Source of the DNA: a virus
Strand: one strand, 5' to 3'
Length of the DNA: 45,782 bases
Virus genome (UHGV): UHGV-0242872
Positions 1 through 45,782 of the stretch are shown one piece after another. The notes below the pieces were generated by a model that worked only from the letters and a program-made list of their open reading frames with translations, searched no databases and had not been told where the DNA came from. How positions within the stretch are numbered: position 1 is the stretch's first letter; the number at the start of each line of letters is the position of its first letter. The position numbers were made by a program, and so were the translations under genes.

Positions 1-151
1 GAATGTGTACGGCAACTGAGGCTGAAAGTGTTCATGTTGCAGGATTACGTGAGGAATATTCTGGAATAGTTGCCTTGCATGTTGGAATAATTTATTCTTG
101 ACATGTAAATCCGGGAGGCCCGGATTCCAACGTCCAGGGGACATACTGACT

Positions 152-853
152 ATGAATCGTTTTTTACGTTATCCGTTCCAGGAAGAAGCTGGGGCAGAAG
201 ATAAAGCTGGTGGCGGTGACGCGCCGAAAATGTTCACCGCTGAAGAAGTTCAGGCGCTGATTGAGAAAGAAGTTGCCGGGCTTAAGGCTAATCAGGAAGC
301 ATTGCTGGCGGAGAAGAAAGAAGCCGCCCGTAAAGCAAAAGAGGCCGAAGAAGAACGGCAGCGCGCGCACCAGGAGGCGTTAAAAGCCGCTGGTAAGATG
401 GATGAGTTCGAAAAAACGATTCGTAGCCAGTATGACCCGGTGCTAGCCGAGAAAGATGGTCGCATCTCCAGAATGGCAGAGCGCATCATCGGCAGCGAAC
501 GTAGAGCGGTGTTAGGCTCTTTCGCAGGTGACTTTATCACCCCGGAAGCAGTGGACATTCTTGCTCCGTTCGTTAAGACTGAGTTTGAAGGCGATGACGT
601 GGTTACTAAGTTTGTTGGCGCAGACGGCAACGTAATCACGACTGACCCGGAACAGTTCCGCAAATACTTGCGAGAACACAAAGCGTTTTCACATTTGATT
701 AAAGCAAATGCAGCTTCCGGCGGCGGGGCTTCCGGTAGCAAAGGCGGCGGGGCCGCACCAGCGTTTAAAGACATGAGTGAAGCAGAGCGTTTAGCCCTGT
801 ATAAATCGAACCCTGCCGAATTTGAACGGCAACTTAAAGCCCTGAGGAAATAA
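152..853 (+). CDS. putative scaffolding protein
   Basis: ATG at 152 inside track ORF 98-853 (which opens on TTG); Ala/Glu/Lys-rich helical protein directly upstream of the major capsid gene. Confidence 0.45.
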   Translation: MNRFLRYPFQEEAGAEDKAGGGDAPKMFTAEEVQALIEKEVAGLKANQEALLAEKKEAARKAKEAEEERQRAHQEALKAAGKMDEFEKTIRSQYDPVLAEKDGRISRMAERIIGSERRAVLGSFAGDFITPEAVDILAPFVKTEFEGDDVVTKFVGADGNVITTDPEQFRKYLREHKAFSHLIKANAASGGGASGSKGGGAAPAFKDMSEAERLALYKSNPAEFERQLKALRK

Positions 854-855
854 TA

Positions 856-1905
856 ATGGCAATTACCACTATCGGCGATATCGTAACTGGCAACATCCCG
901 GTCCTGGCGTCTTATATGACCGAGGACCCGGTAGAAAAAACCGCGTTCTTCCAGTCTGGTATTCTCACCCCGACCCCATACGCCGCCGAGATTGCCCGCG
1001 GCCCGTCCAACGTCGCTAATATTCCTTTCTGGAAAGCGATTGATACCTCTATCGAGCCGAACTACTCGAACGACGTATACCAGGACATCGCCACCCCGCG
1101 TAACGTGCAGACCGGCGAGATGATGGCGCGCGTTGCGTACCTGAACGAAGGTTTCGGTCAGGCGGATTTGACCGTTGAACTGACCAGCCAGAACCCGCGG
1201 CAATCCGTAGCGTCACGTCTGGATAACTTCTGGCAGCGTCAGGCACAACGCCGTCTGATTGCTACCGCGCTCGGGCTGTACAATGACAACGTAGCCGCTA
1301 CCGACGCATACCACGAGCAGAAGGACATGGTAATCGACGTGTCTGCTACTCTGGGCTTCGATGCGGGTGCGTTCATCGACGCTACCCAGACTATGGGCGA
1401 TGCTCTGATGGGCAACGGCGGTGAAGTGCTGGGGGCTATCGCGATGCATAGCTTCGTTTATGCGCAGGCACGTAAGCAGCAGCTTATCGACTTCATCCGT
1501 GACGCGGACAACAACACCATGTTCGCCACCTACCAGGGCTACCGCGTGATTGTTGACGACAGCATGACCGTAGTCGGCACTGGCCCGACCCGTAAGTTCA
1601 TCTCCATCATCTTCGGCAACGGCGCTATCGGTTACGGTGAAGGTTCTCCGTCCAACCCGCTGGAATACGAGCGCGAAGCGTCCCGCGGCAACGGCGGCGG
1701 CGTTGAAACCCTGTGGACCCGTAAGACCTGGTTGCTACATCCGTTTGGTTACAGCTTCACCAGTGCAGTAATCACTGGCAACGGCACCGAGACTACCCCG
1801 CGCTCTGCTTCCTGGCAGGACCTGGCGAACGCCTCCAACTGGAACCGTGTGGTTGACCGCAAGCACGTACCGATTGCCTTCCTGGTAACTGGTGTTGGTG
1901 CTTAA
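856..1905 (+). CDS. major capsid protein
   Basis: 349 aa ORF, GAGG SD 9 nt upstream, position after scaffold and before a strong terminator; sequence character of an HK97-fold capsid protein. Confidence 0.75.
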   Translation: MAITTIGDIVTGNIPVLASYMTEDPVEKTAFFQSGILTPTPYAAEIARGPSNVANIPFWKAIDTSIEPNYSNDVYQDIATPRNVQTGEMMARVAYLNEGFGQADLTVELTSQNPRQSVASRLDNFWQRQAQRRLIATALGLYNDNVAATDAYHEQKDMVIDVSATLGFDAGAFIDATQTMGDALMGNGGEVLGAIAMHSFVYAQARKQQLIDFIRDADNNTMFATYQGYRVIVDDSMTVVGTGPTRKFISIIFGNGAIGYGEGSPSNPLEYEREASRGNGGGVETLWTRKTWLLHPFGYSFTSAVITGNGTETTPRSASWQDLANASNWNRVVDRKHVPIAFLVTGVGA

Positions 1906-1921
1906 TTTGTAGGTATAATCT

Positions 1922-1950
1922 AAGGGGACTTCGGTCCCCTTTTCTTTTAC
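1922..1950 (+). terminator. intrinsic terminator after capsid gene
   Basis: AAGGGGAC-TTCG-GTCCCCTT hairpin followed by TTCTTTT. Confidence 0.75.
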
Positions 1951-1963
1951 AAAGAGGTAAATT

Positions 1964-2263
1964 ATGGCTAAGACCGGAAAAGGCTTGCCGCGCAGCCTTC
2001 AGAACGTTGACTTTAGCGACCTGGATATCCCCGTCACGCCTGCTACTACCAGCGTAGTTGGTGGGGTTAAAAAGTCAGCTGCTGTAGCTCACCCCCCGGC
2101 CGTCACTGCTGCTGCCGGAGTTCAGGCCGTCGCAGTCCCGACTAAGGCAGAGTTTGATGCGCTTGTAGCGGAGTACAATAAACTCCTAACCGATGTTACC
2201 GCGCTGCGCACTACCGTAGCAAATCTGTTAACCGTGCTTAAAAACGCAGGAACTGTAAGCTAA
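1964..2263 (+). CDS. hypothetical virion protein (possible head decoration)
   Basis: 99 aa ORF with AGAGGT SD; Ala/Val/Thr-rich. Confidence 0.5.
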   Translation: MAKTGKGLPRSLQNVDFSDLDIPVTPATTSVVGGVKKSAAVAHPPAVTAAAGVQAVAVPTKAEFDALVAEYNKLLTDVTALRTTVANLLTVLKNAGTVS

Positions 2264-2275
2264 AGGAGCTTAAAA

Positions 2276-2620
2276 ATGGTTGATGTAATTAAACGTCGCA
2301 TTACCGGTGTGTCCGCCGATACCGTAGGCGCTAAAATCGATATGGCAAATATCGCCCCTGCGTCTTTCTCTACCCCACTAAATGCTACCACCACTGTTAG
2401 TGCGCCCTCCGCATTGACGCTTACCGTTGAGGCTACTGGCGGTCTGGCTCCGTACACTTACCAGTGGTATAAGAATAACAACGCTATCCCAGGCGCTACC
2501 GCAGCCACCTACACCAAAGCCACCACTGTCGCTTCTGCCGACTCCGGCACGTATAAAGTGGTTGTTCACGATGTGTATGGTAATATTATCTCCAGCAGCA
2601 CTGTAGCAACTGTGTCTTAA
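2276..2620 (+). CDS. Ig-like domain protein (possible capsid or tail decoration)
   Basis: AAGGAG SD; bacterial Ig-like signature APYTYQWYKNN...ADSGTYKVVVHD. Confidence 0.55.
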   Translation: MVDVIKRRITGVSADTVGAKIDMANIAPASFSTPLNATTTVSAPSALTLTVEATGGLAPYTYQWYKNNNAIPGATAATYTKATTVASADSGTYKVVVHDVYGNIISSSTVATVS

Positions 2621-2625
2621 TACAA

Positions 2626-2641
2626 CGGCCCTTCGGGGCCG
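2626..2641 (+). terminator. GC hairpin, possible attenuator
   Basis: CGGCCC-TTCG-GGGCCG stem-loop without a U-tract. Confidence 0.3.
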
Positions 2642-2656
2642 TAATAAGGAAAGGTC

Positions 2657-2836
2657 ATGGCAGATAATTATGTAATCCGCGAAAAGTACACCCACGTTGA
2701 TGTTGTTGACGGTCAGGTGATGCCTGTTCGCGGTGTTGTAGACGCGGATGAACTGGTCACTACACAACCGGACAACGAAGAAGCGCACAACAACGGCGGT
2801 GGTGCCAAGCGTCGTCGCCGTAAATCAGAGGAATAA
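2657..2836 (+). CDS. small hypothetical protein (59 aa, basic C-terminus)
   Basis: ATG 2657 with AAGGAAAGG SD, stop TAA 2834-2836; below the ORF-track size cutoff. Confidence 0.4.
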   Translation: MADNYVIREKYTHVDVVDGQVMPVRGVVDADELVTTQPDNEEAHNNGGGAKRRRRKSEE

Positions 2837-2839
2837 TTC

Positions 2840-3352
2840 ATGCCGCTAATCGTGGAAACGGGAGAAATCGTCCCTAATGCTGACAGTTACATTAGCCTGG
2901 CCGACGCCCGCGCGTTAGCGGCTAATTATGGCCTTGAGCTACCGGAAGACGATACCGCTGCGGAAGTAGCTTTGCGCAACGGTGCTACTTATGTCGGGCT
3001 TGCAGAACCGCAGATGTGCGGTCGCCGGGTGTCCGCCGAACAGTCTCTTGCATATCCTCGCACTGGCGTAACGTTAAACGGATTCCCGGTAGCGGATAAT
3101 GTTATTCCTAAACAGGTAATTCTTGCGCAGGTAATCGCGTCCGCCACGTACGGGGCGGGCACAGAAGTGCGGGCTAACTCAGACGGGCGTTCCGTGCAGA
3201 CTGAGCGTGTCGAGGGCGCGGTGACAGTGACGTACTTCAACAACGGCAGCAGTGGAGCCACAACCGCGATTACCGCCGCTGACGACGCTTTACGTCCGTT
3301 ACTGTGTGGCGGTCTTAACAATGGCTTCTCATTTAACGTGTACCGGGGTTAA
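2840..3352 (+). CDS. putative head-tail connector/adaptor protein
   Basis: 170 aa ORF in the head-completion position; weak recollection of gp6-like connector proteins. Confidence 0.4.
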   Translation: MPLIVETGEIVPNADSYISLADARALAANYGLELPEDDTAAEVALRNGATYVGLAEPQMCGRRVSAEQSLAYPRTGVTLNGFPVADNVIPKQVILAQVIASATYGAGTEVRANSDGRSVQTERVEGAVTVTYFNNGSSGATTAITAADDALRPLLCGGLNNGFSFNVYRG

Positions 3353-3354
3353 AA

Positions 3355-3969
3355 ATGGCGAAGACTAAGTCAGAGATGTTTACTCTTATCGGCGCAAACC
3401 TCCCCGATAACACTACCGGGCTTATTACCCCAGCAGCGTTGCGCGAGGTAATGACACAGATGGCTGACTCACCTATTTACGCCACTCCAGGAGTTAAAGA
3501 GGTTGAAGTTCTCCGTGCCGCGTCTACGGTAACCCAAGCGCCTACCGCGGTAGATACGGCATTGCAGTTAACTTTCGGTGCAGCTCAGGGTAGTGCATCC
3601 GACCCGGTAATGATTAATGCTGCGGGGCTGGTTACATTCAACACCGCCGGTAACTACGCCGTTCGCATCAAGTTACAGGCAGGCCGCACAGGTGCCAGCG
3701 GAACGTCTATCCTGTTATCACGCATCCTTCTGAACGGTGCTCAGTACGGCTCACCTGCCGCCACGAAACTGGTAAGCGCGGACACCACAATCCCGATTGA
3801 ATCTCGCGTTGTTATTAACCCAACAGCAGGCCAGACGTTTGCCGTTCAGATTATGCGGGATAGCGTCGGAACTAACTTCGGTGGTGTATACCCGCAAGCG
3901 GCTACCGTAACCGCATGGGGTACAGCCCCGTCCGCGTTGCTGGTTATTTCGAGACTGGAGGCCGCCTGA
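3355..3969 (+). CDS. hypothetical structural protein
   Basis: 204 aa ORF, tightly packed in the structural operon. Confidence 0.5.
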   Translation: MAKTKSEMFTLIGANLPDNTTGLITPAALREVMTQMADSPIYATPGVKEVEVLRAASTVTQAPTAVDTALQLTFGAAQGSASDPVMINAAGLVTFNTAGNYAVRIKLQAGRTGASGTSILLSRILLNGAQYGSPAATKLVSADTTIPIESRVVINPTAGQTFAVQIMRDSVGTNFGGVYPQAATVTAWGTAPSALLVISRLEAA

Positions 3970-4328
3970 TGAGCACCGCTTTCAGTAAACGTATGCAAGG
4001 CGTGGGTACACGCCTGCTAACCAAATTCGGCAGCACGGTATCTCTGGTTCGTGCTGGCTCGAAAGTGTGGGATGAAGTTCTCGGTGAGTACGTCTGGTCT
4101 GCGGATGAAGTGTTGCCGTTGAAAGCGGTTCCGGTTCCGGTTAATGCTGGACTGGTAAACGGTTCGACGATTCAGGCGGCCGACATGATTGTTAAAGCCG
4201 ATTACAGCGTCGTTCCGAAGATGGAAGACAAGGTTCAGTTTAGCGGCGCGCAATGGTCTATCGTAGCTATCGAGACGAAGATGGTTAACGATGATGTCGT
4301 GGCATATTTTATTCAGGTGAGAAAATGA
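3969..4328 (+). CDS. hypothetical head-tail joining protein
   Basis: ATG 3969 overlaps upstream stop (TGATG), GGAGG SD; track ORF opens at 3915. Confidence 0.45.
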   Translation: MSTAFSKRMQGVGTRLLTKFGSTVSLVRAGSKVWDEVLGEYVWSADEVLPLKAVPVPVNAGLVNGSTIQAADMIVKADYSVVPKMEDKVQFSGAQWSIVAIETKMVNDDVVAYFIQVRK

Positions 4329-4720
4329 GTTTCGCGCTTGATGTCTCTAAGTTCGTGGAAAAGGCGAAGAAGAACCCTGAGAAGGTGATGCGTCAGGTGT
4401 CTATCAAGCTGTTTTCCGCTATTATAAAGGCGAGTCCGGTAGATACTGGTCGGTTTCGCATGAACTGGATGGCATCTGGTGGTACTCCTGCTTCCGGGAT
4501 TACGGATGCTACGGATAAATCAGGAAACACAGCAACCGGAAACGCTACAAGTTTCGTGCTGAAAGCCACCGACTGGCATGAGTTCACGCTGACAAATAAC
4601 CTGCCGTATGCACAACGGCTGGAGTATGGCTGGTCGCAACAGGCCCCGCAAGGATTCGTCAGGACTAACGTGTCCCGCTTCCAGCAACTCATTAACGAAG
4701 AAGCTAGCAAGGTGAGATGA
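4325..4720 (+). CDS. HK97 gp10-like tail component
   Basis: motifs DTGRFRMNW and NNLPYAQRLEYGWS; ATGA overlap with upstream gene. Confidence 0.5.
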   Translation: MSFALDVSKFVEKAKKNPEKVMRQVSIKLFSAIIKASPVDTGRFRMNWMASGGTPASGITDATDKSGNTATGNATSFVLKATDWHEFTLTNNLPYAQRLEYGWSQQAPQGFVRTNVSRFQQLINEEASKVR

Positions 4721-5133
4721 TGGGCTACTTTGAGGACTTAACAAAAGCGTTTGATGTGCCGCTGGTAGCCTTCGGAACCACCAACGGCATCAAGGTAGCG
4801 CTTGAAAACATCGACGCGCCGACGTCAACAGATACGCCGTATCTGGCAAGTTACATGTTGCTGGCGGATACCGAGCAGGCTGACTTATTCTTCACGGAAC
4901 AACGCGCCGGTGTCTATCAGATAGACATTAACTACGCATCGGTGAAAGGTAGCGCGCCAATCAATAAAATGGCAGACTTACTTAACACGGCGTTTAAATC
5001 AGGTAAGTCATTTTCACGTAACGACATCTGCGCCGAGGTTCAATCGGTTAGCCTGGGGCCGCTGATTGTAGAAAACGGATGGGCCAAACGACCATTGTCA
5101 ATTAACTTTATTGCATTCACCAAGAGGCTGTGA
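4717..5133 (+). CDS. hypothetical tail completion protein
   Basis: 138 aa ORF overlapping upstream stop. Confidence 0.45.
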   Translation: MMGYFEDLTKAFDVPLVAFGTTNGIKVALENIDAPTSTDTPYLASYMLLADTEQADLFFTEQRAGVYQIDINYASVKGSAPINKMADLLNTAFKSGKSFSRNDICAEVQSVSLGPLIVENGWAKRPLSINFIAFTKRL

Positions 5134-5135
5134 AT

Positions 5136-6302
5136 ATGGCTACAACTCCTTTTAAGGGCGCGAATACCGCGCAATTCTATGTGGCGGAAACTACCCCTGG
5201 CGTAACACCGACTAACCCGGTATGGTCGCCGTTGCGTAACACGGGCGGCGTTCCTGCCATTACCCGTGACACGCTGACCTCCAACGAACTGGACGGCAGC
5301 CGCGAAACTACATCCATCCGCACCGGTAACAAGCAGGTTAGCGGAGAATACGCTATTGAGCTTAGCTCTAAAAGTCAGGACGACTGGTTAGCCGGGGCTT
5401 TAGGCTCTACGTGGCAATCCGGCGTTTCCCTGTCAGGGCTATCGATTACCGTCGCACCGGCTGGCAAGACGTTCACACGTGCCACCGGCAGCTTTATCAC
5501 TGACGGAGTTGGGGTAGGCGACCTGATTGCGTTTACCGATTTAACTGGCGATAATGCAAAACCATTTATTGTTACTGCAGTAACGGCTACGGTTGTTACT
5601 GGTGCAGGCATCCAACACACCCTGACCACCGAGACAAAAACTAGTAAGGCTAAAACTGGCGACACGCTGGAAACCGGTAATACGTGTAAGACGTTCTCTA
5701 TCCTTACCTGGTACAAAGGCCAGTGCGGCGGTACTGACGCGTACACGTTAACCAAAGGCGTGGAAGTTTCTGGTTTTACCATCGAACAGGCTGTTAACGC
5801 GATGGTAACTGGCAGCTTCCCATTCATCGGTCGCAGTCAGGAGATTCTCACTACGCCGCCGACCGGTTCCAACTTCTCATCTGTTACTTTTGGTGATGAG
5901 CCGTTCTCTTCGGTTGACGTTTCCGTGTTCGACGGCTCTACGCCGTTGCGTTGCGACAGTCTGACTATCACCAACGATAACAGCGCGTCCGCGCAGTTCG
6001 AACTTGGTAACACTAACGTAGCGTTTGTTGAGCGTAGCCGCGCGGCTAACACTTTCTCCATCTCCGGCAAGCTGTACGACATGGCGATGATTCAGAAGTT
6101 TATCAACGAACAGCAGGTAGAGATTAACTCTATTCTGGCGGGGGTAAACGGGGCTATGTCTTTCAGTTTGAAACGCGCAGAGCTTACAGCAGTAACACCA
6201 GAGATTGGCGGACCCGAGTCAATCACTCAGTCCATTGAAGGCCAGGCTACTGGCAACCAGTACCAGTCGTCTATTGTTATCCAGCGTATCACCTACGCAT
6301 AA
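5136..6302 (+). CDS. putative major tail (tube) protein
   Basis: ATG 5136 with AGAGG SD (track ORF opens on GTG 5130); large Thr/Gly-rich protein followed by a strong terminator. Confidence 0.5.
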   Translation: MATTPFKGANTAQFYVAETTPGVTPTNPVWSPLRNTGGVPAITRDTLTSNELDGSRETTSIRTGNKQVSGEYAIELSSKSQDDWLAGALGSTWQSGVSLSGLSITVAPAGKTFTRATGSFITDGVGVGDLIAFTDLTGDNAKPFIVTAVTATVVTGAGIQHTLTTETKTSKAKTGDTLETGNTCKTFSILTWYKGQCGGTDAYTLTKGVEVSGFTIEQAVNAMVTGSFPFIGRSQEILTTPPTGSNFSSVTFGDEPFSSVDVSVFDGSTPLRCDSLTITNDNSASAQFELGNTNVAFVERSRAANTFSISGKLYDMAMIQKFINEQQVEINSILAGVNGAMSFSLKRAELTAVTPEIGGPESITQSIEGQATGNQYQSSIVIQRITYA

Positions 6303-6306
6303 AACT

Positions 6307-6333
6307 AAGGCCCCTTTCGGGGCCTTTTTCTTA
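6307..6333. terminator. bidirectional intrinsic terminator
   Basis: AAGGCCCC-TTTC-GGGGCCTT hairpin with U-tract; lies between convergent genes ending at 6302 (+) and 6331 (-). Confidence 0.8.
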
Positions 6334-6885
6334 CAAACCTAATTTTAAAGCAATGTCTATAACGTTCGATTTAACGTCACCCGGTATGATGTAGGTGTCG
6401 TAATCTTTTACACCACTAACATCGTACAGATAGCCACGGCTATCGCCGATGAACGTATAGCCGTCACGATGGAGGCGGACGATTCGCACGTCATGCCCCG
6501 CGGCGACGATAGGGGCAACTTCACTGGCGAATCCACCGTCGGACACTACAAAAACTTCGTCGCCGTCAGGCAAGTTTTCAGCAAGATACTTACCGAAATA
6601 ATCATCGCCGAATACCGGTTTAATGAATTGCTCAGAAACGGCAATCATTAACTGGCGGCGGGACAACCCATTAAGAAAACCCTCGGGTTTTTCTTTCCGC
6701 GCCCGGTCGTCGTAGCCGTCGAGAAATTCGTGGTAAGCATCCTGGCCTAACGCTGCCAAAGCAATATTGAACATTGGATTCTTGAAACTGGTAGTTCCTT
6801 TCGCAAAGCCCATTTCTACCAGCGCCATAGCAAGCGTGTCTTTCCCGCAACCCGCAGGGCCATTAAGAATAATTACCTTAGCCAT
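6331..6885 (-). CDS. P-loop kinase (polynucleotide 5'-kinase or dNMP kinase-like)
   Basis: Walker A GPAGCGKDT near N-terminus; 184 aa; last gene of minus-strand moron cassette. Confidence 0.6.
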   Translation of the reverse strand: MAKVIILNGPAGCGKDTLAMALVEMGFAKGTTSFKNPMFNIALAALGQDAYHEFLDGYDDRARKEKPEGFLNGLSRRQLMIAVSEQFIKPVFGDDYFGKYLAENLPDGDEVFVVSDGGFASEVAPIVAAGHDVRIVRLHRDGYTFIGDSRGYLYDVSGVKDYDTYIIPGDVKSNVIDIALKLGL

Positions 6886-7373
6886 TATTTATCGCTCCCG
6901 TGTGGTTTTAAGTGTGTAGAGTTCCCGTTACAGTCGTATTCGGTAACTGCGTGTGCGGTTATGCCGAGGTCACGGAAATGCTTTATTACCGCGGGAGAGT
7001 CGTCGAATGCGCACAAGATTCTTTCCAGTCCGAAAGCACGCAACACCTCTTCTTTAATTACGATGTCTTTTCTGTTGTCGTGTTTGCTGCGCATGATTAG
7101 CGTGTCAAACCTAACGTTATTCTCTCGTAACCATTCGCGAGTCTCCTCCTCAGCGTCATCACTTCGCCCGGTAAGGATAATTATAGTAAGTCCGGAATGC
7201 CACAGTACGCTACACAAATGGATATTGTCGTATATCGGAGCGTCATCTTTGCAGGCCATGTTAAATGGCTTCCACGCCCACGTTTCTCCGTAGTTATCTT
7301 TTGGTAACAGGTGTAAGCGATGGGTACCGTCGGCCAATGTCCCGTCTAAATCGAAAATTACAATATCTTTCAT
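6885..7373 (-). CDS. HAD-superfamily phosphatase (Pnk 3'-phosphatase-like)
   Basis: HAD motifs FDLDGTL, ILTGR, RKDIVIKEE, AFDDS. Confidence 0.65.
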   Translation of the reverse strand: MKDIVIFDLDGTLADGTHRLHLLPKDNYGETWAWKPFNMACKDDAPIYDNIHLCSVLWHSGLTIIILTGRSDDAEEETREWLRENNVRFDTLIMRSKHDNRKDIVIKEEVLRAFGLERILCAFDDSPAVIKHFRDLGITAHAVTEYDCNGNSTHLKPHGSDK

Positions 7374-8500
7374 CCCAGCATCTCCGGTGAAATAGTTAAA
7401 CGTGCGACCTCGCCATATTCGGCGCTATAAGTAATTACATTTGCACTGCGGCCCGACATCCATCCGCCGCGAGAGGCGTAGGCGTCTTTAGCCGCTAAGG
7501 TGCGGTGTTGCTCAACAATCATGTTACGGCTTTCTACAATCTTCTGGTGGTGCAGATGGCCTACGTGGGCGTAGCTGTAAACACTCTCGCCGAACGCTTT
7601 ACGGAACTTGGCAATCATAACCGGTTCGATAGCGTCGAATCGTGCTTTATGCCCGTGATGGAAGAACAGCGTCGTTTTGCCGTGTTGCACCATCTTATAA
7701 ACATCCGGCGACGTATCGACGAATACACGAGGCTCGTTGTCGTACAGTGTGCTGAACATCTCCGCCAGCCAAATCATCCCGGATTCGTCGTGGTTCCCCT
7801 GAACTATAAGCAAGCGAACAGTTTTATGCTTAACCAGAGCCATATCAACAACACGGCGGACCATGCGAATCATGTAGCGGACAAGTTTCTGGTAACGCGT
7901 GTCGGCGTCAAGGACATGACCACTCGCCGGTGTAACGGCGTCAAGACTATCGAAGTGAGCTAAGTCGCCAAGAAGATTAATAACCCCCGTACCTGCATCC
8001 GGTGCTTTCTGAAACGCAGCATCAAACCAACGAGAGAATAAGTCCTCCGCGATTTTCATATCCCAGTCGTCGCCGCTCTCGTCAGCCCAGGCTAACATAC
8101 CGAGATGGAAATCAGACACGGTGTACAGGTTAAGCAGCTTGTCGTCACGTTTAGCCCGGGCGGCCTTAACTGGCGGAACGGGAGTAATCTCCGACTTCAT
8201 GCCTTCGACTACGGCTTTCATCAACTCAACCTGACGTTCGGCATCGGTGTCTGTCTTAACCCACTGCAACTTAGTGTTACCGAACTCGTCCACCAGAGAC
8301 GACGTGCCTTTAATCTTGTAGCCGTCTGGTACAAGGTGGCTTACGTCCCGCCCGTGGCCTACGCCTTTCTTAGCCAGCTTCGCTTTACGGATTCGGATAA
8401 CGCGGTCTGAGATTCCGTATTTACGGGCGATATCGATATTCTTCATCCCGGCGTTCAATTCTTCCTGTAATTGCTCGTCGGTTATTTTCTTCTGGGCCAT
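7370..8500 (-). CDS. HTH-domain calcineurin-like metallophosphoesterase
   Basis: ATG 8500 with GAGGAAGT SD (track ORF extends to 8605); N-terminal HTH; motifs DFHLG, GDLAHFD, GNHDE, HHGH. Confidence 0.65.
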   Translation of the reverse strand: MAQKKITDEQLQEELNAGMKNIDIARKYGISDRVIRIRKAKLAKKGVGHGRDVSHLVPDGYKIKGTSSLVDEFGNTKLQWVKTDTDAERQVELMKAVVEGMKSEITPVPPVKAARAKRDDKLLNLYTVSDFHLGMLAWADESGDDWDMKIAEDLFSRWFDAAFQKAPDAGTGVINLLGDLAHFDSLDAVTPASGHVLDADTRYQKLVRYMIRMVRRVVDMALVKHKTVRLLIVQGNHDESGMIWLAEMFSTLYDNEPRVFVDTSPDVYKMVQHGKTTLFFHHGHKARFDAIEPVMIAKFRKAFGESVYSYAHVGHLHHQKIVESRNMIVEQHRTLAAKDAYASRGGWMSGRSANVITYSAEYGEVARLTISPEMLG

Positions 8501-8538
8501 GCTTACTTCCTCGTGTTTAGGATTTGTCTTATAGTAGC

Positions 8539-8730
8539 CTACTTCTCTTTCACGTTCGAGTTGCAAGCCCAGATTAAAATGAATACCCACGGCAACAGAA
8601 TCCACCCGAGAAATAAGTTAGCCATGAATATCGCCAGCTTTGCTTTATGGTTACGCATATGTGCCACCAAAAACGGGATAAAATAAACGGCTACAAAAAT
8701 AATTAAGAAGAACATAGTGATACCGGTCAT
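8539..8730 (-). CDS. small two-TM membrane protein, Imm-like (possible superinfection exclusion)
   Basis: ATG 8730 with AGGAG SD; two hydrophobic helices; C-terminal NLFLGWILLPWVFILIWA. Confidence 0.5.
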   Translation of the reverse strand: MTGITMFFLIIFVAVYFIPFLVAHMRNHKAKLAIFMANLFLGWILLPWVFILIWACNSNVKEK

Positions 8731-8772
8731 AACATAACTCCTGATTTGAGATAACATCGTTGGTGTAAGTGA

Positions 8773-8801
8773 ATAGTACGCTATTATATTGGGGTGTGCA
8801 A
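8773..8801 (-). promoter_or_regulatory. sigma70-like promoter TTGCAC-N17-TACTAT for moron cassette
   Basis: -35 at 8801-8796, -10 at 8778-8773 on minus strand; AATAG-N4-CTATT palindrome 8772-8785 overlaps the -10. Confidence 0.55.
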
Positions 8802-8908
8802 GTAGTGTGCTAGAATAATTTTGCGCCTAGTGTCGCACACGAAAAGCGGGTGGTTCCCGTCTGGCGCATTTCCTTTAACCAGTAACCTCTTAACCAAAGG
8901 ATTAAAGA

Positions 8909-9325
8909 ATGAAACTTTCTGATTTTTATTACGAAGCGGAAGCCGAAAAGGGCGCACGTATGCCGATACCGCTAAAAGACGGTACTGATTCCGGGGAATG
9001 GCTTAATGTTGTTTCTCCTGAGGCGGACGTTGCCGTTAAGGCTATGCGCGCGTTCACCCTTGCATACCGGGCAGTATTAGGGAAATTAAAACCGCTTCGT
9101 GATAAGTGCGAAGAGATGAAAGATTTCTCTGAATACAACCTGAAGATGGAAGACGCGGCGACGGACCTTAACCGTCAGTTAGCGATTGAATTGGTTAACG
9201 GGTGGAGCCTTGACGACGAATTCAATAAAGAGAATCTGAACACACTCCTGACGCAATATAAACGACTCGCGGAACTTGTTGTTGTGTTTCATAACGAACA
9301 ACTGCACCAGCTACAGGAAAAGTAG
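8909..9325 (+). CDS. putative tail assembly chaperone (G-like)
   Basis: 138 aa ORF immediately upstream of tape measure gene; ends EK* on the slippery sequence GGAAAAG-TAG. Confidence 0.45.
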   Translation: MKLSDFYYEAEAEKGARMPIPLKDGTDSGEWLNVVSPEADVAVKAMRAFTLAYRAVLGKLKPLRDKCEEMKDFSEYNLKMEDAATDLNRQLAIELVNGWSLDDEFNKENLNTLLTQYKRLAELVVVFHNEQLHQLQEK

Positions 9326-9690
9326 ACGCGTTGCTCCAGTTCGCCCGTTGGAACTTCATAACCCGCCACAAACGGCGGGAATTTGACAGTATCGCCGATG
9401 GGCATAAAGCCGCGCTAATTGCTATGGGGGTTATGCAAGACGCGCCGGATGCAACGCAGGCCGCTGGGCCGGAATGCCCCCCTGAGCTACTAACCACATT
9501 TGAGAAGTACAGGGAAATTAAATTCACCCGCCGAGTGGACGACGACGGCATCAAGATGTACCCGCGCGAGCAATTACGATGGTCAGATTTAGTGGCGTAC
9601 AGCACCGTTTCAGGCCAGAATATAGGGATGTTCGAATCCGACATCATCATGAGCTTAGACGCTATTTTCGAGGGTAGAAACGATGGCTGA
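9322..9690 (+). CDS. putative -1 frameshift extension of tail assembly chaperone (GT-like)
   Basis: -1 frame is open only from 9295 and runs to 9690, overlapping the tape measure start; candidate slip at A-AAG (9319-9322) before stop TAG. Confidence 0.35.
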   Translation, partial: VDALLQFARWNFITRHKRREFDSIADGHKAALIAMGVMQDAPDATQAAGPECPPELLTTFEKYREIKFTRRVDDDGIKMYPREQLRWSDLVAYSTVSGQNIGMFESDIIMSLDAIFEGRNDG

Positions 9691-12022
9691 TGTAGCTAGT
9701 TTAGTAGTAAAAGTAACAGAGCAAGGCGCGAAAGCCACATCAGACCGTCTTGACAACCTTTCAAAGTCCGCAAAAGTAGCGGGGGCCGCCGTAGCAGGCC
9801 TTGCTTCTATCGTAGCGGCTACCGCGTATAAAGCTGCCCAAGAACTGGTTGACTCACAGCGGCAACTGGACAAGATGTCCGCCAGTTTGAAGACCTTAAC
9901 AGGAAGTACCCAAGGTGCTAAACAGGCGCTAAGTATCCTGCAAGATTTTGCCCGCGATACCCCATACGGACTGGAGCAGGCGGTGGAAGGCTTCCGTAAG
10001 CTGGTGGCCCTTGGCCTTACCCCATCCGAGGAGGCGTTGCGGTCCTACGGCAATACCGCATCGGCTATGGGCAAGGACCTTAATCAGATGATTGAGGCGG
10101 TAGCCGACGCCAGTACGTTTGAGTTCGAACGCCTAAAAGAATTCGGCATCAAAGCCAAGCAGAACAAAAACGACGTAGAGTTTACATTCCAGGGGACAAC
10201 AACCGTAGTTAAGAAAAGCGCTGCCGATATTGAGCAGTATTTACTTAATATTGGTAACGTAAATTTTGCCGGTGCCATGGCGGACCAGGCCAACACCCTT
10301 AATGGCGCTATCGCGAGCGCCAGTGACTCATGGTCGCAGCTAAAAATGACGCTTGCCACCAGTCTTGATGTTGGCGCACTTGCGGAACCTATCAGGTATA
10401 TCGATGACTTGATCCAGGAATTAAATGCGTCTGTTGCTTCCGGTGAATTAGCCGCTGAAATGCAGATGTGGGGCGACATAGCGTCGGAAGTAGGAAGCGC
10501 TATCGAGATGTCATTCGACGCTGCGTTTGGCTTTGTTGGTGATGCCATCAACGGGCTTAATGAACTGTGGGATTTCAGCAGCAAGAGTATTACCGATAGC
10601 GGAGAACAAACGGCCACCACCATCGCTGAATCCGCCGCCGATGCTCTTGACTTCATCGCGGAAGAGTTCACCGCGATGGAGAGATTCTTTGAAGATATGG
10701 TTAAAGGTGCTCAGGACGCTGGCCGTCTTGTACGCGCCGCTTTTACCCCCGGGGAATCAGTAGACGTAGCTAAAAATATCAACTTCCAGCTTGGCATGGC
10801 TTTGGATACCCAGCGCGATGTCGCCGACGTTACGCGTAAAAGTTTCCGCGAACAGGTAGAAGCTCAACAGGATATTGTAGCGTTAAAACGCGCGGCGTAT
10901 GACATCGATAAGGAGTCCGCAAAAGCTGAGGGGTTAAACAAATTTAAGGTAACCGGAACCGGCGGCGGTTCTGACGATGACGGGTCAGCCGCAAAAGCCG
11001 CTAAGAAAGCAGCGGACGCGTTCGAGCGCCAGAAAAAGGCGGCGGAAGACTTCTACTATCAGTCAATCCATCTTAATGATGACGTATTTCAGAAAATAGA
11101 AGCTAACCAGGAAGAGCAACTGTCTAAGTTGCAGGATTTTTATAGCAATAAGCTTCTTAGCGACCAACAGTACGAAAACGCCAAGACGCAGATTATGCTC
11201 TCTGCCGAACAGGCCCGCCAGGAAGAACTGGACAAGAAAAGGAAAGAAGCCCAGGAGAAGCAGCAGAAAGGTGATGATTTCATGGCTCAGATTATGGGCC
11301 AGAACGCCGCTGAGCTTGAGCTTCTTAACATTCAGGAACAGCAGAAACTGTCGGTAGCAGATAAGTACCGCGAGCAGGGTTTGATTAGTGAGAAGCAGTA
11401 TCAGGCCGCGCTTAACGCCATCAACGAGCAGTACGCAACCAAGCGTGCCGACGCAACGGCAACAGCTTTCGGTAACATGGCCTCAAACATCGGGTCTGCG
11501 TTGGGCGAGGCTTCTGGCGCGTATAAGGCATTCGCTATCGTACAGGCTACTATAGCCACGTACACCGCAGCTATTGAGGCATACAAGTCAACGGCCGCTA
11601 TCCCTGTAGTTGGCCCGTTCCTGGCCCCTGTAGCCGCTGCCGCTGCCGTCGGGGCAGGTATGGCGCAGATTTCCGCTATCAGGTCAGCACGTGAACAGGG
11701 TGGACAGTTATCCGCCGGGCAGGCTTCCACCATCGCTGAACGCGGTAAACCCGAAGTTATCATGCCCGCTGGCGCATCGCGTGTGCGCACCGCGCAGCAG
11801 ATGAAAGAAATTATGGGGCAAAACGGGTCTTCTTCCGGCCCATCTAATGTTACCATTGTAAATAATACATCGAGTCAGATTGGCAACGTATCCACCGAGC
11901 AGGATGATGAAGGCCGTCTGCGTATCATCATAGAAGAGCAAGTTGCTGCATCTTTGCAGAACAGCAACAGTAAGATTAGCAAGGCCCGCAAGGCCACAAG
12001 AAACGCGCCGGGGTTTAAATAA
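9683..12022 (+). CDS. tail tape measure protein
   Basis: 779 aa, long helical low-complexity protein in canonical position. Confidence 0.85.
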   Translation: MADVASLVVKVTEQGAKATSDRLDNLSKSAKVAGAAVAGLASIVAATAYKAAQELVDSQRQLDKMSASLKTLTGSTQGAKQALSILQDFARDTPYGLEQAVEGFRKLVALGLTPSEEALRSYGNTASAMGKDLNQMIEAVADASTFEFERLKEFGIKAKQNKNDVEFTFQGTTTVVKKSAADIEQYLLNIGNVNFAGAMADQANTLNGAIASASDSWSQLKMTLATSLDVGALAEPIRYIDDLIQELNASVASGELAAEMQMWGDIASEVGSAIEMSFDAAFGFVGDAINGLNELWDFSSKSITDSGEQTATTIAESAADALDFIAEEFTAMERFFEDMVKGAQDAGRLVRAAFTPGESVDVAKNINFQLGMALDTQRDVADVTRKSFREQVEAQQDIVALKRAAYDIDKESAKAEGLNKFKVTGTGGGSDDDGSAAKAAKKAADAFERQKKAAEDFYYQSIHLNDDVFQKIEANQEEQLSKLQDFYSNKLLSDQQYENAKTQIMLSAEQARQEELDKKRKEAQEKQQKGDDFMAQIMGQNAAELELLNIQEQQKLSVADKYREQGLISEKQYQAALNAINEQYATKRADATATAFGNMASNIGSALGEASGAYKAFAIVQATIATYTAAIEAYKSTAAIPVVGPFLAPVAAAAAVGAGMAQISAIRSAREQGGQLSAGQASTIAERGKPEVIMPAGASRVRTAQQMKEIMGQNGSSSGPSNVTIVNNTSSQIGNVSTEQDDEGRLRIIIEEQVAASLQNSNSKISKARKATRNAPGFK

Positions 12023-13440
12023 TGAGCGACTTATACTTTCCACGTAGCCTTAAGCCGGTGGTATCAAAAGGCTACTCAATGACCAGACGTAACAACGTCT
12101 GGAGTGTAGATTTAGCGGGCGGCGGGGTGCGTCAGGGGCGCGACACGTATTACGACGTGTTCCCGATAAGCGTAACTCTGATTACATCGGCATTGGGGCG
12201 GCAGGCGTTTCTGTCGTTCCTAGAAAAAGTAGACGGCGGTGCGTCAAGTTTCTGGATGGCGCACGACTTCGGCATGGGTATTGAGGATTATCAAGTCACC
12301 ATTACATCCACCGTCGCCGAGTCCACCGAAGACGGGATTAACTGGACAATTACTTTCACGGCAACCGCTGAGAAATCACCGTTCCAGGACCTCGAGAACC
12401 AGTGTCTGATTAACAATCTGCCAGATTTGTATGGCTGTTATGGTGATTGCCTGGGCAGTTTCCTGAAAATATACGCGAACTATGAAACGACGTTCCCGCG
12501 TATCTGGAGTGACGAAGGCCCCGCCGGTTATCCGCCGATTAACCTTCTGGCGTCGACTCTTGATAGCCGCATTGTTTACGATGGGCCACAGGTTTACTAC
12601 ATCAACCGAAATGGCAATCTTGTGCGGTCAGCCGCCAATGAATGGCCTCTTACGTTTATCGATGGGGTTGCGGTTGGGCGTGTGCCGCCAGAAGGCGGTT
12701 CTATTAACTACCAGATAGGTGGATTAGGTATTGGGTGGGTAAGTAGTTTCAACCGTATACCCCTAACATCAACAGAGGACAGTGTATACCAAGGCAACCT
12801 GGCGGGCGCAGTCACCCCAACAACAGAAAATAACAGCCATTTCTTGTATGCCAAATCGCTAGGGGATTCAGTAATAGATGTTGGGGAAACATATACTGCT
12901 ACGGTAATTCTTAAGGCGAATGGTGTCCAGTTTATTCAGGTTTATTGGAACGCAGGTAGCACAGGGATTTCATCGCGCTACTCTAATTTCGACCTTATTA
13001 ATAAAGCTGTATCAGGCACGGCGACATCGGCTTTCATAACTGAAATATCCGATGGGTGGGTTCTATGCTCAACTACCACAATCGCGACGGGGGACGGTTC
13101 TTCGCTATCCTCCATGTCGGTGGCAAGCATACCGTCTATGGCGTCTACCAGACTCCCGTCTTACGCATCGGATGGAGAATCTTCTTTTTCAGTTGCGTCC
13201 GCTCAGGTTGAAAAAAACCCATTCGCCACGTCACCGATAGTAACTGACGCATCACCATCCGCACGCCAAACGGCGTCAGCAAAGGTAGTAATGAGCGGAG
13301 CCGCAAGTATTGACATCACCTATTCCGACGGCACTGTGGTAAACGTTCCGTCTGTAGATGATTACGCGACTATCCCTCAGGCCGATTCTGCGTGGGGTAG
13401 TAAATATATCACTCGTATTGATTTTAATGTGGACGGTTAA
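12022..13440 (+). CDS. minor tail protein (distal tail, M-like)
   Basis: 472 aa, ATG overlapping tape measure stop. Confidence 0.45.
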   Translation: MSDLYFPRSLKPVVSKGYSMTRRNNVWSVDLAGGGVRQGRDTYYDVFPISVTLITSALGRQAFLSFLEKVDGGASSFWMAHDFGMGIEDYQVTITSTVAESTEDGINWTITFTATAEKSPFQDLENQCLINNLPDLYGCYGDCLGSFLKIYANYETTFPRIWSDEGPAGYPPINLLASTLDSRIVYDGPQVYYINRNGNLVRSAANEWPLTFIDGVAVGRVPPEGGSINYQIGGLGIGWVSSFNRIPLTSTEDSVYQGNLAGAVTPTTENNSHFLYAKSLGDSVIDVGETYTATVILKANGVQFIQVYWNAGSTGISSRYSNFDLINKAVSGTATSAFITEISDGWVLCSTTTIATGDGSSLSSMSVASIPSMASTRLPSYASDGESSFSVASAQVEKNPFATSPIVTDASPSARQTASAKVVMSGAASIDITYSDGTVVNVPSVDDYATIPQADSAWGSKYITRIDFNVDG

Positions 13441-13443
13441 CTT

Positions 13444-13959
13444 ATGAGTCAGGAATCAGTAGAAGCCGCCTATCGCCGTAAACTGGCATCTAACCCAGAC
13501 GGCGAACTGGATTACATTACGTTGCAAATCAGCCACCCGTTGCTGTCAAAGACGTACTATCTTGTGCGCGGGCTACAGGAACTTACGGCAACGCTGGAGA
13601 CGGGAGAAACAATCACGTTCGAACCTACTCCTATGGAAGCGTCGGGTGCGGCTAACAACAGTGATATGGACCAGACGACGACATTTACTTTACCGGATAT
13701 TCTCAATCAACTTGACGATGAGATGGATAAAATCCCGATGAGCAATACCGAGTTGCCGAAGTTCGTCTTCCGCCGTTACGTCAGCACCGACCTGTCTTAC
13801 CCGGCGGATGGCCCTGTCGTGTACGAGTTACAGGCCATCAACCAGGAGAAGGGCGAGTTCTCTGCGGATGTCGGTACACCTATGCTGAACCAACGAAGCA
13901 CTGGTATACTGATGACACCTAAAGAGATACCGTTATTACGCGGCCTGTTGACTACATGA
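13444..13959 (+). CDS. minor tail protein (L-like)
   Basis: 171 aa in the tail tip cluster. Confidence 0.4.
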   Translation: MSQESVEAAYRRKLASNPDGELDYITLQISHPLLSKTYYLVRGLQELTATLETGETITFEPTPMEASGAANNSDMDQTTTFTLPDILNQLDDEMDKIPMSNTELPKFVFRRYVSTDLSYPADGPVVYELQAINQEKGEFSADVGTPMLNQRSTGILMTPKEIPLLRGLLTT

Positions 13960-14321
13960 ATATTAACGACTACACGGGAATACCTTACGACTTTCGCAAA
14001 CGTAATTGCTGGCATCACGTGCGCATTGTCCGCGCGGATGCCGGGTTAGAAACCCCAGCGTTCGACGTTGCAAGCCCAACGGCGATTAACGAAGCGTTCG
14101 ACGAAGGACATCGCAACACGAAGGGACTTACAAAAATTGATAAGCCTGAAAACTTCTGTGCGGTGCTTATGGGGTATCGCCGCGGCGGTCGTATCGTGTG
14201 GCACGCGGGAGTTTACTTCGACGGGATGGTGAGTCATTGCGAGCTTGCGTCCCGTCAGGTACGACTTGACCGGCTGGCGGACCTCAGAGACACGTACACG
14301 GAGATTGAATTTTGGCGATAA
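13956..14321 (+). CDS. tail assembly protein, NlpC/P60-like (K-like)
   Basis: candidate Cys/His catalytic residues in NCWHH and HAGVY; ATGA overlap. Confidence 0.45.
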   Translation: MNINDYTGIPYDFRKRNCWHHVRIVRADAGLETPAFDVASPTAINEAFDEGHRNTKGLTKIDKPENFCAVLMGYRRGGRIVWHAGVYFDGMVSHCELASRQVRLDRLADLRDTYTEIEFWR

Positions 14322-16879
14322 TCCTGCACTACACGCGAAATGCCGACGGGGCTTTCGACCGTACAAAACACGTCGGGATGCCGATAGATTTTGTCGTTAA
14401 CCATATTCCTGACGGGGTGCCTGCGCGCGTCTACCTCGGCGAGATTGGCGATGATACTGATGTTACAGACGACTTCGAAGCGCTTAAAGACGAAGACGCC
14501 GTGTATCATATTATAGAGGGTGCTGGCGGCGGCATCGGCGACGCTATCGGTAGTGTATTCAGTTTCATCCTTAAGCCAATTGCCAAATTGTTCGGGCTAA
14601 ACACAGCAGCTAACGCTAATTATTCCGCTACCAACAATCAGGCTACGTCGCCTAACAACAGTCTTACTGACCGCTCAAACAAGCCACGACCTTACGAGCG
14701 TTCTTATGATATCTGCGGGACAGTGCAGACCATCCCCAATGACCTGATGCAAACATATAAGGTGTTTAATGCCTCTGGGGTACTTATTGAATATGCGTAC
14801 TATGACGCCGGTCGAGGGTATCTGCATATTGAGGAAGACGGTGTAACTGAGGCAGATACCCGAATCAGCGAGATAACTGGCTCGTCAGTGGCGGTGTATT
14901 CCCCTTACACTTCGCCGAATAACACCAACGCCCCACAATTGCATATTGGCGACCCGATAGACCAGAAATTGTACGTTACATTTAAAAACGCCGATGTCGA
15001 TGGCGCTGTTCTTCCCGCCCCTAATGATATCGCTATAGACGTGCAGGACTACACTGTCCAGCGGCAGGGAACAACCGGCGTTGTAGTAGGCGATGACGCT
15101 GGTTTCGATGAGTTTTTGGCGGTCGGGGACCTGGCATACTTCGATAACGTATATGCGGATACAACCCCAGGGTCTTTGGGTAATGAGGTTAACCTGGACG
15201 GGAGGTACACGGTTCTTTCTGTTAGTGAAACGACCCTTATTGTGGACGTCAGTACAAATCAATCAATATGGAACCAGCTAGGGTCATCGGTGTGGTTTAT
15301 AGGTGAAGAGGGTAACCATCTTATAGGCCCGGCGGACACTTACGCGGCTTCTCTCTCTGAATGGGCGTACATCACCCGCGGTACTGTCGACCGTGTTGTA
15401 GCCAATGTCGCCGCCAGCAACGGCATGTATAAATACAACGGCGACTATAACCGCGCTTCAGTGACAGTGGAACTGCAATACCAGATGGTTGATGAGCTGA
15501 AACAGCCTGTAGGTGATATATTTACTGTACAAGGAACCGTAACAGGCCGGAACACGGATTACACAGGTATTACTCTTTACGGAAGTTTACCAACTGCTTC
15601 CAGATTCCGCGCCCGTATGCGTCGTGTTTCCGACACCGATAAAGATTTTGAAGGTACTGTTAGTGATGAGGTTACTTTCACTAATCTGTACGGGCAGTCA
15701 CTGGACACAACACCGCACTACGGCAACCGCACTACCGTACACTGCGCTCGTAAACAAACGCCACGTGCCGCGGAGGTGTCAGAACCGGAACTACGCATGA
15801 TAGCAACCGAGATGTGTTACAAATACTTAGGTAACGGCATATTCGATACGGTAATGTCCCCAAATACGCAGGCAGTGCAATCACTAATCAGACTTGCTCG
15901 CGACCCGGCGGTAGGTAATCTGGAACTGACAACGGCAAACATGGACAAGTTACTTGCCGTGCAGGAAGAAATTGAGTCGTATTTTGGCAGTGAATTAGCC
16001 GGGCAGTTCTGCTACACATTCGACGACTACGACACAACCATGCAAGACATCGTTCAGACCATCGCGGAAGCCGTGTTTTGTACGGCATACCGTAAAGGTG
16101 CTGATATTATGCTGCGATTCGACCGTCCTGTTGCGGGGCCTGAGATGGTTTTCACCCACCGCAGCAAAACGACCGGTACGGAGAAATGGACGCGCACGTT
16201 CAACGATTCGACAACCTATGATAGCCTGTCGTTCTCATACATCGACCCGGATACTAACGTACAGGAAACGATTTATATCCCGGAAGAACTCGGAGCAAAC
16301 ACCGAGGAATATGAATCGAAGGGCGTACGTAACTATCAGCAGGCATATTGGCTGGCGTGGCGTCGCTACCAGCGCAACGCGTTAAGTAAAGTTGTCGTAG
16401 AGTTCGAAGCTACCGAAGAGGGTGCACTCGCTACACCGGGTGGTGTAATCAGCGTGGTTAAAGGTTCACGTATCGCGCCTCAGGATGGTTATGTTGTTGC
16501 CGTTAATGGGCTTACGCTGACACTGTCTCAGCCAGTTACGTTTACCCCCGGAGACGACCACTCCATCATTCTTAAGAAGCGCGATGGCTCTGTGCAGAGT
16601 ATCTCTGTTATCAAAGGAAGCCATGACCGCGAAGTGATTATGCTCTCTGCGCCGGAGGAGGCAATCTACACGGGGAATAGCGCACTAAAAACTGAGTTTT
16701 CATTCGGCAACGAAGCAAGGCATAATGCCCAGAAGATAGTTGTTTCTTCAATCGACCCGGGCGACGACCGCACGGTCAAGATTACTGGTTACAACTATGA
16801 CGACGGATTCTATAAATACGACGGCGTCGCGCCATACGGCAGCGGTTTCTCCGACGGATTCAGCAATGGTTTTAATTAA
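14312..16879 (+). CDS. tail tip / host-specificity protein (J-like)
   Basis: 855 aa; TTG start with GGAG SD 8 nt upstream; largest tail tip component. Confidence 0.5.
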   Translation: MAIILHYTRNADGAFDRTKHVGMPIDFVVNHIPDGVPARVYLGEIGDDTDVTDDFEALKDEDAVYHIIEGAGGGIGDAIGSVFSFILKPIAKLFGLNTAANANYSATNNQATSPNNSLTDRSNKPRPYERSYDICGTVQTIPNDLMQTYKVFNASGVLIEYAYYDAGRGYLHIEEDGVTEADTRISEITGSSVAVYSPYTSPNNTNAPQLHIGDPIDQKLYVTFKNADVDGAVLPAPNDIAIDVQDYTVQRQGTTGVVVGDDAGFDEFLAVGDLAYFDNVYADTTPGSLGNEVNLDGRYTVLSVSETTLIVDVSTNQSIWNQLGSSVWFIGEEGNHLIGPADTYAASLSEWAYITRGTVDRVVANVAASNGMYKYNGDYNRASVTVELQYQMVDELKQPVGDIFTVQGTVTGRNTDYTGITLYGSLPTASRFRARMRRVSDTDKDFEGTVSDEVTFTNLYGQSLDTTPHYGNRTTVHCARKQTPRAAEVSEPELRMIATEMCYKYLGNGIFDTVMSPNTQAVQSLIRLARDPAVGNLELTTANMDKLLAVQEEIESYFGSELAGQFCYTFDDYDTTMQDIVQTIAEAVFCTAYRKGADIMLRFDRPVAGPEMVFTHRSKTTGTEKWTRTFNDSTTYDSLSFSYIDPDTNVQETIYIPEELGANTEEYESKGVRNYQQAYWLAWRRYQRNALSKVVVEFEATEEGALATPGGVISVVKGSRIAPQDGYVVAVNGLTLTLSQPVTFTPGDDHSIILKKRDGSVQSISVIKGSHDREVIMLSAPEEAIYTGNSALKTEFSFGNEARHNAQKIVVSSIDPGDDRTVKITGYNYDDGFYKYDGVAPYGSGFSDGFSNGFN

Positions 16880-16891
16880 AGAGGACTCTAT

Positions 16892-19027
16892 ATGTCAAGC
16901 GGATGCGGTGACGTTTTAAGCCTGGCGGATTTACAAACCGCCAAGAAACACCAGATTTTCGAAGCCGAGGTTATCACCGGTAAATCCGGCGGTGTTGCAG
17001 GGGGTGCGGATATTGATTACGCAACTAACCCGGTTACGGGACAGATGCAGAAGACCATGCCTGCGATATTGAGAGATATTGGATTTGAACCCGCTTCTTT
17101 CGACTTCACCACGGGCGGTACATTAACTACGGGTGACCGCAATAAGGCGGTCCTTTGGACTTTAGCCTCTGGGGGTGACGGGGACTGGTACTATTGGGAG
17201 GGCGCGCTGCCGAAGGTTATCCCGGCCGCATCAACTCCTTCGTCTACTGGTGGTGTCGCTGAGGGGGCCTGGCGTCCTGTCGGGGATATTCAACTACGCG
17301 CCCAGCTTGCGTCTAGCGATGACGTGTTTGGCGACATGTTGGTTGCGGTTAAACAGCCGTACGATGGTTCTGTACCCCAAACGCAACACAATAAAAACTC
17401 CCGAATCCTAGACCTTTACGATTTCAACGGCCTACCATCCAATGCCGATAACACATCTGCATTGAATTCGGCCTTATCTGCCATTAACTCTATGGACGGC
17501 GGCTTGCTGCGTATTAATATTCCTGGTGTTTATCTCATATCAGGGACGATAACTGTTTACGCAAACACACATATAGTCATGGATGATGGTGTTGTTATTC
17601 GCCGAAACTACACAACAGGCGATAGTATGGTGAACCTTGCCCACAATTCTGCTAGCAATGTCACTATCTCCGGCGGAGAGTTCGATGGCAACGCGCAAAA
17701 CATGGGCGATACCGCCTTCAATATTATCTCTAGCACACTGAATACCGACCTCAAGTTTATAGGGGTTAAGTTCAGTAATGTTTGTGACTACCACTGCATC
17801 GACATCGCCGGATGGAAGCGCGTTGTCATTCGGGACTGCGTCTTTTCGGGATTCAAGTTAGTAGACCCATCACGAAACTATTCGGAAGCCATCCAGCTAG
17901 ACCCAGGTGGTATAAGCATCGGCACACCGACACAATGTAACGATTTGACAGTAGACAACTGCATCGTCATGCCAAACGCAAACTCTTCGCTCGGCAGTTT
18001 TGGCGCTTTGGTTGGAAATCACGCCAACTCATACGGCATACAGGATAACAATATAAAAATAATCAATAACACCACAGAGGGGTGTCTTTTTGCCGGTGTT
18101 AGGGTTTTCAACTGGAGAAACTACCTTATTGCGGGTAATACATTCAGGGACTCTACCGGGCGCGGTGTGCATGTAACGCCGTATCCAAACTCAACTAAAC
18201 CGCAGGGTTCGCGCCACGGTCGCATCGTAAACAATAATTTTATAAATGTACGCAACCCCGTGCTATTGGCAGCAGCTACCTGGCCCTTCACGGATGCCTC
18301 CGATGTTTGGCATGATTACATAGAGATAGTCAACAACTCCATGGAACTAAGTGAGACGCTCGCCTATGGGATAGATGCAAGATGGTGCCGTAATATCGTC
18401 GTATCGGGTAATACCGGTTCGGGTGGGTTGGGGCTTATGTCTATGAGGTTCCCTAATAAGTTCTCCGTGAAAAACAATACCTGGTCTAACGCTGCGAATA
18501 ATGGTATTTGGATTGCCGAGACAGATGCGACAACATTCATAGGAACTGGGCTGACGGCATTAGGCACTATAGAGGGGAATGTTTTCGACAATATCGCCTA
18601 CAATGGCATACATATTAACTGCAAGGCTAACGGCGTTACTATTCGCGGCAACACCATGAACGGTGTCTCTACGGTGGCAACATCCCGCTCCGGCATAACT
18701 ATAGACTCTGCCGCGAGCAACGTCATAATATCAAACAATTGCATCATGGATAATGGTGCGTCGATAAAACCGAACGTTGGTATCGTTGCGACAGCTACAT
18801 GCACAAATGTGCATATGGTGGATAACATCTCCTACGGAGGTGTTTCCCCTATAAATAACCAAGCCACAGGGAATAGCGTGCTCGTGCATACCGGACCAAA
18901 TTCACCGATAACAGCAGGCATTGGTGCCCCGGTTGGGTCACAGTACCGTAGAGTAGATGGGTCCACCTCAACTAGTTTTTACGTCAAAGAGTCAGGAACA
19001 AACTCTATTGGTTGGGTTGCTAAATAA
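16892..19027 (+). CDS. tailspike protein with right-handed beta-helix (depolymerase-like)
   Basis: 711 aa; repeated beta-helix rungs (ISGGEFDGN, IAGNTFRDS, VVSGNTGSG, IEGNVFDN, IRGNTMNG, ISNNCIMDN). Confidence 0.8.
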   Translation: MSSGCGDVLSLADLQTAKKHQIFEAEVITGKSGGVAGGADIDYATNPVTGQMQKTMPAILRDIGFEPASFDFTTGGTLTTGDRNKAVLWTLASGGDGDWYYWEGALPKVIPAASTPSSTGGVAEGAWRPVGDIQLRAQLASSDDVFGDMLVAVKQPYDGSVPQTQHNKNSRILDLYDFNGLPSNADNTSALNSALSAINSMDGGLLRINIPGVYLISGTITVYANTHIVMDDGVVIRRNYTTGDSMVNLAHNSASNVTISGGEFDGNAQNMGDTAFNIISSTLNTDLKFIGVKFSNVCDYHCIDIAGWKRVVIRDCVFSGFKLVDPSRNYSEAIQLDPGGISIGTPTQCNDLTVDNCIVMPNANSSLGSFGALVGNHANSYGIQDNNIKIINNTTEGCLFAGVRVFNWRNYLIAGNTFRDSTGRGVHVTPYPNSTKPQGSRHGRIVNNNFINVRNPVLLAAATWPFTDASDVWHDYIEIVNNSMELSETLAYGIDARWCRNIVVSGNTGSGGLGLMSMRFPNKFSVKNNTWSNAANNGIWIAETDATTFIGTGLTALGTIEGNVFDNIAYNGIHINCKANGVTIRGNTMNGVSTVATSRSGITIDSAASNVIISNNCIMDNGASIKPNVGIVATATCTNVHMVDNISYGGVSPINNQATGNSVLVHTGPNSPITAGIGAPVGSQYRRVDGSTSTSFYVKESGTNSIGWVAK

Positions 19028-19031
19028 AACT

Positions 19032-19058
19032 AAGGCCCCAAACGGGGCCTTTTCTCTA
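19032..19058. terminator. bidirectional intrinsic terminator
   Basis: AAGGCCCC-AAAC-GGGGCCTT hairpin with T-run; closes structural operon and leftward early operon. Confidence 0.75.
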
Positions 19059-19193
19059 CTCTTCTGATAACTTCTCCAGTACAAACGCCAGTTGCGCATT
19101 AGCGGCGTCTCTTTGCTGGCGTAGTCGTAGAACCTCCTCTTCGAGTTCCTTGATACGTTTTTGCAATGCCGGAATCGGGGCTATGATGTTCAT
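19056..19193 (-). CDS. small coiled-coil protein (45 aa)
   Basis: ATG 19193 overlaps helicase stop (ATGA); translation MNIIAPIPALQKRIKELEEEVLRLRQQ... Confidence 0.35.
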   Translation of the reverse strand: MNIIAPIPALQKRIKELEEEVLRLRQQRDAANAQLAFVLEKLSEE

Positions 19194-20614
19194 TTCTTAC
19201 CTCGTCTCTTCATGTAGTTAAGCAACTCTTCCTGTACCGATTTCTTCTCGTCGGTACGCGCGGCAACAACCTCGTCCAGTGTGTCTTTAGCAACGATGTG
19301 ATACAGGAACACCGGGCGTTCGTGGCCTGCCTGCTTCTGGCGTACTGGGCCTATACGCTCGACAACCTGCAAATAGTGCTCAAGATTCCAGCCTTGTGAG
19401 ATGAATGCCAGATGATGCCCGCCGTCCTGTAAATTCAAACCATGCCCGGCTGACGCGGGATGCACGCACAAAATCTCGATTTCGCCACGGTTCCACGCTT
19501 CCATCTGCTTATTACCCTTAGCACCTTTCGCGAATGCCTGCGCCTGCGGGAAACGTTTCAGGATACGCTCCAGTTCGTGCTTGAACTGATAGGCGACTAG
19601 CAACGGCGCACCCTGTAACTCCTCCACAATCGACTCAAGCGCGTCCAGTTTCGTGTCGTGCACTTTCTCCCAGTCTTTGGTTGCTTCGCCGTCAGGCCCG
19701 GACACATATACGGCACCGGATGCAATCTGCAAACACTTCGACGTCTTCGCCGCCGCGTTAGCCGCTTCAACTTCTCCGCTTTCCAGTTCCGCGAATAACT
19801 TCTCTTCCATGTCGATGTAAGCCTGACGCGCTTTCTTCGGCAGGTCGATTTCAACCGGTACGATAATCGGCGCTTCACATCCAAACCACTCAGCGGCGTC
19901 AATCGTGAGACTAATGTCCTTCATCTTCTGGTGAATTTCATTATCTGCACCTGGTCGTGCGTGATACTCACGCGCCATCGCCGATTTTCCTTTCTGTACC
20001 GAATTAAACCAGCGGTCGGTGAATGCTGTATACGACGAACCTAGGCGCTCGCCAGCGTCGATAAACCAGTTCTGGCCCCACAAATCCTTGAGGCCGTTTG
20101 GTGACGGTGTACCAGTCAGGTTAATAAAACGCTTAACCCTTCCGAAAGCCACTTTACTAAGCGCCTTTGCACGCTTGCTACCACCTGAACGGCTGCGGAA
20201 TGATTTAAGCTTCGTGCTTTCATCTGCAACGATAACCGTAAAAGGCCAGTCGTCTTTGCCGTAGTAGTCAATCAGCCACTCGATAACCTCATAGTTCGTG
20301 CAAACCACGTTAGCATCTGACTCCAGCGCCGCGATGCGGCGCTTCTCTGAACCAGTCGCATCTACAACACGCAGACATGGGAATTGCCATTTCTCTTGCT
20401 CTGCAGGCCACGTACCAGACGCAACCCGCAGCGGGGCGAGGATTAACACGCGGTCGTCATCATTAAGTTGGCCGTTTCGGAACAGTCGGTTTAATGCCCA
20501 CAGTACGCTGCCAGTCTTCCCAGCGCCCATGCTTGCCCATATGTTGCAGCGATGGTGCCGCAGCATGAACGAAGTCATGAGCTTTTGGTACTCACGCCTT
20601 TGAAACTTACTCAT
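19190..20614 (-). CDS. SNF2/DEAD-like helicase
   Basis: Walker A GAGKTG, DESTK box, LTGTP motif. Confidence 0.8.
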   Translation of the reverse strand: MSKFQRREYQKLMTSFMLRHHRCNIWASMGAGKTGSVLWALNRLFRNGQLNDDDRVLILAPLRVASGTWPAEQEKWQFPCLRVVDATGSEKRRIAALESDANVVCTNYEVIEWLIDYYGKDDWPFTVIVADESTKLKSFRSRSGGSKRAKALSKVAFGRVKRFINLTGTPSPNGLKDLWGQNWFIDAGERLGSSYTAFTDRWFNSVQKGKSAMAREYHARPGADNEIHQKMKDISLTIDAAEWFGCEAPIIVPVEIDLPKKARQAYIDMEEKLFAELESGEVEAANAAAKTSKCLQIASGAVYVSGPDGEATKDWEKVHDTKLDALESIVEELQGAPLLVAYQFKHELERILKRFPQAQAFAKGAKGNKQMEAWNRGEIEILCVHPASAGHGLNLQDGGHHLAFISQGWNLEHYLQVVERIGPVRQKQAGHERPVFLYHIVAKDTLDEVVAARTDEKKSVQEELLNYMKRRGKK

Positions 20615-21536
20615 TTACCGCCCCCATGAATGCCTTTATAAATTCAGCAGCTACTTGCGGGACGATGGCATTGCCGTAACCGCGCAATCGTCCCACTCTG
20701 GCGGGTATCCCATCAGCCAGCGGGAATGTGCCGGGTTCAACTGGCCTGAATTTTCCATCCCTGCATCCGAGCCAGTCAGCACCTGACCAGAAGCCGTAAT
20801 GCGAATAGGTTGTGTTATTTTCAGCCCCTGCTCCGTCGAGTAGTCCAGCCTGTCGAAAGTCCGGTCCTTTCCGTCCTTGCGAATCACTGTCTCTCCGCTC
20901 CCTCTGTAATCGTTCGCGGTCGGCGTCGCCCATGCCGTCATCGCGGCGGCCCACCCCAGTTTGTTCGGTTTCGTCCTGCCGTCTGTGCTGCGCATGTTCA
21001 CGTCGTTTGTTATCAGTGATACCGCTGGCGTGGGCCAATCTATGCGCGCCGAAGAAAAGTCGGTCGCGTTTGTGCGGTGCGCCGACGCTACAAGCTGGGA
21101 GTACGGCAAACCCGACGGCGTAGTTTTCTCCTTCCAGGTGAGTTTGTAAATCGCACATCCACGATTTTGCAATTGCTGGCGCAACCTGCTCCCCAAAGAG
21201 GACTGGAGGGTGGCACTCGCTGATGAGGTCGAGGAACACAGGTGCGAGGTGTCTCGGGTCGAACTGTCCGAGTTGCTTTCCCGCTGCGCTAAACGGTTGG
21301 CAAGGCGGGCTTCCCGTCCAGAGAGGCGCATCTTCCGGAACTCCCGCAAGTCTGAGCGCGAGGGGCCAGCCGCCGATACCAGCGAAAAAATGACACTGGG
21401 TGAATCCGTCGAGGTCTTCTGGCTTAACTTCAGTAATGCTTCTTTCATCTACAACTCCAAAAGGTATGTGACCCTGTTTTATTAATTCACGCAGCCACGC
21501 GGCTGCGCCTTTATCCCATTCGTTGTAATAGTTCAT
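20607..21536 (-). CDS. DNA (cytosine-5)-methyltransferase, orphan
   Basis: motif I FAGIGG, motif IV SPPCQPFS, ENV-like GEQV, RDR, motif X GNAIV; no restriction partner seen. Confidence 0.8.
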   Translation of the reverse strand: MNYYNEWDKGAAAWLRELIKQGHIPFGVVDERSITEVKPEDLDGFTQCHFFAGIGGWPLALRLAGVPEDAPLWTGSPPCQPFSAAGKQLGQFDPRHLAPVFLDLISECHPPVLFGEQVAPAIAKSWMCDLQTHLEGENYAVGFAVLPACSVGAPHKRDRLFFGAHRLAHASGITDNKRREHAQHRRQDETEQTGVGRRDDGMGDADRERLQRERRDSDSQGRKGPDFRQAGLLDGAGAENNTTYSHYGFWSGADWLGCRDGKFRPVEPGTFPLADGIPARVGRLRGYGNAIVPQVAAEFIKAFMGAVNE

Positions 21537-21724
21537 TTTGCCACCAGTACCAGTTCCTTCCTCCCGAACGCCGTAACGTTTCCAGCTACGTCTTCGATAA
21601 CCAGTTTACCGTTAGACTCGACGAACACCGTATCAACGGCAACAGGACGACGTGTCTTAACGTTGAAAATCATGTCACCCGGTACAATGTCACGTGCAGG
21701 TTTGCGGTCGTATTCGTGTTTCAT
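21533..21724 (-). CDS. hypothetical protein (63 aa)
   Basis: first gene after internal promoter; ATGA coupling to methyltransferase. Confidence 0.45.
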   Translation of the reverse strand: MKHEYDRKPARDIVPGDMIFNVKTRRPVAVDTVFVESNGKLVIEDVAGNVTAFGRKELVLVAK

Positions 21725-21754
21725 TTCTCAATTCCTTATATTGTTGGTGTAGGA

Positions 21755-22042
21755 CTAACTATAATAGTTCGCTATTAGGTCGTCAACCTGTTTAAACGAA
21801 CCGACGACAAAAACATTTGCACCTCTTTTACGCATCCGCTCGTGCTCGCGTAACTGGTGGGGGTCGGGCTTCGTGTTTTCGTCTTTCTTAACCTCAACGA
21901 ACCAGACGATGCCGCCGGGGAGAATTACCAGCAGGTCAGGAGCGCCGGAACGTCCTTCGTAGGAAAGTTTACGAACGAGGCCACCAAGGGCCTCGAATCG
22001 CTCTTTTGCGTATTTCTGTATTTTGCCCTCAGGCGTACTCAT
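21755..22042 (-). CDS. VRR-NUC domain nuclease
   Basis: PD-(D/E)XK-type motif PDLLVILPGG...FVEVKK. Confidence 0.7.
   Translation of the reverse strand: MSTPEGKIQKYAKERFEALGGLVRKLSYEGRSGAPDLLVILPGGIVWFVEVKKDENTKPDPHQLREHERMRKRGANVFVVGSFKQVDDLIANYYS
21758..21786 (-). promoter_or_regulatory. sigma70-like promoter TTGACG-N17-TATAGT
   Basis: minus strand; AATAG-N4-CTATT palindrome 21763-21776 in spacer. Confidence 0.55.
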
Positions 22043-22127
22043 CTACACACCCCTCACGTTTCGTATGCTCAACCCCACAGCGCGGACAGATTCGACAGTC
22101 TTCTTCGTAGAACCAGTAAATTTTCAT
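22029..22127 (-). CDS. small zinc-ribbon protein (32 aa)
   Basis: CRICPRCG...EGC; ATGA coupled to upstream gene; below track cutoff. Confidence 0.3.
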   Translation of the reverse strand: MKIYWFYEEDCRICPRCGVEHTKREGCVDEYA

Positions 22128-22255
22128 TCCAGCACCCACAGATAAATTGCTACTAACATACCCAATACAGCGACCATCATGCCATATTGACCCTCGTGAC
22201 AGTAGACACCGGCGGCGAATCCCGCCAGTACCGCAATAATCAGTTTACTTGGCAT
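22124..22255 (-). CDS. small membrane protein (43 aa)
   Basis: ATG 22255 two nt after HNH stop with ACGGGGG SD; hydrophobic helix; trimmed from track ORF 22124-22507. Confidence 0.35.
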   Translation of the reverse strand: MPSKLIIAVLAGFAAGVYCHEGQYGMMVAVLGMLVAIYLWVLE

Positions 22256-22256
22256 T

Positions 22257-22754
22257 CTAGCCCCCGTGATTCTCATGAAAGCCGTAGCGAACAATTGCAG
22301 ATTTCCGCGCACAAGCCGCGTCAAATATATTGTCATGGTGGCCCAAGAATATAAGTCTACCGTCAACGAATATCCCTGCTTTCCATTTAGCCGCCCGTGC
22401 GTTCCAGTGCACACCTGTGAGCCCCGACTTGTTATCTTTTCTCCGAGATGCGTTTCGGTTGTTATCAGTACGCGATACTTTCCGAAGGTTGCATGCACGA
22501 TTATCATCCAGGATGTGATTTATATGGTCTACTTCATCATCAGGACCTAAACGGTCATTGTTATACATCTCCCACGCGATACGATTAGCCCTGTAACTAA
22601 CCCCTCTGACGACGATACAGATGTAGCCCCTCTTACTCGGGCTACCGGCTTCGTCTCCGGCGTTTATACTGTGTCTCGGGGAATACTTCCATCGTATCTT
22701 CCCCGTGTCAGATTCGTAGTAGAAATGGTCATGCCAATTAATTAAATCTCTCAT
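22257..22754 (-). CDS. HNH homing endonuclease with AP2-like DNA-binding domain
   Basis: HNH motif DHINHILDDNRACNLRKVSRTDNNRN, C-terminal AP2-like GVHWNARAAKWKAGIFVDGRLIFLG; GAGGGGG SD. Confidence 0.8.
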   Translation of the reverse strand: MRDLINWHDHFYYESDTGKIRWKYSPRHSINAGDEAGSPSKRGYICIVVRGVSYRANRIAWEMYNNDRLGPDDEVDHINHILDDNRACNLRKVSRTDNNRNASRRKDNKSGLTGVHWNARAAKWKAGIFVDGRLIFLGHHDNIFDAACARKSAIVRYGFHENHGG

Positions 22755-22768
22755 AAATCACCCCCTCA

Positions 22769-24970
22769 TCATTTAGCGTATCTGTACATTTCGCTACCTT
22801 CCGCTACAAGAGGGAACCCCTCGGCCCATTCCGGCAACGCACACATTAATTTTTCCAGTTCGGCCACCGTGTACTCGGGGGTATCTGGAGTTTCGCATAC
22901 TAGTTCATCGTGTACCGAAAGCACGATAGGATATCCGCCACGCTCAACATTAATCATCGCATATGCTAGTAAATCACGGCACAGCGCCTGAACAATGTTT
23001 TCGCAGGCTTTGCCGCCGTGTGTGTACAAGGTAGTCCATTGGCGGGTTAACTGGTTTTCGCCTTGATACTTGATTCGCACATTCGTGTTCACCCGTCCAT
23101 CTTCATCTGTTTCCTTTGTCACACTAACGCCGATTCCTGGATACGAGAGGATACGACCTGACGGCAACTCCATACACAACCACCAACCCGGAACCTTCCT
23201 ACCGGATGAATCAAATTCTACAGTACGCCATATGCGGATAGCCCTTTCCCCATTCCTGCGCAAGTGTGCCCCCGCCCAAAATTCACGACCAGGATTACGC
23301 ACAGCTGCTAAAATTCCGTCTTTAAGGTCGCGCCAGAACGCTACTGTTTCCGGGTGTGACTCGCGCCACATACGCTTGATAGCATCACATGTGCGCCACA
23401 CTTTCTTATCAAGAATATATGATGGCCTATCGTCCTTTTCACCTGTATGCGGGGGGCGCTTGGCTTCCTGGATGCGCGCCCATTCATATCCTCTCGCGGT
23501 GGCTGACCAGATGTGGTCGGGGAATGTACCGTCCATTGTTTTTGCCATCTCAATAAGGTCAAGACCTAAGTTTTTAGCAAACGTAACGAACGCTCCGACG
23601 CCGCCTTCATATCCGAGTCCCAGTTCGCATGCTTTGCCTATCTGTCTGATTTCCTTGAAGTTTTTCTTAATATCGTCTTGGTCCATACCGAACATCTTAC
23701 CTGCGGTTACGCAGTAAATATCCAGCCCGGCGCGGAACGTATCGAGCGCGGTTTCTTCACCCGCCAGCCACGCAAGCCCACGACCCTCAACGTTAGAATA
23801 ATCGGCGACGACAAACTTATGTCCTGCTTCCGGAATGATGCAGCTGCGAACCGTCGATGCCGTTAGCTTGGCTACATCGAAACGGCGGTGAGCACGACCC
23901 TTAAGTAACGCTGAAATGCCTTTATCCAGTTCATCATCGTGATAGTACCCGCGCGCCAGGTTCTGCGGCTGGAAGCCTTTACCCGCCCATCGCAGAGTAC
24001 GTTTTGCCCCGCCATACTGCAAACAACCACGGCGACGGTCGTCCGATGAGCGGCCTAACAGCAGCGGGTTATATTTCGTGGACGCTGTTGACGCGGCCCC
24101 GAGGCGCATTTCGATAATCATCCGGGCGTCGTCCGGTAAATCATCATCTGCCAACAGGTCGTTAAGCGTCGACTTCTGTGCGTTGTGTATGCGGTGTGCG
24201 GGGGCCAGTTCACGTAGAATAGGCAGAAAGTCCTTACCGGTAAGCGAGCCGCCGTATTTACGTTGAGCTTCTTCCTGTAACTGTGCCTTGTGCTTCTCTA
24301 CGGCTTCAATCGCGGCTTCCGCCAGTGCGACGTCAACCTTAAATCCGCGGTCGTTGATTAACTGGTCAAGTTCCAGTACACGGTCTTCGAACTCGGAGTT
24401 ACCCCAACGCGGCAGCTTATGGAAGACTTCACGCATCGCAGTGATGTCGCTCACGGCGTACCTGATGAACATCGCCCACTCGTCAGGGTGAGTTTCTGCG
24501 GTGTAGCGGCGGATTTTGTAGTTCTTCGGCGTCGGTTTAGAGAAACGCTTAATCAGAGCCTTGCCGCGTTTATCTTTCGCGTTGTCTGCAGACACGCCCA
24601 GCACTTCGCACAGCGCATCAAGAGAACCCGGCAGCGCGTGACGGAACGCCCAAATCATAGTATCAATGGTGTTACTTACCGGAATATCAAAGCCCCAGCA
24701 GTGTTTCATGATTAGGCGATCGAAAAGTCCACCGTTGTGCCACACAATCTTGATGCGGCTGTTGGGCTTAACAAGGCGGCGCAGTGCGCGGTGTAAATCC
24801 CCCGGCATGTCGCTGCCGTCGGTGCAATCCCATACCCGCACAGGTTCGTCGTCAAAAGCATATGTACAGATAAGCACTTCGGTTGACGGGTGTTCGGCGT
24901 AAGCGTAAGAACCGACTTTCTTCAAATCGGCTTCTGAGAATGTTTCAAAGTCTAAGAACAGGTAACTCAT
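22769..24970 (-). CDS. DNA polymerase I (family A) with 3'-5' exonuclease domain
   Basis: 733 aa; Exo I FLDFETFS, motif B RQIGKACELGLGYEGG, motif C LSVHDELV. Confidence 0.9.
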   Translation of the reverse strand: MSYLFLDFETFSEADLKKVGSYAYAEHPSTEVLICTYAFDDEPVRVWDCTDGSDMPGDLHRALRRLVKPNSRIKIVWHNGGLFDRLIMKHCWGFDIPVSNTIDTMIWAFRHALPGSLDALCEVLGVSADNAKDKRGKALIKRFSKPTPKNYKIRRYTAETHPDEWAMFIRYAVSDITAMREVFHKLPRWGNSEFEDRVLELDQLINDRGFKVDVALAEAAIEAVEKHKAQLQEEAQRKYGGSLTGKDFLPILRELAPAHRIHNAQKSTLNDLLADDDLPDDARMIIEMRLGAASTASTKYNPLLLGRSSDDRRRGCLQYGGAKRTLRWAGKGFQPQNLARGYYHDDELDKGISALLKGRAHRRFDVAKLTASTVRSCIIPEAGHKFVVADYSNVEGRGLAWLAGEETALDTFRAGLDIYCVTAGKMFGMDQDDIKKNFKEIRQIGKACELGLGYEGGVGAFVTFAKNLGLDLIEMAKTMDGTFPDHIWSATARGYEWARIQEAKRPPHTGEKDDRPSYILDKKVWRTCDAIKRMWRESHPETVAFWRDLKDGILAAVRNPGREFWAGAHLRRNGERAIRIWRTVEFDSSGRKVPGWWLCMELPSGRILSYPGIGVSVTKETDEDGRVNTNVRIKYQGENQLTRQWTTLYTHGGKACENIVQALCRDLLAYAMINVERGGYPIVLSVHDELVCETPDTPEYTVAELEKLMCALPEWAEGFPLVAEGSEMYRYAK

Positions 24971-24982
24971 TATTTTTGACCC

Positions 24983-25010
24983 CTAGTAAAAAGGCCCAAT
25001 GAAGGGCCTT
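24983..25010 (-). terminator. intrinsic terminator (minus strand)
   Basis: AAGGCCC-TTCATT-GGGCCTT followed by TTTAC on minus strand. Confidence 0.55.
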
Positions 25011-25029
25011 AGTTAAATTGATTCAGATA

Positions 25030-25656
25030 TTAGCGGCGGCGACGTTCGCGGCGCGGTGCTTCATCTTCTTCGTCGTCTTCCAGGTCATTGACGCTCGCAG
25101 CGACTTTAGAACCGCCGAACGCTTTGCCTTCGCCAACGTATTTAATCGCCAGCAGGTTAACGCCGAGGACTTTGTATTTCTGGCTGAACCAGATTTCAAC
25201 GCTTACGTTAGCTAAGCATCCGCTGTAAACCTGTTCACCTTCAATCTGTTCGCCGTCTACGTTGAAGTCCTGCTCTACCTGAGTCTCACCTTTTTTAGAG
25301 GTTACAATCAGCGGCTGTTTCTGTGCCTTCGCTTTGAAGTAGAAGCCTTCCGGGAAGTCTTCAAACGGATTGTCGCGCTCGGCAATGTCTTTAATCGCGC
25401 ATTTATCCATGTGCTTACCTTCACCGTAGTTGGACTTCATCCATTTCTCGGCAGCGGCTGCGCCTAACGCTTCTTCAACTACAGCGTAAACGGTGTCATA
25501 GAGCGCATCGATTTGCGCATGGTCAGACGGCAGGATAATCGTTGCGCTGTACTGACCTTTAGTGATTGATCCATCGTCGTTTTCACGGTCTTTTTCGCGT
25601 TCGAATACGTTAACCCAGGCAGTGTTTACTTTACGCAGATTTAATTTCAGTCCCAT
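25030..25656 (-). CDS. putative ssDNA-binding protein (T7 gp2.5-like / DUF2815-like)
   Basis: 208 aa with acidic tail DLEDDEEDE then basic RRERRRR; adjacent to exonuclease and polymerase. Confidence 0.5.
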   Translation of the reverse strand: MGLKLNLRKVNTAWVNVFEREKDRENDDGSITKGQYSATIILPSDHAQIDALYDTVYAVVEEALGAAAAEKWMKSNYGEGKHMDKCAIKDIAERDNPFEDFPEGFYFKAKAQKQPLIVTSKKGETQVEQDFNVDGEQIEGEQVYSGCLANVSVEIWFSQKYKVLGVNLLAIKYVGEGKAFGGSKVAASVNDLEDDEEDEAPRRERRRR

Positions 25657-25714
25657 TTGATTTCTCGCTTTTCAGTTTCAGTTTACTCCGGGATCTGCCC
25701 GGCCAGTGATTAGA

Positions 25715-25743
25715 ACTATAATAGCTAACTATTCATGTGTCAA
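25715..25743 (-). promoter_or_regulatory. sigma70-like promoter TTGACA-N17-TATAGT
   Basis: minus strand; palindrome 25720-25733 in spacer. Confidence 0.6.
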
Positions 25744-25932
25744 ATAAAATTTTGCAATAGGGATTATGTTCTCGAAATTAAGCATATTGGCCGGTTCGAA
25801 CTCATCCTCTACAGGGTAGTATCGCATCATGGTACCGTTCAAGAACGTGAACGATTCCGAGTGTAGATACCCATCCCAGTGCCATACCATCAAAAAATCT
25901 TTATCAGTCGGCATTTCATTTACTTGAATCAT
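25729..25932 (-). CDS. hypothetical protein (67 aa)
   Basis: ATG 25932 with AGGAGG SD overlapping exonuclease stop (ATGA). Confidence 0.4.
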   Translation of the reverse strand: MIQVNEMPTDKDFLMVWHWDGYLHSESFTFLNGTMMRYYPVEDEFEPANMLNFENIIPIAKFYLTHE

Positions 25933-27218
25933 TCTAAATCCTCCTCTGTAACTTGATTCCACTCAGGACGTTTGTCATCCGCCGTTGCGACGCATGGCGC
26001 ACCGGGCTTACGGGTAATGAAGTCTTTCAGTTCTTCTTCCGGTACAATTTTAACCGCTTCGGTCGGTGTCATAAGAACTACCTTTTGCAGCATAGTACCG
26101 TACTTCTCGAATACTGCATCGGTATCTTTCCACGCACGATTACCCGGGCGTCCTTCAACCAGTTTATACCCCGGCACTTTCTTACCGGAATGTAACGCAG
26201 CAGCCATAGCTTTCTCAACCTTGTCGATGTGCTGGCGCAACAACGGCAACTTCTCATACTCAGCTACGAGTTGCTCTGGCGTAAGCTCAAGTGCAAAGTC
26301 GTCCTCCAGTTCTTCCGCCAGCCCCGCGTTAACGGTTTTTGTACGCGCTGCGCATTGTTCAGAGAACCGACACCACTGACAACCATCTACCGACGGCTTG
26401 AAGTCCGACGCTTTCAGGTTCTTTTTACCCCGGAAATAGGCATCAAGAGCCAACAGCGCCCGTTTCTGTGCAAACTTAGCGAACAGTTCCAGACCTTCAA
26501 CCGAGATGTCCCACTCCGATGCACCGCCAGCGTACGGCTGGAAGATGACCAGTCGAACGGTTGTTATGCTATAACGTCTCTTGAGTCGGCGATAAACGCC
26601 GAGAGCATAAAGCATAAGCTGCTTGTTTTCTTTCGCTTCGACACGATGCCGCCCGGTTTTCAGGTCGCAGATGATAAGCATGTGTTCGTCGGTGTTAGCC
26701 AGTTCCTGTATGGCAACAAGGTCAGCAGTTCCGAACGTCTCCACAGTTTTAAAAACCCCGGCGTTGCCATCCCCCGGCTCCCCAGCAACACGAAACATAT
26801 AGCCAGGATGCAATACCTCAGTAAGATTGACCCGCATTTCCAGCTTAGCGTAAGCCGCTACGTCGATAATCGCTTTGCAGTAGTCGGTGTACTTGCGCAC
26901 CTGCTCAATCATGTCCGCCGTAATCAGTACAGCACCTTTCATCGGGCTGATTAGCGCCTTAATCTGGCCTTTACCCTCGTCCAGCACGTAAGCGCCAACT
27001 TCACGCTCTAACGGCAGTGCAGTTCCGCGGATATAGGCGTTGAGATGGACCTCCGCTATGGTGTGGCACGCTGTACCTGTAACGGCGGCTTTACCTGACG
27101 TGTTGGGAATATCTTTCTCACAGGCCAGCGATGCGGCGCAGCTTAGCCACTTTTTAGCCCCTGACGGCGACAGCAGGGCGTGCACATCGTTATTGCCGCC
27201 GCGTTCTTTTAAAATCAT
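25929..27218 (-). CDS. Cas4/RecB-like PD-(D/E)XK exonuclease (DUF2800-like)
   Basis: ATG 27218 with GGGAGG SD; LLSPSGAKKWLSC, DLK motif, C-terminal CQWCRFSEQC cysteine cluster. Confidence 0.7.
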   Translation of the reverse strand: MILKERGGNNDVHALLSPSGAKKWLSCAASLACEKDIPNTSGKAAVTGTACHTIAEVHLNAYIRGTALPLEREVGAYVLDEGKGQIKALISPMKGAVLITADMIEQVRKYTDYCKAIIDVAAYAKLEMRVNLTEVLHPGYMFRVAGEPGDGNAGVFKTVETFGTADLVAIQELANTDEHMLIICDLKTGRHRVEAKENKQLMLYALGVYRRLKRRYSITTVRLVIFQPYAGGASEWDISVEGLELFAKFAQKRALLALDAYFRGKKNLKASDFKPSVDGCQWCRFSEQCAARTKTVNAGLAEELEDDFALELTPEQLVAEYEKLPLLRQHIDKVEKAMAAALHSGKKVPGYKLVEGRPGNRAWKDTDAVFEKYGTMLQKVVLMTPTEAVKIVPEEELKDFITRKPGAPCVATADDKRPEWNQVTEEDLE

Positions 27219-27487
27219 ACCCTGACCTCCCACTGGTCAATTAAATGTCGTGTCTTGTGGTCACAATGCATCGCCCAGCTATACATCGACTCGAAGACAT
27301 AAAAGTCACTTTTAACGAATGTCGTGCGCTTAATCTGCGACAGGTGACGGCCTATATCTTTCGGCTTCGGTACTTTGCCGAGGTAGGCCATCTCTTCCAT
27401 CTGGTGCGCGCCGGACGGCGCACGCAACAGCCACAACGCCTCTGTGTTATCCCGTCGGTCAATACCTCGGTAGAGTTGGTAAATCAT
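27215..27487 (-). CDS. hypothetical protein (90 aa)
   Basis: ATGA coupling to exonuclease gene. Confidence 0.45.
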   Translation of the reverse strand: MIYQLYRGIDRRDNTEALWLLRAPSGAHQMEEMAYLGKVPKPKDIGRHLSQIKRTTFVKSDFYVFESMYSWAMHCDHKTRHLIDQWEVRV

Positions 27488-27530
27488 ATTACGACCCTCT
27501 GTTAAAGCGGCCCGGAGGCCGCCAGATAAA

Positions 27531-28034
27531 TTATTCTTCTTCGAAATACTTGTTCTTAATCGCCGTCAGGCGTTTCAGGTATTCAGCCAGGTCTTCGTCT
27601 TTAATCGCGGCAATCTTCATTTTCTTACCGGTGAACTCCTCCAGCAGTTCATCGGAATCGTCGCACGCAGCATCGCTAGGACCTTCGTTAATTGCATCGT
27701 CGATAGCCTGAATCTGGTCACGAAGAGACTGGTAATCGACCTCTTCTTTCTCTTCTTCTGGTTCTGGAGTCGGCTCCTCTACTTTAGCTTTACGCGGCTT
27801 GCGTTTCGGCTTCTCTTCTTCTTCTGCTGGTTTAGCGTCAACGATGTCTTCACCTTCAACAGGGATTTCTTTTGTTGCTTCTTTTTCGCACTCAGCTACC
27901 GCTTCTTTGGTATACACTACCGTCTCTACTTCTAACGGCGCTGCAACTTGTGCTGACTGTTTCGCACTGTTCGCAGCAATCAGTTCATGTGCAACTACGA
28001 AACGTTCCAGTAATTTTAAGAATTGTTCTAACAT
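27531..28034 (-). CDS. highly acidic disordered protein
   Basis: 167 aa, Glu/Asp-rich with a KPKRKPRKAK patch; AGGAG SD. Confidence 0.5.
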   Translation of the reverse strand: MLEQFLKLLERFVVAHELIAANSAKQSAQVAAPLEVETVVYTKEAVAECEKEATKEIPVEGEDIVDAKPAEEEEKPKRKPRKAKVEEPTPEPEEEKEEVDYQSLRDQIQAIDDAINEGPSDAACDDSDELLEEFTGKKMKIAAIKDEDLAEYLKRLTAIKNKYFEEE

Positions 28035-28056
28035 TTGTTTCTCCTGTTTATTTAGG

Positions 28057-28284
28057 TTACTCGCCGTCGCCTTCTGTAAGGCTATCGTCTATTAATTCAA
28101 ATTTACCGTTTGAGTGTTGGATAGCTTCTTGCCCGCAATGGTCGCAAACCACCAGTTTATCGAATCCGTCAAACTCGTCCCCGACTACGCAAGAAAGTAC
28201 AAATTTATGTTTTGTACATACTTCTTGCGGTGCGCCGAAAATTGCGTGAAAACATTTAGTTATAGCTCCAGTGATTATGTTCAT
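28057..28284 (-). CDS. Cys-rich small protein (possible zinc-binding), first leftward early gene
   Basis: 75 aa, five Cys including CDHC; directly downstream of consensus promoter. Confidence 0.5.
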   Translation of the reverse strand: MNIITGAITKCFHAIFGAPQEVCTKHKFVLSCVVGDEFDGFDKLVVCDHCGQEAIQHSNGKFELIDDSLTEGDGE

Positions 28285-28312
28285 ATCTTCACCTCTCGTT
28301 TGGTATGGGTTA

Positions 28313-28341
28313 ACTATAATAGCGAACTATTCACATGTCAA
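28313..28341 (-). promoter_or_regulatory. consensus sigma70 promoter TTGACA-N17-TATAGT (leftward early)
   Basis: -35 at 28341-28336, -10 at 28318-28313; palindrome AATAG-cgaa-CTATT 28318-28331 in spacer. Confidence 0.7.
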
Positions 28342-28361
28342 TGGGCTTTTCTAAAATAATT

Positions 28362-28375
28362 AATATGGTACTATT
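28362..28375 (+). promoter_or_regulatory. imperfect operator-like palindrome overlapping a TACTAT -10 upstream of the Cro-like gene
   Basis: AATAT-ggta-CTATT with TACTAT at 28369-28374; candidate -35 is weak. Confidence 0.35.
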
Positions 28376-28405
28376 CACATATCAACTAACTAAGGAGTAG
28401 CTGAC

Positions 28406-28621
28406 ATGCAACCATCTGAACTAGGCATTCGTGTAGAACAACGCCGTAAAGAACTCGGCATCTCCCAGCGCCGTCTGGCTGTCCTGGCCGGTGTCTCCCA
28501 GGGCGCGATTAACCAGCTTGCACTTGGGGTAACTCAGGATGTCCGCCCGGCGACGCTGTTTAAACTGGCGGAAGTGCTTGAAGTAGACGCCAAGTGGTTG
28601 GCGTTAGGTGAAGGGGCTTAA
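28406..28621 (+). CDS. Cro/XRE-family HTH transcriptional regulator
   Basis: 71 aa with HTH ISQRRLAVLAGVSQGAINQL; AAGGAG SD; sits in a divergent promoter region. Confidence 0.8.
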   Translation: MQPSELGIRVEQRRKELGISQRRLAVLAGVSQGAINQLALGVTQDVRPATLFKLAEVLEVDAKWLALGEGA

Positions 28622-28639
28622 GCCCCTTTTCTTTTTATT
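28611..28639 (+). terminator. intrinsic terminator after Cro-like gene
   Basis: AAGGGGC-TTAA-GCCCCTT hairpin followed by TTCTTTTTATT. Confidence 0.75.
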
Positions 28640-28832
28640 GCACCTTTATCGGGTATCTTTTGCGAAACTTACCTAACCCGCAGTACACGCTGTAAGCCTC
28701 TGTGTAACTGAACACAACATGATACCCGCGCCCATAAGGAACTACGTTAAGAACTTCTACTACTTCGCCTCTGTGGTTGGTGTATTTATTACCTTTCAGT
28801 TCGTCGCTTACTTCTTTAAATTTACCGCTCAT
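28635..28832 (-). CDS. hypothetical protein (65 aa)
   Basis: ATGA coupling to primase-helicase. Confidence 0.45.
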   Translation of the reverse strand: MSGKFKEVSDELKGNKYTNHRGEVVEVLNVVPYGRGYHVVFSYTEAYSVYCGLGKFRKRYPIKVQ

Positions 28833-31081
28833 TCCAAATCCTCCTCTGTCACTGTCAACATTTCATTCGGTTCGTATATTGTCTTTGGAATCTTGTTATC
28901 AGTTATTCTGGTGTTCAGCCTGTAACGACCTGGGATTATCTGATTGTTTTCGTCAGTACCCGGAACAAGATACCCAGCCTCAACCATTTTCTTAATCTTC
29001 CCGCGTTCTATGGCTTCTTTGGAGTTAAACGCCTTTGCGTTGGGGTCTGACTGTGCGAGCTTATTCGCCGCGGCGACTGTGATGCCCTCGTTGCCGTTGT
29101 AGGTCCCCTCCGCCAGTTCAAACGCCGCGAGTATCGTGGCCTCGGAACTGTTGACGGCGTTCTCTATGGTTTTACGTACATTTTGTTTACCTTCGTTAGT
29201 TAACCCTTCTTCCCTCTCTTTCTCCTCGTCGGTCTTGAATGGCTCGAAGCCCCACGGCATCAATACAAGCGCCTTGTGCGGCTCAGGCAGGTCGAGGTTT
29301 ACTATTGTGCCGTATTCCTCTGTGCTACCGAGGAACTCAACCGCGCGGTACTCTTTCGGCGGCGGTGCTTCACGGAACTGTACAGACTCCAGTACCATGC
29401 CAACCGTCTTCTGTTGCGGACCGTGCTTAAATTTAGAGTGGTATACGTTTATCTGACGGTCGGTAGCGCGTTCGATTGTCAGTTCCACGTCGACACCCGC
29501 ATACAATGCTCCACTGCCGCGGGCTTTCTTTCCGCCCTTCGGAGTATGGTGAACGACACCGACAGCGGCTTTAGTTGCATCGCGCACTTCTTTCAGGATG
29601 GCGATAACTTTACCCATACCGATTGCCGTTGATGAACTGTTCTCGTCGAACTTATCAATCGTCAGGGCCAGCGTCTGGTTAAGGGTGTCGAAGGCAACCA
29701 TGCCAATAGGTTCATCCCCTGCGGTTTCGCGCATCCTGCGGATTAGAGCTGGAATTTTTTTATCACCATGCGTAGCGAGTATTTCGCCCATATCGATGAC
29801 ATGTACATAATCTTTACCTTCCTCGCCATATTTAGCCGCGAGTGCATCAATACGTGTTCGTGTAGCTGCACCACCCTCGCCGTCAATATAGAAATGGTGG
29901 CAACGTTGGGTGTCAGCCCCCGCAAACCGGTACACGGCGGCGCTCAGGTACATCATCCCCAGCGTATAGAATGATTTGTACGTGCCGGATTCCCCGACAA
30001 TATCCCAGATACAATCCGACGGCATGTACCCCTCAACGACGAAATCAGCCTTTACCGGTTCTGGTAACTCGTCCTCTTCTTCAAGGTCTTCCAGCGTGCA
30101 AGTTACAGGCTCCTCGTTCTCTGTGCGGTGCAGTTCTTCAATCTCTTCATCCGGTAAATCAGGCAGAGCCGCACGAATGCTGTTAATACTGATAGGTTGC
30201 TTGTCTACGTTAAGCTCGTCCGGAAGGCCGCACATACGCAGGGCCAAATGCTGTCGGCGGTTAAGCTCGGTGCAAGCGCCGTTGTTTGTATGCTGGCACA
30301 CAAAGCGCACTTCTTTACCATCAAGCATGATGCTTGTGGAGCCTTTGCCTGTATGCAGATGTTCGTTAGGGCATGGGACTTCGTACCCGCGCCCGGAAGA
30401 TAAAGCGTCAAGGCCAAGCTCGGCTTCGCAGAAATGCGCTATATCAGCGTTAAGCCCATACTCATCGGCGGCAAGTGTCTTAACTTCACGTTTACTCAAC
30501 TCCATCTCTTCGGCTTTCTTGATGTACCGCTCGGCACGGATAACACGCCCTTCTGTAACCGTTATCTTTGACTCTCTATGTGGCAGATAGATAAGGCGGT
30601 TGCCGTCTTCCGTGCAGTGGTCACGCAAGGCTTCATCTATTTCTAACTCTGCGCAAATAGCCCGTTGGACCATCCACGCGTCGTTAGAGTTAAACGGCGT
30701 GCGAGCCGGAACCAGAACGCGGAAGGCGTAATCACCGTTTTTACACACATGCTGATGCGATGCCGTTGTATGCAGAATATTGAAGAACGGTGCGTTCTTG
30801 AATTTGCGGGTAAGGTCGCGGTACTGAGTACGGTTGAGATGGTCAAAATCGAACTTAACCACACTGTCTTCCAGGATAGCGTTTTTACGGCGACCCCCAA
30901 CAGGCGCAATAGCTTTCTGCTTAATCTTGGCAGCGTCGTACTCTTCCTTAGACCACGACGGATCCACGGATAAACGCTTCGATGTATCGCAGACATATTC
31001 TACGAACTGCTCGAGCGGCATCTCACGCGCTACAGGGTTTTTATCGAATGTGTTGCGCAGCGTTGCAAAAACAATATTCAT
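28829..31081 (-). CDS. primase-helicase (zinc-ribbon plus RecA/DnaB-like ATPase)
   Basis: 750 aa; Cys/His cluster CPNEHLHTG...CQHTNNGAC; Walker A GESGTYKS; Walker B-like VAFDT. Confidence 0.8.
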   Translation of the reverse strand: MNIVFATLRNTFDKNPVAREMPLEQFVEYVCDTSKRLSVDPSWSKEEYDAAKIKQKAIAPVGGRRKNAILEDSVVKFDFDHLNRTQYRDLTRKFKNAPFFNILHTTASHQHVCKNGDYAFRVLVPARTPFNSNDAWMVQRAICAELEIDEALRDHCTEDGNRLIYLPHRESKITVTEGRVIRAERYIKKAEEMELSKREVKTLAADEYGLNADIAHFCEAELGLDALSSGRGYEVPCPNEHLHTGKGSTSIMLDGKEVRFVCQHTNNGACTELNRRQHLALRMCGLPDELNVDKQPISINSIRAALPDLPDEEIEELHRTENEEPVTCTLEDLEEEDELPEPVKADFVVEGYMPSDCIWDIVGESGTYKSFYTLGMMYLSAAVYRFAGADTQRCHHFYIDGEGGAATRTRIDALAAKYGEEGKDYVHVIDMGEILATHGDKKIPALIRRMRETAGDEPIGMVAFDTLNQTLALTIDKFDENSSSTAIGMGKVIAILKEVRDATKAAVGVVHHTPKGGKKARGSGALYAGVDVELTIERATDRQINVYHSKFKHGPQQKTVGMVLESVQFREAPPPKEYRAVEFLGSTEEYGTIVNLDLPEPHKALVLMPWGFEPFKTDEEKEREEGLTNEGKQNVRKTIENAVNSSEATILAAFELAEGTYNGNEGITVAAANKLAQSDPNAKAFNSKEAIERGKIKKMVEAGYLVPGTDENNQIIPGRYRLNTRITDNKIPKTIYEPNEMLTVTEEDLE

Positions 31082-31206
31082 TTCTTTTTCTCCGCACGTT
31101 CTAAGGCTTCCTGCATACGGCGCATTGCGCGGTTCATCTTTACCGGTGCGAAGAAGTCAGCGCCGTGTTTCTGGCGGCGTAGCTGTGGAACTATTAACTT
31201 TGTCAT
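31078..31206 (-). CDS. small basic protein (42 aa)
   Basis: ATG 31206 with AAGGA SD; stop overlaps helicase ATG (ATGA). Confidence 0.3.
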   Translation of the reverse strand: MTKLIVPQLRRQKHGADFFAPVKMNRAMRRMQEALERAEKKK

Positions 31207-31274
31207 TGTATAATCCTTATGCTTACTTTGATGATTTGTACTTTAGCCCCGACGTTCTGGCGTTGGGGTTTCTT

Positions 31275-31487
31275 TTACTTAACGCCCGCAATCCACGCAC
31301 GCTCCGAAGCGTAGAAACGACACTTACTTAAAGCCTCGATTGGCATCTTAATAATGCGTGTCGGTTCCAACAAATGATTAGGCTTACATATTTCCGCATA
31401 GAATCCGCTGTCAGTAATTTCCGACGCAAACTTAAACCAGTATTTAACTTTACAGTTTTCAAAGTAACAACCCATACGCCCAATCAT
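31275..31487 (-). CDS. hypothetical protein (70 aa)
   Basis: ATGA coupling to upstream HTH gene. Confidence 0.45.
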   Translation of the reverse strand: MIGRMGCYFENCKVKYWFKFASEITDSGFYAEICKPNHLLEPTRIIKMPIEALSKCRFYASERAWIAGVK

Positions 31488-31666
31488 TTCACGTTCTCCT
31501 TAATCCATGCTTCAACTTTATTACGGTCAAATGTTCCTGGTAAACGGCGACCCATAACCTTAATACAGCAATCAGGGAATTTACCGCTGCGCAACCAGTT
31601 ATTAATTGTTTGACGTGTCACCCCGATACGTTCAGCCACTTCATTCTGTGTCATGTAATGCTGCAT
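31484..31666 (-). CDS. AlpA/excisionase-like HTH DNA-binding protein
   Basis: ATG 31666 with AGGAG SD (track ORF extends to 31738); HTH TQNEVAERIGVTRQTINNWL. Confidence 0.6.
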   Translation of the reverse strand: MQHYMTQNEVAERIGVTRQTINNWLRSGKFPDCCIKVMGRRLPGTFDRNKVEAWIKENVK

Positions 31667-31697
31667 TTTTATATCTCCTGTTTGTTTGGTGAAAACG

Positions 31698-31726
31698 AGT
31701 ATAGGATAGCGTGAATGTAAAAGCAA
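31698..31726 (-). promoter_or_regulatory. sigma70-like promoter TTGCTT-N17-TATACT for primase-helicase operon
   Basis: minus-strand hexamers with 17-nt spacing upstream of the HTH gene. Confidence 0.5.
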
Positions 31727-31773
31727 CCAAAACACCACACAAAGTTACTAATATACAAAAGATGCTAATGGTA

Positions 31774-31802
31774 TTGACTTTTACTAAGAAATGTGCTAAG
31801 CT
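31774..31802 (+). promoter_or_regulatory. strong extended -10 promoter TTGACT-N17-TGcTAAGCT driving structured RNA copy 1
   Basis: -35 at 31774-31779, TG at 31794-31795, -10 at 31797-31802. Confidence 0.6.
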
Positions 31803-31808
31803 CCACCT

Positions 31809-31915
31809 GAGCTTGTGAAGTATGAACAAGCGACCGCGGTGCGGCAGGAAACGGAGCGGTGCGTCAGCACTGAGTGTAGTGTCGCTGCCTGCATTCGGAA
31901 GGGCCATAATCTATT
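31809..31915 (+). ncRNA. structured RNA element, copy 1 (function unknown; candidate antitermination or regulatory RNA)
   Basis: about 107 nt starting at predicted TSS; paralogous to 45138-45245; hairpin GCUUGU-N9-ACAAGC; compensatory base-pair changes between copies; no ORF. Confidence 0.45.
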
Positions 31916-32003
31916 GTAAATCCCGTCTAAATAACCCAAGTCACTAATAATTAAAAGTTTCTATAGTTGCCGTAAGCAAGGTAGAGAGTACTTCACTCCG
32001 CTG

Positions 32004-32023
32004 GGGTGGGCTAAAGCCCACCC
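32004..32023 (+). terminator. stable hairpin downstream of RNA copy 1 (possible attenuator)
   Basis: GGGTGGGC-TAAA-GCCCACCC, no canonical U-tract. Confidence 0.3.
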
Positions 32024-32082
32024 GCTGCGTTGCGTACTCTTTAAAGAAACAAAAGAATCACAACGGCAACGTAACTATTCTC

Positions 32083-32111
32083 TTGCACACCCCAACATAA
32101 TAGGATACTAT
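32083..32111 (+). promoter_or_regulatory. sigma70-like promoter TTGCAC-N17-TACTAT (rightward early)
   Basis: palindrome AATAG-gata-CTATT 32099-32112 overlaps the -10. Confidence 0.6.
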
Positions 32112-32145
32112 TCACTTATCGAAACGAGACAGAGGAGTGAGGGTT

Positions 32146-32331
32146 ATGTTTAAGAAGGGTCAGTTGGTTAAAACTAAACGCGGCGGACAGTACGTAATAG
32201 TTACCCAGAATGAGGATGAATATAGTACCGCTGTAGACGTATGGGGTCTTGTACGAAAGAAACATGGTTACGCTTTCAGAGATAATTTAACACTCATCGG
32301 CAACAATTTTAAATTCAAAGGGGTGAAGTGA
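32146..32331 (+). CDS. hypothetical early protein (61 aa)
   Basis: ATG 32146 with AGAGGAG SD (track ORF opens on GTG 32137). Confidence 0.45.
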   Translation: MFKKGQLVKTKRGGQYVIVTQNEDEYSTAVDVWGLVRKKHGYAFRDNLTLIGNNFKFKGVK

Positions 32332-32564
32332 TGCAAATCATAATTACAGATAACACCGTTATCTACGAAGAAGATGGTGATACTCTCGAGAAAATAGGCG
32401 TAAATGTGGGTGATGTTTTCAATGTACTGGATTCCTGTGAGGATGGCTGGTGGATTAAGACAGGAAGATACACAATCCCGGTAACTAAGGCAGAAGCGAA
32501 GGTATACACAACGGCATCTAATCATGATGCTCGTGCCGACGACTCTGAGGGAGGTTGCCGTTAA
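32331..32564 (+). CDS. hypothetical early protein (77 aa)
   Basis: ATG 32331 overlaps upstream stop; N-terminus MQIIITD, motif GVNVGDVF. Confidence 0.45.
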   Translation: MQIIITDNTVIYEEDGDTLEKIGVNVGDVFNVLDSCEDGWWIKTGRYTIPVTKAEAKVYTTASNHDARADDSEGGCR

Positions 32565-32719
32565 TGAAAATTCTAATAACTGACCGCAGGCTTATAGATT
32601 TCGGTATCTCGGTAGGTGATGTTTTTCTGGCGTTCAGCAGCAACCATTATGGTTTTATGATTGAGTACAAAGGGTCATTATTGTTCGTGTATCGGGATGA
32701 ATGCGAGGTTCTGGTATGA
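32564..32719 (+). CDS. hypothetical early protein (51 aa), paralog of 32331-32564
   Basis: GAGGGAGG SD; MKILITD...GISVGDVF shares N-terminal pattern with upstream gene. Confidence 0.35.
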   Translation: MKILITDRRLIDFGISVGDVFLAFSSNHYGFMIEYKGSLLFVYRDECEVLV

Positions 32720-32877
32720 GAGAAGCATTCGAACGGTGGGCCATCGTCGAGGGTCTGCCGGTTAATAAGGGTTCGAAGAAAGAGTACCTGAACGTTAAGA
32801 CGCGTCTCGCGTGGCGGGCGTGGAAAGCTGGTGCGAATGTAATGGCTGGCGCATTTGAGAAGAGAGGCGATTTATGA
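32716..32877 (+). CDS. hypothetical early protein (53 aa)
   Basis: ATGA overlaps on both ends; below track cutoff. Confidence 0.35.
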   Translation: MREAFERWAIVEGLPVNKGSKKEYLNVKTRLAWRAWKAGANVMAGAFEKRGDL

Positions 32878-33059
32878 GCAAGTGGATTAAGTGTAGTGAG
32901 CGGATGCCGGAGCCTTATGAATACGTTCTTGTAACTGATTGTTTTGTTGGCTGTGAGGTTATGCGTGTTAATTCAGATGGCTACTGGGGGCCTGCAAAGA
33001 GTTTATATCACGGTGATATAACGCACTGGATGCCGTTACCTGAGCCGCCGGAGGTGTGA
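32874..33059 (+). CDS. hypothetical protein (DUF551-like)
   Basis: 61 aa; WIKCSERMPEPYEYVLV pattern. Confidence 0.45.
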   Translation: MSKWIKCSERMPEPYEYVLVTDCFVGCEVMRVNSDGYWGPAKSLYHGDITHWMPLPEPPEV

Positions 33060-33206
33060 TGTTCAATAGTTTGGGATTTTACTGAGTGACTTACGCTGCT
33101 ACACAGCAGCGTATCATTTTTCTCATTTTTGTTCTATTTCACCAAACGCAACAATCGAAGCGACTATTGCAGGAGATGCAACAATACAGGCACCAATAAA
33201 ATTTAC

Positions 33207-33235
33207 TTGCACGCTAAGATAGAATAGGCTACTAT
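33207..33235 (+). promoter_or_regulatory. sigma70-like promoter TTGCAC-N17-TACTAT
   Basis: palindrome AATAG-gcta-CTATT 33223-33236 overlaps the -10. Confidence 0.6.
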
Positions 33236-33245
33236 TCATTTACAC

Positions 33246-33269
33246 AAACGAGAGGAGAGACAGAGATGG
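33246..33269 (+). repeat. 24-nt exact repeat AAACGAGAGGAGAGACAGAGATGG (shared translation-initiation region), copy 1
   Basis: identical to 33676-33699; each copy contains the SD and ATG of an early gene. Confidence 0.8.
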
Positions 33270-33415
33270 TTACTTTGATGATTATGGAATTCGAAAATAG
33301 CGCAGCAACTTATCGTGAGATGTCTATGGTGCAGGCGTACCACCTGGCATCAAACGGCAACTTCTACAAGGCTCAAATTATCAATGAGTTCGGGGTAATT
33401 GACTATGAATTTTAG
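33266..33415 (+). CDS. hypothetical early protein (49 aa)
   Basis: GAGGAGAGA SD; below track cutoff. Confidence 0.35.
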   Translation: MVTLMIMEFENSAATYREMSMVQAYHLASNGNFYKAQIINEFGVIDYEF

Positions 33416-33677
33416 CAGCTACACCGTGACCGTTGATTTTGAGGGGCTGGAGTTGGCCCTCCCTAACAACTACCGGTATATAACTCGCGACCGTTTCGGG
33501 TTTATTCAGGGGTGGAGGAACAAACCGACAGACACTGAGTTCGGGATGTCAGGCGGAGAAGAGTTACCGATCACGTTCGGGCATCAGAGCAGTAATGCAG
33601 AACTTAAAACTGTGATTCGTAAGTATCGCCGCCGTGGTAATACGGGACTTATAGCTGTAACAGGCGCTGTTGAATAA
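33405..33677 (+). CDS. hypothetical early protein (90 aa)
   Basis: ATG 33405 inside track ORF that opens on TTG 33399. Confidence 0.45.
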   Translation: MNFSSYTVTVDFEGLELALPNNYRYITRDRFGFIQGWRNKPTDTEFGMSGGEELPITFGHQSSNAELKTVIRKYRRRGNTGLIAVTGAVE

Positions 33678-33699
33678 ACGAGAGGAGAGACAGAGATGG
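33676..33699 (+). repeat. 24-nt exact repeat, copy 2
   Basis: identical to 33246-33269. Confidence 0.8.
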
Positions 33700-34286
33700 G
33701 TAACAAAAACGAAGTATTCGAGTACCTGATTGACCAACTACGGCAGCAGCTACCAGTCGCGGATGTAATGGGTGAAATCAAACGGTGGAGTATTGACCGT
33801 AGTATCGCGGGTCGCGGTAACTATACCGATGAAGAAAACGCCGTAATCGATGCTTACATTGGACTGGAGCACAACCCGTACACGCAGCAGTGCGAAGACC
33901 TGGCGCACGAGGTGCAGTCACTTAAGAATCAGTTACGTGACGCGTCGGAGCTGGTGGCTGAGTTACAGAGCGAGTTACAACATCAGATTGACCTGGCGGC
34001 AGGCGTGTATAGATGGTCTACCGCGCATTTCGACGAGAAAGGTAAAGTCTTCAAGGTCGAGAGTGGGGTTAAGACAGAGCAATCCGGTTGCCGGAAGGAA
34101 GATACCCAGGGATGCGAGCATGATTGGGTGCTAGATGAAAAAGGGGACTACTTCATTTGCGCTAAATGCGGTAAGCAAGAATCGGAATTGAGCGATTGCC
34201 AACACGCTAATACCGTCGGTTTGCGCAAAGGCTTTGCGCCGGGTTTTACTAAAAAGTGTCTTGATTGCGGGGCTAAACTGAAATGA
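33696..34286 (+). CDS. hypothetical protein with C-terminal Cys-rich zinc-finger-like region
   Basis: 196 aa; CAKCGK...CLDCGAK; same 24-nt translation-initiation region as 33266. Confidence 0.5.
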   Translation: MGNKNEVFEYLIDQLRQQLPVADVMGEIKRWSIDRSIAGRGNYTDEENAVIDAYIGLEHNPYTQQCEDLAHEVQSLKNQLRDASELVAELQSELQHQIDLAAGVYRWSTAHFDEKGKVFKVESGVKTEQSGCRKEDTQGCEHDWVLDEKGDYFICAKCGKQESELSDCQHANTVGLRKGFAPGFTKKCLDCGAKLK

Positions 34287-34486
34287 CCAGCATCTTATTT
34301 ATCTGGGTACTGTCCGCAGGCCAGATGCAACTAGCGGCATCAGAAACGTTTTACTCGATGGAGGCGTGCCAGTCAGCGGCACGCGCCGCTGAGAACGCGC
34401 ACTTTCTGTTTCAGGGTGACAAGCCCAACGATTCAGAGGTACGCGCTATCTGCTCACCTAAGCGACTTGGAAAACAGGAGAAATAA
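34283..34486 (+). CDS. small secreted/membrane protein
   Basis: 67 aa with hydrophobic N-terminus; ATGA coupling. Confidence 0.4.
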   Translation: MTSILFIWVLSAGQMQLAASETFYSMEACQSAARAAENAHFLFQGDKPNDSEVRAICSPKRLGKQEK

Positions 34487-34487
34487 C

Positions 34488-34691
34488 ATGGTACAGAGAT
34501 ATTCTAAGTATGGGTCCGACAACCATTTCATTGACCGCCACGGGAAGTGGGTTAAGTTTGAGGACTACCAGAATCTTGACCTAAAGCTGTTGGAAGTTGA
34601 AGCTGAGTTACAGAAATACAAAGACCAGTACCCTGATTACGTCGAGTGCGCGAACTGTGGGTCGGTTACACATGTGGAGGGGGTGGAGTGA
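34488..34691 (+). CDS. hypothetical protein (67 aa)
   Basis: ATG 34488 with AGGAG SD; N-terminus MVQRY. Confidence 0.45.
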   Translation: MVQRYSKYGSDNHFIDRHGKWVKFEDYQNLDLKLLEVEAELQKYKDQYPDYVECANCGSVTHVEGVE

Positions 34692-34870
34692 TGGTGCAGA
34701 GATATGAAAACGACCATGGCGATATGTTTCAGGTCGCCGGGGGTAATTGGGTTCGCTACGAAGACTACGCGGAGCTGGCGCGTAAACTGCGCGAGCTTGC
34801 TAAGCAGGTAGTAAACAGTCCGTGCGACTGGAAGACGGATGAATTAGCGCGCGAGATTCTGGACCTATGA
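34691..34870 (+). CDS. hypothetical protein (59 aa), paralog of 34488-34691
   Basis: ATG 34691 overlaps upstream stop; shares MVQRY and WV(K/R)(F/Y)EDY motifs with upstream gene. Confidence 0.45.
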   Translation: MVQRYENDHGDMFQVAGGNWVRYEDYAELARKLRELAKQVVNSPCDWKTDELAREILDL

Positions 34871-35160
34871 GCCTTGCAACTGACATCCTGAAACGGAGCG
34901 GCCTTGCGCCGCTGTCGCCGAGAGCGAACACACGAATATACAAGCGCCGCCGTAATGCGCTGTACCCTGAGATTCAGGCCAGACGCAAAGCAGTCCGCGC
35001 CTGCGGATTCCAGAACGGGAAGGCTGTGAATCTCGGTGAGTTTAAAACAAAGGAACGTGCGGCTATCACTAATCGGTTATTTAATTACTGGAAATCGCTG
35101 GGTTATGAAGATATTCCGACGAAACCACAGAGACGACAATACATCTGGCGTCATAAATAA
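34867..35160 (+). CDS. hypothetical basic protein
   Basis: 97 aa Arg/Lys-rich; ATGA coupling. Confidence 0.45.
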   Translation: MSLATDILKRSGLAPLSPRANTRIYKRRRNALYPEIQARRKAVRACGFQNGKAVNLGEFKTKERAAITNRLFNYWKSLGYEDIPTKPQRRQYIWRHK

Positions 35161-35235
35161 ACCGTTATTAAGATAATTCCTAACCGTGCTATCCTCCAGT
35201 TACTGCATACTTAATACGCACCTGGAGGATTCATC

Positions 35236-35544
35236 TTGGATAAATTTACTGAAACAGTGACAGGCTGGCTTCTCGCTGCCGCGCTAGCCGGAGGGGTAAT
35301 CGGACTACGACAACATAAGTCCGCTATTTCCGGCCCTATCGACGGATTCTGCTTTATTGCAACTGGCTTCACTTGCGCCGTATTTGGCGCGCCTCTCGCC
35401 GCTCAATGGTTCGGTATTACCGGAGAGCGCGAGATAGCTGGCCTCGGATTCATCATCGCAATTCTCTGGATGCCCATCTATTCCCGTCTCTCCGGTATCG
35501 TCGCCGGAGAATACATCGCACGTCGAGGAGGCACAGATGAATGA
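35236..35544 (+). CDS. putative holin
   Basis: TTG start with GGAGG SD; three predicted TM helices; directly upstream of endolysin. Confidence 0.5.
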   Translation: MDKFTETVTGWLLAAALAGGVIGLRQHKSAISGPIDGFCFIATGFTCAVFGAPLAAQWFGITGEREIAGLGFIIAILWMPIYSRLSGIVAGEYIARRGGTDE

Positions 35545-35809
35545 ATTATTCTGGTTCGGCGGTATGCTGGCAATCGGAGGCACATCGCTGTTTAATGTAT
35601 ATCACCCCAGCGTTGACGACGGACTATTCGGCCGGGTGCTCTATATCCTGACTGCTATTGTCTGCGCCGCCGGATGTATCCACCTGTTACAGGGCAGCAT
35701 GTCACCAACGCTGCCCGAGACATTAATCACATTAGTTGCGCTGCGTCAGATTCGTCAGGCGTGGCTGTCGTACGGAGGACATAAGCGTGTCTCGAAACAT
35801 TTCAGATAA
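35537..35809 (+). CDS. membrane protein (second holin or antiholin candidate)
   Basis: 90 aa with two hydrophobic helices; overlaps holin end and endolysin start. Confidence 0.4.
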   Translation: MNELFWFGGMLAIGGTSLFNVYHPSVDDGLFGRVLYILTAIVCAAGCIHLLQGSMSPTLPETLITLVALRQIRQAWLSYGGHKRVSKHFR

Positions 35810-36272
35810 TGGATTGCATTTTACCGCCGCGTTCGAGGGATTCCGAGGAACTGCGTATCGCGCTACACCGAATGAGAAGTACCTGACTATTGGGTATGGA
35901 AGCTATGGCCCGCATGTTAAGGCGGGGCAGACCATCACTCCAGGACAAGGCCTCCTGTTACTTAATCGCGATATGGCTAAAGCCGTAGCTGCGGTTGATG
36001 CGGCAGCGCACCATTCACTGACACAGGCACAGTTCGATGCCGTGTGTGACCTGGTCTATAACGCGGGTGCTGGTGTGATTGCAGCTACTACCGGCACGGG
36101 TAAGGCCCTGCGCTCCGGTGACATCGCGACGCTGCGGGCTAAGCTGGCGCTGTTCATCAACCAGAACGGCAAACCGTTACTGGGCCTGCGCCGCCGTACC
36201 GCGGGTCGCCTGGCGCTGTTCGACGGTAAACCGTGGCAGGAGGCGGAGGCTATCGGGAGGGCTGTTAAATGA
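35787..36272 (+). CDS. endolysin (GH24 lysozyme-like)
   Basis: GTG 35787 with GGAGG SD; motifs FEGFRGTAY and TIGYG. Confidence 0.75.
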   Translation: MSRNISDNGLHFTAAFEGFRGTAYRATPNEKYLTIGYGSYGPHVKAGQTITPGQGLLLLNRDMAKAVAAVDAAAHHSLTQAQFDAVCDLVYNAGAGVIAATTGTGKALRSGDIATLRAKLALFINQNGKPLLGLRRRTAGRLALFDGKPWQEAEAIGRAVK

Positions 36273-36335
36273 TGGAAGAAAACTGGGACGTATATAAACT
36301 TACTCCCACGCTGCTTGTGCTTGCACCACCCGAAA

Positions 36336-36363
36336 CCCGGACCGCGAATCCGGGTTTTATTTT
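36336..36363 (+). terminator. intrinsic terminator
   Basis: CCCGGA-CCGCGAA-TCCGGG hairpin followed by TTTTATTTT. Confidence 0.7.
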
Positions 36364-36437
36364 ACCAATTGACACCTAAGACTAATCCGACGATACTTAA
36401 ATCACCTCCTGTTCCATCCCTCTGCTCTCCAGTTTTA

Positions 36438-36469
36438 TCCCGGCCCTGACCCAGCCGGGATTTTTTTTT
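36438..36469 (+). terminator. intrinsic terminator
   Basis: TCCCGGC-N9-GCCGGGA hairpin followed by a T9 run. Confidence 0.75.
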
Positions 36470-36491
36470 ATCTATTTTCGGTAATGACTAG

Positions 36492-36520
36492 TTGACTATT
36501 ACCCTCGACCCTATTATATT
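36492..36520 (+). promoter_or_regulatory. sigma70 promoter TTGACT-N17-TATATT
   Basis: consensus-like hexamers upstream of gene at 36554. Confidence 0.6.
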
Positions 36521-36553
36521 TACTCCATCGACAACGAGAACGGAGTAGAGAAG

Positions 36554-36751
36554 ATGAGTAACGTACCGACAATCGCAATAACCGAGGAACTTGAAGCCAA
36601 ATGTATCGCATCAGTTATAGGGAATGGTTCGGTGGAAAAACTACAGATGAGGGCCGCTGCGGGCTACATACGCAGGGCTAATAGTGCGATGAATGATTCC
36701 TTACGTAAACGTTACCTCATGAAAGCGTTAGAAATTCTGGAGAATAAGTAA
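36554..36751 (+). CDS. hypothetical protein (65 aa)
   Basis: GGAG SD; first gene after promoter. Confidence 0.45.
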   Translation: MSNVPTIAITEELEAKCIASVIGNGSVEKLQMRAAAGYIRRANSAMNDSLRKRYLMKALEILENK

Positions 36752-36900
36752 TGAAAATCACAGATATTGAGGCATTCAAAGACGCACAACTGATGGCACG
36801 TATCGCCGTTAGTAACCTTAGCAACAGCATTCCAGCGGACGCGTTCTGGTTCGCTGCGATGCAGACACTTAAAGCAGCATATGCAGGAGAGAAGAAATGA
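36751..36900 (+). CDS. hypothetical protein (49 aa)
   Basis: TAATG overlap upstream, ATGA overlap downstream; below track cutoff. Confidence 0.35.
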   Translation: MKITDIEAFKDAQLMARIAVSNLSNSIPADAFWFAAMQTLKAAYAGEKK

Positions 36901-37094
36901 AAGTTAAAGCAGCTAAAATTCTCTGGTTACCCGCCCTTGACTATGTGACAGAGGGTAAAGTGTATGACGTATACAACCCGAAAACTACTGGTTTTGGTTA
37001 TATAGTTGCCGATGACGGCTGTGATATTTACATAGACTTTGGTAGCGATGAAGGTGATGGTTTCCACGGCGTTAAATGGGAGATTGTCGAATGA
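36897..37094 (+). CDS. hypothetical protein (65 aa)
   Basis: ATGA coupled. Confidence 0.45.
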   Translation: MKVKAAKILWLPALDYVTEGKVYDVYNPKTTGFGYIVADDGCDIYIDFGSDEGDGFHGVKWEIVE

Positions 37095-37249
37095 GCGAAC
37101 AAACACCAATCAGCCAACCGTTACGAGTAGGCCGTAAAGTCAGTCACACCCCGTTCCCGACACGTGAAGAACTGATGAAACGTAACAGTTTCCCGGGGCC
37201 GGACAAGAACAAGTATCTCAATCGCATGTGGGGAGAGCGTAAAGAATGA
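37091..37249 (+). CDS. hypothetical protein (52 aa)
   Basis: ATGA overlaps on both ends; below track cutoff. Confidence 0.35.
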   Translation: MSEQTPISQPLRVGRKVSHTPFPTREELMKRNSFPGPDKNKYLNRMWGERKE

Positions 37250-37431
37250 CTGACCGCGAATATGAAAAGATGATGGTTGAGGCCGTTAACAGCGGCGTAG
37301 ACATCGGACACGTGATGCGCGTCCTGAATACTAAAATCGCGGTAGCCGAGCAAATGGTCGAGTCGCTTTACGAGACGCGCCGTGAACTGATTAACCGCTT
37401 CAACCTGAACAAAGGTGACACCAATGCCTAA
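37246..37431 (+). CDS. hypothetical protein (61 aa)
   Basis: ATGA coupled. Confidence 0.45.
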   Translation: MTDREYEKMMVEAVNSGVDIGHVMRVLNTKIAVAEQMVESLYETRRELINRFNLNKGDTNA

Positions 37432-37711
37432 AATCACAATCGCATCTCTCGAGCGCCGTATTCTGGTGCTTGAGTCGGAGAAACAGACGTTAGGCGGGCA
37501 ACTGTCGATTAACGGTGAGTTTCAGCTGGAGGCGTTCCGTATACTCCTCGGCGTTATGAAGCAGGAACCCAGCGCATACGCAGGAGTGTTCCTTGACGAG
37601 GAAGGTTCGCAGACACTAAGTTACTACGCTACCGAAGAAGAATTAGCGTTCGACGGCCCCGCGGTATCTATCCCGCTGTTCGATAACTGGATGGTGTACG
37701 ACTATGACTAA
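37424..37711 (+). CDS. hypothetical protein (95 aa)
   Basis: ATG 37424 with AGGTGA SD (track ORF opens on GTG 37415). Confidence 0.45.
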   Translation: MPKITIASLERRILVLESEKQTLGGQLSINGEFQLEAFRILLGVMKQEPSAYAGVFLDEEGSQTLSYYATEEELAFDGPAVSIPLFDNWMVYDYD

Positions 37712-37889
37712 AGCGCCTGAACCAGTAGTTATCGATGGCGTCCTGTGGAAGCCATACTCGGTTTACCACATCGACGCCGACGGGAAGAAGTTTAGCTTCT
37801 ACATTTTTGCAATTAGCCGTGAGCACGCCGCTTGTGTGGTTGACGATATTCGAGAAACGGCGTGGCTTGGTGATGAGATAGCGGGGTGA
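37704..37889 (+). CDS. hypothetical protein (61 aa)
   Basis: overlaps upstream stop. Confidence 0.45.
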   Translation: MTKAPEPVVIDGVLWKPYSVYHIDADGKKFSFYIFAISREHAACVVDDIRETAWLGDEIAG

Positions 37890-37893
37890 GAGT

Positions 37894-37977
37894 ATGAGTC
37901 TCGAGGTGGTTATCGGTCTGGTGGGTCTTAGTTACTTCATTGGGCTGTTGGTTGGGCTGTTGGTTGGGTTTCTGTGA
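37894..37977 (+). CDS. possible hydrophobic micro-peptide (27 aa)
   Basis: GGGGTGAG SD; contains tandem 12-nt repeat GGGCTGTTGGTT x2 encoding GLLVGLLVG. Confidence 0.25.
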   Translation: MSLEVVIGLVGLSYFIGLLVGLLVGFL

Positions 37978-37988
37978 GGTAAATACTA

Positions 37989-38159
37989 ATGTTCAGTGAC
38001 ATTAACGCGGCAATCGAAGAAGCAATCTGGCGTCGCTACAACGGCGAGCAACAACGGCATTTCTGCCTGGTGCAACGCGGTAACATGATTGCCGTAGTGC
38101 AGGACCGCGATAACAAATATCCGAATGCGATGTGGACAACGAGGAATTTTTTAGGATGA
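37989..38159 (+). CDS. hypothetical protein (56 aa)
   Basis: ATGA coupling to downstream gene; below track cutoff. Confidence 0.3.
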   Translation: MFSDINAAIEEAIWRRYNGEQQRHFCLVQRGNMIAVVQDRDNKYPNAMWTTRNFLG

Positions 38160-38392
38160 TTACCAGCATTCCGAACCTGATTAAAGAATTCGGCACGATG
38201 GCCGAGACATGCCGGCAAACCGGCATCAACGAAATGACGATTGCGAAGTACAGCAAAGACGTTGATTGCGAGCGCCACGTAATTTATAACAATCGTCTGA
38301 TGACACATGTTAAGACAAGCCCGGTGTTATTCACGCGCCGAGGTATCACTAAAACTGAGCAACGCATTGCTAAAGGGGAGAGTGGGGAATGA
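38156..38392 (+). CDS. hypothetical protein (78 aa)
   Basis: ATG 38156 inside track ORF 38132-38392. Confidence 0.4.
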   Translation: MITSIPNLIKEFGTMAETCRQTGINEMTIAKYSKDVDCERHVIYNNRLMTHVKTSPVLFTRRGITKTEQRIAKGESGE

Positions 38393-38571
38393 TTGAGATT
38401 TTGAGGGCTACGAATGTTGCTGGTGACCTGGTGTTTTGGCTGGCCTTTCTCGGTGTGCTGATAAAACAACCGACTCTGTTTAACAGTCTCCCTCGTTACC
38501 TGTGGTGGCCTATGTTTTTAGGCATGGGTGTATCAGGCGTGGCAGGCATCCTTTTGTGGTTTTTCAAATGA
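38389..38571 (+). CDS. small membrane protein
   Basis: 60 aa with two hydrophobic helices. Confidence 0.4.
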   Translation: MIEILRATNVAGDLVFWLAFLGVLIKQPTLFNSLPRYLWWPMFLGMGVSGVAGILLWFFK

Positions 38572-38672
38572 GACTACTAATCATCCCTAACGCCTGGGCC
38601 ATTCCCGTAGCCAACGACCATTACGGCGGCGACGGTAAAAGAGCGCAACGACACGGCCTATACAACTGATAC

Positions 38673-38697
38673 AAGCCCTCTACGGAGGGCTTTTCTG
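38673..38697 (+). terminator. intrinsic terminator
   Basis: AAGCCCTC-TACG-GAGGGCTT hairpin followed by TTCTGT. Confidence 0.65.
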
Positions 38698-38731
38698 TAC
38701 ATCCCGCCCAATCCCCTTATATAATCTATTT

Positions 38732-38750
38732 AGACGCGTAGGGCGCGTCT
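38732..38750. promoter_or_regulatory. perfect inverted repeat upstream of terS (candidate late-regulator site)
   Basis: AGACGCG-taggg-CGCGTCT, with TATAAT at 38720-38725 just upstream and no good -35. Confidence 0.3.
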
Positions 38751-38790
38751 GGTGCGCTCTGATGGTCAGACGCATATGCAAGGGGATTCT

Positions 38791-39300
38791 ATGAAGCTGA
38801 AACTTAAGCAGCCATCGCCAGAGGTGGTGCAAGCTGCACATGAAGAAGCTGTTAGCGCAAACCGTCGCCGTAAACAACCGCGCGGTAAACAGAGCCTTTA
38901 TCAATCATCCCGTAATTCCGCTGCGCTGTGGGACCCGGACTATTGCGACGAATTGATTCGTTTCTTTGACCGCGCGTCGTGGGAGCTTGTGCCAACGTCT
39001 AAGGGTGATGAACGCCCACTGATTCAGGATAAGCCGCCGTCACTGGCCCGCTTCGCCTTACACATCGGCGTAACTATCCCGATAATTAAGCTGTGGCTGC
39101 GCGAGATTCCCGCATTTGCAGAAGCCTGGGAGACAGCACAGGCGCTGGAAGAGGCATACTTCACTGAAACGGGGGCCGCGGGCATCTCCGCTACGTTCGC
39201 TGCCGCTAAGCTGGGCCTGAATAAAACAGTTGTCGCCGAAGAAGTACGCGACGAGCCAATCAGCGAAGTAACAATTAAGGTGGTGTCCGGTGAACGTTAA
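38791..39300 (+). CDS. terminase small subunit
   Basis: ATG 38791 with AAGGGGA SD; basic N-terminus; immediately precedes and overlaps terL. Confidence 0.55.
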   Translation: MKLKLKQPSPEVVQAAHEEAVSANRRRKQPRGKQSLYQSSRNSAALWDPDYCDELIRFFDRASWELVPTSKGDERPLIQDKPPSLARFALHIGVTIPIIKLWLREIPAFAEAWETAQALEEAYFTETGAAGISATFAAAKLGLNKTVVAEEVRDEPISEVTIKVVSGER

Positions 39301-40561
39301 TATCACGGCAACGGAGCCGCAAGGCGCGTTTCTCGGTATGCATTGCAAGTTTCCGGCATTCGTAGCTGGCTTCGGTACGGGTAAATCCGAAGTTATGTGC
39401 AACTCTGCACTACTCGACAGCATGGAAGGTGGTAGCGATTCTATCATCGCCATGTATGAGCCGACCTATGACCTGGTGCGCCTCATCCTTGCACCGCGTA
39501 TGGAAGAAAAGCTCACCGACTGGGGTATCCGGTACAAATACAACAAGTCTGACAACATAATCTATACGTCTTCCGGACAATTTGGGGATTTTGTTCTGCG
39601 TACACTTGATAATCCAGCAAGAATCGTTGGCTACGAATCGTTTCGTGCGAAAATCGACGAGTTGGACACCCTTAACATGGAGCACGCCGAGCACGCGTGG
39701 AACAAAGTCATCGCCCGTAACCGCCAGTTGCCGCGGACATATAAACCTATTACACCGAAACCTGCTAATACCGTTTCCGTGTTCACTACCCCGGAAGGAT
39801 TCCGTTTCGTACATGACCGCTGGGTAGTCAAAAAGAATCCAGGCTACGAGATGATTCAGGCGTCCACCCTGTCTAACCCGTTCCTGCCAGAAGATTATGT
39901 GCAGTCGTTACGCGACACATACCCAGGTCAGTTGATTGACGCCTACATCGACGGCAAGTTCGTAAACCTCACGTCCGGAACGGTATACTATGCTTACGAC
40001 CGCAGGAAAAACAGCAGTCGCGAAACAATCAATCCCGGCGAGACTCTGTATATTGGGCAGGACTTTAACGTAGGTCACATGGCGAGCACGGTTTACGTGC
40101 AACGCGGTAAGGTCTGGCACGCTGTTGCCGAGTTGGTTGATATGTTCGATACGCCTGACGTAGTGCGGGCCATAACTGAGCGATGGAAAAGTAAGGGCCA
40201 CTATATCGTTATGTACCCGGACGCCAGCGGCAAAAACCGTAAAAGCAACAACGCCAGTACCTCAGACATCGCTCAGTTACAGCAGGCCGGTTTCGAAGTA
40301 CGCGCCAAATCAACAAACCCGCCGGTTAAAGACCGCGTATCAGCAATGAACAAGGCGCTTGAATCTGGTATGGTCATGATTAATGAGCAGGCATGCCCGG
40401 TTACGGCGCGATGCCTTGAGCAACAGGCTTACGACAAGAACGGCGAACCGGATAAATCGGGTGGTGTGGACCACCAGAACGACGGGACCACATATCCTAT
40501 CGCGTATGAAATGCCGATTCGCAAACCAGTTATTAATGTCCCGGTGACTTTCGCACTTTAA
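39290..40561 (+). CDS. terminase large subunit
   Basis: 423 aa; Walker A GFGTGKS near N-terminus; GTG start overlapping terS end. Confidence 0.85.
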   Translation: MNVNITATEPQGAFLGMHCKFPAFVAGFGTGKSEVMCNSALLDSMEGGSDSIIAMYEPTYDLVRLILAPRMEEKLTDWGIRYKYNKSDNIIYTSSGQFGDFVLRTLDNPARIVGYESFRAKIDELDTLNMEHAEHAWNKVIARNRQLPRTYKPITPKPANTVSVFTTPEGFRFVHDRWVVKKNPGYEMIQASTLSNPFLPEDYVQSLRDTYPGQLIDAYIDGKFVNLTSGTVYYAYDRRKNSSRETINPGETLYIGQDFNVGHMASTVYVQRGKVWHAVAELVDMFDTPDVVRAITERWKSKGHYIVMYPDASGKNRKSNNASTSDIAQLQQAGFEVRAKSTNPPVKDRVSAMNKALESGMVMINEQACPVTARCLEQQAYDKNGEPDKSGGVDHQNDGTTYPIAYEMPIRKPVINVPVTFAL

Positions 40562-40573
40562 GAGGATTATTCA

Positions 40574-42046
40574 ATGTTAACTATGAACGGTCAGAATCAG
40601 GGTGTTAAGACAAAACACCGGGAATGGCTGCACCACTTCGATAAATGGCAGAAGGTGCGCCACGCGCTGGAAGGCGACCTTATCCGCTATCTGCGCAACG
40701 TTGGGAAGAATGAGCCGGACCCGACCTACGCGGCACAGCGCCAGGAAGAATACGAGAACGGCGCTATCTGTTACAACTTCACCAAGAGAACGCTGGCGGG
40801 GATGGTCGGCAGTGTCATGCGCAAAGACCCCGAGCAGATTATACCGCCTGAACTGGAGTACCTGTTACGTAACGCGGACGGTTCTGGTGTCGGGCTGTGG
40901 CAGCACGCACAGGATACGCTAATGGAGATTGATTCGGTGGGTCGTGGCGGGTTGCTGGTGGACGCCCCGGAGACTGCTGCCGCAACGGCAGCTGAACAGA
41001 ACGCAGGGTTATTAAACCCGGTCATCGCATTCTACACCGCAGAGAACATCATCAACTGGCGACTGACCCGCGTCGGTTCTGTTAACCGTGTGACAATGGT
41101 CGTGTTGCGTGAAGTGTGGGAATACTCAGAACCTGGAGCAGAGTTCGAAACTAAGTTCGGTGAACAGTACCGCGTCCTTGACCTGATTGATGGTCGCTAC
41201 CGCCAGCGCATTTACCGTTTCGACGCCGAGGGCGGCGCTCAGGGCGAAGTAATCGAAATCTTCCCGGAACTCGGCGAACAGTTACGCGGCAAAATCCCGT
41301 TCACGTTCATTGGTGCAAGCAACAACGATGCAACCATTGACGATGCACCTTTGCTGCCGTTGGCTGAGCTTAATATTGGGCATTTCCGCAACAGTGCAGA
41401 CAATGAGGAGTCCAGCTTCGTCGTAGGCCAGCCTACTCTGTTCATCGCCCCCGGTGAGAACATGAGCATGGAACAATGGAAAGAAGCCAACCCGCACGGA
41501 GTGCGTATGGGGTCACGTTCTGGCCATAACATCGGTTACGGCGGCAATGCGTTTCTGGTCCAGGCCGGTGAGAACAACCTAGCCAAGCAGAACATGCTGG
41601 ATAAAGAGAATCAGGCCATCCAGATTGGTGCGCAGCTTATCACCCCTACCCAGCAAATCACCGCTGAATCAGCCCGCCTGCAACGTGGTGCCGACACGTC
41701 CGTTATGGCGACAATTGCACGTAACGTAAGCATGGCGTATACCGATGCGCTAAAGTGGGTTGCGGGTATGCTTGGGCTTAGTGACGGCACTGAAATTGAG
41801 TTCAAACTGAACATGGAGTTCTTCCTGCAACCAATGACCGCCCAGGACCGCACTCAGTGGATGGCGGATATTAACGCGGGCCTGTTACCGGCTACCGCTT
41901 ACTATGCCGCGTTGCGTAAGGCGGGGGTAACTGACTGGACAGACGAGGACATTCAGAACGCTATCGAGGATGCGCCGCTGCCGGTGGGTGCGGTCACTCC
42001 GGTAGCAGGCGAAATCCCGCAGTCGGTGCAGCAACAGCAGGAGTAA
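40574..42046 (+). CDS. portal protein
   Basis: 490 aa immediately after terL, AGAGGA SD. Confidence 0.8.
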   Translation: MLTMNGQNQGVKTKHREWLHHFDKWQKVRHALEGDLIRYLRNVGKNEPDPTYAAQRQEEYENGAICYNFTKRTLAGMVGSVMRKDPEQIIPPELEYLLRNADGSGVGLWQHAQDTLMEIDSVGRGGLLVDAPETAAATAAEQNAGLLNPVIAFYTAENIINWRLTRVGSVNRVTMVVLREVWEYSEPGAEFETKFGEQYRVLDLIDGRYRQRIYRFDAEGGAQGEVIEIFPELGEQLRGKIPFTFIGASNNDATIDDAPLLPLAELNIGHFRNSADNEESSFVVGQPTLFIAPGENMSMEQWKEANPHGVRMGSRSGHNIGYGGNAFLVQAGENNLAKQNMLDKENQAIQIGAQLITPTQQITAESARLQRGADTSVMATIARNVSMAYTDALKWVAGMLGLSDGTEIEFKLNMEFFLQPMTAQDRTQWMADINAGLLPATAYYAALRKAGVTDWTDEDIQNAIEDAPLPVGAVTPVAGEIPQSVQQQQE

Positions 42047-42072
42047 AGAAAAAGGCCCCGTTATGGGGCCTT
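42047..42072. terminator. hairpin terminator (stronger on minus strand)
   Basis: AGGCCCC-GTTAT-GGGGCCT; U-tract lies on the minus-strand side. Confidence 0.55.
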
Positions 42073-42075
42073 AGC

Positions 42076-42249
42076 TTATGCGTCTCTACTCGCCAGATAA
42101 TCACAGCGGGCTATGGCTAAGTCTAAGCTACTGTATGCGCTATCTGTTTTAGCGTGGGTGAACCCCGAAATCATTACGTGGTACACGCCTTTATCGTTTA
42201 GAACCCAGTATTTACCATTTTCGTGCATTATGTCTTTTTCTTTGAACAT
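42076..42249 (-). CDS. hypothetical protein (57 aa)
   Basis: ATG 42249 with AGGAG SD; driven by minus-strand TTGCAG-N17-TACTAT promoter. Confidence 0.4.
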   Translation of the reverse strand: MFKEKDIMHENGKYWVLNDKGVYHVMISGFTHAKTDSAYSSLDLAIARCDYLASRDA

Positions 42250-42296
42250 TTTTCATCTCCTGTTTAAGTTAACTGAATAGTACCCTATTATATTGG
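42246..42296 (+). repeat. 51-nt direct repeat, copy 1 (promoter, operator and SD of a minus-strand small gene)
   Basis: 50/51 identical to 44977-45027. Confidence 0.8.
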
Positions 42297-42305
42297 TGTC
42301 TGCAA
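42277..42305 (-). promoter_or_regulatory. sigma70-like promoter TTGCAG-N17-TACTAT
   Basis: minus strand; palindrome AATAG-tacc-CTATT 42276-42289 overlaps the -10; part of 51-nt repeat. Confidence 0.5.
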
Positions 42306-42349
42306 ATATTATTTTTATGCGTTACACTGGCGATACTACAGGAGGGCAC

Positions 42350-44287
42350 ATGAGCTTACTTACATCCCTAATTAGCCACCAGATATGGCTGCAACGCACC
42401 GCATCCGGTGAAGTGAAAGACCTCACACCATTCATTCAGGAGATGCGGGATGAAATCAAACGGCAAGTGCTGTTATTCGGTGACGACGGTCGTAGCACCG
42501 CGCGACTGAATAAACTGTTACGCGACCTTGAAGAAGCACTGACCGGGCTTACAGGTGACTGGCAAACAAAGCTGACAGAAGACCTTAAGGAACTGGCGGC
42601 ATATGAGGCTGAGTGGAACGTAAAGACACTGACCGCCAACGTAGCTGCGGAATTTGTTACACCTACCGCTGAACAGGTGTGGGCTGCTGCCGAGTTTCAA
42701 CCGTTATCGTTGAGCGACAAGCCTGTTGACTTCACTAAGCTGATGTCAGGTTGGGGTGAAACCGAAGTCGCGCGCCTGGTAACGGGTGTTAAGATGGGCT
42801 TTGTTCAGGGTAAGACAACACGGCAGATTGTTACAGAAGTAGTCGGTAAAGGCGGGCTGGCTGACGTATCAGAGAAATACGCCGCTACCGTAATCCGCAC
42901 TGCGCTGTCTCACGTGTCCAACGAAGCCCGCAATGAAACATACCGCCAGAACGACGATATCATCGAGAAGTACGAATGGGTGTCAACGCTGGACAGCCGT
43001 ACCAGTACAACGTGTTTCACGGCTGAAACAGAATTAGCGCCCATCGCGGGGATGGACGCGGTAATGCGCGGACTCTATTCAGGAAAAATCTTTACCATCG
43101 AACTTTCCAACGGCGAGAAGTTCAGTGGCACCCCGAAACACCCTGTACTCACGCAATACGGATGGACTCCGCTTGATGAACTCGATCCAACTAAGCATGT
43201 CTTGTATACCACTGTTGACAAAGTGACTGTGCTCGAAACAGTGAAGAACATAAACATGCCAGCCAGAGCGGATTATATTTTTAATACGCTCGCTGATTTC
43301 CCCATCAGGAAAATGGTAAGCACGAGTCCCGCGGCAACAGATTTCTATGGCGATGGAGTGGGACTCAATGGCAAAATCGACATTGTACGGACCGATTGCA
43401 AACTGCGGAACTACGTCCACGCCAGCGGAATTAAACAATTCAAAAGCGAGGGTTTCAGTCTTATTCATAGCGCCGCTTTGCTGTCGGACGATAGCTCTGG
43501 CGATTTTCTCCTCCGGGGTGAATGTCCTGTGAGTGTGCCCGCGCTTAGCGAGGCCAAGTGTTTTGACCATAGAATAGAAAACTGTTTTGCTTACTTGGGT
43601 CCTTCTTATGCACTCAATAGGCGGAACGCCGGACTCGAACAATTCTATAGCCCTTTTTTGATTCAAAATGGTGTCGTTAGAAACCCAACCACGGGGTCGA
43701 TCATGCATGAGTCCGAGCTTCTTGAGAAATGTTGTTACCGTGGTGGTAGTGACGCCGTAATTCTTGGCTATGATGCTGGCGGGAGTGCCATCTCGGTACA
43801 AAGAACAAATATCATCCGCATAAGCGTCGAGTTTAGAACGTGCCATGTTTATACCCTCTCTAGTAGTCAAGGATATTATACAGCAGGTAGTGCGATAGTC
43901 AAGAATTGCAGGGCCAGAGACGGGATGACGTGGGAAATTGGTAAGGGGCCGATGCCCCCAGCCCATCCGAACTGCCGGTCGTGCACGGCTCCGGTAATCA
44001 GTTCCGAGTTCGACTTCCTCGATAAAGGCGCAAAACGCGCGGCTAAAGGCGCGGAAGGTGGCACTCAGGTAAGCGCAGACACCACTTACTACGAGTTCCT
44101 TAAACAACAACCGGCGTGGTTTCAGGACCAGGCGCTCGGCCCGGTGCGAGGTAAGATTTTCCGTAACAGCGGTATATCGCCGGAAGAGTTTCGCGTAATA
44201 TCTGTAGATGGTTTCGGGAATCCGCTCACGCTTAAGCAGATGGCGGAACTCGATAAACGTGTTGCTGATTATCTGAAAGGGGAATAA
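42350..44287 (+). CDS. head morphogenesis protein (Mu F / SPP1 gp7-like) interrupted by an in-frame intein
   Basis: ATG 42350 with AGGAGGG SD; exteins join to give DSRTSTT|CRARDGMTWEIGKGPMPPAHPNCRSC; precursor 645 aa, predicted mature 347 aa. Confidence 0.75.
   Translation: MSLLTSLISHQIWLQRTASGEVKDLTPFIQEMRDEIKRQVLLFGDDGRSTARLNKLLRDLEEALTGLTGDWQTKLTEDLKELAAYEAEWNVKTLTANVAAEFVTPTAEQVWAAAEFQPLSLSDKPVDFTKLMSGWGETEVARLVTGVKMGFVQGKTTRQIVTEVVGKGGLADVSEKYAATVIRTALSHVSNEARNETYRQNDDIIEKYEWVSTLDSRTSTTCFTAETELAPIAGMDAVMRGLYSGKIFTIELSNGEKFSGTPKHPVLTQYGWTPLDELDPTKHVLYTTVDKVTVLETVKNINMPARADYIFNTLADFPIRKMVSTSPAATDFYGDGVGLNGKIDIVRTDCKLRNYVHASGIKQFKSEGFSLIHSAALLSDDSSGDFLLRGECPVSVPALSEAKCFDHRIENCFAYLGPSYALNRRNAGLEQFYSPFLIQNGVVRNPTTGSIMHESELLEKCCYRGGSDAVILGYDAGGSAISVQRTNIIRISVEFRTCHVYTLSSSQGYYTAGSAIVKNCRARDGMTWEIGKGPMPPAHPNCRSCTAPVISSEFDFLDKGAKRAAKGAEGGTQVSADTTYYEFLKQQPAWFQDQALGPVRGKIFRNSGISPEEFRVISVDGFGNPLTLKQMAELDKRVADYLKGE
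43079..43846 (-). CDS. HTH plus DUF559/Vsr-like PD-(D/E)XK endonuclease encoded antisense inside the intein
   Basis: ATG 43846 with GAGAGGG SD; two HTH-like segments; endonuclease core YNVDFAIESHSIAIEICCRG...GWHVYVLH; track ORF extends to 44110. Confidence 0.6.
   Translation of the reverse strand: MARSKLDAYADDICSLYRDGTPASIIAKNYGVTTTTVTTFLKKLGLMHDRPRGWVSNDTILNQKRAIELFESGVPPIECIRRTQVSKTVFYSMVKTLGLAKRGHTHRTFTPEEKIARAIVRQQSGAMNKTETLAFELFNSAGVDVVPQFAIGPYNVDFAIESHSIAIEICCRGTRAYHFPDGEISERIKNIIRSGWHVYVLHCFEHSHFVNSGIQDMLSWIEFIKRSPSVLREYRVFRGATELLAVGKFDGKDFS
43875..43902 (-). promoter_or_regulatory. consensus sigma70 promoter TTGACT-N16-TATAAT inside the intein 3' end
   Basis: -35 at 43902-43897, -10 at 43880-43875 on minus strand, about 30 nt upstream of the antisense ATG. 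Confidence 0.6.
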
Positions 44288-44748
44288 TGATGGGCTTTTT
44301 CAAAGTAACTGACGTACCGTCTCGTCGCGTAGTCCAGTACGCCCGCGTGTCTGGCTCTGGCGAGAACGTGGTATTTATTGAGGACGAAAGTGTACTCGGT
44401 ACACCGGTAGATGATATGCCGTTTGCAGATAAAACCGGTATTGCGTTGCCCGCCGCCGGTATGCTTTATGAAATTCCGTATCTGGCGGACGCTGGCGACG
44501 TGTATTTCTCTGCGCAACCGCAGGACGCTGAACTGGCGGGCGGCAGCGCAACCATCACTGTCGAGGTTAAGGCAGGCAAAGCGCCGTATTCTCTGACCTG
44601 GTACAAAGACGGTAAGGAAGTGGTGAATGCGCCTGAGGAGGCTCTGTCTCTGACGGTTAATGCGGTCGGCGAATACTTCGTTAAAGTTACTGATGCCGAT
44701 GGAGTAGAGGCGGTAAGCAAAGCGGCGAAGGTTACTAAGCCAGAATGA
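44287..44748 (+). CDS. Ig-like domain protein (virion decoration candidate)
   Basis: 153 aa; APYSLTWYKDGKEV...EYFVKVTDADG Ig-like signature; TAATG overlap with upstream gene. Confidence 0.55.
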   Translation: MMGFFKVTDVPSRRVVQYARVSGSGENVVFIEDESVLGTPVDDMPFADKTGIALPAAGMLYEIPYLADAGDVYFSAQPQDAELAGGSATITVEVKAGKAPYSLTWYKDGKEVVNAPEEALSLTVNAVGEYFVKVTDADGVEAVSKAAKVTKPE

Positions 44749-44752
44749 TAAA

Positions 44753-44778
44753 AGGCCCCGTAAGGGGCCTTAGTTTTC
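44753..44778 (+). terminator. intrinsic terminator
   Basis: AGGCCCC-GTAA-GGGGCCT hairpin followed by TAGTTTTC. Confidence 0.7.
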
Positions 44779-44980
44779 AACGGAATCTTGTGTTTAAATC
44801 CTGCTCATGGACAACCCTCAGAACAGTGTCATAATCCCCGTATCTTCCAGGTTCAAATATATCTAATGCCTTGTAAGCAGACATTGCGTCAGGGAAAACC
44901 TGCAGAACCTTTTTAACCCGGCACAAGTCACCGTCGAACTCTTCATCGAACTCTTGAACTACTTCGCAAATTGCATACAT
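44777..44980 (-). CDS. hypothetical acidic protein (67 aa)
   Basis: ATG 44980 with AGGAGG SD; driven by minus-strand TTGCAC-N17-TACTAT promoter. Confidence 0.45.
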   Translation of the reverse strand: MYAICEVVQEFDEEFDGDLCRVKKVLQVFPDAMSAYKALDIFEPGRYGDYDTVLRVVHEQDLNTRFR

Positions 44981-45027
44981 TTTTCACCTCCTGTTTAAGT
45001 TAACTGAATAGTACCCTATTATATTGG
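44977..45027 (+). repeat. 51-nt direct repeat, copy 2
   Basis: 50/51 identical to 42246-42296; the pair brackets the head-morphogenesis/intein/Ig-like segment. Confidence 0.8.
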
Positions 45028-45036
45028 GGTGTGCAA
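45008..45036 (-). promoter_or_regulatory. sigma70-like promoter TTGCAC-N17-TACTAT
   Basis: minus strand; palindrome AATAG-tacc-CTATT 45007-45020 overlaps the -10; part of 51-nt repeat. Confidence 0.55.
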
Positions 45037-45089
45037 ACTATTTATTTACGTATTCCAGTTATTCCACCGAATTGTAAATGTTGGAATAA

Positions 45090-45103
45090 ACTATTCGAAT
45101 AGT
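45090..45103. promoter_or_regulatory. perfect 14-bp palindrome ACTATTCGAATAGT abutting the -35 of the RNA copy 2 promoter
   Basis: same half-sites as the AATAG-N4-CTATT operator but everted. Confidence 0.35.
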
Positions 45104-45131
45104 TGACTTTTCACTAAAAATATGATAAGCT
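45103..45131 (+). promoter_or_regulatory. strong extended -10 promoter TTGACT-N17-TGaTAAGCT driving structured RNA copy 2
   Basis: -35 at 45103-45108, TG at 45123-45124, -10 at 45126-45131. Confidence 0.6.
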
Positions 45132-45137
45132 CCACCT

Positions 45138-45245
45138 GAGCTTGTGAAGTATGAACAAGCGACCGCGGCGCGGGCAGGTAACGGAGCGGGACGTAAGTCC
45201 TGAGTGTAGTTACGCTGACGCGTTCGGAAGGGCCATACTCTATTG
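45138..45245 (+). ncRNA. structured RNA element, copy 2
   Basis: first 43 nt identical to copy 1 from the -10 onward; inner stem GGAC-GUAA-GUCC replaces GUGC-GUCA-GCAC of copy 1. Confidence 0.45.
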
Positions 45246-45311
45246 CTTGTGTAAAAAGTAACTGGTTTACTGAGATTACGCCGTTTCTATGTTTAAATGA
45301 TAAGGACTAGC

Positions 45312-45339
45312 GCCCCGCTTTAAGGCGGGGCTTTACTTA
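45312..45339 (+). terminator. intrinsic terminator downstream of RNA copy 2
   Basis: GCCCCGC-TTTAAG-GCGGGGC hairpin followed by TTTACTTA. Confidence 0.65.
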
Positions 45340-45355
45340 TCGAGAAAGGAGAAAC

Positions 45356-45742
45356 ATGAATCTTAAAGCAACCGTCGTAGCAGGAGCATGTTTCATCATC
45401 CTGGCTTACACACACGGCATTTATCAGTACCGCAGCGGCTGGCACGAAGGCCGCGCTAATCTCGTTTCGCAGCAACAGCAGAAAGCGCAGGCTGAGTTAG
45501 CGAAGAAAACACAACGGCAGCAGCAGGACGAATCGAAGGCAGCCGCCGCTGACAACGAAGGCAAGACGAAATCAGAGGTGATTACCCGTGAAGTCGTTAA
45601 GTACATTAGAACGCCTGGTCGCAGCGTGTGCACTTTTGACCCTGAGCGCGTGCAGCTCAAGTCCCGCGCCGTCGCAAACGCCAATTCCATCCCCGGATAT
45701 GACAATGATGCAGCCGCCGTGCAAGCTGGCGCTGCCAAGTAG
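45356..45742 (+). CDS. i-spanin (Rz-like)
   Basis: AAAGGAG SD; N-terminal TM helix then Gln/Ala-rich periplasmic region; embedded +1 lipoprotein ORF. Confidence 0.6.
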   Translation: MNLKATVVAGACFIILAYTHGIYQYRSGWHEGRANLVSQQQQKAQAELAKKTQRQQQDESKAAAADNEGKTKSEVITREVVKYIRTPGRSVCTFDPERVQLKSRAVANANSIPGYDNDAAAVQAGAAK

Positions 45743-45782
45743 CGACGCCGATGAGGATTTGGCTATCGACGTTCAGAACGCC
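45588..45782 (+). CDS. o-spanin (Rz1-like lipoprotein), +1 frame inside Rz, partial at window end
   Basis: GTG 45588 with GAGG SD; lipobox LSAC; Pro-rich; no stop before window end. Confidence 0.5.
   Translation, partial: MKSLSTLERLVAACALLTLSACSSSPAPSQTPIPSPDMTMMQPPCKLALPSSDADEDLAIDVQNA

Follow-up and report, generated by a model that had tools for sequence, protein, structure and literature searches.

Phage 434 Cro and the 434 repressor bind 14-bp operators of the form ACAAG-N4-CTTGT. Among described systems, Cro (PDB IDs: 2CRO, 3CRO) and the N-terminal domain of the repressor come closest to the protein considered here, which shares with 434 Cro a length of 71 residues and the five helices of the lambda-repressor-like fold. 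A second set of described systems, in which one regulator acts through many short sites, comprises P1 C1, L5 gp71 with its “stoperators” and phiC31 c. These are temperate immunity repressors of other folds and sizes, their sites being often asymmetric and mostly overlapping early or replication promoters. A third set, of the same fold class as 434 Cro, is formed by the C proteins of restriction-modification (R-M) systems and by HipB/HigA, which are small autoregulated dimers acting on palindromes over their own promoter. Within the Guernseyvirinae, the counterparts of the gene considered here exist as annotations only: Golestan gp48 (“CRO”), Schulenburg “transcriptional regulator Cro”, Jersey gp50, SGP-C ORF49 (“repressor”) and Bas76_0050 all share its position, with identities ranging from 100% to 49%. 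The gene is therefore not new, as hundreds of GenBank records carry it under the labels Cro, DicA or repressor. For these orthologues, literature searches turned up neither an operator or regulon nor a functional test in print, and for Jerseyvirus or the Guernseyvirinae they gave no description of an operator, palindrome or promoter; the operator and regulon presented below are computed candidates.

The regulator gene, its protein and its neighbours

The window, i.e. the whole stretch of 45,782 nucleotides that was analysed, is the genome of a coliphage of the genus Kagunavirus (Guernseyvirinae). The regulator and its immediate downstream context consist of the following features:

28392..28397, + strand: Shine-Dalgarno sequence AAGGAG, 8 nt 5' of the regulator ATG, kept in 21 Kagunavirus sequences
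28406..28621, + strand: regulator ORF, 71 aa, ATG start, XRE/HTH_3 family, phage 434 Cro-like
Residues 30-38 of its product: predicted recognition helix, VSQGAINQL
28610..28640, + strand: intrinsic terminator of the regulator, a hairpin at 28610-28629 (-19.1 kcal/mol, z -2.65) with a U-run behind it
28635..31206, - strand: primase-helicase module (750-aa AAA_25 protein and small ORFs), inverted with respect to sister lineages

An earlier note on this DNA had described a 71-aa XRE-family gene with its own terminator, the only plus-strand gene between two minus-strand operons, and each part of that description is borne out. The product matches Pfam HTH_3 (PF01381) with an E-value of 2.3e-12 and 47.2 bits against a cutoff of 23, the HTH_19 and HTH_31 profiles also scoring above their cutoffs; the gene is the sole one on the + strand between 19056 and 31666; and the terminator hairpin is followed by a U-run on the + strand, while on the minus strand it has none. 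At the equivalent place in phage Jersey there is also a hairpin, though its sequence is different.

Phage 434 Cro is the top PDB match of the protein by sequence (phmmer, E 2e-6, residues 6-68 against 4-64). In the AF2 model (pLDDT 78), five helices span residues 5-17, 21-28, 32-39, 48-57 and 62-66, and the top Foldseek match of this model is 2CRO (TM 0.73/0.79, 41% identity). Position 2 of the recognition helix keeps its Gln, as in 434 Cro, and the helix is unchanged among Kagunavirus variants down to 77% identity. Sequence match and predicted fold together support a Cro-type single-domain HTH protein.

The surroundings differ from those of 434 in that the gene has no divergent cI, tripartite OR or integrase, and is monocistronic with its own terminator. 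The divergent gene codes for a 75-aa protein and is followed by replication genes. Nor does the regulator open an early rightward operon into the replication genes, since it is followed by the terminator and the primase-helicase module is convergent with it. That feature of lambdoid Cro is found in phiEap-2, St162, VLCpiS11a, AH01, TS33 and Tsm2, where the regulator heads the rightward arm and the primase-helicase genes follow on the same strand. Inversion of this module in Kagunavirus and Jerseyvirus accounts for the gene standing alone here. The same gene position is kept in Kagunavirus, Jerseyvirus, the St162/FSL SP-031 group, phiEap-2, AH01, VLCpiS11a, TS33 and Tsm2, and more than 500 phage records from several genera contain the gene; the matches covered by the word-indexed protein search were fragments and relatives at about 77% identity or above, distant contexts being beyond its reach. 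An apparent absence from the closest relative, SHAK7858, proved to be an uncalled gene, which tblastn recovers at 97% identity.

The fold by itself would also suit a decaying remnant of a temperate ancestor, an antitoxin or an R-M C protein, with no role in phage transcription. Foldseek returns HipB, HigA, C.BclI and C.AhdI at similar scores, and some records carry the DicA label. Such an origin is nevertheless highly improbable given the fixed position in more than 500 records and the invariance of the helix within Kagunavirus. Bas76 lacks both flanking genes (75 aa and 65 aa) and yet has a 100% identical regulator, which means that neither of them encodes an obligate toxin partner; no endonuclease/methylase pair is adjacent, the methylase lying 7 kb away. 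In contrast to the C proteins and HipB/HigA, the gene thus has no adjacent endonuclease, methylase or toxin gene and no obligate adjacent partner, and its small neighbours are dispensable in close relatives.

A palindrome within dispersed promoters

The region between the regulator and the leftward genes contains two candidate operators, found this close together (44 bp apart) only directly upstream of the regulator gene:

28313..28341, - strand: leftward promoter P_L1 (class B, see below), TTGACA-17-TATAGT, 11/12 matches
28318..28331, no strand: candidate operator AATAGCGAACTATT, in the P_L1 spacer, positions -25 to -12
28330..28357, + strand: alternative rightward promoter, TTCACA-16-TAAAAT, 10/12 matches, its -35 abutting that of P_L1
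28362..28375, no strand: candidate operator AATATGGTACTATT, with one mismatch, overlapping the -10 of the regulator's own promoter
28366-28374, + strand: candidate for the regulator's own promoter, extended -10 TGgTACTAT (TG at 28366-28367, -10 TACTAT at 28369-28374)

P_L1 serves the 75-aa, 167-aa and 90-aa genes and the exonuclease genes, and both of its hexamers are unchanged in 21 distinct Kagunavirus sequences. The extended -10 at 28366-28374 is the counterpart of the promoters in relatives. Promoter-like matches in this region do not exceed chance (8 found, 6.4 expected), so what supports the sites is their conservation together with the palindrome statistics. In the 21 distinct Kagunavirus control regions the arms of the palindrome are invariant, the variation being confined to the central 4 bp and to the bases between palindrome and -35. 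Two further repeats in the region were discarded as sites in their own right. The quasi-palindrome TTCACA|TGTCAA (28330-28341) is merely two back-to-back -35 hexamers, and the direct repeat ACTATTCACATRTCAA (28326, 28370) consists of a palindrome arm plus promoter elements, namely a class B -35 on one strand and a class A start region on the other.

The palindrome AATAG-N4-CTATT came out on top of an unbiased scan of the window, with 8 copies observed against 0.03 expected (Poisson p ~2e-17). When one mismatch is allowed for this motif, there are 12 matches against 1.39 expected, a count reached in 0 of 100 dinucleotide shuffles; as a way of scanning for palindromes in general, counts allowing one mismatch are too noisy, being dominated by GC-rich coding palindromes. 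Non-coding DNA makes up 7.4% of the genome, and it is between genes or at the edge of one that all eight perfect copies are found; the promoter around each of them has a spacer of exactly 17 bp. The promoters fall into two classes: in class A (TTGCAC-17-TACTAT) the palindrome lies across the -10, and in class B (TTGACA-17-TATAGT) it lies in the spacer against the -10. In total, a candidate operator is found within about ten sigma70-type promoters, the regulator's own among them, i.e. one short site is repeated at many promoters far above chance. Besides those of the control region, they are:

8772..8801, - strand: class A promoter, TTGCAC-17-TACTAT, operator 8772-8785, of a minus-strand block inside the tail genes
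21758..21786, - strand: class B promoter, TTGACG-17-TATAGT, operator AATAGTTCGCTATT at 21763-21776, of the methylase and helicase genes
25715..25743, - strand: class B promoter, TTGACA-17-TATAGT, operator AATAGCTAACTATT at 25720-25733, of the ssDNA-binding protein and DNA polymerase operon
32083..32122, both directions: bidirectional promoter around operator AATAGGATACTATT at 32099-32112
33207..33236, + strand: class A promoter, TTGCAC-17-TACTAT, operator AATAGGCTACTATT at 33223-33236
36487..36520, + strand: weaker candidate, ACTAGTTGACTATT, with one mismatch, overlapping the -35 of TTGACT-17-TATATT
42276..42305, - strand: class A promoter, TTGCAG-17-TACTAT, operator 42276-42289, of a 57-aa minus-strand gene
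45007..45036, - strand: class A promoter, TTGCAC-17-TACTAT, operator 45007-45020, of a 67-aa minus-strand gene

The rightward half of the bidirectional promoter is of class A (TTGCAC-17-TACTAT) and points towards small + strand genes, while the leftward half (TCGATA-17-TATGTT) points towards the HTH_17 gene and the primase block; the orthologue of the promoter at 21758..21786 is annotated in Jersey. The two control-region sites overlap both divergent promoters, in line with what the earlier note had proposed, i.e. a regulator with an operator-like palindrome at its own promoter (AATATGGTACTATT, on the -10), facing a consensus leftward promoter (P_L1, which is near-consensus and holds AATAGCGAACTATT). 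A local two-promoter switch is not supported, since about ten promoters spread over the genome carry this palindrome.

The candidate operator has the 14-bp layout of the 434 operators, with 5-bp arms, a 4-bp centre and A at position 1. It departs from them in its arm (AATAG, not ACAAG) and in occurring singly over about ten promoters. Its dispersal over promoters resembles that of the P1 C1, L5 gp71 and phiC31 c sites; those systems differ in that the protein here is Cro-sized and accompanied by no recognisable means of lysogeny. To our knowledge, none of the sites of the host factors CRP, ArgR, TrpR, LexA and Fur fits the palindrome.

Operator arms in relatives and a second small HTH gene

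The motif recurs in related phages. In Bas76, AATAG-N4-CTATT again tops the palindrome scan, with 7 copies; it is enriched in Jersey and in SGP-C, the latter with 6 perfect sites. In Pantoea phage AH01 both arms are changed, to AATAC-N4-GTATT, at orthologous promoters that include P_L and the regulator's own (5 perfect copies against 0.05 expected; 10 with at most one mismatch, where shuffles average 1.0), and the recognition helix of the XRE protein reads TQGGIGH instead of the SQGAINQ found here. The palindromes of phiEap-2 have mixed G and C arms. Mononucleotide shuffles served as controls for both phiEap-2 and AH01. Across lineages, arm sequence thus appears to covary with the XRE helix, on essentially two operator types. 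Kagunavirus and Jerseyvirus have the AATAG arms in common though their XRE helices differ (SQGAINQ and SQSLITH, respectively). St162 and VLCpiS11a keep the XRE gene, yet their palindrome scans show no enriched palindrome, the sole trace in St162 being a weak, asymmetric motif, AATAC-N4-CTAAT. Looking for a different regulatory palindrome in these two phages yielded terminator hairpins and weak candidates only (e.g. TATTA-N6-TAATA, three times), which are insufficient to extend the covariation.

Who reads the palindrome is complicated by another small gene:

31484..31666, - strand: second small regulator, 60-aa HTH_17 protein of the excisionase family (Pfam; phrog_66), a rival candidate for binding the palindrome

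Its product is probably a transcription factor. The palindrome could be read by this protein, by an unrecognised small phage protein or by a host protein, with the XRE protein regulating only itself or its own locality. The HTH_17 gene occurs only in Kagunavirus and Jerseyvirus, the two genera in which the motif is strongest, and its helix is nearly identical between them while that of the XRE protein differs, which, taken alone, favours HTH_17 as the binder in those two genera. One operator also lies within the bidirectional promoter heading the HTH_17 operon, and in the RNA-seq data of Kagunavirus K1B4 the early-peaking HTH gene is HTH_17 (_008, 183 nt). From gene order, _008 had been a candidate orthologue of the regulator; the supplementary gene table rules this out, identifying it as HTH_17. 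However, tblastn finds no HTH_17 homologue in AH01 or phiEap-2 (E above 0.5), two phages that still have an enriched 5-4-5 motif at orthologous promoters, so that HTH_17 is dispensable for the motif to persist. Of 29 small proteins of phiEap-2, the XRE protein is the only one with a clear Pfam HTH; a weak NinH hit (E 6e-4) is the only other match to a DNA-binding family. HTH_17/Xis-type domains usually bind direct repeats as monomers. A 14-bp 5-4-5 inverted repeat, on the other hand, fits a 434-type dimer, and a conserved host factor would be hard to reconcile with the symmetric change from G to C in AH01. A reader other than the XRE protein is for these reasons possible but rather unlikely.

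The motif itself is present in Jersey and phiEap-2 and absent from St162 and VLCpiS11a, and none of the window ORFs of 200 aa or less shows this distribution.

A proposed transcriptional brake and the question of lysogeny

The window is a complete circular genome: its end, joined to its start, gives an unbroken 1600-nt alignment with Bas76 (96.3% identity). The earlier note had left room for an integrase or CI-like gene just outside the window, but since the genome closes on itself there is no outside. No CI-size repressor was found in the complete genome, and neither an integrase, a recombinase nor an S24-type repressor is among the 25 families listed of the 53 matched (Pfam, 79 ORFs); among the same listed matches there is no partition or plasmid-maintenance family. 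No integrase, recombinase or partition system is annotated in Bas76, Jersey, St162, VLCpiS11a, phiEap-2, AH01 or SGP-C, and the annotations of five complete related genomes include no S24-type repressor either. The absence of repressor and integrase first read from the window therefore stands within this scope, and extends to the annotations of relatives. Of the further statement that there is no excisionase pair, the part concerning a partner holds, as HTH_17 has no integrase beside it, but an excisionase-family gene does exist.

Whether “lytic-only” also holds is contested. Many Kagunavirus and Jerseyvirus papers, the BASEL characterisation included, describe virulent phages and report no lysogeny genes. 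Jerseyvirus SGP-C, in contrast, is reported to form turbid bull's-eye plaques and to yield “lysogens” that are immune, phage-releasing, PCR-positive and possibly episomal, for which its authors blamed ORF49 and ORF46 (PMC8790156). ORF49 is the orthologue of the regulator (70 of 72 residues identical to Jersey gp50) and ORF46 is the HTH_17 gene. The SGP-C data (patch test, PCR, coverage) fit lysogeny, a carrier state, or resistant mutants with contaminating phage alike.

These observations bear on a reading in which the regulator is an immunity-type global repressor that silences the genome and, independently of an integrase, sustains an episomal carrier state or pseudolysogeny that comes with superinfection immunity, so that the phage would not be strictly lytic. 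Operators in about ten dispersed promoters are the architecture of P1 C1, L5 gp71 and phiC31 c, and SGP-C combines the reported immune, phage-releasing “lysogens” (PMC8790156) with 6 perfect AATAG-N4-CTATT sites. Against this, there is no integrase, nor any partition or plasmid-maintenance family among the listed matches (25 of 53, Pfam); the literature on both genera treats the phages as virulent; the SGP-C experiments do not separate lysogeny from a carrier state or from resistance with contamination; and the protein is Cro-sized, with no cooperativity or cleavage domain. We regard this reading as unlikely.

We consider it somewhat probable that the 71-aa protein is a 434-Cro-type homodimeric repressor of about ten promoters, in a phage with neither a CI partner nor an integrase. 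The proposal builds on the observed fold and family of the protein, on the enrichment, placement, conservation and covariation of the motif, and on the absent lysogeny module. That the XRE protein binds and represses at the palindrome we infer from the geometry of the site, its position in promoters, the covariation of arms and helix, and the lack of another shared HTH protein. Each subunit would read one AATAG arm of the 14-bp operator AATAG-N4-CTATT, and an occupied operator, at the -10 in class A or in the spacer in class B, would keep host RNA polymerase off the promoter. The predicted targets are the exonuclease, ssDNA-binding protein/polymerase, methylase/helicase and HTH_17/primase operons, together with the small genes on the + strand and three minus-strand genes that lie within the structural region. 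Since the copy at the promoter of the regulator itself has one mismatch, this promoter should be among the last to shut. Build-up of the protein in mid-infection may then give dose-dependent negative feedback on, or shut-off of, non-structural transcription, and promoter-like sites that have no operator, e.g. upstream of the terminase genes, would stay open. One such site is a candidate promoter escaping the regulator:

38696..38725, + strand: promoter-like site with no palindrome, TGTACA-18-TATAAT, just upstream of the small terminase gene

As for timing, the locus had been placed in an early region, whereas K1B4 RNA-seq classes the 216-nt orthologue of the regulator (_004) as a middle gene. 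That the protein works as a temporal switch, and when it acts, can only be suggested. Overall, the regulator looks like a genome-wide transcriptional brake and not like half of a lysogeny switch.

What is new here is a testable regulon, consisting of about ten mapped candidate operators and a predicted specificity switch in a sister lineage. Should the divergence of AATAG to AATAC in step with the protein be real, it would constitute a natural set of orthogonal repressor-operator pairs, small enough to serve as tools. Guernseyvirinae are widely used as “strictly lytic” phages in therapy and biocontrol, and papers either pass over the regulator in stating that a phage has no lysogeny genes or take it as proving lysogeny. 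It is doubtful, though conceivable, that the Guernseyvirinae run on one Cro-sized master repressor which at high occupancy silences the genome, giving a lysogeny-like state free of CI, integrase and partition; if so, this would explain the immune, phage-releasing, integrase-independent carrier clones reported for SGP-C, and carrier states sustained in this way would bear on the safety claims made for Kagunavirus and Jerseyvirus preparations. If the protein is the global brake on early and middle transcription, it would be key to the programme of this group of compact 42-46 kb phages, which is already in use for synthetic biology.

The regulator and its locus

The gene described in the earlier note as a lone XRE-family helix-turn-helix (HTH) regulator matches the Pfam families HTH_3 (E 2.3e-12), HTH_19 and HTH_31, and PHROG families of transcriptional regulators and repressors. 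Its designation as Cro-type holds both by sequence and by fold. Among solved structures phage 434 Cro is closest in sequence (E 2e-6, residues 6-68 against 4-64), ahead of the 434 repressor DNA-binding domain and P22 C2, and the AlphaFold2 model (five helices, pLDDT 78) has 2CRO as its top PDB match (TM 0.73/0.79, 41% identity). With tblastn the gene was found in 546 phage records. Some 115 Kagunavirus records have it at an identity of 95% or higher; in Jerseyvirus the identity is ~50% and in the St162/FSL SP-031 group ~40%, and there are more relatives in phiEap-2, AH01, VLCpiS11a, TS33 and Tsm2. The sequence GVSQGAINQLALGVTQ.VR is invariant within Kagunavirus, including variants that are just 77% identical overall. 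Orthologues are already labelled ‘CRO’, ‘DicA’, ‘repressor’ or ‘transcriptional regulator’; this is an ordinary, previously annotated Cro-type XRE regulator and a core gene of the Guernseyvirinae, not a new one. In the closest relative, SHAK7858 (OR594183.1), the 97% identical ORF (locus 4424-4636) is not annotated and a 96-nt minus-strand ORF is called on top of it; the taxonomy line of this record places a Kagunavirus-like genome in Autographiviridae/Kayfunavirus.

Features of the regulator locus
28406..28621 (+), regulator ORF, 71 aa, Shine-Dalgarno AAGGAG 8 nt upstream
28341..28313 (-), leftward promoter P_L (P_L1), TTGACA-17-TATAGT, 11/12 positions matched
28330-28357 (+), rightward promoter candidate, TTCACA-16-TAAAAT
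28610-28629 (+), terminator of the regulator gene, hairpin and U-run, -19.1 kcal/mol

As first described, the regulator is the sole plus-strand gene between minus-strand operons (from 19056 to 31666), has its own terminator and is faced by the near-consensus P_L. Promoter-like matches in the region are not above chance (8 vs 6.4), and the case for these promoter sites is made by conservation and palindrome statistics, not by the number of such matches. The regulator hairpin (28596-28645 region) has no U-run on the minus strand, so transcription coming leftward out of the primase block may cross the regulator gene in antisense, possibly as far as the P_L1 region; such convergent transcription could add another layer of control. 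The genes flanking the regulator, 28057-28284 (-) and 28635-28832 (-), are missing from the Kagunavirus Bas76 and from all other genera compared. One encodes a 75-aa Cys-rich protein (phrog_32657) and the other a 65-aa protein (phrog_36357), and the slots on both sides look like variable accessory-gene positions.

A promoter-embedded palindrome across the genome

The main new result is a genome-wide palindrome, AATAG-N4-CTATT (14 bp), traced from a repeat noticed by eye upstream of the regulator gene. In an unbiased scan (all 4-6-mer arms, with gaps of 0-8 bp in the window and 0-10 bp in the relatives) it is the most enriched palindrome of the window, with 8 perfect copies against 0.03 expected (Poisson p ~2e-17). 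Allowing at most one mismatch gives 12 matches against 1.39 expected, a number reached in 0 of 100 dinucleotide shuffles. The same motif ranks first in Bas76 (7 copies). Of the Jerseyvirus genomes, SGP-C has 6 perfect copies and Jersey shows enrichment (4 perfect, 7 with at most one mismatch), its sites falling on promoters that the record annotates. Each of the eight perfect copies of the window lies in non-coding DNA or at the edge of a gene, while just 7.4% of the genome is non-coding; the gene list behind this count left out the VRR-NUC ORF, whose last ~20 nt are overlapped by the copy at 21763. Seven promoter-like intergenic sites score at least 10/12, and five of them overlap a palindrome, the others being 36369-36397 and 38696-38725, the latter directly upstream of the terminase genes.

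The palindrome is found in two promoter designs, both with a spacer of exactly 17 bp.

Palindrome sites by promoter class
Class A, TTGCAC-17-TACTAT, palindrome covering -19 to -6:
8772 (-)
32099 (+)
33223 (+)
42276 (-)
45007 (-)
28362, the regulator's own promoter, one mismatch, weak -35, TG-extended -10
Class B, TTGACA-17-TATAGT, palindrome within the spacer, -25 to -12:
28318 (-)
25720 (-)
21763 (-)

A simple local switch does not fit, as the same palindrome lies in about ten promoters genome-wide. RNA polymerase contacts do not explain the conserved arms within the spacer, and a protein bound at either the class A or the class B position would repress. Among 21 distinct Kagunavirus control regions neither local site varies in either arm, and the variable bases are the central 4 bp (CGAA, CTAA, TGAA, CAAA; GGTA, GATA, GCTA) and the stretch between palindrome and -35. 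Constant arms around a variable centre are what one would expect where a dimeric protein binds. A candidate regulon of about ten promoter-embedded operators, covarying across lineages, is well supported.

The class A promoters are alike beyond the palindrome. Three share a near-identical -35 and spacer, TTGCAC-ACCCCAAyAT (8786-8801, 32083-32098, 45021-45036), with a diverged version at 42290-42305, and the start region TCAnTTA is conserved in all of them, which suggests promoter duplication or a second bound factor. The minus-strand block under the predicted class A promoter 8772-8801 includes 6331-7373 (-), a segment missing from Bas76 that encodes a 162-aa HAD/PNKP-phosphatase-like protein (E 3e-20) and a 184-aa protein without a Pfam match.

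Candidate readers of the palindrome

Two Pfam-recognisable HTH proteins are encoded in the window, the XRE protein and HTH_17 (60 aa, 31484-31666 (-)), an excisionase-family HTH without an integrase partner. HTH_17 is a rival candidate for reading the palindrome: its 443 records all fall in Kagunavirus and Jerseyvirus, the genera with the strongest motif, and its recognition helix is near-identical in both, while that of the XRE protein differs (SQGAINQ vs SQSLITH). However, enriched sites with the same 5-4-5 arm-centre-arm layout are found in phiEap-2 and AH01, which do not have it. No HTH_17 homologue was found in phiEap-2 (tblastn, E above 2), where, of 29 small proteins, the XRE protein alone is a clear Pfam HTH (the only other DNA-binding-family match being a weak NinH) and 10 sites with at most one mismatch, against 1.13 in shuffles, lie at orthologous promoters. 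Pantoea phage AH01 is also without HTH_17, and its XRE recognition helix is TQGGIGH. AATAC-N4-GTATT ranks first among the AH01 palindromes that are not terminators (5 perfect copies vs 0.05 expected; 10 sites vs 1.0 with at most one mismatch), with sites at P_L beside the XRE gene and at the XRE promoter itself, and an IMG/VR contig with AH01's XRE protein has the same sites. Compared with AATAG, both arms have G:C replaced by C:G, at promoters that are orthologous.

The only closely spaced pair of sites in the genome lies directly upstream of the XRE gene, one of them overlapping its -10. The operators of phage 434 are 14 bp long with a 5-4-5 layout, which the candidate operator shares, and the Gln that in 434 reads operator position 1 (A) is conserved in the XRE protein. 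Also counted for the XRE protein is that no window ORF of up to 200 aa shares the distribution of the palindrome, which Jersey and phiEap-2 have and St162 and VLCpiS11a lack. Counting against it, St162 and VLCpiS11a keep the XRE gene yet have no enriched palindrome. With the sites in the two HTH_17-free phages, the two-arm switch in AH01, the paired upstream sites and the 434 layout on the other side, the palindrome can on balance be assigned to the XRE protein with moderate confidence. St162 has a weak asymmetric AATAC-N4-CTAAT at P_L, the XRE promoter and a few other sites. It also has TATTA-N6-TAATA in three divergent intergenic regions inside the structural genes (26790-26815, 33410-33435, ~25350), where Kagunavirus has class A sites, and these motifs may represent the same mode of control in diverged form.

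Genome organisation, timing and lifestyle

In phiEap-2, St162, VLCpiS11a, AH01, TS33 and Tsm2 the regulator heads the rightward arm and is followed by a same-strand primase-helicase, these genomes forming two divergent arms that depart from the regulator's intergenic region. In Kagunavirus and Jerseyvirus the primase-helicase module (full-length homologues across lineages, 29-44% identical) is inverted, with the HTH_17 gene at its head, and the regulator is therefore monocistronic with its own terminator. The inverted arrangement has a second divergent promoter region at ~32100; the ~350 nt between this bidirectional promoter and the HTH_17 gene (31739-32094) have just marginal small ORFs, and a GC-rich hairpin at 32004-32025 (GGGGTGGGC-taaa-GCCCACCC) has no U-run on either strand.

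RNA-seq of the Kagunavirus K1B4 places the HTH-domain gene _008 among just four early-peaking genes and assigns both _004 (‘specific DNA binding’) and _005 (AAA domain) to the middle class (PMC12645636). According to the supplementary gene table, _004 is a 216-nt plus-strand gene adjoining the primase, the regulator orthologue, and _008 is the 183-nt HTH_17 gene. The regulator is therefore not early-peaking, and the description of its region as ‘early’ is not supported; middle timing fits a repressor that accumulates and then acts mid-infection, not an immediate-early Cro.

Many Escherichia phages of the genus Kagunavirus (subfamily Guernseyvirinae) match the region at ~90-97% nucleotide identity. 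The last 800 nt of the window joined to its first 800 nt align to Bas76 without a break (1600 nt, 96.3% identity), so the window is a complete, circularly permuted genome of 45,782 bp, and an integrase or CI gene just outside it, as the earlier note allowed for, cannot apply. The proposed search for an integrase in the genome and its relatives found none: when 79 ORFs spanning the genome were scanned with Pfam, no integrase, recombinase, S24 peptidase or partition family was among the 25 families listed of 53 matched, and none of these is annotated in the complete genomes of Bas76, Jersey, St162, VLCpiS11a, phiEap-2, AH01 and SGP-C. The window segments absent from Bas76 (a PNKP-type phosphatase, an HNH endonuclease, an intein-like insert and small unknown ORFs) hold no integrase either. 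The absence of a lysogeny module thus stands, but the excisionase-family HTH_17 gene had been overlooked. As for the intein-like insert, the Mu-F-like head morphogenesis gene (42293-44287) encodes 664 aa, against ~358 aa in Bas76, and its extra in-frame ~0.9 kb (~43009-43902) matches Intein_splicing weakly (E 4e-4, which does not reach the Pfam cutoff). Since genes of ~1.86 kb occupy the corresponding place in SGP-C and AH01 too, the head protein is likely to contain an intein or homing element.

In most papers phages of the Kagunavirus/Jerseyvirus type are called virulent and lysogeny genes are not reported. SGP-C, however, is reported to form turbid bull's-eye plaques and to give immune, phage-releasing, PCR-positive clones in which the phage may be carried as an episome, lysogen-like behaviour that its authors ascribe to ORF49 and ORF46 (PMC8790156). 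Sequence comparison confirmed these as the XRE and HTH_17 orthologues, respectively. The observations fit lysogeny or a carrier state alike, and because of such clones the ‘lytic-only’ reading, although consistent with the missing lysogeny module, cannot be taken as settled. The candidate operators turn an untested annotation of the regulator into precise experiments.

Follow-up and report, generated by a model that had tools for sequence, protein, structure and literature searches.

To our knowledge, antiterminator RNAs that work independently of protein factors are known essentially from the lineage of the HK022 put sites and from the eps-associated RNA (EAR) of Bacillus. The two put antiterminator RNAs of HK022, putL and putR, were reportedly characterized by King and colleagues in 1996. 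Put acts in cis and without protein factors through the zinc-binding domain of the RNA polymerase β′ subunit, suppressing both pausing and termination, and it is blocked by rpoC mutants in that domain such as Y75N; for EAR and other cis-acting processive antitermination leaders a bypass of internal terminators by the polymerase has been proposed or shown. A cryo-EM structure of the HK022 put RNA is available (PMC9378689).

The window analyzed here, meaning the whole 45.8 kb stretch of DNA, is the complete genome of a Kagunavirus-like siphovirus (Guernseyvirinae), an E. coli phage whose closest record, OR594183.1, is 99.8-100% identical around the locus of interest. An operon map was assembled from the OR594183.1 annotation, an ORF scan and a terminator scan.

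~19-31.7 kb, minus strand: leftward replication cluster
from 31.8 kb past the window end, plus strand: early rightward unit, with small early genes, holin, endolysin and small terminase
from 45.1 kb past the window end, plus strand: late rightward unit, with spanins, scaffold, major capsid, connector and tail genes
8.9-19 kb, plus strand: third rightward unit, with tail genes

Beyond the wrap, the early rightward unit continues into large terminase, portal and head morphogenesis genes. A structured leader element stands at the head of both the early and the late rightward units, behind promoters that serve operons of 12-19 kb. The initial annotation had proposed one copy for each early transcription unit, which does not hold, as copy 2 heads the late operon of spanin, scaffold, capsid and tail genes. 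The third unit has a leader of another kind. The sole Rfam match in the window to reach its gathering score, an int-alpA RNA (RF02996) at 8820-8884 on the plus strand (36.6 bits; gathering score 35.8), lies directly 3′ of an extended -10 promoter-like TGcTAGAAT (8809-8817) at the head of this tail operon, with the tail chaperone ATG at 8910. The match is also found in OR594183.1, and at gathering score there is none in Jersey or K1H. Because of it, all three rightward late-type units can be said to start with a promoter and a structured leader.

The element is about 110 nt long and adopts the same layout in the minimum-energy folds of both copies: a 6-bp hairpin (P1) from +3, a 2-nt linker, a long P2-P3-P4 hairpin and a single-stranded tail, AAGGGCCAUAnUCUAUUG. 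P2 is made of 3+6 bp with one bulged C, P3 of 3+5 bp with a bulged G, and P4 of 6 bp with a tetraloop; with the 4x6 internal loop (GGAG / AGUGUA), P2-P4 amount to a ~23-bp interrupted helix with a conserved asymmetric internal loop.

31809-31916, plus strand: leader RNA element copy 1, type B (minimum-energy fold, covariance-model match of 127.9 bits, pair counts, RNAalifold)
31811-31816/31826-31831, plus strand: copy 1 P1, then linker GA
31834-31836/31896-31898 and 31838-31842/31891-31895, plus strand: copy 1 P2, with bulged C31837
31845-31852/31879-31887, plus strand: copy 1 P3
31853-31856 (GGAG) / 31873-31878 (AGUGUA), plus strand: copy 1 internal loop
31857-31862/31867-31872, plus strand: copy 1 P4, loop GUCA
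31899-31916, plus strand: copy 1 conserved tail
45138-45245, plus strand: leader RNA element copy 2, type A (covariance-model match of 146.6 bits; identical in 18 loci)
45140-45145/45155-45160, plus strand: copy 2 P1
45163-45165/45225-45227 and 45167-45172/45219-45224, plus strand: copy 2 P2
45175-45182/45209-45217, plus strand: copy 2 P3
45183-45186/45203-45208, plus strand: copy 2 internal loop
45187-45192/45197-45202, plus strand: copy 2 P4, loop GUAA
45228-45245, plus strand: copy 2 tail

The two copies share 43 identical nucleotides (31797-31839 and 45126-45168; repeat families D4 and D9). The initial annotation had reported this identity but let it begin at the transcription start, when in fact the -10 hexamer is where it starts. 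Two longer words of the element, one of 27 and the other of 20 nt, are each present exactly twice in the window where 0 would be expected, and thus the duplication is not due to chance. The proposed shared 5′ hairpin, GCUUGU-N9-ACAAGC, was found in both copies (31811-31831 and 45140-45160). The copies were also said to diverge in a way that preserves pairing, and they do: of ~14 nucleotide differences, 8 fall in four pairs that remain paired, one in P2 (U-A in copy 1, C-G in copy 2), one in P3 (A-U versus U-A) and two adjacent pairs in P4 (GUGC/GCAC versus GGAC/GUCC). The folding energy of the single sequences is not unusual (z = -0.7 and -1.1), so the support for the structure comes from comparison and covariation, not from stability. 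Two tertiary motifs were considered, and neither gained support. Pairing of the P1 loop (GUAUG) with the tail (CAUAC) as a pseudoknot, inspected by eye, is broken in type C, and the variable tail position is unconstrained; in the GGAG/AGUGUA loop, the order of strands and bulges does not fit a canonical K-turn or sarcin-ricin motif.

Homologues were collected from IMG/VR, GenBank phages, species genomes and metagenomes, and were aligned with a covariance model of the element (R1). They fall into five sequence types, where A is copy 2, B is copy 1, C and D are alternative early copies and E is the late Jerseyvirus copy. Among 33 distinct sequences, 94.1% of pair cells hold standard pairs, as compared to 28-41% in slid controls in which the 3′ partners were shifted by 1-3 columns. 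Changes on both sides were seen in 18 of the 29 pairs in this set; over this and a smaller alignment they number 12-18 of 29, with slid controls at 27-41%. The covariation score was 0.378 for the same 33 sequences versus 0.123 after shuffling, with none of 500 shuffles as high, and RNAalifold recovered P1-P4 independently from the same alignment with 14 of its 23 pairs compensated. The covariation that the initial annotation looked for in a larger alignment thus rises above background.

Variation is distributed unevenly over the fold. The sequence and length of P4 are entirely different in each type, one position of P3 is U-A, A-U or G-C, and one pair of P2 is U-A, C-G or A-U. For P1, the compensatory evidence comes from type E alone. 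In contrast to these variable positions, 7 of the 9 P2 pairs are invariant across the five types, including two tandem G.U pairs; the flanks ACCGCGG...UUCGGAAGGG are invariant as well, the tail is almost so, and the internal-loop nucleotides RAG / AGYGUA are conserved. Because both invariant G.U pairs would turn into C.A mismatches if the opposite strand were transcribed, it is the plus-strand RNA that is singled out as the selected structure. As read from these alignments, a folded RNA under structural selection, which the initial annotation had suggested, is strongly supported. Constraint extends over the whole late leader, which is 96-99.6% identical from +1 to +219 among 21 distinct type A loci, as compared to 91.6% for the spanin gene behind it and 65% for the DNA upstream.

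Two natural variants were found in related phages. In Salmonella phage SLMP1 (NC_073208.1; locus L189, 481-547), a clean 42-nt deletion takes out exactly P3-P4 and spares P1, P2 and the tail; either the variant is genuine and viable or the assembly is at fault. In Cornellvirus FSL SP-031 (L190, 25487-25600), only ACCGCG-CGGAAGGGUCGGAAUCU is recognizable at the homologous site of the late leader (10.4 bits, E = 0.67). Different small hairpins lie ahead of this ACCGCG..CGGAAGGGUC stretch, the overall fold is no better than that of shuffled sequences, and the leader may be either what is left of the element or a pared-down form of it. Since the one lacks P3-P4 and the other keeps ACCGCG..CGGAAGGGUC, P2 and the tail are indicated as the core.

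The late copy was found in GenBank phage records 181 times as type A and 268 times as type E. As ~460 records carry a capsid protein at least 89% identical, followed by relatives at 42%, essentially every Kagunavirus and Jerseyvirus genome has the late copy, and the family is present in about 450 genomes of these two genera. In the Cornellvirus genome examined, only the short late-copy remnant of FSL SP-031 was seen. Beyond the Guernseyvirinae, a scan of 100,044 species genomes yielded just two matches, both on phage-contaminant contigs, and a scan of metagenomes returned the same types. These pattern scans demanded the conserved core, and very divergent relatives would escape them.

In contrast to the universal late copy, the early copy is an optional, swappable module. 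In K1H and Jersey it is absent or replaced, the early slot being occupied by unrelated leaders that the element model does not detect. These modules (Jersey, L138, 38860-39150; K1H, L182, 34880-35100) also consist of a promoter and a leader. The Jersey early leader folds strongly (z = -3.2) into a hairpin at its 5′ end and a long one, and may be a non-homologous functional analogue of the element. In one locus (L049), a type B core occupies the late site, indicating exchange between early and late sites. The first gene after the early leader (32146-32331, plus strand) encodes a lysine/arginine-rich protein of 61 aa that belongs to phrog_12538 and has no Pfam match; it keeps its place in types B, C and D, in K1H and in Jersey despite the differing leaders ahead of it.

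Two classes of promoter could be distinguished in the genome.

31774..31802, plus strand: class II promoter of copy 1 (-35 TTGACT 31774-31779, 17-nt spacer, extended -10 TGcTAAGCT 31794-31802), read directly, homologous to the copy 2 promoter and conserved in relatives
45103..45131, plus strand: class II promoter of copy 2 (-35 TTGACT 45103-45108, 17-nt spacer, extended -10 TGaTAAGCT 45123-45131), read directly, conserved in 20+ loci with variation confined to the spacer
32083..32111, plus strand: class I promoter TTGCAC-N17-TACTAT with an operator-like palindrome, AATAG-N4-CTATT, in the spacer, strongly conserved in relatives
45059-45089, no strand assigned: inverted repeat TTATTCCA-N15-TGGAATAA, centered at ~-64 from the late start
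45089-45104, no strand assigned: perfect 16-bp palindrome AACTATTC/GAATAGTT (AACTATTCGAATAGTT), overlapping the late -35

Class II, TTGACT-N17-TGnTAAGCT followed by the element, occurs only twice in the genome. The extended -10 promoter that had been proposed for copy 1, with a start near 31809, is indeed present; the predicted starts are G31809, ~7 nt past the promoter, and G45138. Every copy of types A-D starts at ~+1 to +3 of such a near-consensus extended -10 promoter, the spacer of which is not conserved between Kagunavirus and Jerseyvirus. The start of type E is uncertain. Its -10 hexamer, TACGCT, is duplicated, and for this reason its P1 hairpin may include bases upstream of the real start.

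Class I promoters serve the replication cluster, where they provide three internal starts, as well as the small leftward genes and the first early genes transcribed rightward; the promoter at 32083..32111 lies directly ahead of the first of the latter (ATG 32146). The AATAG-N4-CTATT palindrome occurs at 8 sites in the window (8772, 21763, 25720, 28318, 32099, 33223, 42276 and 45007; repeat families D2 and D3) as compared to 0.02 expected. Wherever the flanks were read or scanned, it lies within the spacer of a sigma-70-type promoter, such as TTGACA-N17-TATAGT or TTGCAC-N17-TACTAT, and it is probably the operator of a phage regulator for early genes in both directions. An 81-nt direct repeat (42246-42326 and 44977-45057; 85% identity) spans a class I promoter, ribosome-binding site and first codons of two small leftward genes; these are inserted into rightward units, each with its own terminator, and look moron-like.

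The inverted repeat upstream of the late promoter is conserved in Jersey (L138, 7232-7260) with a changed arm end, and copy 1 has no counterpart of it upstream; the repeat probably binds an activator or repressor of the late promoter. As this promoter has upstream DNA operators of its own, timing could be set at initiation, leaving a post-initiation role to the RNA. Promoter scans and a reading of the 45246-45356 leader gave no other convincing promoter for the late genes.

The transcripts from these promoters would meet several hairpins.

31917..32023, plus strand: spacer and GC-rich hairpin GGGUGGGC-UAAA-GCCCACCC (hairpin 32004-32023), from the early-leader alignment, no U-tract
45312..45331, plus strand: terminator-like hairpin GCCCCGC-UUUAAG-GCGGGGC, then UUUACUUAUC, the top-ranked plus-strand terminator-like site
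1922..1941, plus strand: strong intrinsic terminator directly behind the major capsid gene, within the copy 2 operon
6307-6326, plus strand: second terminator in the late operon, after a tail protein gene ('minor tail protein' in L001)

The hairpin that had been noted downstream of copy 1 is present, but lacks a U-tract. Such a hairpin follows each leader, ~175-195 nt downstream of the start, and is either kept by compensation or swapped for an unrelated GC hairpin. At the place of the 32004-32023 hairpin, type D relatives have the unrelated GGUGCC-UUCG-GGCACC, and K1H keeps the early hairpin without the element, under a different leader. The 45312 hairpin, which ends 25 nt before the spanin start codon (45357), covaries in Jerseyviruses (GCCCGGC/GCCGGGC and GCCCGAC/GUCGGGC). 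A proper U-tract is usually missing: the site after the late Kagunavirus copy is terminator-like, whereas the hairpins of copy 1 and of the Jerseyvirus leaders, where the U-tract is poor, lack one. A counterpart of the capsid terminator (stem AAGGGGAC/GTCCCCTT) occupies the same position in Jersey (9859-9876), where its stem is a different one. In all, the late operon combines one promoter with three plus-strand terminator-like sites (45312, 1922 and 6307), whereas the leftward replication cluster has three internal promoters and no strong internal terminator. Near-identical AAGGCCCC-loop-GGGGCCTT hairpins at 6307-6326, 19032-19051, 42052-42072 and 44752-44771 mark unit ends, and the one at 6307 scores as a terminator on both strands.

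Known identities were searched for with covariance models and protein profiles. The Rfam comparison suggested in the initial annotation was carried out, and the element matches no family: a gathering scan of the whole window with Rfam 15 gave nothing at the element, and a scan of 31500-32300 at E<=10 gave nothing over 31809-31916 and just chance snoRNA/sRNA fragments upstream. The annotation had also raised a relation to HK022 put, of which the homology falls and a plausible analogy remains. The element model finds no match in HK022 at E<=10. A model of put (R2) based on putL and putR detects these two sites themselves at 90.6 and 78.7 bits and finds nothing at the element in the window, in Jersey or in K1H; with filters off over 31700-32100, it has no match inside 31809-31916. 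Covariance models in both directions thus rule out a put homologue.

A nut site of the lambda or rrn kind (boxA UGCUCUUUAACAA or CGCUCUUA plus hairpin) was likewise rejected. The best boxA-like site, at 32035, has 3 mismatches, sites at that level number 10 in the window versus 13 expected by chance, and it is not conserved in type D or in the late leaders. Pfam and PHROGs scans revealed no N-like protein, neither the adjacent HTH protein nor any of the eight genes that come first after copy 1 is recognizable as an N-, Q- or AlpA-like antiterminator, and the OR594183.1 annotation holds no recognizable antiterminator protein. The HTH protein was compared with an AlpA-type antitermination system (PMC9371919). 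Control of the Q/AlpA type through this neighboring gene was rejected, as its product has ~60 aa, only a generic HTH_17 domain and no N-terminal ring-forming segment; the -10-like AAGTAT at +10 is lost in type C. No description of the element was found in the literature, and the only Kagunavirus RNA-seq paper reports gene-level counts of annotated genes only (PMC12645636; its infection data are public as PRJNA939978 / PRJCA028359). The RNA family appears to be undescribed, while its kind, a structured regulatory leader, is familiar.

We favor, at a probability of roughly 40%, the reading that the element is a leader RNA acting in cis to render RNA polymerase resistant to pauses and terminators; that figure divides about evenly between a factor-independent (put-like) and a factor-dependent (nut-like) mode. 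The element would form the 5′ portion of the nascent RNA that two strong sigma-70 promoters produce, would fold co-transcriptionally into P1 and the P2-P3-P4 hairpin, and would then act in cis on the polymerase that made it, conferring the pause and termination resistance of processive antitermination. One promoter could in this manner express a 12-19 kb operon that contains hairpins and intrinsic terminators. The binding surface would be the invariant P2, with its tandem G.U pairs and bulged C, together with the P1-P2 junction and the AAGGG tail, and P3, P4 and the loops would serve as scaffold. The RNA may be bound by RNA polymerase itself, as with put, or by a conserved factor of phage or host origin that docks on it, as with nut; contact with the polymerase and an effect on termination are what we infer.

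Several observations point toward such a signal to the elongation complex. The element is promoter-proximal, its two paralogous copies stand at operon heads, and its covarying helices surround invariant junction and loop nucleotides; one promoter serves a long operon that contains terminators, and there is no recognizable antiterminator protein. The reading is further favored by selection for structure on the plus-strand RNA, by a late leader that is more conserved than the gene behind it, by the essential universality of the late copy in the subfamily, and by the contrast between the late operon, with its one promoter and three terminator-like sites, and the replication cluster with its internal promoters. 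Counted against antitermination are the lack of put or Rfam homology and the early hairpin that K1H keeps under a different leader. As the hairpins after the element lack good U-tracts in copy 1 and the Jerseyviruses, there is perhaps little nearby to antiterminate, and SLMP1 and the SP-031 remnant indicate that some genomes do without most of the fold. Terminators placed behind a capsid gene often bring about partial attenuation, which full antitermination would defeat, and read-through at 6307 would run antisense into leftward genes.

The narrower claim that the element represents a second class of RNA, unrelated in structure, that on its own turns E. coli or Salmonella RNA polymerase termination-resistant, an independent analogue of put that became fixed at the head of the Kagunavirus/Jerseyvirus late operon with P2 and the AAGGG tail as its core, is more speculative, and we consider it rather unlikely.

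Of the alternatives, the one that survives best is an RNA processing or stability element, in which P2-P3-P4 would be an RNase III-type site or the 5′ P1 would protect the mRNA from 5′-end-dependent decay. The ~23-bp interrupted helix with its asymmetric loop has a geometry that fits RNase III (about two turns), P1 sits at ~+3 of the transcript, and the GC hairpins conserved by compensation after each leader could be 3′ protective ends. However, RNase III sites and 5′ stabilizers need shape, and here 7 of 9 P2 pairs and the tail are invariant in sequence; P1 would be minimal or absent in Jersey-type RNAs if the start lies 7 nt after the -10, and SLMP1 does without P3-P4. We regard this explanation as unlikely.

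More doubtful is a leader-derived small RNA of ~110-200 nt, running from the start to the downstream hairpin and acting in trans on host or phage targets. Small RNAs are made from the PR′ leader of lambda or Stx phages, and a strong promoter, a structured domain, a conserved single-stranded tail and a hairpin ~175-195 nt downstream would suit one here; given the separate class I promoter after the early copy, copy 1 could even be a self-contained gene. But since no other late promoter is visible, transcription must pass the hairpin, which has no proper U-tract in copy 1 and the Jerseyviruses. The phage genome has no site complementary to the tail, and 5,426 complete E. coli genomes gave no match at E<=1 in a search to which short seed matches are invisible.

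Similarly doubtful is an operator for an RNA-binding protein that works outside elongation, in translational or autogenous control of the first late genes or in sequestration of a host protein. The invariant P2 with its tandem G.U pairs and bulged C, the purine-rich tail and the loop nucleotides RAG / AGYGUA, conserved across types, resemble a specific protein site, but the element lies ~220 nt upstream of the first start codon without overlapping a ribosome-binding site, and the Pfam/PHROGs scans identified no candidate for the protein. Finally, the view of the element as a signal in the DNA itself, whether operator, origin or packaging site, or as a gene for a small protein is effectively refuted: several GenBank records do annotate ORFs over the element, and, where the initial annotation saw none, there is a 41-aa ORF (31822-31947; 'hypothetical protein' in relatives), but no small ORF is conserved in the homologues, the frame shifting between types A and B, stops interrupting it in L004 and L007 and ATG missing in types C and E, and compensation between paired positions, like the unchanging G.U pairs, points specifically to the plus-strand RNA.

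If the antitermination reading is right, an unrelated fold in E. coli would offer a second system for how nascent RNA reprograms RNA polymerase, and the element would be a portable read-through part of small size. Irrespective of function, the RNA family is uncatalogued and strongly constrained; it stands at the start of a structural-gene operon in ~450 genomes of phages that are widely isolated for therapy and food biocontrol, and it is routinely mis-annotated as one or two hypothetical proteins. The natural P3-P4 deletion of SLMP1 is at hand for comparison, and standard E. coli reporters suit the element.

Among known systems, the early-mRNA RNase III sites of T7 (R1.1) resemble the element as irregular hairpins of ~60-70 nt in a phage leader with an asymmetric internal loop between stems; unlike the T7 sites, which are conserved in shape, its P2 and tail are invariant in sequence. 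The lambda PR′-qut-tR′ late leader (6S RNA) and AlpA systems share with the late copy a strong promoter, a ~200-nt leader and a hairpin or terminator before the late genes, but use a DNA-binding protein and a sigma-dependent pause, and no RNA fold (PMC9371919). EAR, like the element, is structured, conserved and transcribed as part of a very long operon, but lies inside that operon, belongs to Bacillales and is in Rfam, where the element matches nothing in release 15. HK022 put differs in sequence and structure, with no homology; the element is ~35 nt longer, lacks the GUCGGG junction, the GGAUGA loop and CAAUG, and belongs to a virulent siphovirus rather than a lambdoid phage, with one copy heading a late structural operon. 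The relation to put is one of analogy, not membership, and the analogy is extensive: in both cases, an E. coli phage with no recognizable antiterminator protein among the products examined carries two diverged paralogous copies of a promoter-proximal structured RNA of ~70-110 nt, each at the head of a long operon and each built from two adjacent stem-loop domains, most conserved at the junction and in the internal loops and variable at the hairpin tips.

Follow-up and report, generated by a model that had tools for sequence, protein, structure and literature searches.

Host cell lysis genes lie at two sites of the phage DNA studied here, a stretch of 45,782 nt which is referred to as the window throughout (Table 1). 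The first site, at 35236-36272, carries two holin-family genes and an endolysin gene. The second site carries an i-spanin gene, starting at 45356, and an o-spanin gene which runs over the end of the window. Endolysin stop and i-spanin start are 9,084 nt apart, with approximately 20 annotated genes (as in the record of Escherichia phage fEg-Eco06) and at least three terminators in between. Among the genes separating the two sites are those for the terminase large subunit, the portal (DUF4055), a MuF-like head protein and an Ig-like decoration protein. The arrangement is not a contiguous cassette of the lambda type, in which holin, endolysin and spanin genes are adjacent within one transcription unit. 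A first-pass annotation of the same DNA, made from the letters alone, had already placed a holin, a second membrane protein and a GH24-like endolysin side by side at 35236-36272, with two strong terminators behind them and a spanin pair about 9 kb away, beyond the packaging and head genes and behind the second copy of a structured RNA. All of this is borne out by the domain matches, folding tests and distances reported here.

A megablast search with positions 35000-45782 matched 468 phage records, the best of them fEg-Eco06 (Kagunavirus, Guernseyvirinae) with 96% identity and 98% query cover. Because the end and the start of the window are contiguous in fEg-Eco06, and a terminal duplication is absent from the window, we read the 45,782 nt as a complete genome in circular permutation, so that the open reading frame (ORF) running off its end can be completed from base 1. 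We are highly confident, judging from the sequence, that this genome is that of a virulent Kagunavirus (Guernseyvirinae) siphophage of E. coli with the standard three-step lysis system of Gram-negative hosts, encoded at two sites. The fEg-Eco06 record annotates the same five lysis genes in the same relative places. They are labelled 'class II holin-like', 'class I holin-like' and 'endolysin' and, approximately 9 kb further on, 'putative spanin' and 'o-spanin', the latter two flanked by genes for a Hoc-like head decoration protein and for the scaffold.

Table 1. Lysis genes, RNA elements and transcription signals at the two lysis sites and at the first leader copy (window coordinates; promoters and terminators are predictions)
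Feature	Position	Strand	Description
Promoter and leader RNA, copy 1	31774..31917	+	Repeat D4/D5; R1 132 bits; leader part 31803-31917
Hairpin (AUCCUCCAG...CUGGAGGAU)	35192..35230	+	3' arm holds the Shine-Dalgarno sequence of the first holin gene
Holin-family gene 1	35236..35544	+	102 aa, TTG start; phrog_2359 holin, E 9e-30
Holin-family gene 2	35537..35809	+	90 aa; phrog_2508 holin, E 2e-33
Soluble GH24 endolysin gene	35787..36272	+	161 aa from GTG 35787; PF00959
Intrinsic terminator 1	36332..36364	+	10-bp stem (36332-36358) plus UUUUAUUUU; -14.4 kcal/mol, z -3.6
Intrinsic terminator 2	36437..36470	+	8-bp GC stem (36437-36461) plus U9; -13.8 kcal/mol, z -3.7
Bidirectional terminator hairpin	44752..44771		Closes the packaging/head unit; -16.8 kcal/mol, z -3.7
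Extended -10 promoter, sigma-70 type	45103..45131	+	TTGACT-17-(TGa)TAAGCT; read from the sequence, predicted
Leader RNA, copy 2	45132..45246	+	5' hairpin, long irregular hairpin and invariant UUCGGAAGGGCC tail; R1 147 bits
GC-rich hairpin plus UUUACUU, terminator-like	45312..45338	+	Stem 45312-45331; 17 nt before the i-spanin ATG
i-spanin gene	45356..45742	+	128 aa; N-terminal TMD, periplasmic domain with Cys92
o-spanin gene, first part	45588..45782	+	+1 frame, GTG start, Shine-Dalgarno AGAGGTGAT, signal peptide, lipobox LSAC, Cys22
o-spanin gene, last 22 codons and stop	1..69	+	ORF crosses the window junction; stop 67-69

At the first site, the two holin-family ORFs overlap each other and the endolysin gene. 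Transmembrane domains (TMDs) and signals of all lysis proteins were assigned with a Kyte-Doolittle hydropathy script. The first holin-family protein, which is homologous to HK578 gp55, shows three hydrophobic segments (approximately residues 6-24, 38-56 and 67-85) and a charged C-terminus. The second has one strong hydrophobic segment, one to two weaker ones, the latter by hand calculation, and a basic C-terminus; its homologue in phage Shelanagig is annotated as a class I holin with three TMDs. The published holin class labels for the two proteins disagree with the segment count for the first of them. Both ORFs show the features by which holins are recognised, i.e. small size, at least one TMD, a charged C-terminus and an endolysin gene as neighbour. 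Together they probably represent a holin/antiholin pair. The hairpin in front of the first holin gene has a minimum free energy of -18.8 kcal/mol (z -3.1), and none of 200 shuffled sequences was as stable. In Shelanagig and HK578 a hairpin plus U-run is found at the equivalent place before the first holin gene.

The endolysin matches Pfam Phage_lysozyme (PF00959) with an E-value of 8e-26 and 91 bits against a cutoff of 22.3. Its GTG start lies behind GGAGGA and agrees with the annotations of fEg-Eco06 and Shelanagig, and initiation there is likely rather than at the TTG of a longer, 178-aa ORF. The lysozyme domain extends over most of the protein and a signal-anchor-release (SAR) element is lacking, as expected of a canonical GH24 phage lysozyme. 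Since the hydropathy script found neither hydrophobic segments nor an N-terminal signal anchor, the endolysin is predicted to be soluble and to depend on the holin, rather than being of the SAR type. Both predicted terminators behind the endolysin gene fold better than all of 200 shuffled sequences each. Neither was listed by the terminator scan tool, and the second has a 9-nt loop, the limit of the tool being 3-8 nt. A promoter-like sequence, TTGACT-17-TATATT, is present after the two terminators at 36492-36520.

At the second site, the i-spanin matches the PHROG Rz-like spanin family 2536 over its full length (E 5e-56). A single hydrophobic segment, residues 5-23 (KD 1.59), is followed by a polar and charged remainder, which corresponds to the i-spanin pattern of one N-terminal TMD and a periplasmic C-terminal domain. 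The o-spanin gene was completed across the circular junction, where the stop that the first-pass annotation had expected beyond the window end was recovered. The complete o-spanin has 87 aa, its Shine-Dalgarno sequence (AGAGGTGAT) is perfect, and its N-terminus reads MKSLSTLERLVAACALLTLSAC before the predicted cleavage site and SSSPAPSQTPIPSP after it. The lipobox LSAC, together with Ser rather than Asp at position +2, constitutes a predicted outer-membrane sorting signal, as judged by regular expression and hydropathy only. Cysteines are found at positions 14, 22, 45 and 67. GTG start, frame, Shine-Dalgarno sequence and lipobox Cys are kept in relatives, and so is the C-terminus ...YVRNILE. 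In the curated annotation of Shelanagig the o-spanin gene likewise begins at an offset of 232 nt within the i-spanin gene, and its product is also 87 aa long. Of the two PHROG spanin families that the o-spanin matches, 1267 is of the full-length type, and 5672 is a family of 47 aa derived from shortened annotations. Automated annotation thus shortens this gene: the fEg-Eco06 GenBank record and PHROG 5672 both start at an internal Met, and signal peptide and lipobox are therefore lost. The o-spanin gene overlaps the i-spanin gene by 155 nt and runs 109 nt beyond the i-spanin stop. The architecture is overlapped, not embedded. Of the earlier description as an Rz/Rz1-like pair with an embedded +1 lipoprotein, TMD, +1 reading frame and lipobox LSAC were found as described, and the embedding has to be corrected to an overlap. 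Neither the lipoprotein signal nor the TM topology, whose absence would have spoken against a spanin pair at 45356, is missing.

Kongari et al. (2018) defined a 'Jersey' family of overlapped spanins comprising Jersey, SETP3, K1G, K1H, K1ind1-3, HK578, SSL-2009a and SO-1 (PMC6139136). The overlap was given as 155 bp in phage Jersey, and Cys45 and Cys67 of the o-spanin as conserved (PMC6139136). The pair in the window likewise has overlapped genes, an overlap of 155 nt and both cysteines. It also shares with the Jersey family and Guernseyvirinae the 128-aa i-spanin, the 87-aa o-spanin in the +1 frame, the lipobox and the site between head-decoration and scaffold genes. A difference of substance is not seen; the lipobox is LSAC here and LASC, LTSC, LNGC or LSGC in relatives. 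By these sequence features the spanin pair belongs to the published Jersey overlapped family, and disruption of the outer membrane is its predicted function.

The separation of holin and endolysin genes from spanin genes is, as judged by genome comparison, a conserved and published layout of Guernseyvirinae and Dhillonvirus, and is already known. It is spelled out for Schulenberg, a Guernseyvirinae-like phage (PMC6763661), and the corresponding genes are ORF66-68 and ORF7-8 in Golestan (PMC7203180) and Gp_063-065 and Gp_009-010 in SeF1 (PMC9409062). In Shelanagig, a Jerseyvirus, holin and endolysin genes are located at 39.4-40.4 kb and spanin genes at 6.0-6.5 kb. In the Dhillonvirus HK578, the holin and endolysin genes occupy 40.6-41.6 kb, and the spanin gene is found at 4.6-4.9 kb. 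The two holins, the endolysin and the spanin of Dhillonvirus HK578, SSL-2009a and Sodalis phage SO-1 are homologous to those described here, and the spanin is likewise set apart, between head-morphogenesis and scaffold genes. As HK578 shares homologous genes in the split layout, the split is, on this comparison, older than the subfamily Guernseyvirinae. The HK578 group differs in that the spanin gene overlaps and directly follows the head-morphogenesis gene and is then followed by terminators, with no promoter-leader module in a search with the covariance model R1 (see below). Klebsiella phage KpnBHU6 (PV189480) encodes an i-spanin which is 38% identical to the one in the window, but its spanin gene is found directly after the GH24 endolysin gene, i.e. 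in the canonical cassette order. One spanin lineage therefore occurs in both canonical and split layouts.

Phage lambda, with S-R-Rz/Rz1 under the control of pR'/Q, uses the same three functional steps and the same protein classes, and has a hairpin/terminator just upstream of the holin gene, as found here. In lambda a single late transcript covers the four lysis genes side by side, with Rz1 lying entirely within Rz, whereas the spanins described here are encoded 9 kb away and overlap. A search of the small ORFs between 32137 and 35160 and between 36554 and 38571 did not reveal a Q homologue. In phage T7 (3.5, 17.5, 18.5/18.7), spanin genes are not beside the holin or the endolysin gene. The lysis genes of T4 (t, e, pseT.3/pseT.2) are dispersed as well, with the spanins not beside holin or endolysin (PMC6139136). 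T4 differs from the phage described here in that its spanins are of separated architecture and unrelated in sequence, and in that its holin and endolysin genes are unlinked, those in the window being adjacent.

Promoters and terminators were predicted from consensus sequences and folding. The packaging/head unit is closed by a bidirectional terminator, which is followed by an extended -10 promoter, the structured leader, a terminator-like hairpin and the spanin genes (Table 1). The promoter is kept as TAGACT-17-(TGt)TACGCT in Jerseyviruses. The stem of the hairpin in front of the i-spanin gene covaries among relatives, and its Jerseyvirus versions are without a U-tract. 3' of the spanins, the rightward genes continue with scaffold and major capsid genes, a terminator at 1922-1941, head-tail and tail genes and a bidirectional terminator at 6307-6326. 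Since promoter, leader and hairpin precede the spanins, and scaffold, capsid and tail genes then follow, the predicted signals support the view that the spanins are the first coding unit of a scaffold-capsid-tail operon and form a transcription unit separate from holin and endolysin. The holin and endolysin genes end a different rightward unit, which is closed by the two terminators. Both operons have internal terminators (33092-33113, 36332-36470, 1922-1941). An operator-like palindrome, AATAGTnnnCTATTATA, overlaps the -10 element of approximately nine other promoter-like sites and is absent from the leader promoters.

The leader was studied with a covariance model, R1, built from Kagunavirus variants. 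R1 finds exactly two copies in the window and detects the Jerseyvirus versions with E-values of 1e-8 to 1e-9. The distance from the leader to the i-spanin ATG downstream of it is 110-121 nt at all loci examined in Kagunavirus and Jerseyvirus. Promoter and leader of copy 1 are 85-89% identical to those of copy 2 and precede the rightward genes of which holin and endolysin are the last. Most relatives lack copy 1, and in the closest of them, fEg-Eco06, its site is filled by another sequence; by this comparison, copy 1 is a mosaic replacement. Across 180 phage records the leader is 95-99% identical, whereas identity of the adjoining i-spanin protein drops to 62-79% in many of the Salmonella relatives. 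Before its spanin genes, a Cornellvirus-like relative carries a promoter and a structured leader of its own; with an R1 score below significance, this relative was left out of the family.

A plain MAFFT alignment of Kagunavirus and Jerseyvirus leaders gave a poor RNAalifold consensus with misaligned stems, and a model-guided alignment was used instead. This alignment comprises 19 distinct sequences; pairing extends to 96.7% of its cells, and compensatory change is seen in 14 of 29 pairs, counts which come from an alignment fitted to R1 and which the fit favours. Slid controls of the alignment reach pairing of only 28-38%. In 500 shuffles the observed values were never attained on four of five measures; on the fifth, the count of further pair types, 72 shuffles attained them. 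According to this modelling, the 115-nt leader is a real structured RNA. Rfam gave no match at 45132-45246 or 31803-31917, neither at the gathering score nor at E-values up to 1. Elsewhere in the window Rfam matches int-alpA at 8820-8884 and, below threshold, intrinsic terminator 2. When 185,579 bacterial genomes were scanned for the leader pattern, four matches were obtained: three were chance hits in GC-rich metagenome-assembled genomes (MAGs) without a model match, and one was a 738-bp, Jerseyvirus-like scaffold resembling a contaminant. Since only chance matches and this scaffold were obtained, the leader appears to be confined to these phages.

The leader resembles in outline the putL and putR sites of phage HK022, which consist of two stem-loops, are promoter-proximal and are present in two copies (PMC9378689). 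Both elements are promoter-proximal, have two stem-loops, occur twice and head long operons with internal terminators, but the leader described here measures approximately 115 nt and put approximately 70 nt. Homology of the two was rejected: with filters off, R1 detected nothing at the put regions in the whole HK022 genome. Its sole weak match there, of 13.9 bits, covers the small 5' hairpin alone and falls into the Q-S interval.

Several readings of the split and of the signals in front of the spanins were weighed. One is that the lysis genes are truly adjacent and were separated only by linearisation or assembly. In favour of such an artefact, the window is a permuted complete genome whose end cuts the o-spanin ORF. 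On the circle, however, the two sites are 9.1 kb apart in one direction and approximately 36 kb in the other, the window is without terminal duplication, and gene order is identical in the independently sequenced genomes of fEg-Eco06, Shelanagig and HK578. Synteny across independent genomes refutes the artefact, and we regard it as next to impossible. A further proposal builds on the separate late control of spanin expression suggested in the first-pass annotation: the spanins would be placed apart so that their late control could differ, in timing or in regulator, from the control of holin and endolysin. What holds of this proposal is the separate transcription unit: terminators isolate the holin-endolysin unit and the head unit, and the spanins have a promoter, leader and hairpin of their own, are co-oriented with the structural genes and are preceded by a leader promoter that lacks the palindrome AATAGTnnnCTATTATA. 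A distinct timing or regulator does not follow from the comparisons. The same promoter-leader module, as copy 1, is also located upstream of the genes ending in holin and endolysin. The only published time course of a relative, that of K1B4, places lysozyme and structural genes both in one broad 'middle' class, a coarse classification in which spanins are not reported (PMC12645636). Moreover, the homologous spanin of HK578 is the last gene of the packaging/head operon and has no leader, and in the established model the holin sets the timing of lysis, which leaves a distinct timing of the spanins without an obvious role. Altogether, control distinct in time or regulator seems doubtful to us, even though the spanins are probably transcribed with the structural genes and apart from holin and endolysin.

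The module of promoter, leader and hairpin might alternatively act as a cis-acting RNA switch, be it a put-like processive antiterminator or a 5'-UTR regulator, which licenses either RNA polymerase or the mRNA for expression of the spanin/structural operon, with a second copy coupling the holin-endolysin unit to the same signal. Such a role would be in line with a structure backed by covariation, although the pair counts stem from a model-fitted alignment, and with a leader which begins directly at the extended -10 promoter, precedes a hairpin and is conserved next to a diverging i-spanin. The internal terminators within both operons and the outline shared with HK022 putL and putR (PMC9378689) point in the same direction. 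Against these stand the failure of R1 to see any likeness at the HK022 put sites, the lack of an Rfam family, the Jerseyvirus hairpin without U-tract, which shows that a terminator is not a constant partner of the leader, and the fact that most relatives, the closest one among them, have no copy 1. The small ORFs did not yield a regulator protein either. Pfam and PHROG searches of those at 32137-35160 and 36554-38571 revealed no Q-, N- or Gp2-like regulator; Pfam gave a weak NinH match only, and PHROG gave families of unassigned function plus a weak match to a Gp5.9-like RecBCD inhibitor (E 4e-4). A PDB sequence search returned nothing for a 61-aa ORF, labelled 'RNA polymerase inhibitor' in fEg-Eco06, or for a basic 97-aa ORF preceding the holin genes. 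On balance we consider an RNA switch unlikely.

The gene products described here fit the accepted three-step model of lysis. The holin, together with its putative antiholin partner, would set the time of lysis, permeabilise the membrane and give the endolysin access to the wall, which the soluble enzyme would then degrade. The spanin complex would be pre-assembled across the periplasm and restrained by intact peptidoglycan, and would disrupt the outer membrane thereafter. All that this model asks of the spanins is that they are in place before the holin fires, and because of this their co-transcription with the virion genes would be enough and co-transcription with holin and endolysin would be unnecessary. 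The split fits this accepted view and carries in itself little biological weight, being the normal layout in well-sampled coliphages, among them therapeutic candidates, and in salmonella phages. For the engineering of lysis in these phages it means that two sites have to be examined.

The leader is the only possibly new element at these sites; neither in Rfam nor in the literature searched is there a description of it. That it represents an undescribed class of cis-acting phage RNA, either a put-like, protein-independent antiterminator or a late-operon 5'-UTR switch, is a tentative proposal to which we give rather little credence at present. If it were true, the leader would coordinate the spanins with the virion genes and, in phages carrying two copies, both halves of the lysis system. 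As a candidate element of late-gene control, the leader before the spanin/structural operon merits a study of its own.

The leader RNA that precedes the spanin genes is present in two copies in the window, and its Kagunavirus and Jerseyvirus versions show strong covariation when compared. Rfam contains no matching family, and the RNA does not resemble the HK022 put antiterminator RNAs. Copy 1 is missing in the closest relative, the Kagunavirus fEg-Eco06. A different promoter and structured leader lie 5' of the spanin genes in the Cornellvirus-like phages L047 (2180-2480) and L048 (2170-2420). These leaders score under significance with the covariance model of the window's RNA and have in common with it only short motifs, namely AUAGUCUAUU and a long hairpin with a GUAA cap.

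Coordinates of the features discussed
Feature	Position	Strand	Remark
Int-alpA RNA match (Rfam)	8820-8884	+	36.6 bits vs gathering 35.8
Extended -10 promoters of the leader RNA	31774-31802, 45103-45131
Leader RNA, copies 1 and 2 (~115 nt)	31803-31917, 45132-45246		each directly 3' of an extended -10 promoter
Basic Arg-rich ORF, 97 aa, phrog_9632	34867-35160		immediately 5' of holin genes
9-bp hairpin	35192-35230		sequesters Shine-Dalgarno of TTG-start holin gene
MuF-like minor head protein gene	42293-44287		~300 aa longer than Shelanagig homologue
17-nt direct repeat GTTGGAATAAnnTATTC	45080-45096, 81-97
Palindromic motif AATAGTnnnCTATTATA	8772, 42276, 45007	+	overlaps -10 of promoter-like sites
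AATAGTnnnCTATTATA, continued	21760, 25717, 28315, 32096, 33220	-	as above; the motif also occurs at further sites

The cassette of promoter, leader and spanin genes is flanked by the two copies of GTTGGAATAAnnTATTC (0.07 occurrences expected), and a TTGAC -35-like element lies 3' of both, at a distance of 6 nt from the copy at 45080-45096 and immediately adjoining the copy at 81-97. Possible readings of the pair are a regulator site and a vestige of cassette insertion. The palindrome AATAGTnnnCTATTATA matches ten times in the window (0.16 expected) and is not present in either leader promoter; it has the look of a phage repressor's operator, e.g. that of the Cro-like protein.

The GenBank record of fEg-Eco06 begins the o-spanin (L001 12250-12396, corresponding to the window from 45705 on) with an internal ATG, and the protein as annotated carries neither signal peptide nor lipobox. 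Models truncated in the same way seem to underlie PHROG 5672 (47 aa). The fEg-Eco06 annotation also places an inserted intein in the MuF-like minor head protein, and the window's version of this protein gives a weak Intein_splicing match under the Pfam cutoff. The int-alpA match lies just 3' of a promoter-like repeat (8766-8804) and 5' of the tail assembly chaperone genes; neither integrase nor alpA is found nearby, and the phage is virulent.

Upstream of the holin genes, the 97-aa ORF occupies the same position as Q in lambdoid phages, and searches of Pfam and PDB sequences gave no match to it. Shelanagig (a Jerseyvirus) and HK578 (a Dhillonvirus) have a hairpin and U-run at the position equivalent to the window's 9-bp hairpin. 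With a hairpin thus standing at the holin gene in the window phage, Shelanagig and HK578, holin expression seems to be damped just 5' of the gene in these phages.

Follow-up and report, generated by a model that had tools for sequence, protein, structure and literature searches.

Morons are said to be extra genes that temperate phages carry and express from the prophage, and lambdoid phages reportedly possess conserved boundary or linker sequences at the junctions of their modules. In integrons, diverse promoterless ORFs are exchanged, as gene cassettes, into fixed expression slots. In T4-type phages, mobile regulatory cassettes have been defined as "promoter-early stem-loop" or PeSL (Arbiol et al. 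2010, PMC2839356; Comeau et al. 2014, PMC4122927).

The window analysed here, i.e., the whole stretch of 45,782 nucleotides of the virus genome UHGV-0242872, is a complete Kagunavirus-like genome in which two almost identical direct repeats of 51 nt adjoin the start codons of two small minus-strand ORFs. By analogy, the closest counterparts of these repeats are the T4-type PeSL cassettes and the morons. The best explanation as a whole, which we consider likely, is that the repeats are copies of one portable regulatory module (or cassette) of moron-type genes and that this module also constitutes a recombination joint for the exchange of its cargo.

Like the PeSL, the module is short and repeated, combines an AT-rich upstream stretch, a predicted sigma-70-type early promoter, an inverted repeat lying over the -10/spacer, an SD and a start codon, and is found upstream of small ORFans in plastic regions where ORFs are inserted, deleted or replaced between close relatives. 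What characterizes a PeSL, namely a repeated sigma-70-like promoter with AT-rich upstream sequence, SD and start codon in front of variable ORFs, is thus present, with an expression timing that we infer to be early. On the other hand, whereas the PeSL cassette contains a stable, often G/C-rich stem-loop acting as terminator or attenuator, the inverted repeat found here is a 5-bp AT-rich palindrome that yields no stable hairpin and is more likely a protein operator than a PeSL-type stem-loop, the terminator being another, GC-rich hairpin beyond the opposite end of the cargo. Furthermore, the units described here belong to small siphoviruses, in whose late head operon they are inserted antisense into two fixed gaps, whereas PeSLs populate the hyperplastic early regions of large myoviruses.

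The likeness to morons consists in an extra gene of lower GC content, having its own predicted promoter and terminator, that is inserted between conserved operon genes and missing in collinear relatives. Indeed, both presence/absence between conserved genes and a deviant base composition were found; the terminator hairpins are predicted and stable, and the promoter, which falls below the threshold of a simple scan, is suggested by the TTGCA(C/G)-17-TACTAT pattern followed by an SD. Unlike the temperate carriers of classic morons, however, the phages considered here are virulent, the promoter appears to be the phage's own early promoter equipped with an operator, and many different cargos share one standardised frame at the two slots. 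The lambdoid boundary sequences are similar inasmuch as they, too, are short, intergenic and conserved and have mosaic joints clustered at them, whereas those described here are a defined promoter/operator/leader present twice per genome in direct orientation. The resemblance to integrons is an analogy only, residing in the fixed expression slots for exchanged diverse ORFs; there is neither an integrase nor attC/attI, every unit comes with, or retains, a promoter of its own and the exchange presumably relies on general or annealing recombination.

The repeated module and the genes it precedes

The sequence-only reading had claimed that positions 42246-42296 and 44977-45027 are 50/51 identical, that each copy contains a minus-strand promoter, an operator palindrome and an SD, and that the two small genes served by them are unrelated. 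Recomputation bore out the identity of the two direct repeats, the sole mismatch being a T/C at base 11, and extended the ungapped similarity to 81 nt (42246-42326 vs 44977-45057, 85% identity). A 45.8-kb sequence of the same composition would be expected to contain, by chance, ~3e-20 pairs of 51-mers differing at no more than one position. The spacing between the two repeats is 2731 nt, and an Rfam search with the repeat and the neighbouring duplicated element returned no family. As to the elements, -10, palindrome and SD do lie within the 51 nt, whereas the -35 is found just outside this core, in the 85% extension:

42246..42326 (core 42246-42296), minus strand: repeat copy 1, comprising start codon, SD, leader, -10, palindrome, -35 and AT-rich upstream stretch
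42247-49, minus strand: start codon of copy 1, CAT as read on the plus strand
42256-61, minus strand: SD of copy 1, AGGAGA being the reverse complement of these positions
42276-89: palindrome AATAGTACCCTATT of copy 1, overlapping the TACTAT -10
42282-42277, minus strand: predicted -10 of copy 1, TACTAT
42305-42300, minus strand: predicted -35 of copy 1, TTGCAG, beyond the 51-nt core
44977..45057 (core 44977-45027), minus strand: repeat copy 2, with the same set of elements as copy 1
45007-20: palindrome AATAGTACCCTATT of copy 2, overlapping the -10
45013-45008, minus strand: predicted -10 of copy 2
45036-45031, minus strand: predicted -35 of copy 2, TTGCAC, beyond the 51-nt core

A simple sigma-70 scan did not call the cassette promoter, the -35 TTGCAC scoring 3/6 and the -10 TACTAT 4/6; the promoter reading is nevertheless retained, because of the conservation of TTGCA(C/G), TACTAT and the 17-bp distance between them. 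A role of the palindrome AATAG-N4-CTATT as RNA hairpin or terminator is ruled out by folding, which indicates no significant stability (-2.8 kcal/mol, z 0.06). In light of this value, and because its arms are conserved and its centre varies, a protein-binding site fits better than an RNA structure.

The genes served by the two copies occupy the portal|head-morphogenesis gap (site 1) and the Hoc|spanin gap (site 2), respectively:

42052..42072, minus strand: site-1 terminator hairpin from a terminator scan, AAGGCCCC-loop-GGGGCCTT and then a U-run (-15.4 kcal/mol, z -3.4)
42076..42249, minus strand: site-1 cargo gene, 57 aa, PHROG 20712, GC 42.5%
42350..44287, plus strand: head-morphogenesis gene (Mu F/SPP1 gp7-like), conserved backbone outside the exchangeable unit
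43013-43906: intein within the head-morphogenesis gene
44287..44748, plus strand: Hoc-like Ig-domain head decoration gene, conserved backbone
44752..44771, minus strand: site-2 terminator hairpin from the same type of scan, predicted end of the site-2 cargo transcript (-15.9 kcal/mol, z -4.0)
44777..44980, minus strand: site-2 cargo gene, 67 aa, GC 43.1%

The GC content of the two cargos is to be compared with 52-56% in the neighbouring genes and 50.6% in the genome. Their products are indeed unrelated, sharing a single 8-residue match (E 0.04); PHROG and Pfam searches assigned no function to either of them, and a large protein search with the 57-aa gene yielded no named homologues. The predicted terminator at 42052..42072 represents the left frame of the site-1 unit and would end its cargo transcript; in the relatives, almost every filled site of either kind has a hairpin of the same type at its left edge. 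The intein is absent in most relatives and present in two of the loci compared (L001 and L006); it harbours an antisense Vsr-like homing-endonuclease gene with a predicted product of 255 aa.

Occupancy of the two sites in related phages

The comparison set consisted of 90 related loci; 75 IMG/VR loci were retrieved through head-morphogenesis (hm) homology by a protein-anchored search, which superseded a scan of IMG/VR with the exact module pattern that had yielded just 8 loci, and 23 loci were retrieved independently of hm homology. In the 90 loci, sites 1 and 2 are either empty, and then without module, or filled by a low-GC unit made up of a terminator, a gene and the cassette; the flanking genes are conserved. 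The cassette is carried by 21 of 80 site-1 and 39 of 68 site-2 instances (59/80 and 29/68 being without it); an ORF-based count gives 37/80 and 25/68 empty sites, respectively, with a few filled sites mis-scored as empty. Bas70 is an example of a phage whose site 1 is empty. The site-1 cargos of Jerseyvirus (216-225 aa) and the more distant relatives are without the motif, a point against the explanation favoured here.

The genes next to the cassette, 57 in number, represent 21 families, four of which occur at either site. One of the four is that of the window's 57-aa gene, which L009/L052 carry at site 1 and at least seven other contigs (L005/L047, L141, L142, L144-L147) at site 2, in addition to L143 where it lies beside Hoc and the gene on its other side is not identified as spanin; the 67-aa gene is found at site 2 only, in 7 loci. 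Likewise, a clamp-like unit located at site 1 of fBC-Eco01 matches that at site 2 of fFiEco02 at 97.1% and that at site 1 of Shashou at 89.5%. BLAST homology of the relatives begins at 42247 and 44978, different annotated genes adjoining these positions, and it is because homology starts exactly at the cassette that the repeats are read as portable modules of moron-type genes. The core TGAATAGTACCCTATTATATTGG..GCAAA is at least 90% conserved over 33 filled-site rows (27 non-redundant site instances), the sequences on the coding side being unrelated. Where relatives differ by an insertion, deletion or replacement, the joints lie at the cassettes, and hybrid cassettes combine site-1-type -35 SNPs with site-2 flanks, or one cargo and SD with two different leaders.

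Of the two interpretations originally offered for the repeats, the one seeing in them duplicated regulatory cassettes for small divergent genes is strengthened by these data, the same module heading at least 21 unrelated gene families at two sites. The comparison with related genomes proposed at that time revealed presence/absence and replacement of the small cargo to the left of each repeat, also between sites, and mosaic boundaries, the lack of which would have refuted the original reading, do fall at the repeats.

The other interpretation held that the repeats are homology arms by which the 2.7-kb segment bearing the head-morphogenesis gene with its intein, the Hoc-like gene and the 67-aa gene is deleted, circularised or exchanged. 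The length and 50/51 identity of the two direct repeats, the recombination genes of the phage and the finding that in T4-type phages nearby PeSL cassettes recombine into mini-circles (PMC2839356) are compatible with such a process, but the segment does not appear to behave in this way. All 23 loci retrieved independently of hm keep both the head-morphogenesis and the Hoc gene, and Hoc is kept by 61/61 IMG/VR loci scorable at site 2 (the 75 hm-retrieved loci being uninformative on hm loss); a simulated repeat-to-repeat deletion junction, searched in 50,697 deposited phage records, was found as one place in 0 of the 515 matching records. Furthermore, identity profiles place breakpoints inside the segment, for instance at the intein boundaries, so that it does not move as a block, and the 16 other loci having cassettes at both sites offer no sign of block exchange. 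Exchange or deletion of the head segment through these arms did not find support and is considered highly improbable, even though a lysate may contain rare, non-viable deletion products or circles.

A recent duplication within this genome, suggested by the 50/51 identity that exceeds that of most site-1/site-2 pairs of other genomes, appears still less credible as the origin of the two copies: many relatives carry the module at either site independently, and what lies distal to the -35 differs between the sites but is conserved from genome to genome. Both copies use the commonest leader variant, and this explains why they are nearly identical; comparison of the modules suggests that the copies in the window are not sisters.

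It is less easy to dispose of the possibility that the modules resemble each other purely through selection on a common promoter/operator/leader, illegitimate recombination or nuclease action having brought the cargos to either site. The part of the module that does not vary corresponds to the functional elements, several leader variants exist, some cargos are themselves nucleases (HNH/EndoVII-like, 179 aa), and there is no homogenisation within genomes: site-1 and site-2 modules of one genome are no more alike than those of different genomes, with no gene-conversion signal in this test, in which ungapped identity is blurred by the variable SD-ATG spacing. However, a leader of ~18 nt, CTCCTGTTTAAGTTAAC, having no obvious constraint, is common to at least six unrelated cargos, the boundaries of the units recur at the same frames (stop codon/terminator and start codon/SD), the joints of the hybrid modules fall at SD, operator and -35, and the alleles of the four families occurring at both sites are interleaved. 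On balance, selection alone seems an unlikely account, and the repeats probably have a role as recombination joints in cargo exchange.

The palindrome family and its candidate regulator

The palindrome occurs exactly at 8 places in the genome and at 12 if one mismatch is allowed, 1.39 being expected at one mismatch; the exact copies are all intergenic, upstream of genes and correctly oriented. In near-consensus TTGACA-17-TATAGT promoters the motif occupies the spacer, in the opposite orientation. The sites and genes of interest outside the two repeats are the following:

8539..8757, minus strand: first gene of a minus-strand island, superinfection-immunity-like (PF14373, E 1.8e-13)
8766..8804, minus strand: partial third copy of the module, 87% identity, heading this island
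28406..28621, plus strand: gene for a 71-aa XRE-family HTH protein (HTH_3, E 2e-12)
32099..32112, plus strand: palindrome of a class-A promoter, TTGCAC-17-TACTAT, heading small genes of the early region
33223-33236: sister palindrome site to 32099, same promoter type before early-region genes

The leader at the 32099 site, CGAAACGAG..GGAG, matches leader variant (b) of the cargo cassettes of the relatives; judging from its predicted elements, this plus-strand site shows the cassette to be the phage's general early promoter type. The module is found in 157 deposited phage records at 351 places; Salmonella Jerseyviruses are among its carriers, and there it precedes, and would drive, an adenine methyltransferase gene.

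The consensus tgAATAGTa-ccTATTat-T has been reported to represent seven "phage RNA polymerase" promoters (PMC9825357), an assignment stemming from the PHIRE annotation of fBC-Eco01, and the OM272052 feature table labels the motif as a phage promoter. Nevertheless, PHIRE finds repeated 20-mers only, the collinear Bas70 genome is without an annotated RNA polymerase gene, and the motif lies at fixed spacing within sigma-70-like -35/-10 pairs, including TTGACA-17-TATAGT. Recognition by a phage-encoded polymerase is therefore close to refuted, and the published reading of the motif is corrected accordingly.

As expected of an operator, the inverted repeat has a free centre, overlaps core promoter elements and exists in several copies, including upstream of a regulator gene. 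Indeed, two palindromes precede the HTH gene (28318-31, exact, and 28362-75, with one mismatch), and across 37 related contigs the arms are invariant and the centre variable. Even a contig with a head gene of just 66% identity (L077/L135) contains both regulator and motif; the regulator being 94-99% identical in the 37 contigs, no covariation with the operator is available. The 71-aa HTH protein is thus a candidate for binding the palindrome, and the module probably carries its operator. Together, the protein and its AATAG-N4-CTATT sites may form a regulatory circuit.

A possible mechanism of cargo expression and exchange

According to the mechanism favoured here, the Guernseyvirinae (Kagunavirus, Jerseyvirus) would host optional low-GC accessory genes, antisense in the two fixed gaps of the late head operon, the inserted unit being terminator, gene(s) and module. 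The module, in the predicted order AT-rich upstream stretch, TTGCA(C/G) -35, 17-bp spacer, TACTAT -10 with AATAG-N4-CTATT, ~20-nt leader, SD and ATG, would be the phage's own early-type promoter for the host sigma70 and would ensure early, co-regulated expression of the cargo, the terminator presumably blocking antisense read-through into the portal or Hoc gene. The frames of the cargo may double as short homologies for recombination between co-infecting genomes, because the left one and the right one each recur at the two sites and in different phages; the phage exonuclease and Gp2.5-like annealing protein, both annotated in the collinear relative Bas70 (the annealing protein without further specification), would be available for this purpose. 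By recombination at the frames, the cargo could be replaced within a site or moved between sites. The shortness of the frames (~25 nt for the terminator, 50-80 nt for the module) counts against this role, and conservation of the module could come from selection on function alone.

A more far-reaching view, put forward only tentatively and judged rather doubtful, is that terminator and promoter/operator/leader frames make up a standardised, integrase-free "expression slot" system of virulent Guernseyvirinae, in which early accessory genes would be shuffled between slots, phages and genera by short-homology recombination at stop codon/terminator, SD, operator and -35, the direct repeats also shedding 2.7-kb circles or defective deletions.

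The portable module would account for the places and the manner in which accessory genes, likely anti-restriction and superinfection-exclusion functions among them, are acquired and lost by small virulent coliphages and Salmonella phages. Such phages serve in therapy and as synthetic-biology chassis, and for engineering the two sites may be usable as insertion slots, being natural and tolerated and having a module for early expression already in place. The cargos found in the slots comprise a methyltransferase, a clamp-like protein, a lipoprotein, a nuclease and many ORFans.

Anatomy of the repeated module

The repeats at 42246-42296 and 44977-45027 are 50/51 identical, as the sequence-only reading had stated, and their ungapped similarity extends to 81 nt at 85%, the chance expectation for such a pair being ~3e-20. 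The window that carries them is ~45.8 kb long and is the complete genome of an E. coli siphovirus, Kagunavirus-like (Guernseyvirinae); its region 41500-45782 is matched by 416 phage records, fEg-Eco06 being the top match (94.6%). The copies directly adjoin the start codons of the minus-strand ORFs 42076..42249 (57 aa) and 44777..44980 (67 aa), and comparison of the two products revealed no kinship, so that these small genes are, as previously claimed, unrelated.

On the minus strand the module consists of an AT-rich stretch, TTGCAG/TTGCAC, 17 nt, TACTAT, a ~20-nt leader, AGGAG, 5-7 nt and ATG, the inverted repeat AATAG-GGTA-CTATT overlapping the -10. The minus-strand promoter attributed to each repeat is thus contained in it as far as the -10, the palindrome and the SD are concerned, but the -35 is situated just beyond the end of the 51-nt core. 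Since this promoter goes undetected in a simple consensus scan, we infer its activity from the conservation of the module. A stable hairpin (AAGGCCCC-loop-GGGGCCTT) followed by a U-run is found on the minus strand downstream of each small gene.

Two insertion sites and their exchangeable cargo

The module occupies two gaps, namely site 1, between portal and head-morphogenesis genes (window 42047-42349), and site 2, between the genes for the Hoc-like protein and the spanin (44749-45355). In fEg-Eco06, Bas70 and fFiEco02 site 1 measures only 69 nt and has neither gene nor module, and the site-2 gap of EF2-1 and Shashou measures 342 nt and is without module, the neighbouring duplicated element being kept. 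The mosaic boundary looked for at the repeats was found, the BLAST homology of many relatives beginning exactly at 42247 (site 1) and 44978 (site 2), and the gene annotated beside this boundary differs from phage to phage. When filled sites were aligned (33 rows, representing 27 non-redundant site instances), conservation was at least 90% in the core TGAATAGTACCCTATTATATTGG..GCAAA and at least 70% in the leader CTCCTGTTTAAGTTAAC; past the start codon the rows are unrelated in sequence, and at the left edge nearly always the same terminator is followed by the cargo stop codon. The module is also present in Salmonella Jerseyviruses and occurs in a total of 351 places in 157 phage records.

In a census of 90 non-redundant loci, 75 of them obtained from IMG/VR via the head-morphogenesis protein, the module was found at site 1 in 21/80 and at site 2 in 39/68 instances, and the 57 module-proximal genes fell into 21 families, four of which occur at both sites.

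Cargo families found at both sites
Clamp-like, 173 aa: site 1, 4; site 2, 9
94-aa protein: site 1, 4; site 2, 3
Adenine methyltransferase: site 1, 1; site 2, 2
57-aa gene of the window: present at site 1 and at site 2

The clamp-like unit that fBC-Eco01 carries at site 1 shares 97.1% identity with the one at site 2 of fFiEco02 and only 89.5% with the one at site 1 of Shashou. The 57-aa gene is found at site 2, between Hoc and spanin, in the related loci L005 and L047 and in six more metagenomic loci; in a seventh, L143, it stands beside Hoc, the opposite neighbour not being identified as spanin. Hybrid modules also occur, in which site-1-type -35 variants are fused to site-2 flanks or two different leaders precede the same cargo and SD. 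The GC content of the cargo is 42-43%, against 52-56% for the flanks. In a Klebsiella phage the homologue of the 57-aa gene is preceded by another promoter, which lacks the palindrome.

The feature is probably a moron/PeSL-like regulatory cassette. Among described systems the PeSL cassette of T4-type phages (PMC2839356) comes closest; in the present feature an operator-like palindrome takes the place of the terminator stem-loop, and the units stand antisense in the head operon, in two fixed gaps. The repeat would represent the early promoter/operator/leader of the phage, and would serve again as 5' frame in moron-type units whose 3' frame is the common terminator; these frames would ensure early, co-regulated expression and insulation of the cargo and, being shared, would also supply 25-80 nt of homology, so that recombination between co-infecting genomes could replace the cargo or shift it between slots. 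An exonuclease and a Gp2.5-like annealase are encoded by the phage.

Some observations concern individual units. The same 173-aa cargo (L011 3371-3892, L012 2763-3284, L014 3982-4503) is annotated, depending on the record, as "DNA polymerase III sliding clamp" or "RusA-like Holliday junction resolvase", and matches PHROG 3007 in addition to a partial clamp-like match. In the Webervirus-like Klebsiella phage RCIP0045 (L148, 760-800) the leader of the 57-aa homologue, ..CATCGAAACGAACTGAGGAGG.., resembles the Kagunavirus early-promoter leader CGAAACGAG, promoter and operator being different. When empty, site 1 still has a palindrome with one mismatch, TATAGTATGCTATT, directly behind a plus-strand terminator and without -35, SD or gene (L001 ~2087-2100, and likewise in 26 loci with the 69-nt gap); this palindrome may be either what is left of a lost unit or a regulator site in its own right.

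Two paralogous ~120-nt elements, each behind a TTGACT-17-TAAGCT promoter
31774-31921 (+): copy 1
45103-45250 (+): copy 2, adjoining repeat 2 and retained in empty site 2

The nucleotide sequence of these elements is conserved, their apical hairpin displays compensatory changes, and a 1-nt indel between the copies breaks the annotated 36-aa ORF; they match no Rfam family and are a candidate pair of phage sRNAs.

The palindrome and its candidate regulator

The genome contains 8 exact copies of the palindrome and 12 with at most one mismatch, compared with 1.39 expected.

Predicted promoters and module copy with the palindrome
8772 (-), 32099 (+), 33223 (+), 42276 (-), 45007 (-): class A, TTGCAC-17-TACTAT
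21763, 25720, 28318, all (-): class B, near-consensus TTGACA-17-TATAGT, upstream of replication genes; palindrome in the spacer, orientation reversed
8766-8804 (-): third module copy, around the class A palindrome at 8772, heading another minus-strand island (the third), which lies among the tail genes

In a folding test the stability of the palindrome as RNA was not significant, two copies lie upstream of the gene for a 71-aa HTH_3 protein (28406..28621), and the arms show no variation across 37 related contigs, in which the central four bases vary; for these reasons the palindrome is read as a candidate operator, probably for the HTH_3 regulator. In the fBC-Eco01 paper (PMC9825357), PHIRE had detected the same motif, which was presented there as seven "phage RNA polymerase promoters"; the annotation of the collinear Bas70 genome includes no phage RNA polymerase.

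The first gene of the third island (8539-8757, minus strand) encodes a superinfection-immunity-like protein (PF14373, E 1.8e-13) and has the same type of promoter/operator. The divergent intergenic region adjoining this module copy matches the Rfam int-alpA RNA (8820-8884, plus strand; 36.6 bits, gathering score 35.8).

The bracketed segment and its intein

The repeats had alternatively been taken as possible homology arms for deletion or exchange of the 2.7-kb segment between them. This segment is conserved backbone: head-morphogenesis gene and Hoc are kept in 23/23 loci retrieved independently of head-morphogenesis homology, the 75 retrieved via this protein being uninformative on its loss. 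Identity profiles display many breakpoints within the segment, none of them setting it apart as a single block, and no deposited phage matches a simulated repeat-to-repeat deletion junction as one place. Of the two readings, that of regulatory cassettes is supported and that of arms is not. Nor was within-genome homogenisation detected: two modules from one genome resemble each other no more closely than modules taken from different genomes.

When the window is compared with L001, L002 and L006, its identity to these relatives switches at the intein boundaries 43013 and 43906. The intein is 99% identical to that of L001/L006, the stretch from its end through Hoc and site 2 is 99% identical to Bas70, which has no intein, and for the 5' extein the identity to L001/L006 or to Bas70 is only 78-95%; this pattern points to tracts of recombination or homing that end at the intein.

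Predicted coding on both strands of the intein
43013-43906: intein of the head-morphogenesis gene
43846 (ATG) to 43079-81 (stop), opposite strand: 255-aa ORF

The 255-aa ORF is preceded by an SD and a near-consensus promoter (TTGACT-16-TATAAT, 43902-43875), and in the overlap none of the 255 sense codons is TTA, CTA or TCA, i.e., an antisense stop (chance of complete absence ~9e-4). In a limited literature search no contiguous intein was found described as having an antisense, dual-coded endonuclease; the known precedents are on the same strand, namely the free-standing Vsr-like genes of "fractured genes" (PMC2677866) and a hidden HNH that is out of frame (PMC11855218). The two-strand arrangement is also present in Jerseyvirus BPS11Q3, Aaphi23 and one metagenome contig, with 25-45% protein identity, and the structure predicted for the 255-aa product comprises two HTH modules and an alpha-beta nuclease core (pLDDT 73.7).

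Follow-up and report, generated by a model that had tools for sequence, protein, structure and literature searches.

An intein in a coliphage head-morphogenesis gene with a nested antisense gene for a putative homing endonuclease

A head-morphogenesis gene of a Kagunavirus coliphage is interrupted by what appears to be an intein, and the interior of this intein carries, on the opposite strand, what sequence comparison identifies as a gene for a Vsr-like nuclease. We examined this locus in virus genome UHGV-0242872, whose full stretch of 45,782 nucleotides is referred to here as the window. Taking all lines of evidence together, we consider it likely that the two parts form a composite selfish element, an intein with a nested antisense homing-nuclease gene. 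The analysis shows the anatomy of the element, its homologies, the fold of its nuclease, the strand on which constraint acts and a pattern of horizontal spread.

The host gene and its intein

The element lies within an unbroken forward open reading frame of 645 amino acids (42350..44287; ATG at 42350, stop at 44285-44287), which the original prediction had read as a Mu F / SPP1 gp7-like head-morphogenesis gene split by a 298-codon insert. Both parts of that reading hold. The precursor matches phrog_241 at 1e-143 and passes the family cutoffs of PF04233 (32.3 bits, cutoff 29.6) and TIGR01641 (42.8 bits, cutoff 39.65), and the gene immediately 5' of it encodes the portal protein, which fits the Mu F/SPP1 gp7 family. 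Aligned with the intein-less allele of SCS44, the insert is a clean, in-frame block of 298 amino acids that runs from a Cys (43013) to an Asn (43904-43906) with a further Cys next to it, at the insertion point that had been proposed. Alignment with intein-less allele L003 delimits an N-extein of 221 amino acids (42350..43012, forward strand); the class-1 intein follows (43013..43906, forward; Cys1 through Lys-Asn298, then Cys +1 at 43907), and alignment with an intein-less allele likewise delimits the C-extein of 126 amino acids plus stop (43907..44287, forward). The spliced length, 347 amino acids, equals that of the intein-less protein. The insertion site, DSRTSxx^C, lies ahead of a conserved Cys of the Mu F/SPP1 gp7 protein (the intein-less junction reads, for example in SCS44, ACAGCCGTACCAGTACGATT^TGCAGGGCCAGAGACGGGAT); 4 of 253 related records carry the insert and about 250 are without it.

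Both ends of the insert bear the hallmarks of an intein. Block B, with its TxxH motif (43130..43165, forward; TPKHPVLTQYGW), was recognized by similarity to solved inteins, and blocks F/G occupy 43844..43906 (forward; HVYTLSSSQGYYTAGSAIVKN), in codons that also carry the ATG, the Shine-Dalgarno sequence and the promoter of the reverse gene. Across seven diverged intein homologues C1, T40-P-K-H43, N298 and C+1 are invariant. Scans of single sequences against Pfam, NCBIfam and PHROG returned sub-threshold matches only, for the forward insert and the reverse protein alike, so that profiles were required: the Hint scores of the single insert fall below cutoff (PF14890, 21.8 bits versus 35.8; TIGR01445, 17.8 versus 24.5), but a profile of seven forward inserts matches the PI-MtuI RecA intein over block B (3e-8) and the Pho CDC21 intein over blocks F/G (6e-6), as well as the PI-PkoII, RadA and DnaX inteins, and so bears out the predicted Hint domain at both ends.

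Could the insert have lost the ability to splice, for instance by decay into a Hint remnant that the head protein tolerates as an internal domain? Its last two residues are Lys-Asn, where His-Asn is usual, and the single sequence misses the curated intein models, as such a remnant might. We nevertheless regard this as highly improbable, given that each of Cys1, TxxH, the terminal Asn and Cys +1 is in place and conserved between clades, that the profile matches solved inteins, and that viable, isolated phages carry the insert within a conserved motif of a gene left intact in all other respects. The open forward frame at every locus rules out a split intein or fractured gene. From its sequence we take 43013-43906 to be a class-1 intein, and presume that its splicing yields the 347-amino-acid protein.

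The forward interior of the intein, as the original prediction had noted, has no LAGLIDADG, HNH or any other match in Pfam and NCBIfam scans, and an Rfam scan of 42000-44600 returned nothing relevant. An AF2 model of the forward intein from a three-sequence alignment reached a pLDDT of 31 and left even the Hint parts unfolded, and is therefore uninformative about disorder in the interior. For the forward intein, a homologue search of the protein database gave only two matches, both partial, apparently because gene callers favour the reverse ORF.

The antisense nuclease gene and its expression signals

The nested gene (43079..43846, reverse strand; ATG at 43846, stop at 43079-43081) encodes a putative homing endonuclease of 255 amino acids with an HTH-HTH-Vsr-like architecture, and is codon-aligned with the intein frame such that forward codon position 3 is reverse position 1. 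Coordinates, Shine-Dalgarno sequence and domain content agree with the original prediction. The two helix-turn-helix modules (43559..43834, reverse; amino acids 5-43 and 57-96) each form three helices in the AF2 model and are supported by a match to a tandem-HTH protein (2lvs, E 1.3e-6), by resolvase HTH matches and by Pfam HTH_7 (1.6e-4). The Vsr/DUF559-like nuclease domain (43100..43516, reverse; amino acids ~111-249) has a Vsr-type nuclease fold in a high-confidence Vsr-like model, and a profile of the catalytic domain matches 3r3p (E 4e-4). It keeps D157, E168, E186 and R187, with IEICCRGT in place of the family motif VEVFGGxWH. The last ~25 codons of the gene mirror intein block B, whose complement (43130..43165) spells, codon by codon, the C-terminal nuclease motif LREYRVFRG, a motif found family-wide.

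Relatives of the reverse protein are numerous and span phyla. Homologues were found at 53, 45 and 26% identity, its profile returned more than 180 matches, some of them named very-short-patch-repair endonuclease by JGI, and the family comprises 1,703 clusters (clustered at 50% identity) at E<=1e-30. At all 17 of the 17 loci examined, the nuclease lies codon-aligned and antisense inside the intein of a MuF-like gene whose forward frame is open. A tblastn search with the window protein reached the MuF loci of Gordonia phages Vivi2, Fosterous and Affeca (E 7e-12 to 4e-10), with the matches opposite the strand of the annotated MuF gene. One candidate for an in-frame fusion of PhaC and nuclease, P0115, was rejected: its metagenome contig is probably chimeric, and on the antisense strand there is again a MuF intein. 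The antisense nuclease is left unannotated in all 60 INPHARED phage records that have the element, whereas the gene calls of metagenomes and of a Pseudomonas prophage retain the nuclease ORF and discard the essential head-morphogenesis gene.

Might the reverse ORF be a chance shadow of the forward frame, its promoter and Shine-Dalgarno sequence chance matches? Codon-aligned antisense frames are those most often open, and all nuclease Pfam matches of the reverse protein, as a single sequence, lie under curated cutoffs. The longest codon-aligned antisense open stretch is 343-401 codons here versus 71-252 for 17 further long genes of the window, one of which reaches 252, and given the reverse protein and the codon usage of the phage, the probability of an open antisense frame is 6.5e-4 (2.8e-4 and 1.1e-4 for two diverged homologues). 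Open-frame length alone is suggestive; it is the comparative evidence that is decisive. We give the chance reading next to no credence, in view of the large family with homologues across phyla, the high-confidence Vsr-like model, a reverse-strand substitution pattern typical of coding sequence, and a start codon whose position is equal in all clades, with stops just upstream of it in L007 and L009; homologues, substitutions and structure model together refute it. Judged by its sequence, the ORF from 43846 to 43079 is a real gene, and its product is probably a homing endonuclease that spreads the intein.

The signals that may express this gene are written into the splicing blocks. A sigma-70-type promoter, TTGACT-N16-TATAAT (43875..43902, reverse), matches the consensus at 11 of 12 positions, as had been predicted; its -35 element sits in I-V-K codons and its -10 element in Y-Y-T codons of block G. 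The whole 45.8-kb window contains three promoters of at least 11/12, this one included, where shuffles expect 0.57. Both hexamers are kept in L006 (CATAAT) and L007 (TATAAT), a conservation partly forced by the conserved amino acids of block G. The Shine-Dalgarno sequence GAGAGGG (43854..43860, reverse) lies 7 nt 5' of an ATG whose complement on the forward strand is CAT, the codon for His278, and GAGG is conserved 5' of the reverse ATG in L006, L007 and L009. Forward synonymous divergence in blocks F/G is 0.14, versus ~0.5 elsewhere. At the other end, 20 nt past the reverse stop and within intein block-A codons, a terminator-like hairpin (43037..43059, reverse; fold -23.2 kcal/mol, z -2.8) may end the transcript; L006 has, at the equivalent position, a hairpin of other sequence followed by a T-rich tail.

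Selection on the two strands

What does selection preserve where the two frames overlap? Differences in the interior number 86, 67 and 128 at reverse codon positions 1, 2 and 3, and amino acid identity is 0.50 in the reverse frame versus 0.26 in the forward frame (ranges 0.24-0.50 and 0.16-0.31). Interior pN/pS is 0.45-0.60 for the reverse frame, with pS saturated, and 0.8-1.0 for the forward frame, bearing in mind that standard dN/dS is biased where frames overlap. Among the five intein-bearing phages, 5 of the 6 variable sites are reverse-synonymous and forward-nonsynonymous, a small sample. By these sequence patterns, purifying selection in the interior acts on the reverse frame; strict avoidance of stops aside, the forward frame there looks neutral. 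The original prediction of dual-strand coding stands in that both frames are open, but apparently not in the sense of protein-level constraint on the forward interior; the nested arrangement itself withstands the comparison of strands, with constraint on the reverse strand in the interior and on both strands in the splicing blocks.

The 'dual coding' of this element appears to be asymmetric, with the forward interior selected only to remain stop-free. Selection would act on the reverse frame for protein sequence and on the forward frame only against TAA, TAG and TGA, which would leave the nuclease gene without TTA, CTA and TCA codons; indeed, these make up 0 of its 35 Leu and Ser codons.

True bifunctional coding would require the forward interior to fold as a functional domain too, so that both strands are functional over ~770 nt. 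Some forward motifs, P..S..DF(Y/H)GDG..G.(I/V), are conserved across clades, and the regions of blocks A/B and F/G are constrained on both strands, as this would predict. Even so, we think it very unlikely. The forward pN/pS and the low forward identity argue against it, reverse synonymous sites are saturated and hence forward first positions are free, and the forward DF(Y/H)GDG exactly mirrors (A/V)(I/V)E(I/V), the catalytic strand of the nuclease. The forward interior is also without a Pfam or NCBIfam family match, and the actinophage inteins of the same design are, in the available text of the preprint that describes them, without recognizable structure there (bioRxiv 10.1101/2025.01.02.630785). 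A novel in-frame endonuclease domain was rejected on the substitution patterns. Asymmetric coding, with the reverse gene as the selected partner, remains our preferred reading of the interior.

Spread, relatives and implications

The five intein-bearing phages differ by 0.2-0.6% in the intein and by 6-13% in the exteins. Divergence this low (at most 0.6%) within exteins this divergent indicates recent homing. Invariant in all five are an upstream extein flank of 27 nt (42986..43012), a putative co-conversion tract and half of the homing site, and a downstream flank of 17 nt (43907..43923).

The catalytic site of the nuclease complicates this picture. In the EDxHD composite motif, which brings together the Mg-binding Asp, the general-base His and an acidic neighbour, D157, E168 and E186 align, but the His (H213 of I-Bth0305I) is Arg175 in the window protein. 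The residue equivalent to I-Bth0305I H213 and Vsr H69 is absent from the window protein, P0001 and P0002, whereas the family consensus and 22 of 25 members of the displayed alignment have it, and a GGxWH-like motif occurs in 189 of 238 retrieved family proteins by a loose regex count. A Jerseyvirus relative of the nuclease is also without it (GGGWA). In I-Bth0305I, whose predicted general base is H213, the mutation H213A disrupts dimerisation (PMC3239194). Lacking this His, the enzyme of the window clade may use another mechanism, or may not cleave. These same points, the replaced His (R175; IEICCRGT), the Jerseyvirus relative and the I-Bth0305I mutant, favour a reading in which the nuclease gene is real and conserved but its product has, in this clade, ceased to be a homing endonuclease or is more than one, with the intein spreading by ordinary recombination; the protein could then be a DNA-binding or nicking protein, exclude or degrade the genomes of competitor phages, or act in regulation. 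We consider this unlikely. Against it, three proteins with no more than 45-53% identity to one another all have IAIEICCRGT unchanged, which marks the site as being under selection; D157, E168, E186 and R187 are kept; and near-identical inteins in divergent exteins with very short conserved flanks are the signature of nuclease-driven homing.

Under the homing mechanism that we favour, the host gene would be translated right through the element and the intein would splice out to leave the 347-amino-acid protein, while the ~200 forward codons between blocks B and F would be a stop-free antisense 'shadow' of the reverse gene with no forward endonuclease domain. Host RNA polymerase would transcribe the nuclease gene from the block-F/G promoter, plausibly early, ahead of late head-gene transcription. 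In a mixed infection its product, which joins two DNA-binding HTH modules to a Vsr-like (EDxHD-family-like) nuclease domain, would cut the intein-less allele at or near ...CAGTACGATT^TGCAGGGCC..., and recombinational repair would copy the intein and the nested gene, leaving co-conversion tracts that are very short. We infer these steps, from transcription and translation to cleavage and splicing, and also their timing.

The original prediction set this architecture apart from the usual in-frame one; it is not unprecedented, since inteins with antisense homing-endonuclease genes have been published. Antisense LAGLIDADG endonuclease ORFs in inteins were reported in 1998-2002 (Synechocystis dnaX intein; Gorbalenya 1998, Gogarten 2002, as cited in later work); they share a homing-endonuclease gene opposite a contiguous intein with an open forward frame, but they are LAGLIDADG enzymes, in the original reports of bacterial hosts and not phage, and the nuclease here is Vsr-like. 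Closer still are actinophage elements in which minor capsid genes have full inteins with antisense VSR-like HENs (Gosselin, Arsenault & Gogarten, bioRxiv 10.1101/2025.01.02.630785). From what is accessible of that preprint, these too combine a full, unsplit intein with an antisense VSR-like ORF, host genes that include minor capsid (MuF, IPR006528) proteins, and near-identical inteins within divergent exteins; the antisense ORF of the Gordonia phage MuF genes encodes a homologue of the window protein (tblastn E 7e-12). Unlike them, the window element resides in an E. coli Kagunavirus, uses the site DSRTSxx^C rather than the HPN^C of most relatives, and encodes a nuclease without the catalytic His. 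The accessible preprint text makes no mention of promoters and calls the architecture rare, whereas the family here has ~1,700 clusters at 50% identity. A 2024 paper called the vKMB36 intein the first in a coliphage, and the antisense gene was not noticed. The arrangement has thus been known since 2025 in phages of other bacteria, and the window element is a further example, in coliphages; beyond the preprint go the expression signals embedded in its splicing blocks, a family as large as ~1,700 clusters and, in this clade, the missing catalytic His.

Other systems share parts of this design. I-Bth0305I of the EDxHD family (Taylor et al. 2011, PMC3239194) also has two N-terminal HTH/NUMOD-like modules and a C-terminal Vsr-like domain and is phage-borne within a self-splicing element, but it lies in sense orientation in a group I intron, whereas the window protein is antisense and misses the motif His; in sequence the two are only weakly related (profile E 4e-4). 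In fractured genes (Dassa et al. 2009, PMC2677866), too, the intein of a phage gene has a free-standing Vsr-like HEG, complete with expression signals of its own, at the endonuclease-insertion loop, but there the host gene is two ORFs with a same-strand HEG, and here the intein is contiguous and the HEG antisense and fully overlapped. The intein-containing capsid morphogenesis protein of Jerseyvirus, a Salmonella phage (PMC8425127), is similar in belonging to the Guernseyvirinae, in the equivalent host gene and in its total of 645 amino acids, and its locus has an intact antisense nuclease relative (26% identity to the window protein); it differs in its site, HPN^C ~20 codons downstream, in a single HTH and in its intein lineage.

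Has the HTH-Vsr-like family been tied to MuF-gene inteins since ancient times as their obligate antisense partner, or is it a free-standing HEG that now and then inserts into one? At each locus examined the nuclease runs antisense to the intein and in codon register with it. Promoter, Shine-Dalgarno sequence and ATG are co-encoded with blocks F/G, and the conserved C-terminal beta-hairpin of the nuclease (REYRV..G.GE) with block B (LTCTPNHP.LT); on this basis we hold the two views in even balance. If the partnership is obligate, these would be among the largest and oldest natural fully overlapped antisense gene pairs evolving as one unit.

More broadly, the element shows how a selfish nuclease and a selfish protein-splicing element can use opposite strands of a single piece of DNA: on one strand the protein sequence is under selection, on the other only the absence of stops. 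Recoding through TTA, CTA and TCA offers a genetic handle by which either partner can be silenced with the other unchanged. An E. coli phage host, with a near-consensus sigma-70 promoter, simple co-infection crosses and silent recoding, makes the actinophage observation easier to test. Kagunaviruses are phage-therapy candidates, and where a structural gene carries a homing element, recombination among the co-infecting phages of a cocktail is promoted.

An intein in a head-morphogenesis gene

The window is the genome of a Kagunavirus (Guernseyvirinae) coliphage, matched at 100% identity across the fetched locus by IMG/VR contig UViG_3300045988_006100 and, across the forward-ORF gene, at 93-95% by BEU35, fEg-Eco06, vB-Eco-KMB36 and Ec1-ASingh. 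That gene (42350-44287, +; 645 aa) follows the portal gene and encodes a head-morphogenesis protein (phrog_241, 1e-143; Pfam Phage_Mu_F, 32.3 bits, cutoff 29.6; TIGR01641, 42.8 bits, cutoff 39.65). When aligned with its intein-less counterpart from phage SCS44, the protein has a clean insert of 298 residues, from Cys (43013) to Asn (43906) and followed by Cys; of 253 matching phage records, just 4 have this insert.

As a single sequence, the forward insert scores below threshold with intein models (PF14890, 21.8 bits; TIGR01445, 17.8 bits), and family-model searches matched no family in its interior. The proposed Hint identity is upheld by a profile of seven diverged forward inserts, which hits solved inteins at either end: over block B (43130-43165) the PI-MtuI RecA intein (3e-8), over blocks F/G (43844-43906) the Pho CDC21 intein (6e-6), together with PI-PkoII and the RadA, DnaX and DnaB inteins. 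All seven sequences share Cys1, TxxH (TPKH), the terminal Asn and Cys +1 without exception; the penultimate intein residue is Lys, not His.

The portal-MuF gap (42038-42349) measures ~310 nt in the window versus ~87 nt in five close relatives, and the extra DNA, with a 57-aa ORF (42076-42249, -; phrog_20712, E 1e-27), a terminator-like hairpin after it (42072-42052) and a weak promoter-like site (42256-42227), looks like a small moron-type insertion. Within the Hoc-like decoration gene, the Rfam model for skipping-rope RNA matches 44373-44434 (+) weakly and below threshold (20.6 bits versus 36.7, E 0.15), most likely by chance.

A predicted nuclease gene on the opposite strand

All the elements predicted on the reverse strand are present: the ORF itself, its GAGAGGG Shine-Dalgarno sequence, ATG at 43846 and stop at 43079-43081, and a putative promoter, TTGACT-N16-TATAAT (43902-43875). 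The encoded protein has homologues at 53, 45 and 26% identity and more than 180 relatives by profile, several bearing the JGI name 'very-short-patch-repair endonuclease'; an exhaustive profile search yields 1,703 clusters (50% identity) at E<=1e-30. The aligned ATG keeps its position in all clades, with GAGG ahead of it. Because the diverged relatives L007 and L009 have stops just upstream of this ATG, a longer TTG-initiated ORF reaching 44110 is ruled out as the gene. Homologues, substitution pattern and start site are among four independent grounds on which we regard the reverse ORF as a gene.

The two frames have common codon boundaries, so wherever one reads TTA, CTA or TCA, the other has a stop. 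In this phage, TTA and CTA together account for 20% of the Leu codons and TCA for 18% of the Ser codons, and none of the 35 Leu/Ser codons of the nuclease gene is one of the three. Given the reverse protein and phage codon usage, the antisense frame would be open by chance with a probability of 6.5e-4 (2.8e-4 and 1.1e-4 for the diverged proteins of L006 and L007). The nuclease ORF lies codon-aligned antisense within the intein of a MuF-like gene, with the forward frame open, in 17 of 17 loci examined: the window, metagenome contigs L006, L007 and L009, IMG/VR contigs L011 and L012, Pseudomonas prophage L013, L015, L016, L021-L024, Salmonella Jerseyvirus vB_StyS-sam, Haemophilus phage Aaphi23, Gordonia phage Vivi2 and a Vibrio phage.

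Elsewhere in the window, the minus-strand gene at 25932-27218 (429 aa) has a codon-aligned antisense frame open for 252 codons, the longest such stretch among the other long genes. In L024 (ENA k141_160117), the predicted protein P0115 begins with half of a PHA synthase (PhaC), its N-terminal half, and continues with the C-terminal two-thirds of the nuclease; the strand opposite holds the intein N-terminus within a MuF gene, and the metagenome contig is probably chimeric.

Which frame is under constraint? A check for constraint on one strand places that of the interior on the reverse frame. Between the window and L006, the intein interior (43230-43846) differs at 86, 67 and 128 sites in reverse codon positions 1, 2 and 3, and the reverse frame has an amino-acid identity of 0.50, the forward frame one of 0.26. 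Nei-Gojobori proportions give a pN/pS of 0.45-0.60 for the reverse frame, with pS saturated at 0.70-0.79, and 0.80-0.98 for the forward frame; overlapping frames bias dN/dS, and therefore the argument rests on the contrast between them. Among five nearly identical phages, five of six variable intein sites are silent in reverse and change a forward residue. The exteins, as expected, have their excess of differences at third positions of the forward frame. DF(Y/H)GDG, a conserved motif of the forward frame, simply mirrors the catalytic strand of the nuclease, (A/V)(I/V)E(I/V). The forward interior appears to behave as a passenger, selected only to remain stop-free.

Signals within the splicing blocks

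The two genes are more than nested, with signals of the reverse gene overlapping splicing-block codons. The His278 codon at the start of block F (HVYTL) reads as its ATG on the opposite strand; its Shine-Dalgarno sequence (-) lies within the T-L-S codons, and its predicted promoter (43902-43875, -; 11/12 match) falls in block G codons, the -10 within Y-Y-T and the -35 within I-V-K. The 45.8-kb window holds three 11/12 matches versus 0.57 expected; the remaining two matches to the sigma-70 consensus, at 28341 and 25743 (-), both TTGACA-N17-TATAGT, probably drive early expression of the block of minus-strand genes. TTGACT and (T/C)ATAAT are kept in L006 and L007 despite proteins only 45-53% identical, and forward synonymous divergence over these 20 codons is 0.14, versus ~0.5 elsewhere. 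Such low divergence over blocks F/G argues for constraint at the DNA level, with part of it explained by conserved amino acids.

At its other end, the nuclease C-terminus LREYRVFRG mirrors block B TPKHPVLTQ codon by codon. This sequence or a close variant occurs in essentially all 238 retrieved family members, and AlphaFold places it within two confident beta-strands. Downstream of the reverse stop lies a minus-strand hairpin (43059-43037; -23.2 kcal/mol, z -2.8), and L006 has at the equivalent place a hairpin of other sequence with a T-rich tail; we infer a putative terminator.

Mobility, active site and known systems

Among five intein-bearing phages, divergence is 0.2-0.6% of sites in the intein and 6-13% in the exteins, where variation restarts 27 nt before the intein and 17 nt after it. 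Immediately ahead of the insert, all intein-bearing alleles have ACAACG (Thr-Thr) and SCS44, the one intein-less allele compared, ACGATT (Thr-Ile). This is the pattern that an intein should leave if it homed recently and its co-conversion tracts were very short. Inteins occupy two sites in the MuF gene, ~20 codons apart: DSRTSxx^C, as in the window, and HPN^C downstream, which most family members use and where the related Jerseyviruses, such as L017 (Salmonella phage vB_StyS-sam), have another intein, also composite; L012 (IMGVR_UViG_3300031576_000021) has inteins at both, with the antisense nuclease gene only in the second. The 238-aa predicted protein P0121 (NCBI, 1487-bp contig), with a terminase-like N-terminus, the C-terminal half of the window intein (99% identity) and the C-extein start, may have arisen through chimeric assembly or through recombination.

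The window's nuclease clade (window, P0001, P0002) has IAIEICCRGT (43316-43345, -; reverse aa 168-177) where the family consensus is VAVEVFGGxWHxxGxH; a loose regular expression finds GGxWH-like sequence in 189 of 238 retrieved members. The clade thus lacks the His that is the putative general base and dimerisation determinant of I-Bth0305I. IEICCRGT is identical in three diverged proteins and therefore under selection. The Jerseyvirus relative L017 has GGGWA, likewise without the His.

I-Bth0305I, with tandem HTH/NUMOD modules, is an established Vsr-like (EDxHD) homing endonuclease (PMC3239194), and such enzymes are also established for 'fractured genes' (PMC2677866). The intein is already annotated in two GenBank records, and a 2024 paper remarked on that of vKMB36 as the first in a coliphage, neither source noting the antisense gene. 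Antisense homing-endonuclease ORFs had been seen in inteins before, the LAGLIDADG examples dating from 1998-2002. A 2025 preprint from the Gogarten laboratory (10.1101/2025.01.02.630785) reports full inteins of the 'anti-sense VSR-like HEN' type from actinobacteriophages, where the genes that host them include those for minor capsid proteins. Its 1CW0 and 3R3P matches are the same as those here, as is its finding of near-identical inteins within divergent exteins, and tblastn links the window protein to Gordonia phage loci. According to the preprint, the splicing domain typically does not overlap the ORFs, and promoters are unmentioned, whereas in the window signals and C-terminus are co-encoded with splicing blocks.

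The original observation, a putative endonuclease gene antisense to the intein with its own consensus promoter sequence, is confirmed, and its interpretation, that this gene may supply the mobility function, is supported wherever it could be tested. The preprint and the earlier work on antisense LAGLIDADG ORFs limit the novelty; the coliphage host, the co-encoding, the size and uniformity of the family and the active-site change appear to go beyond the preprint. Prophage and metagenome annotations call the antisense nuclease ORF and miss the essential MuF gene (L013, Pseudomonas sp. PGPPP2 NKIF01000002.1; L015, L016, L021-L023), whereas GenBank phage records show the opposite, with MuF annotated and the nuclease never; these opposite choices amount to a systematic blind spot.
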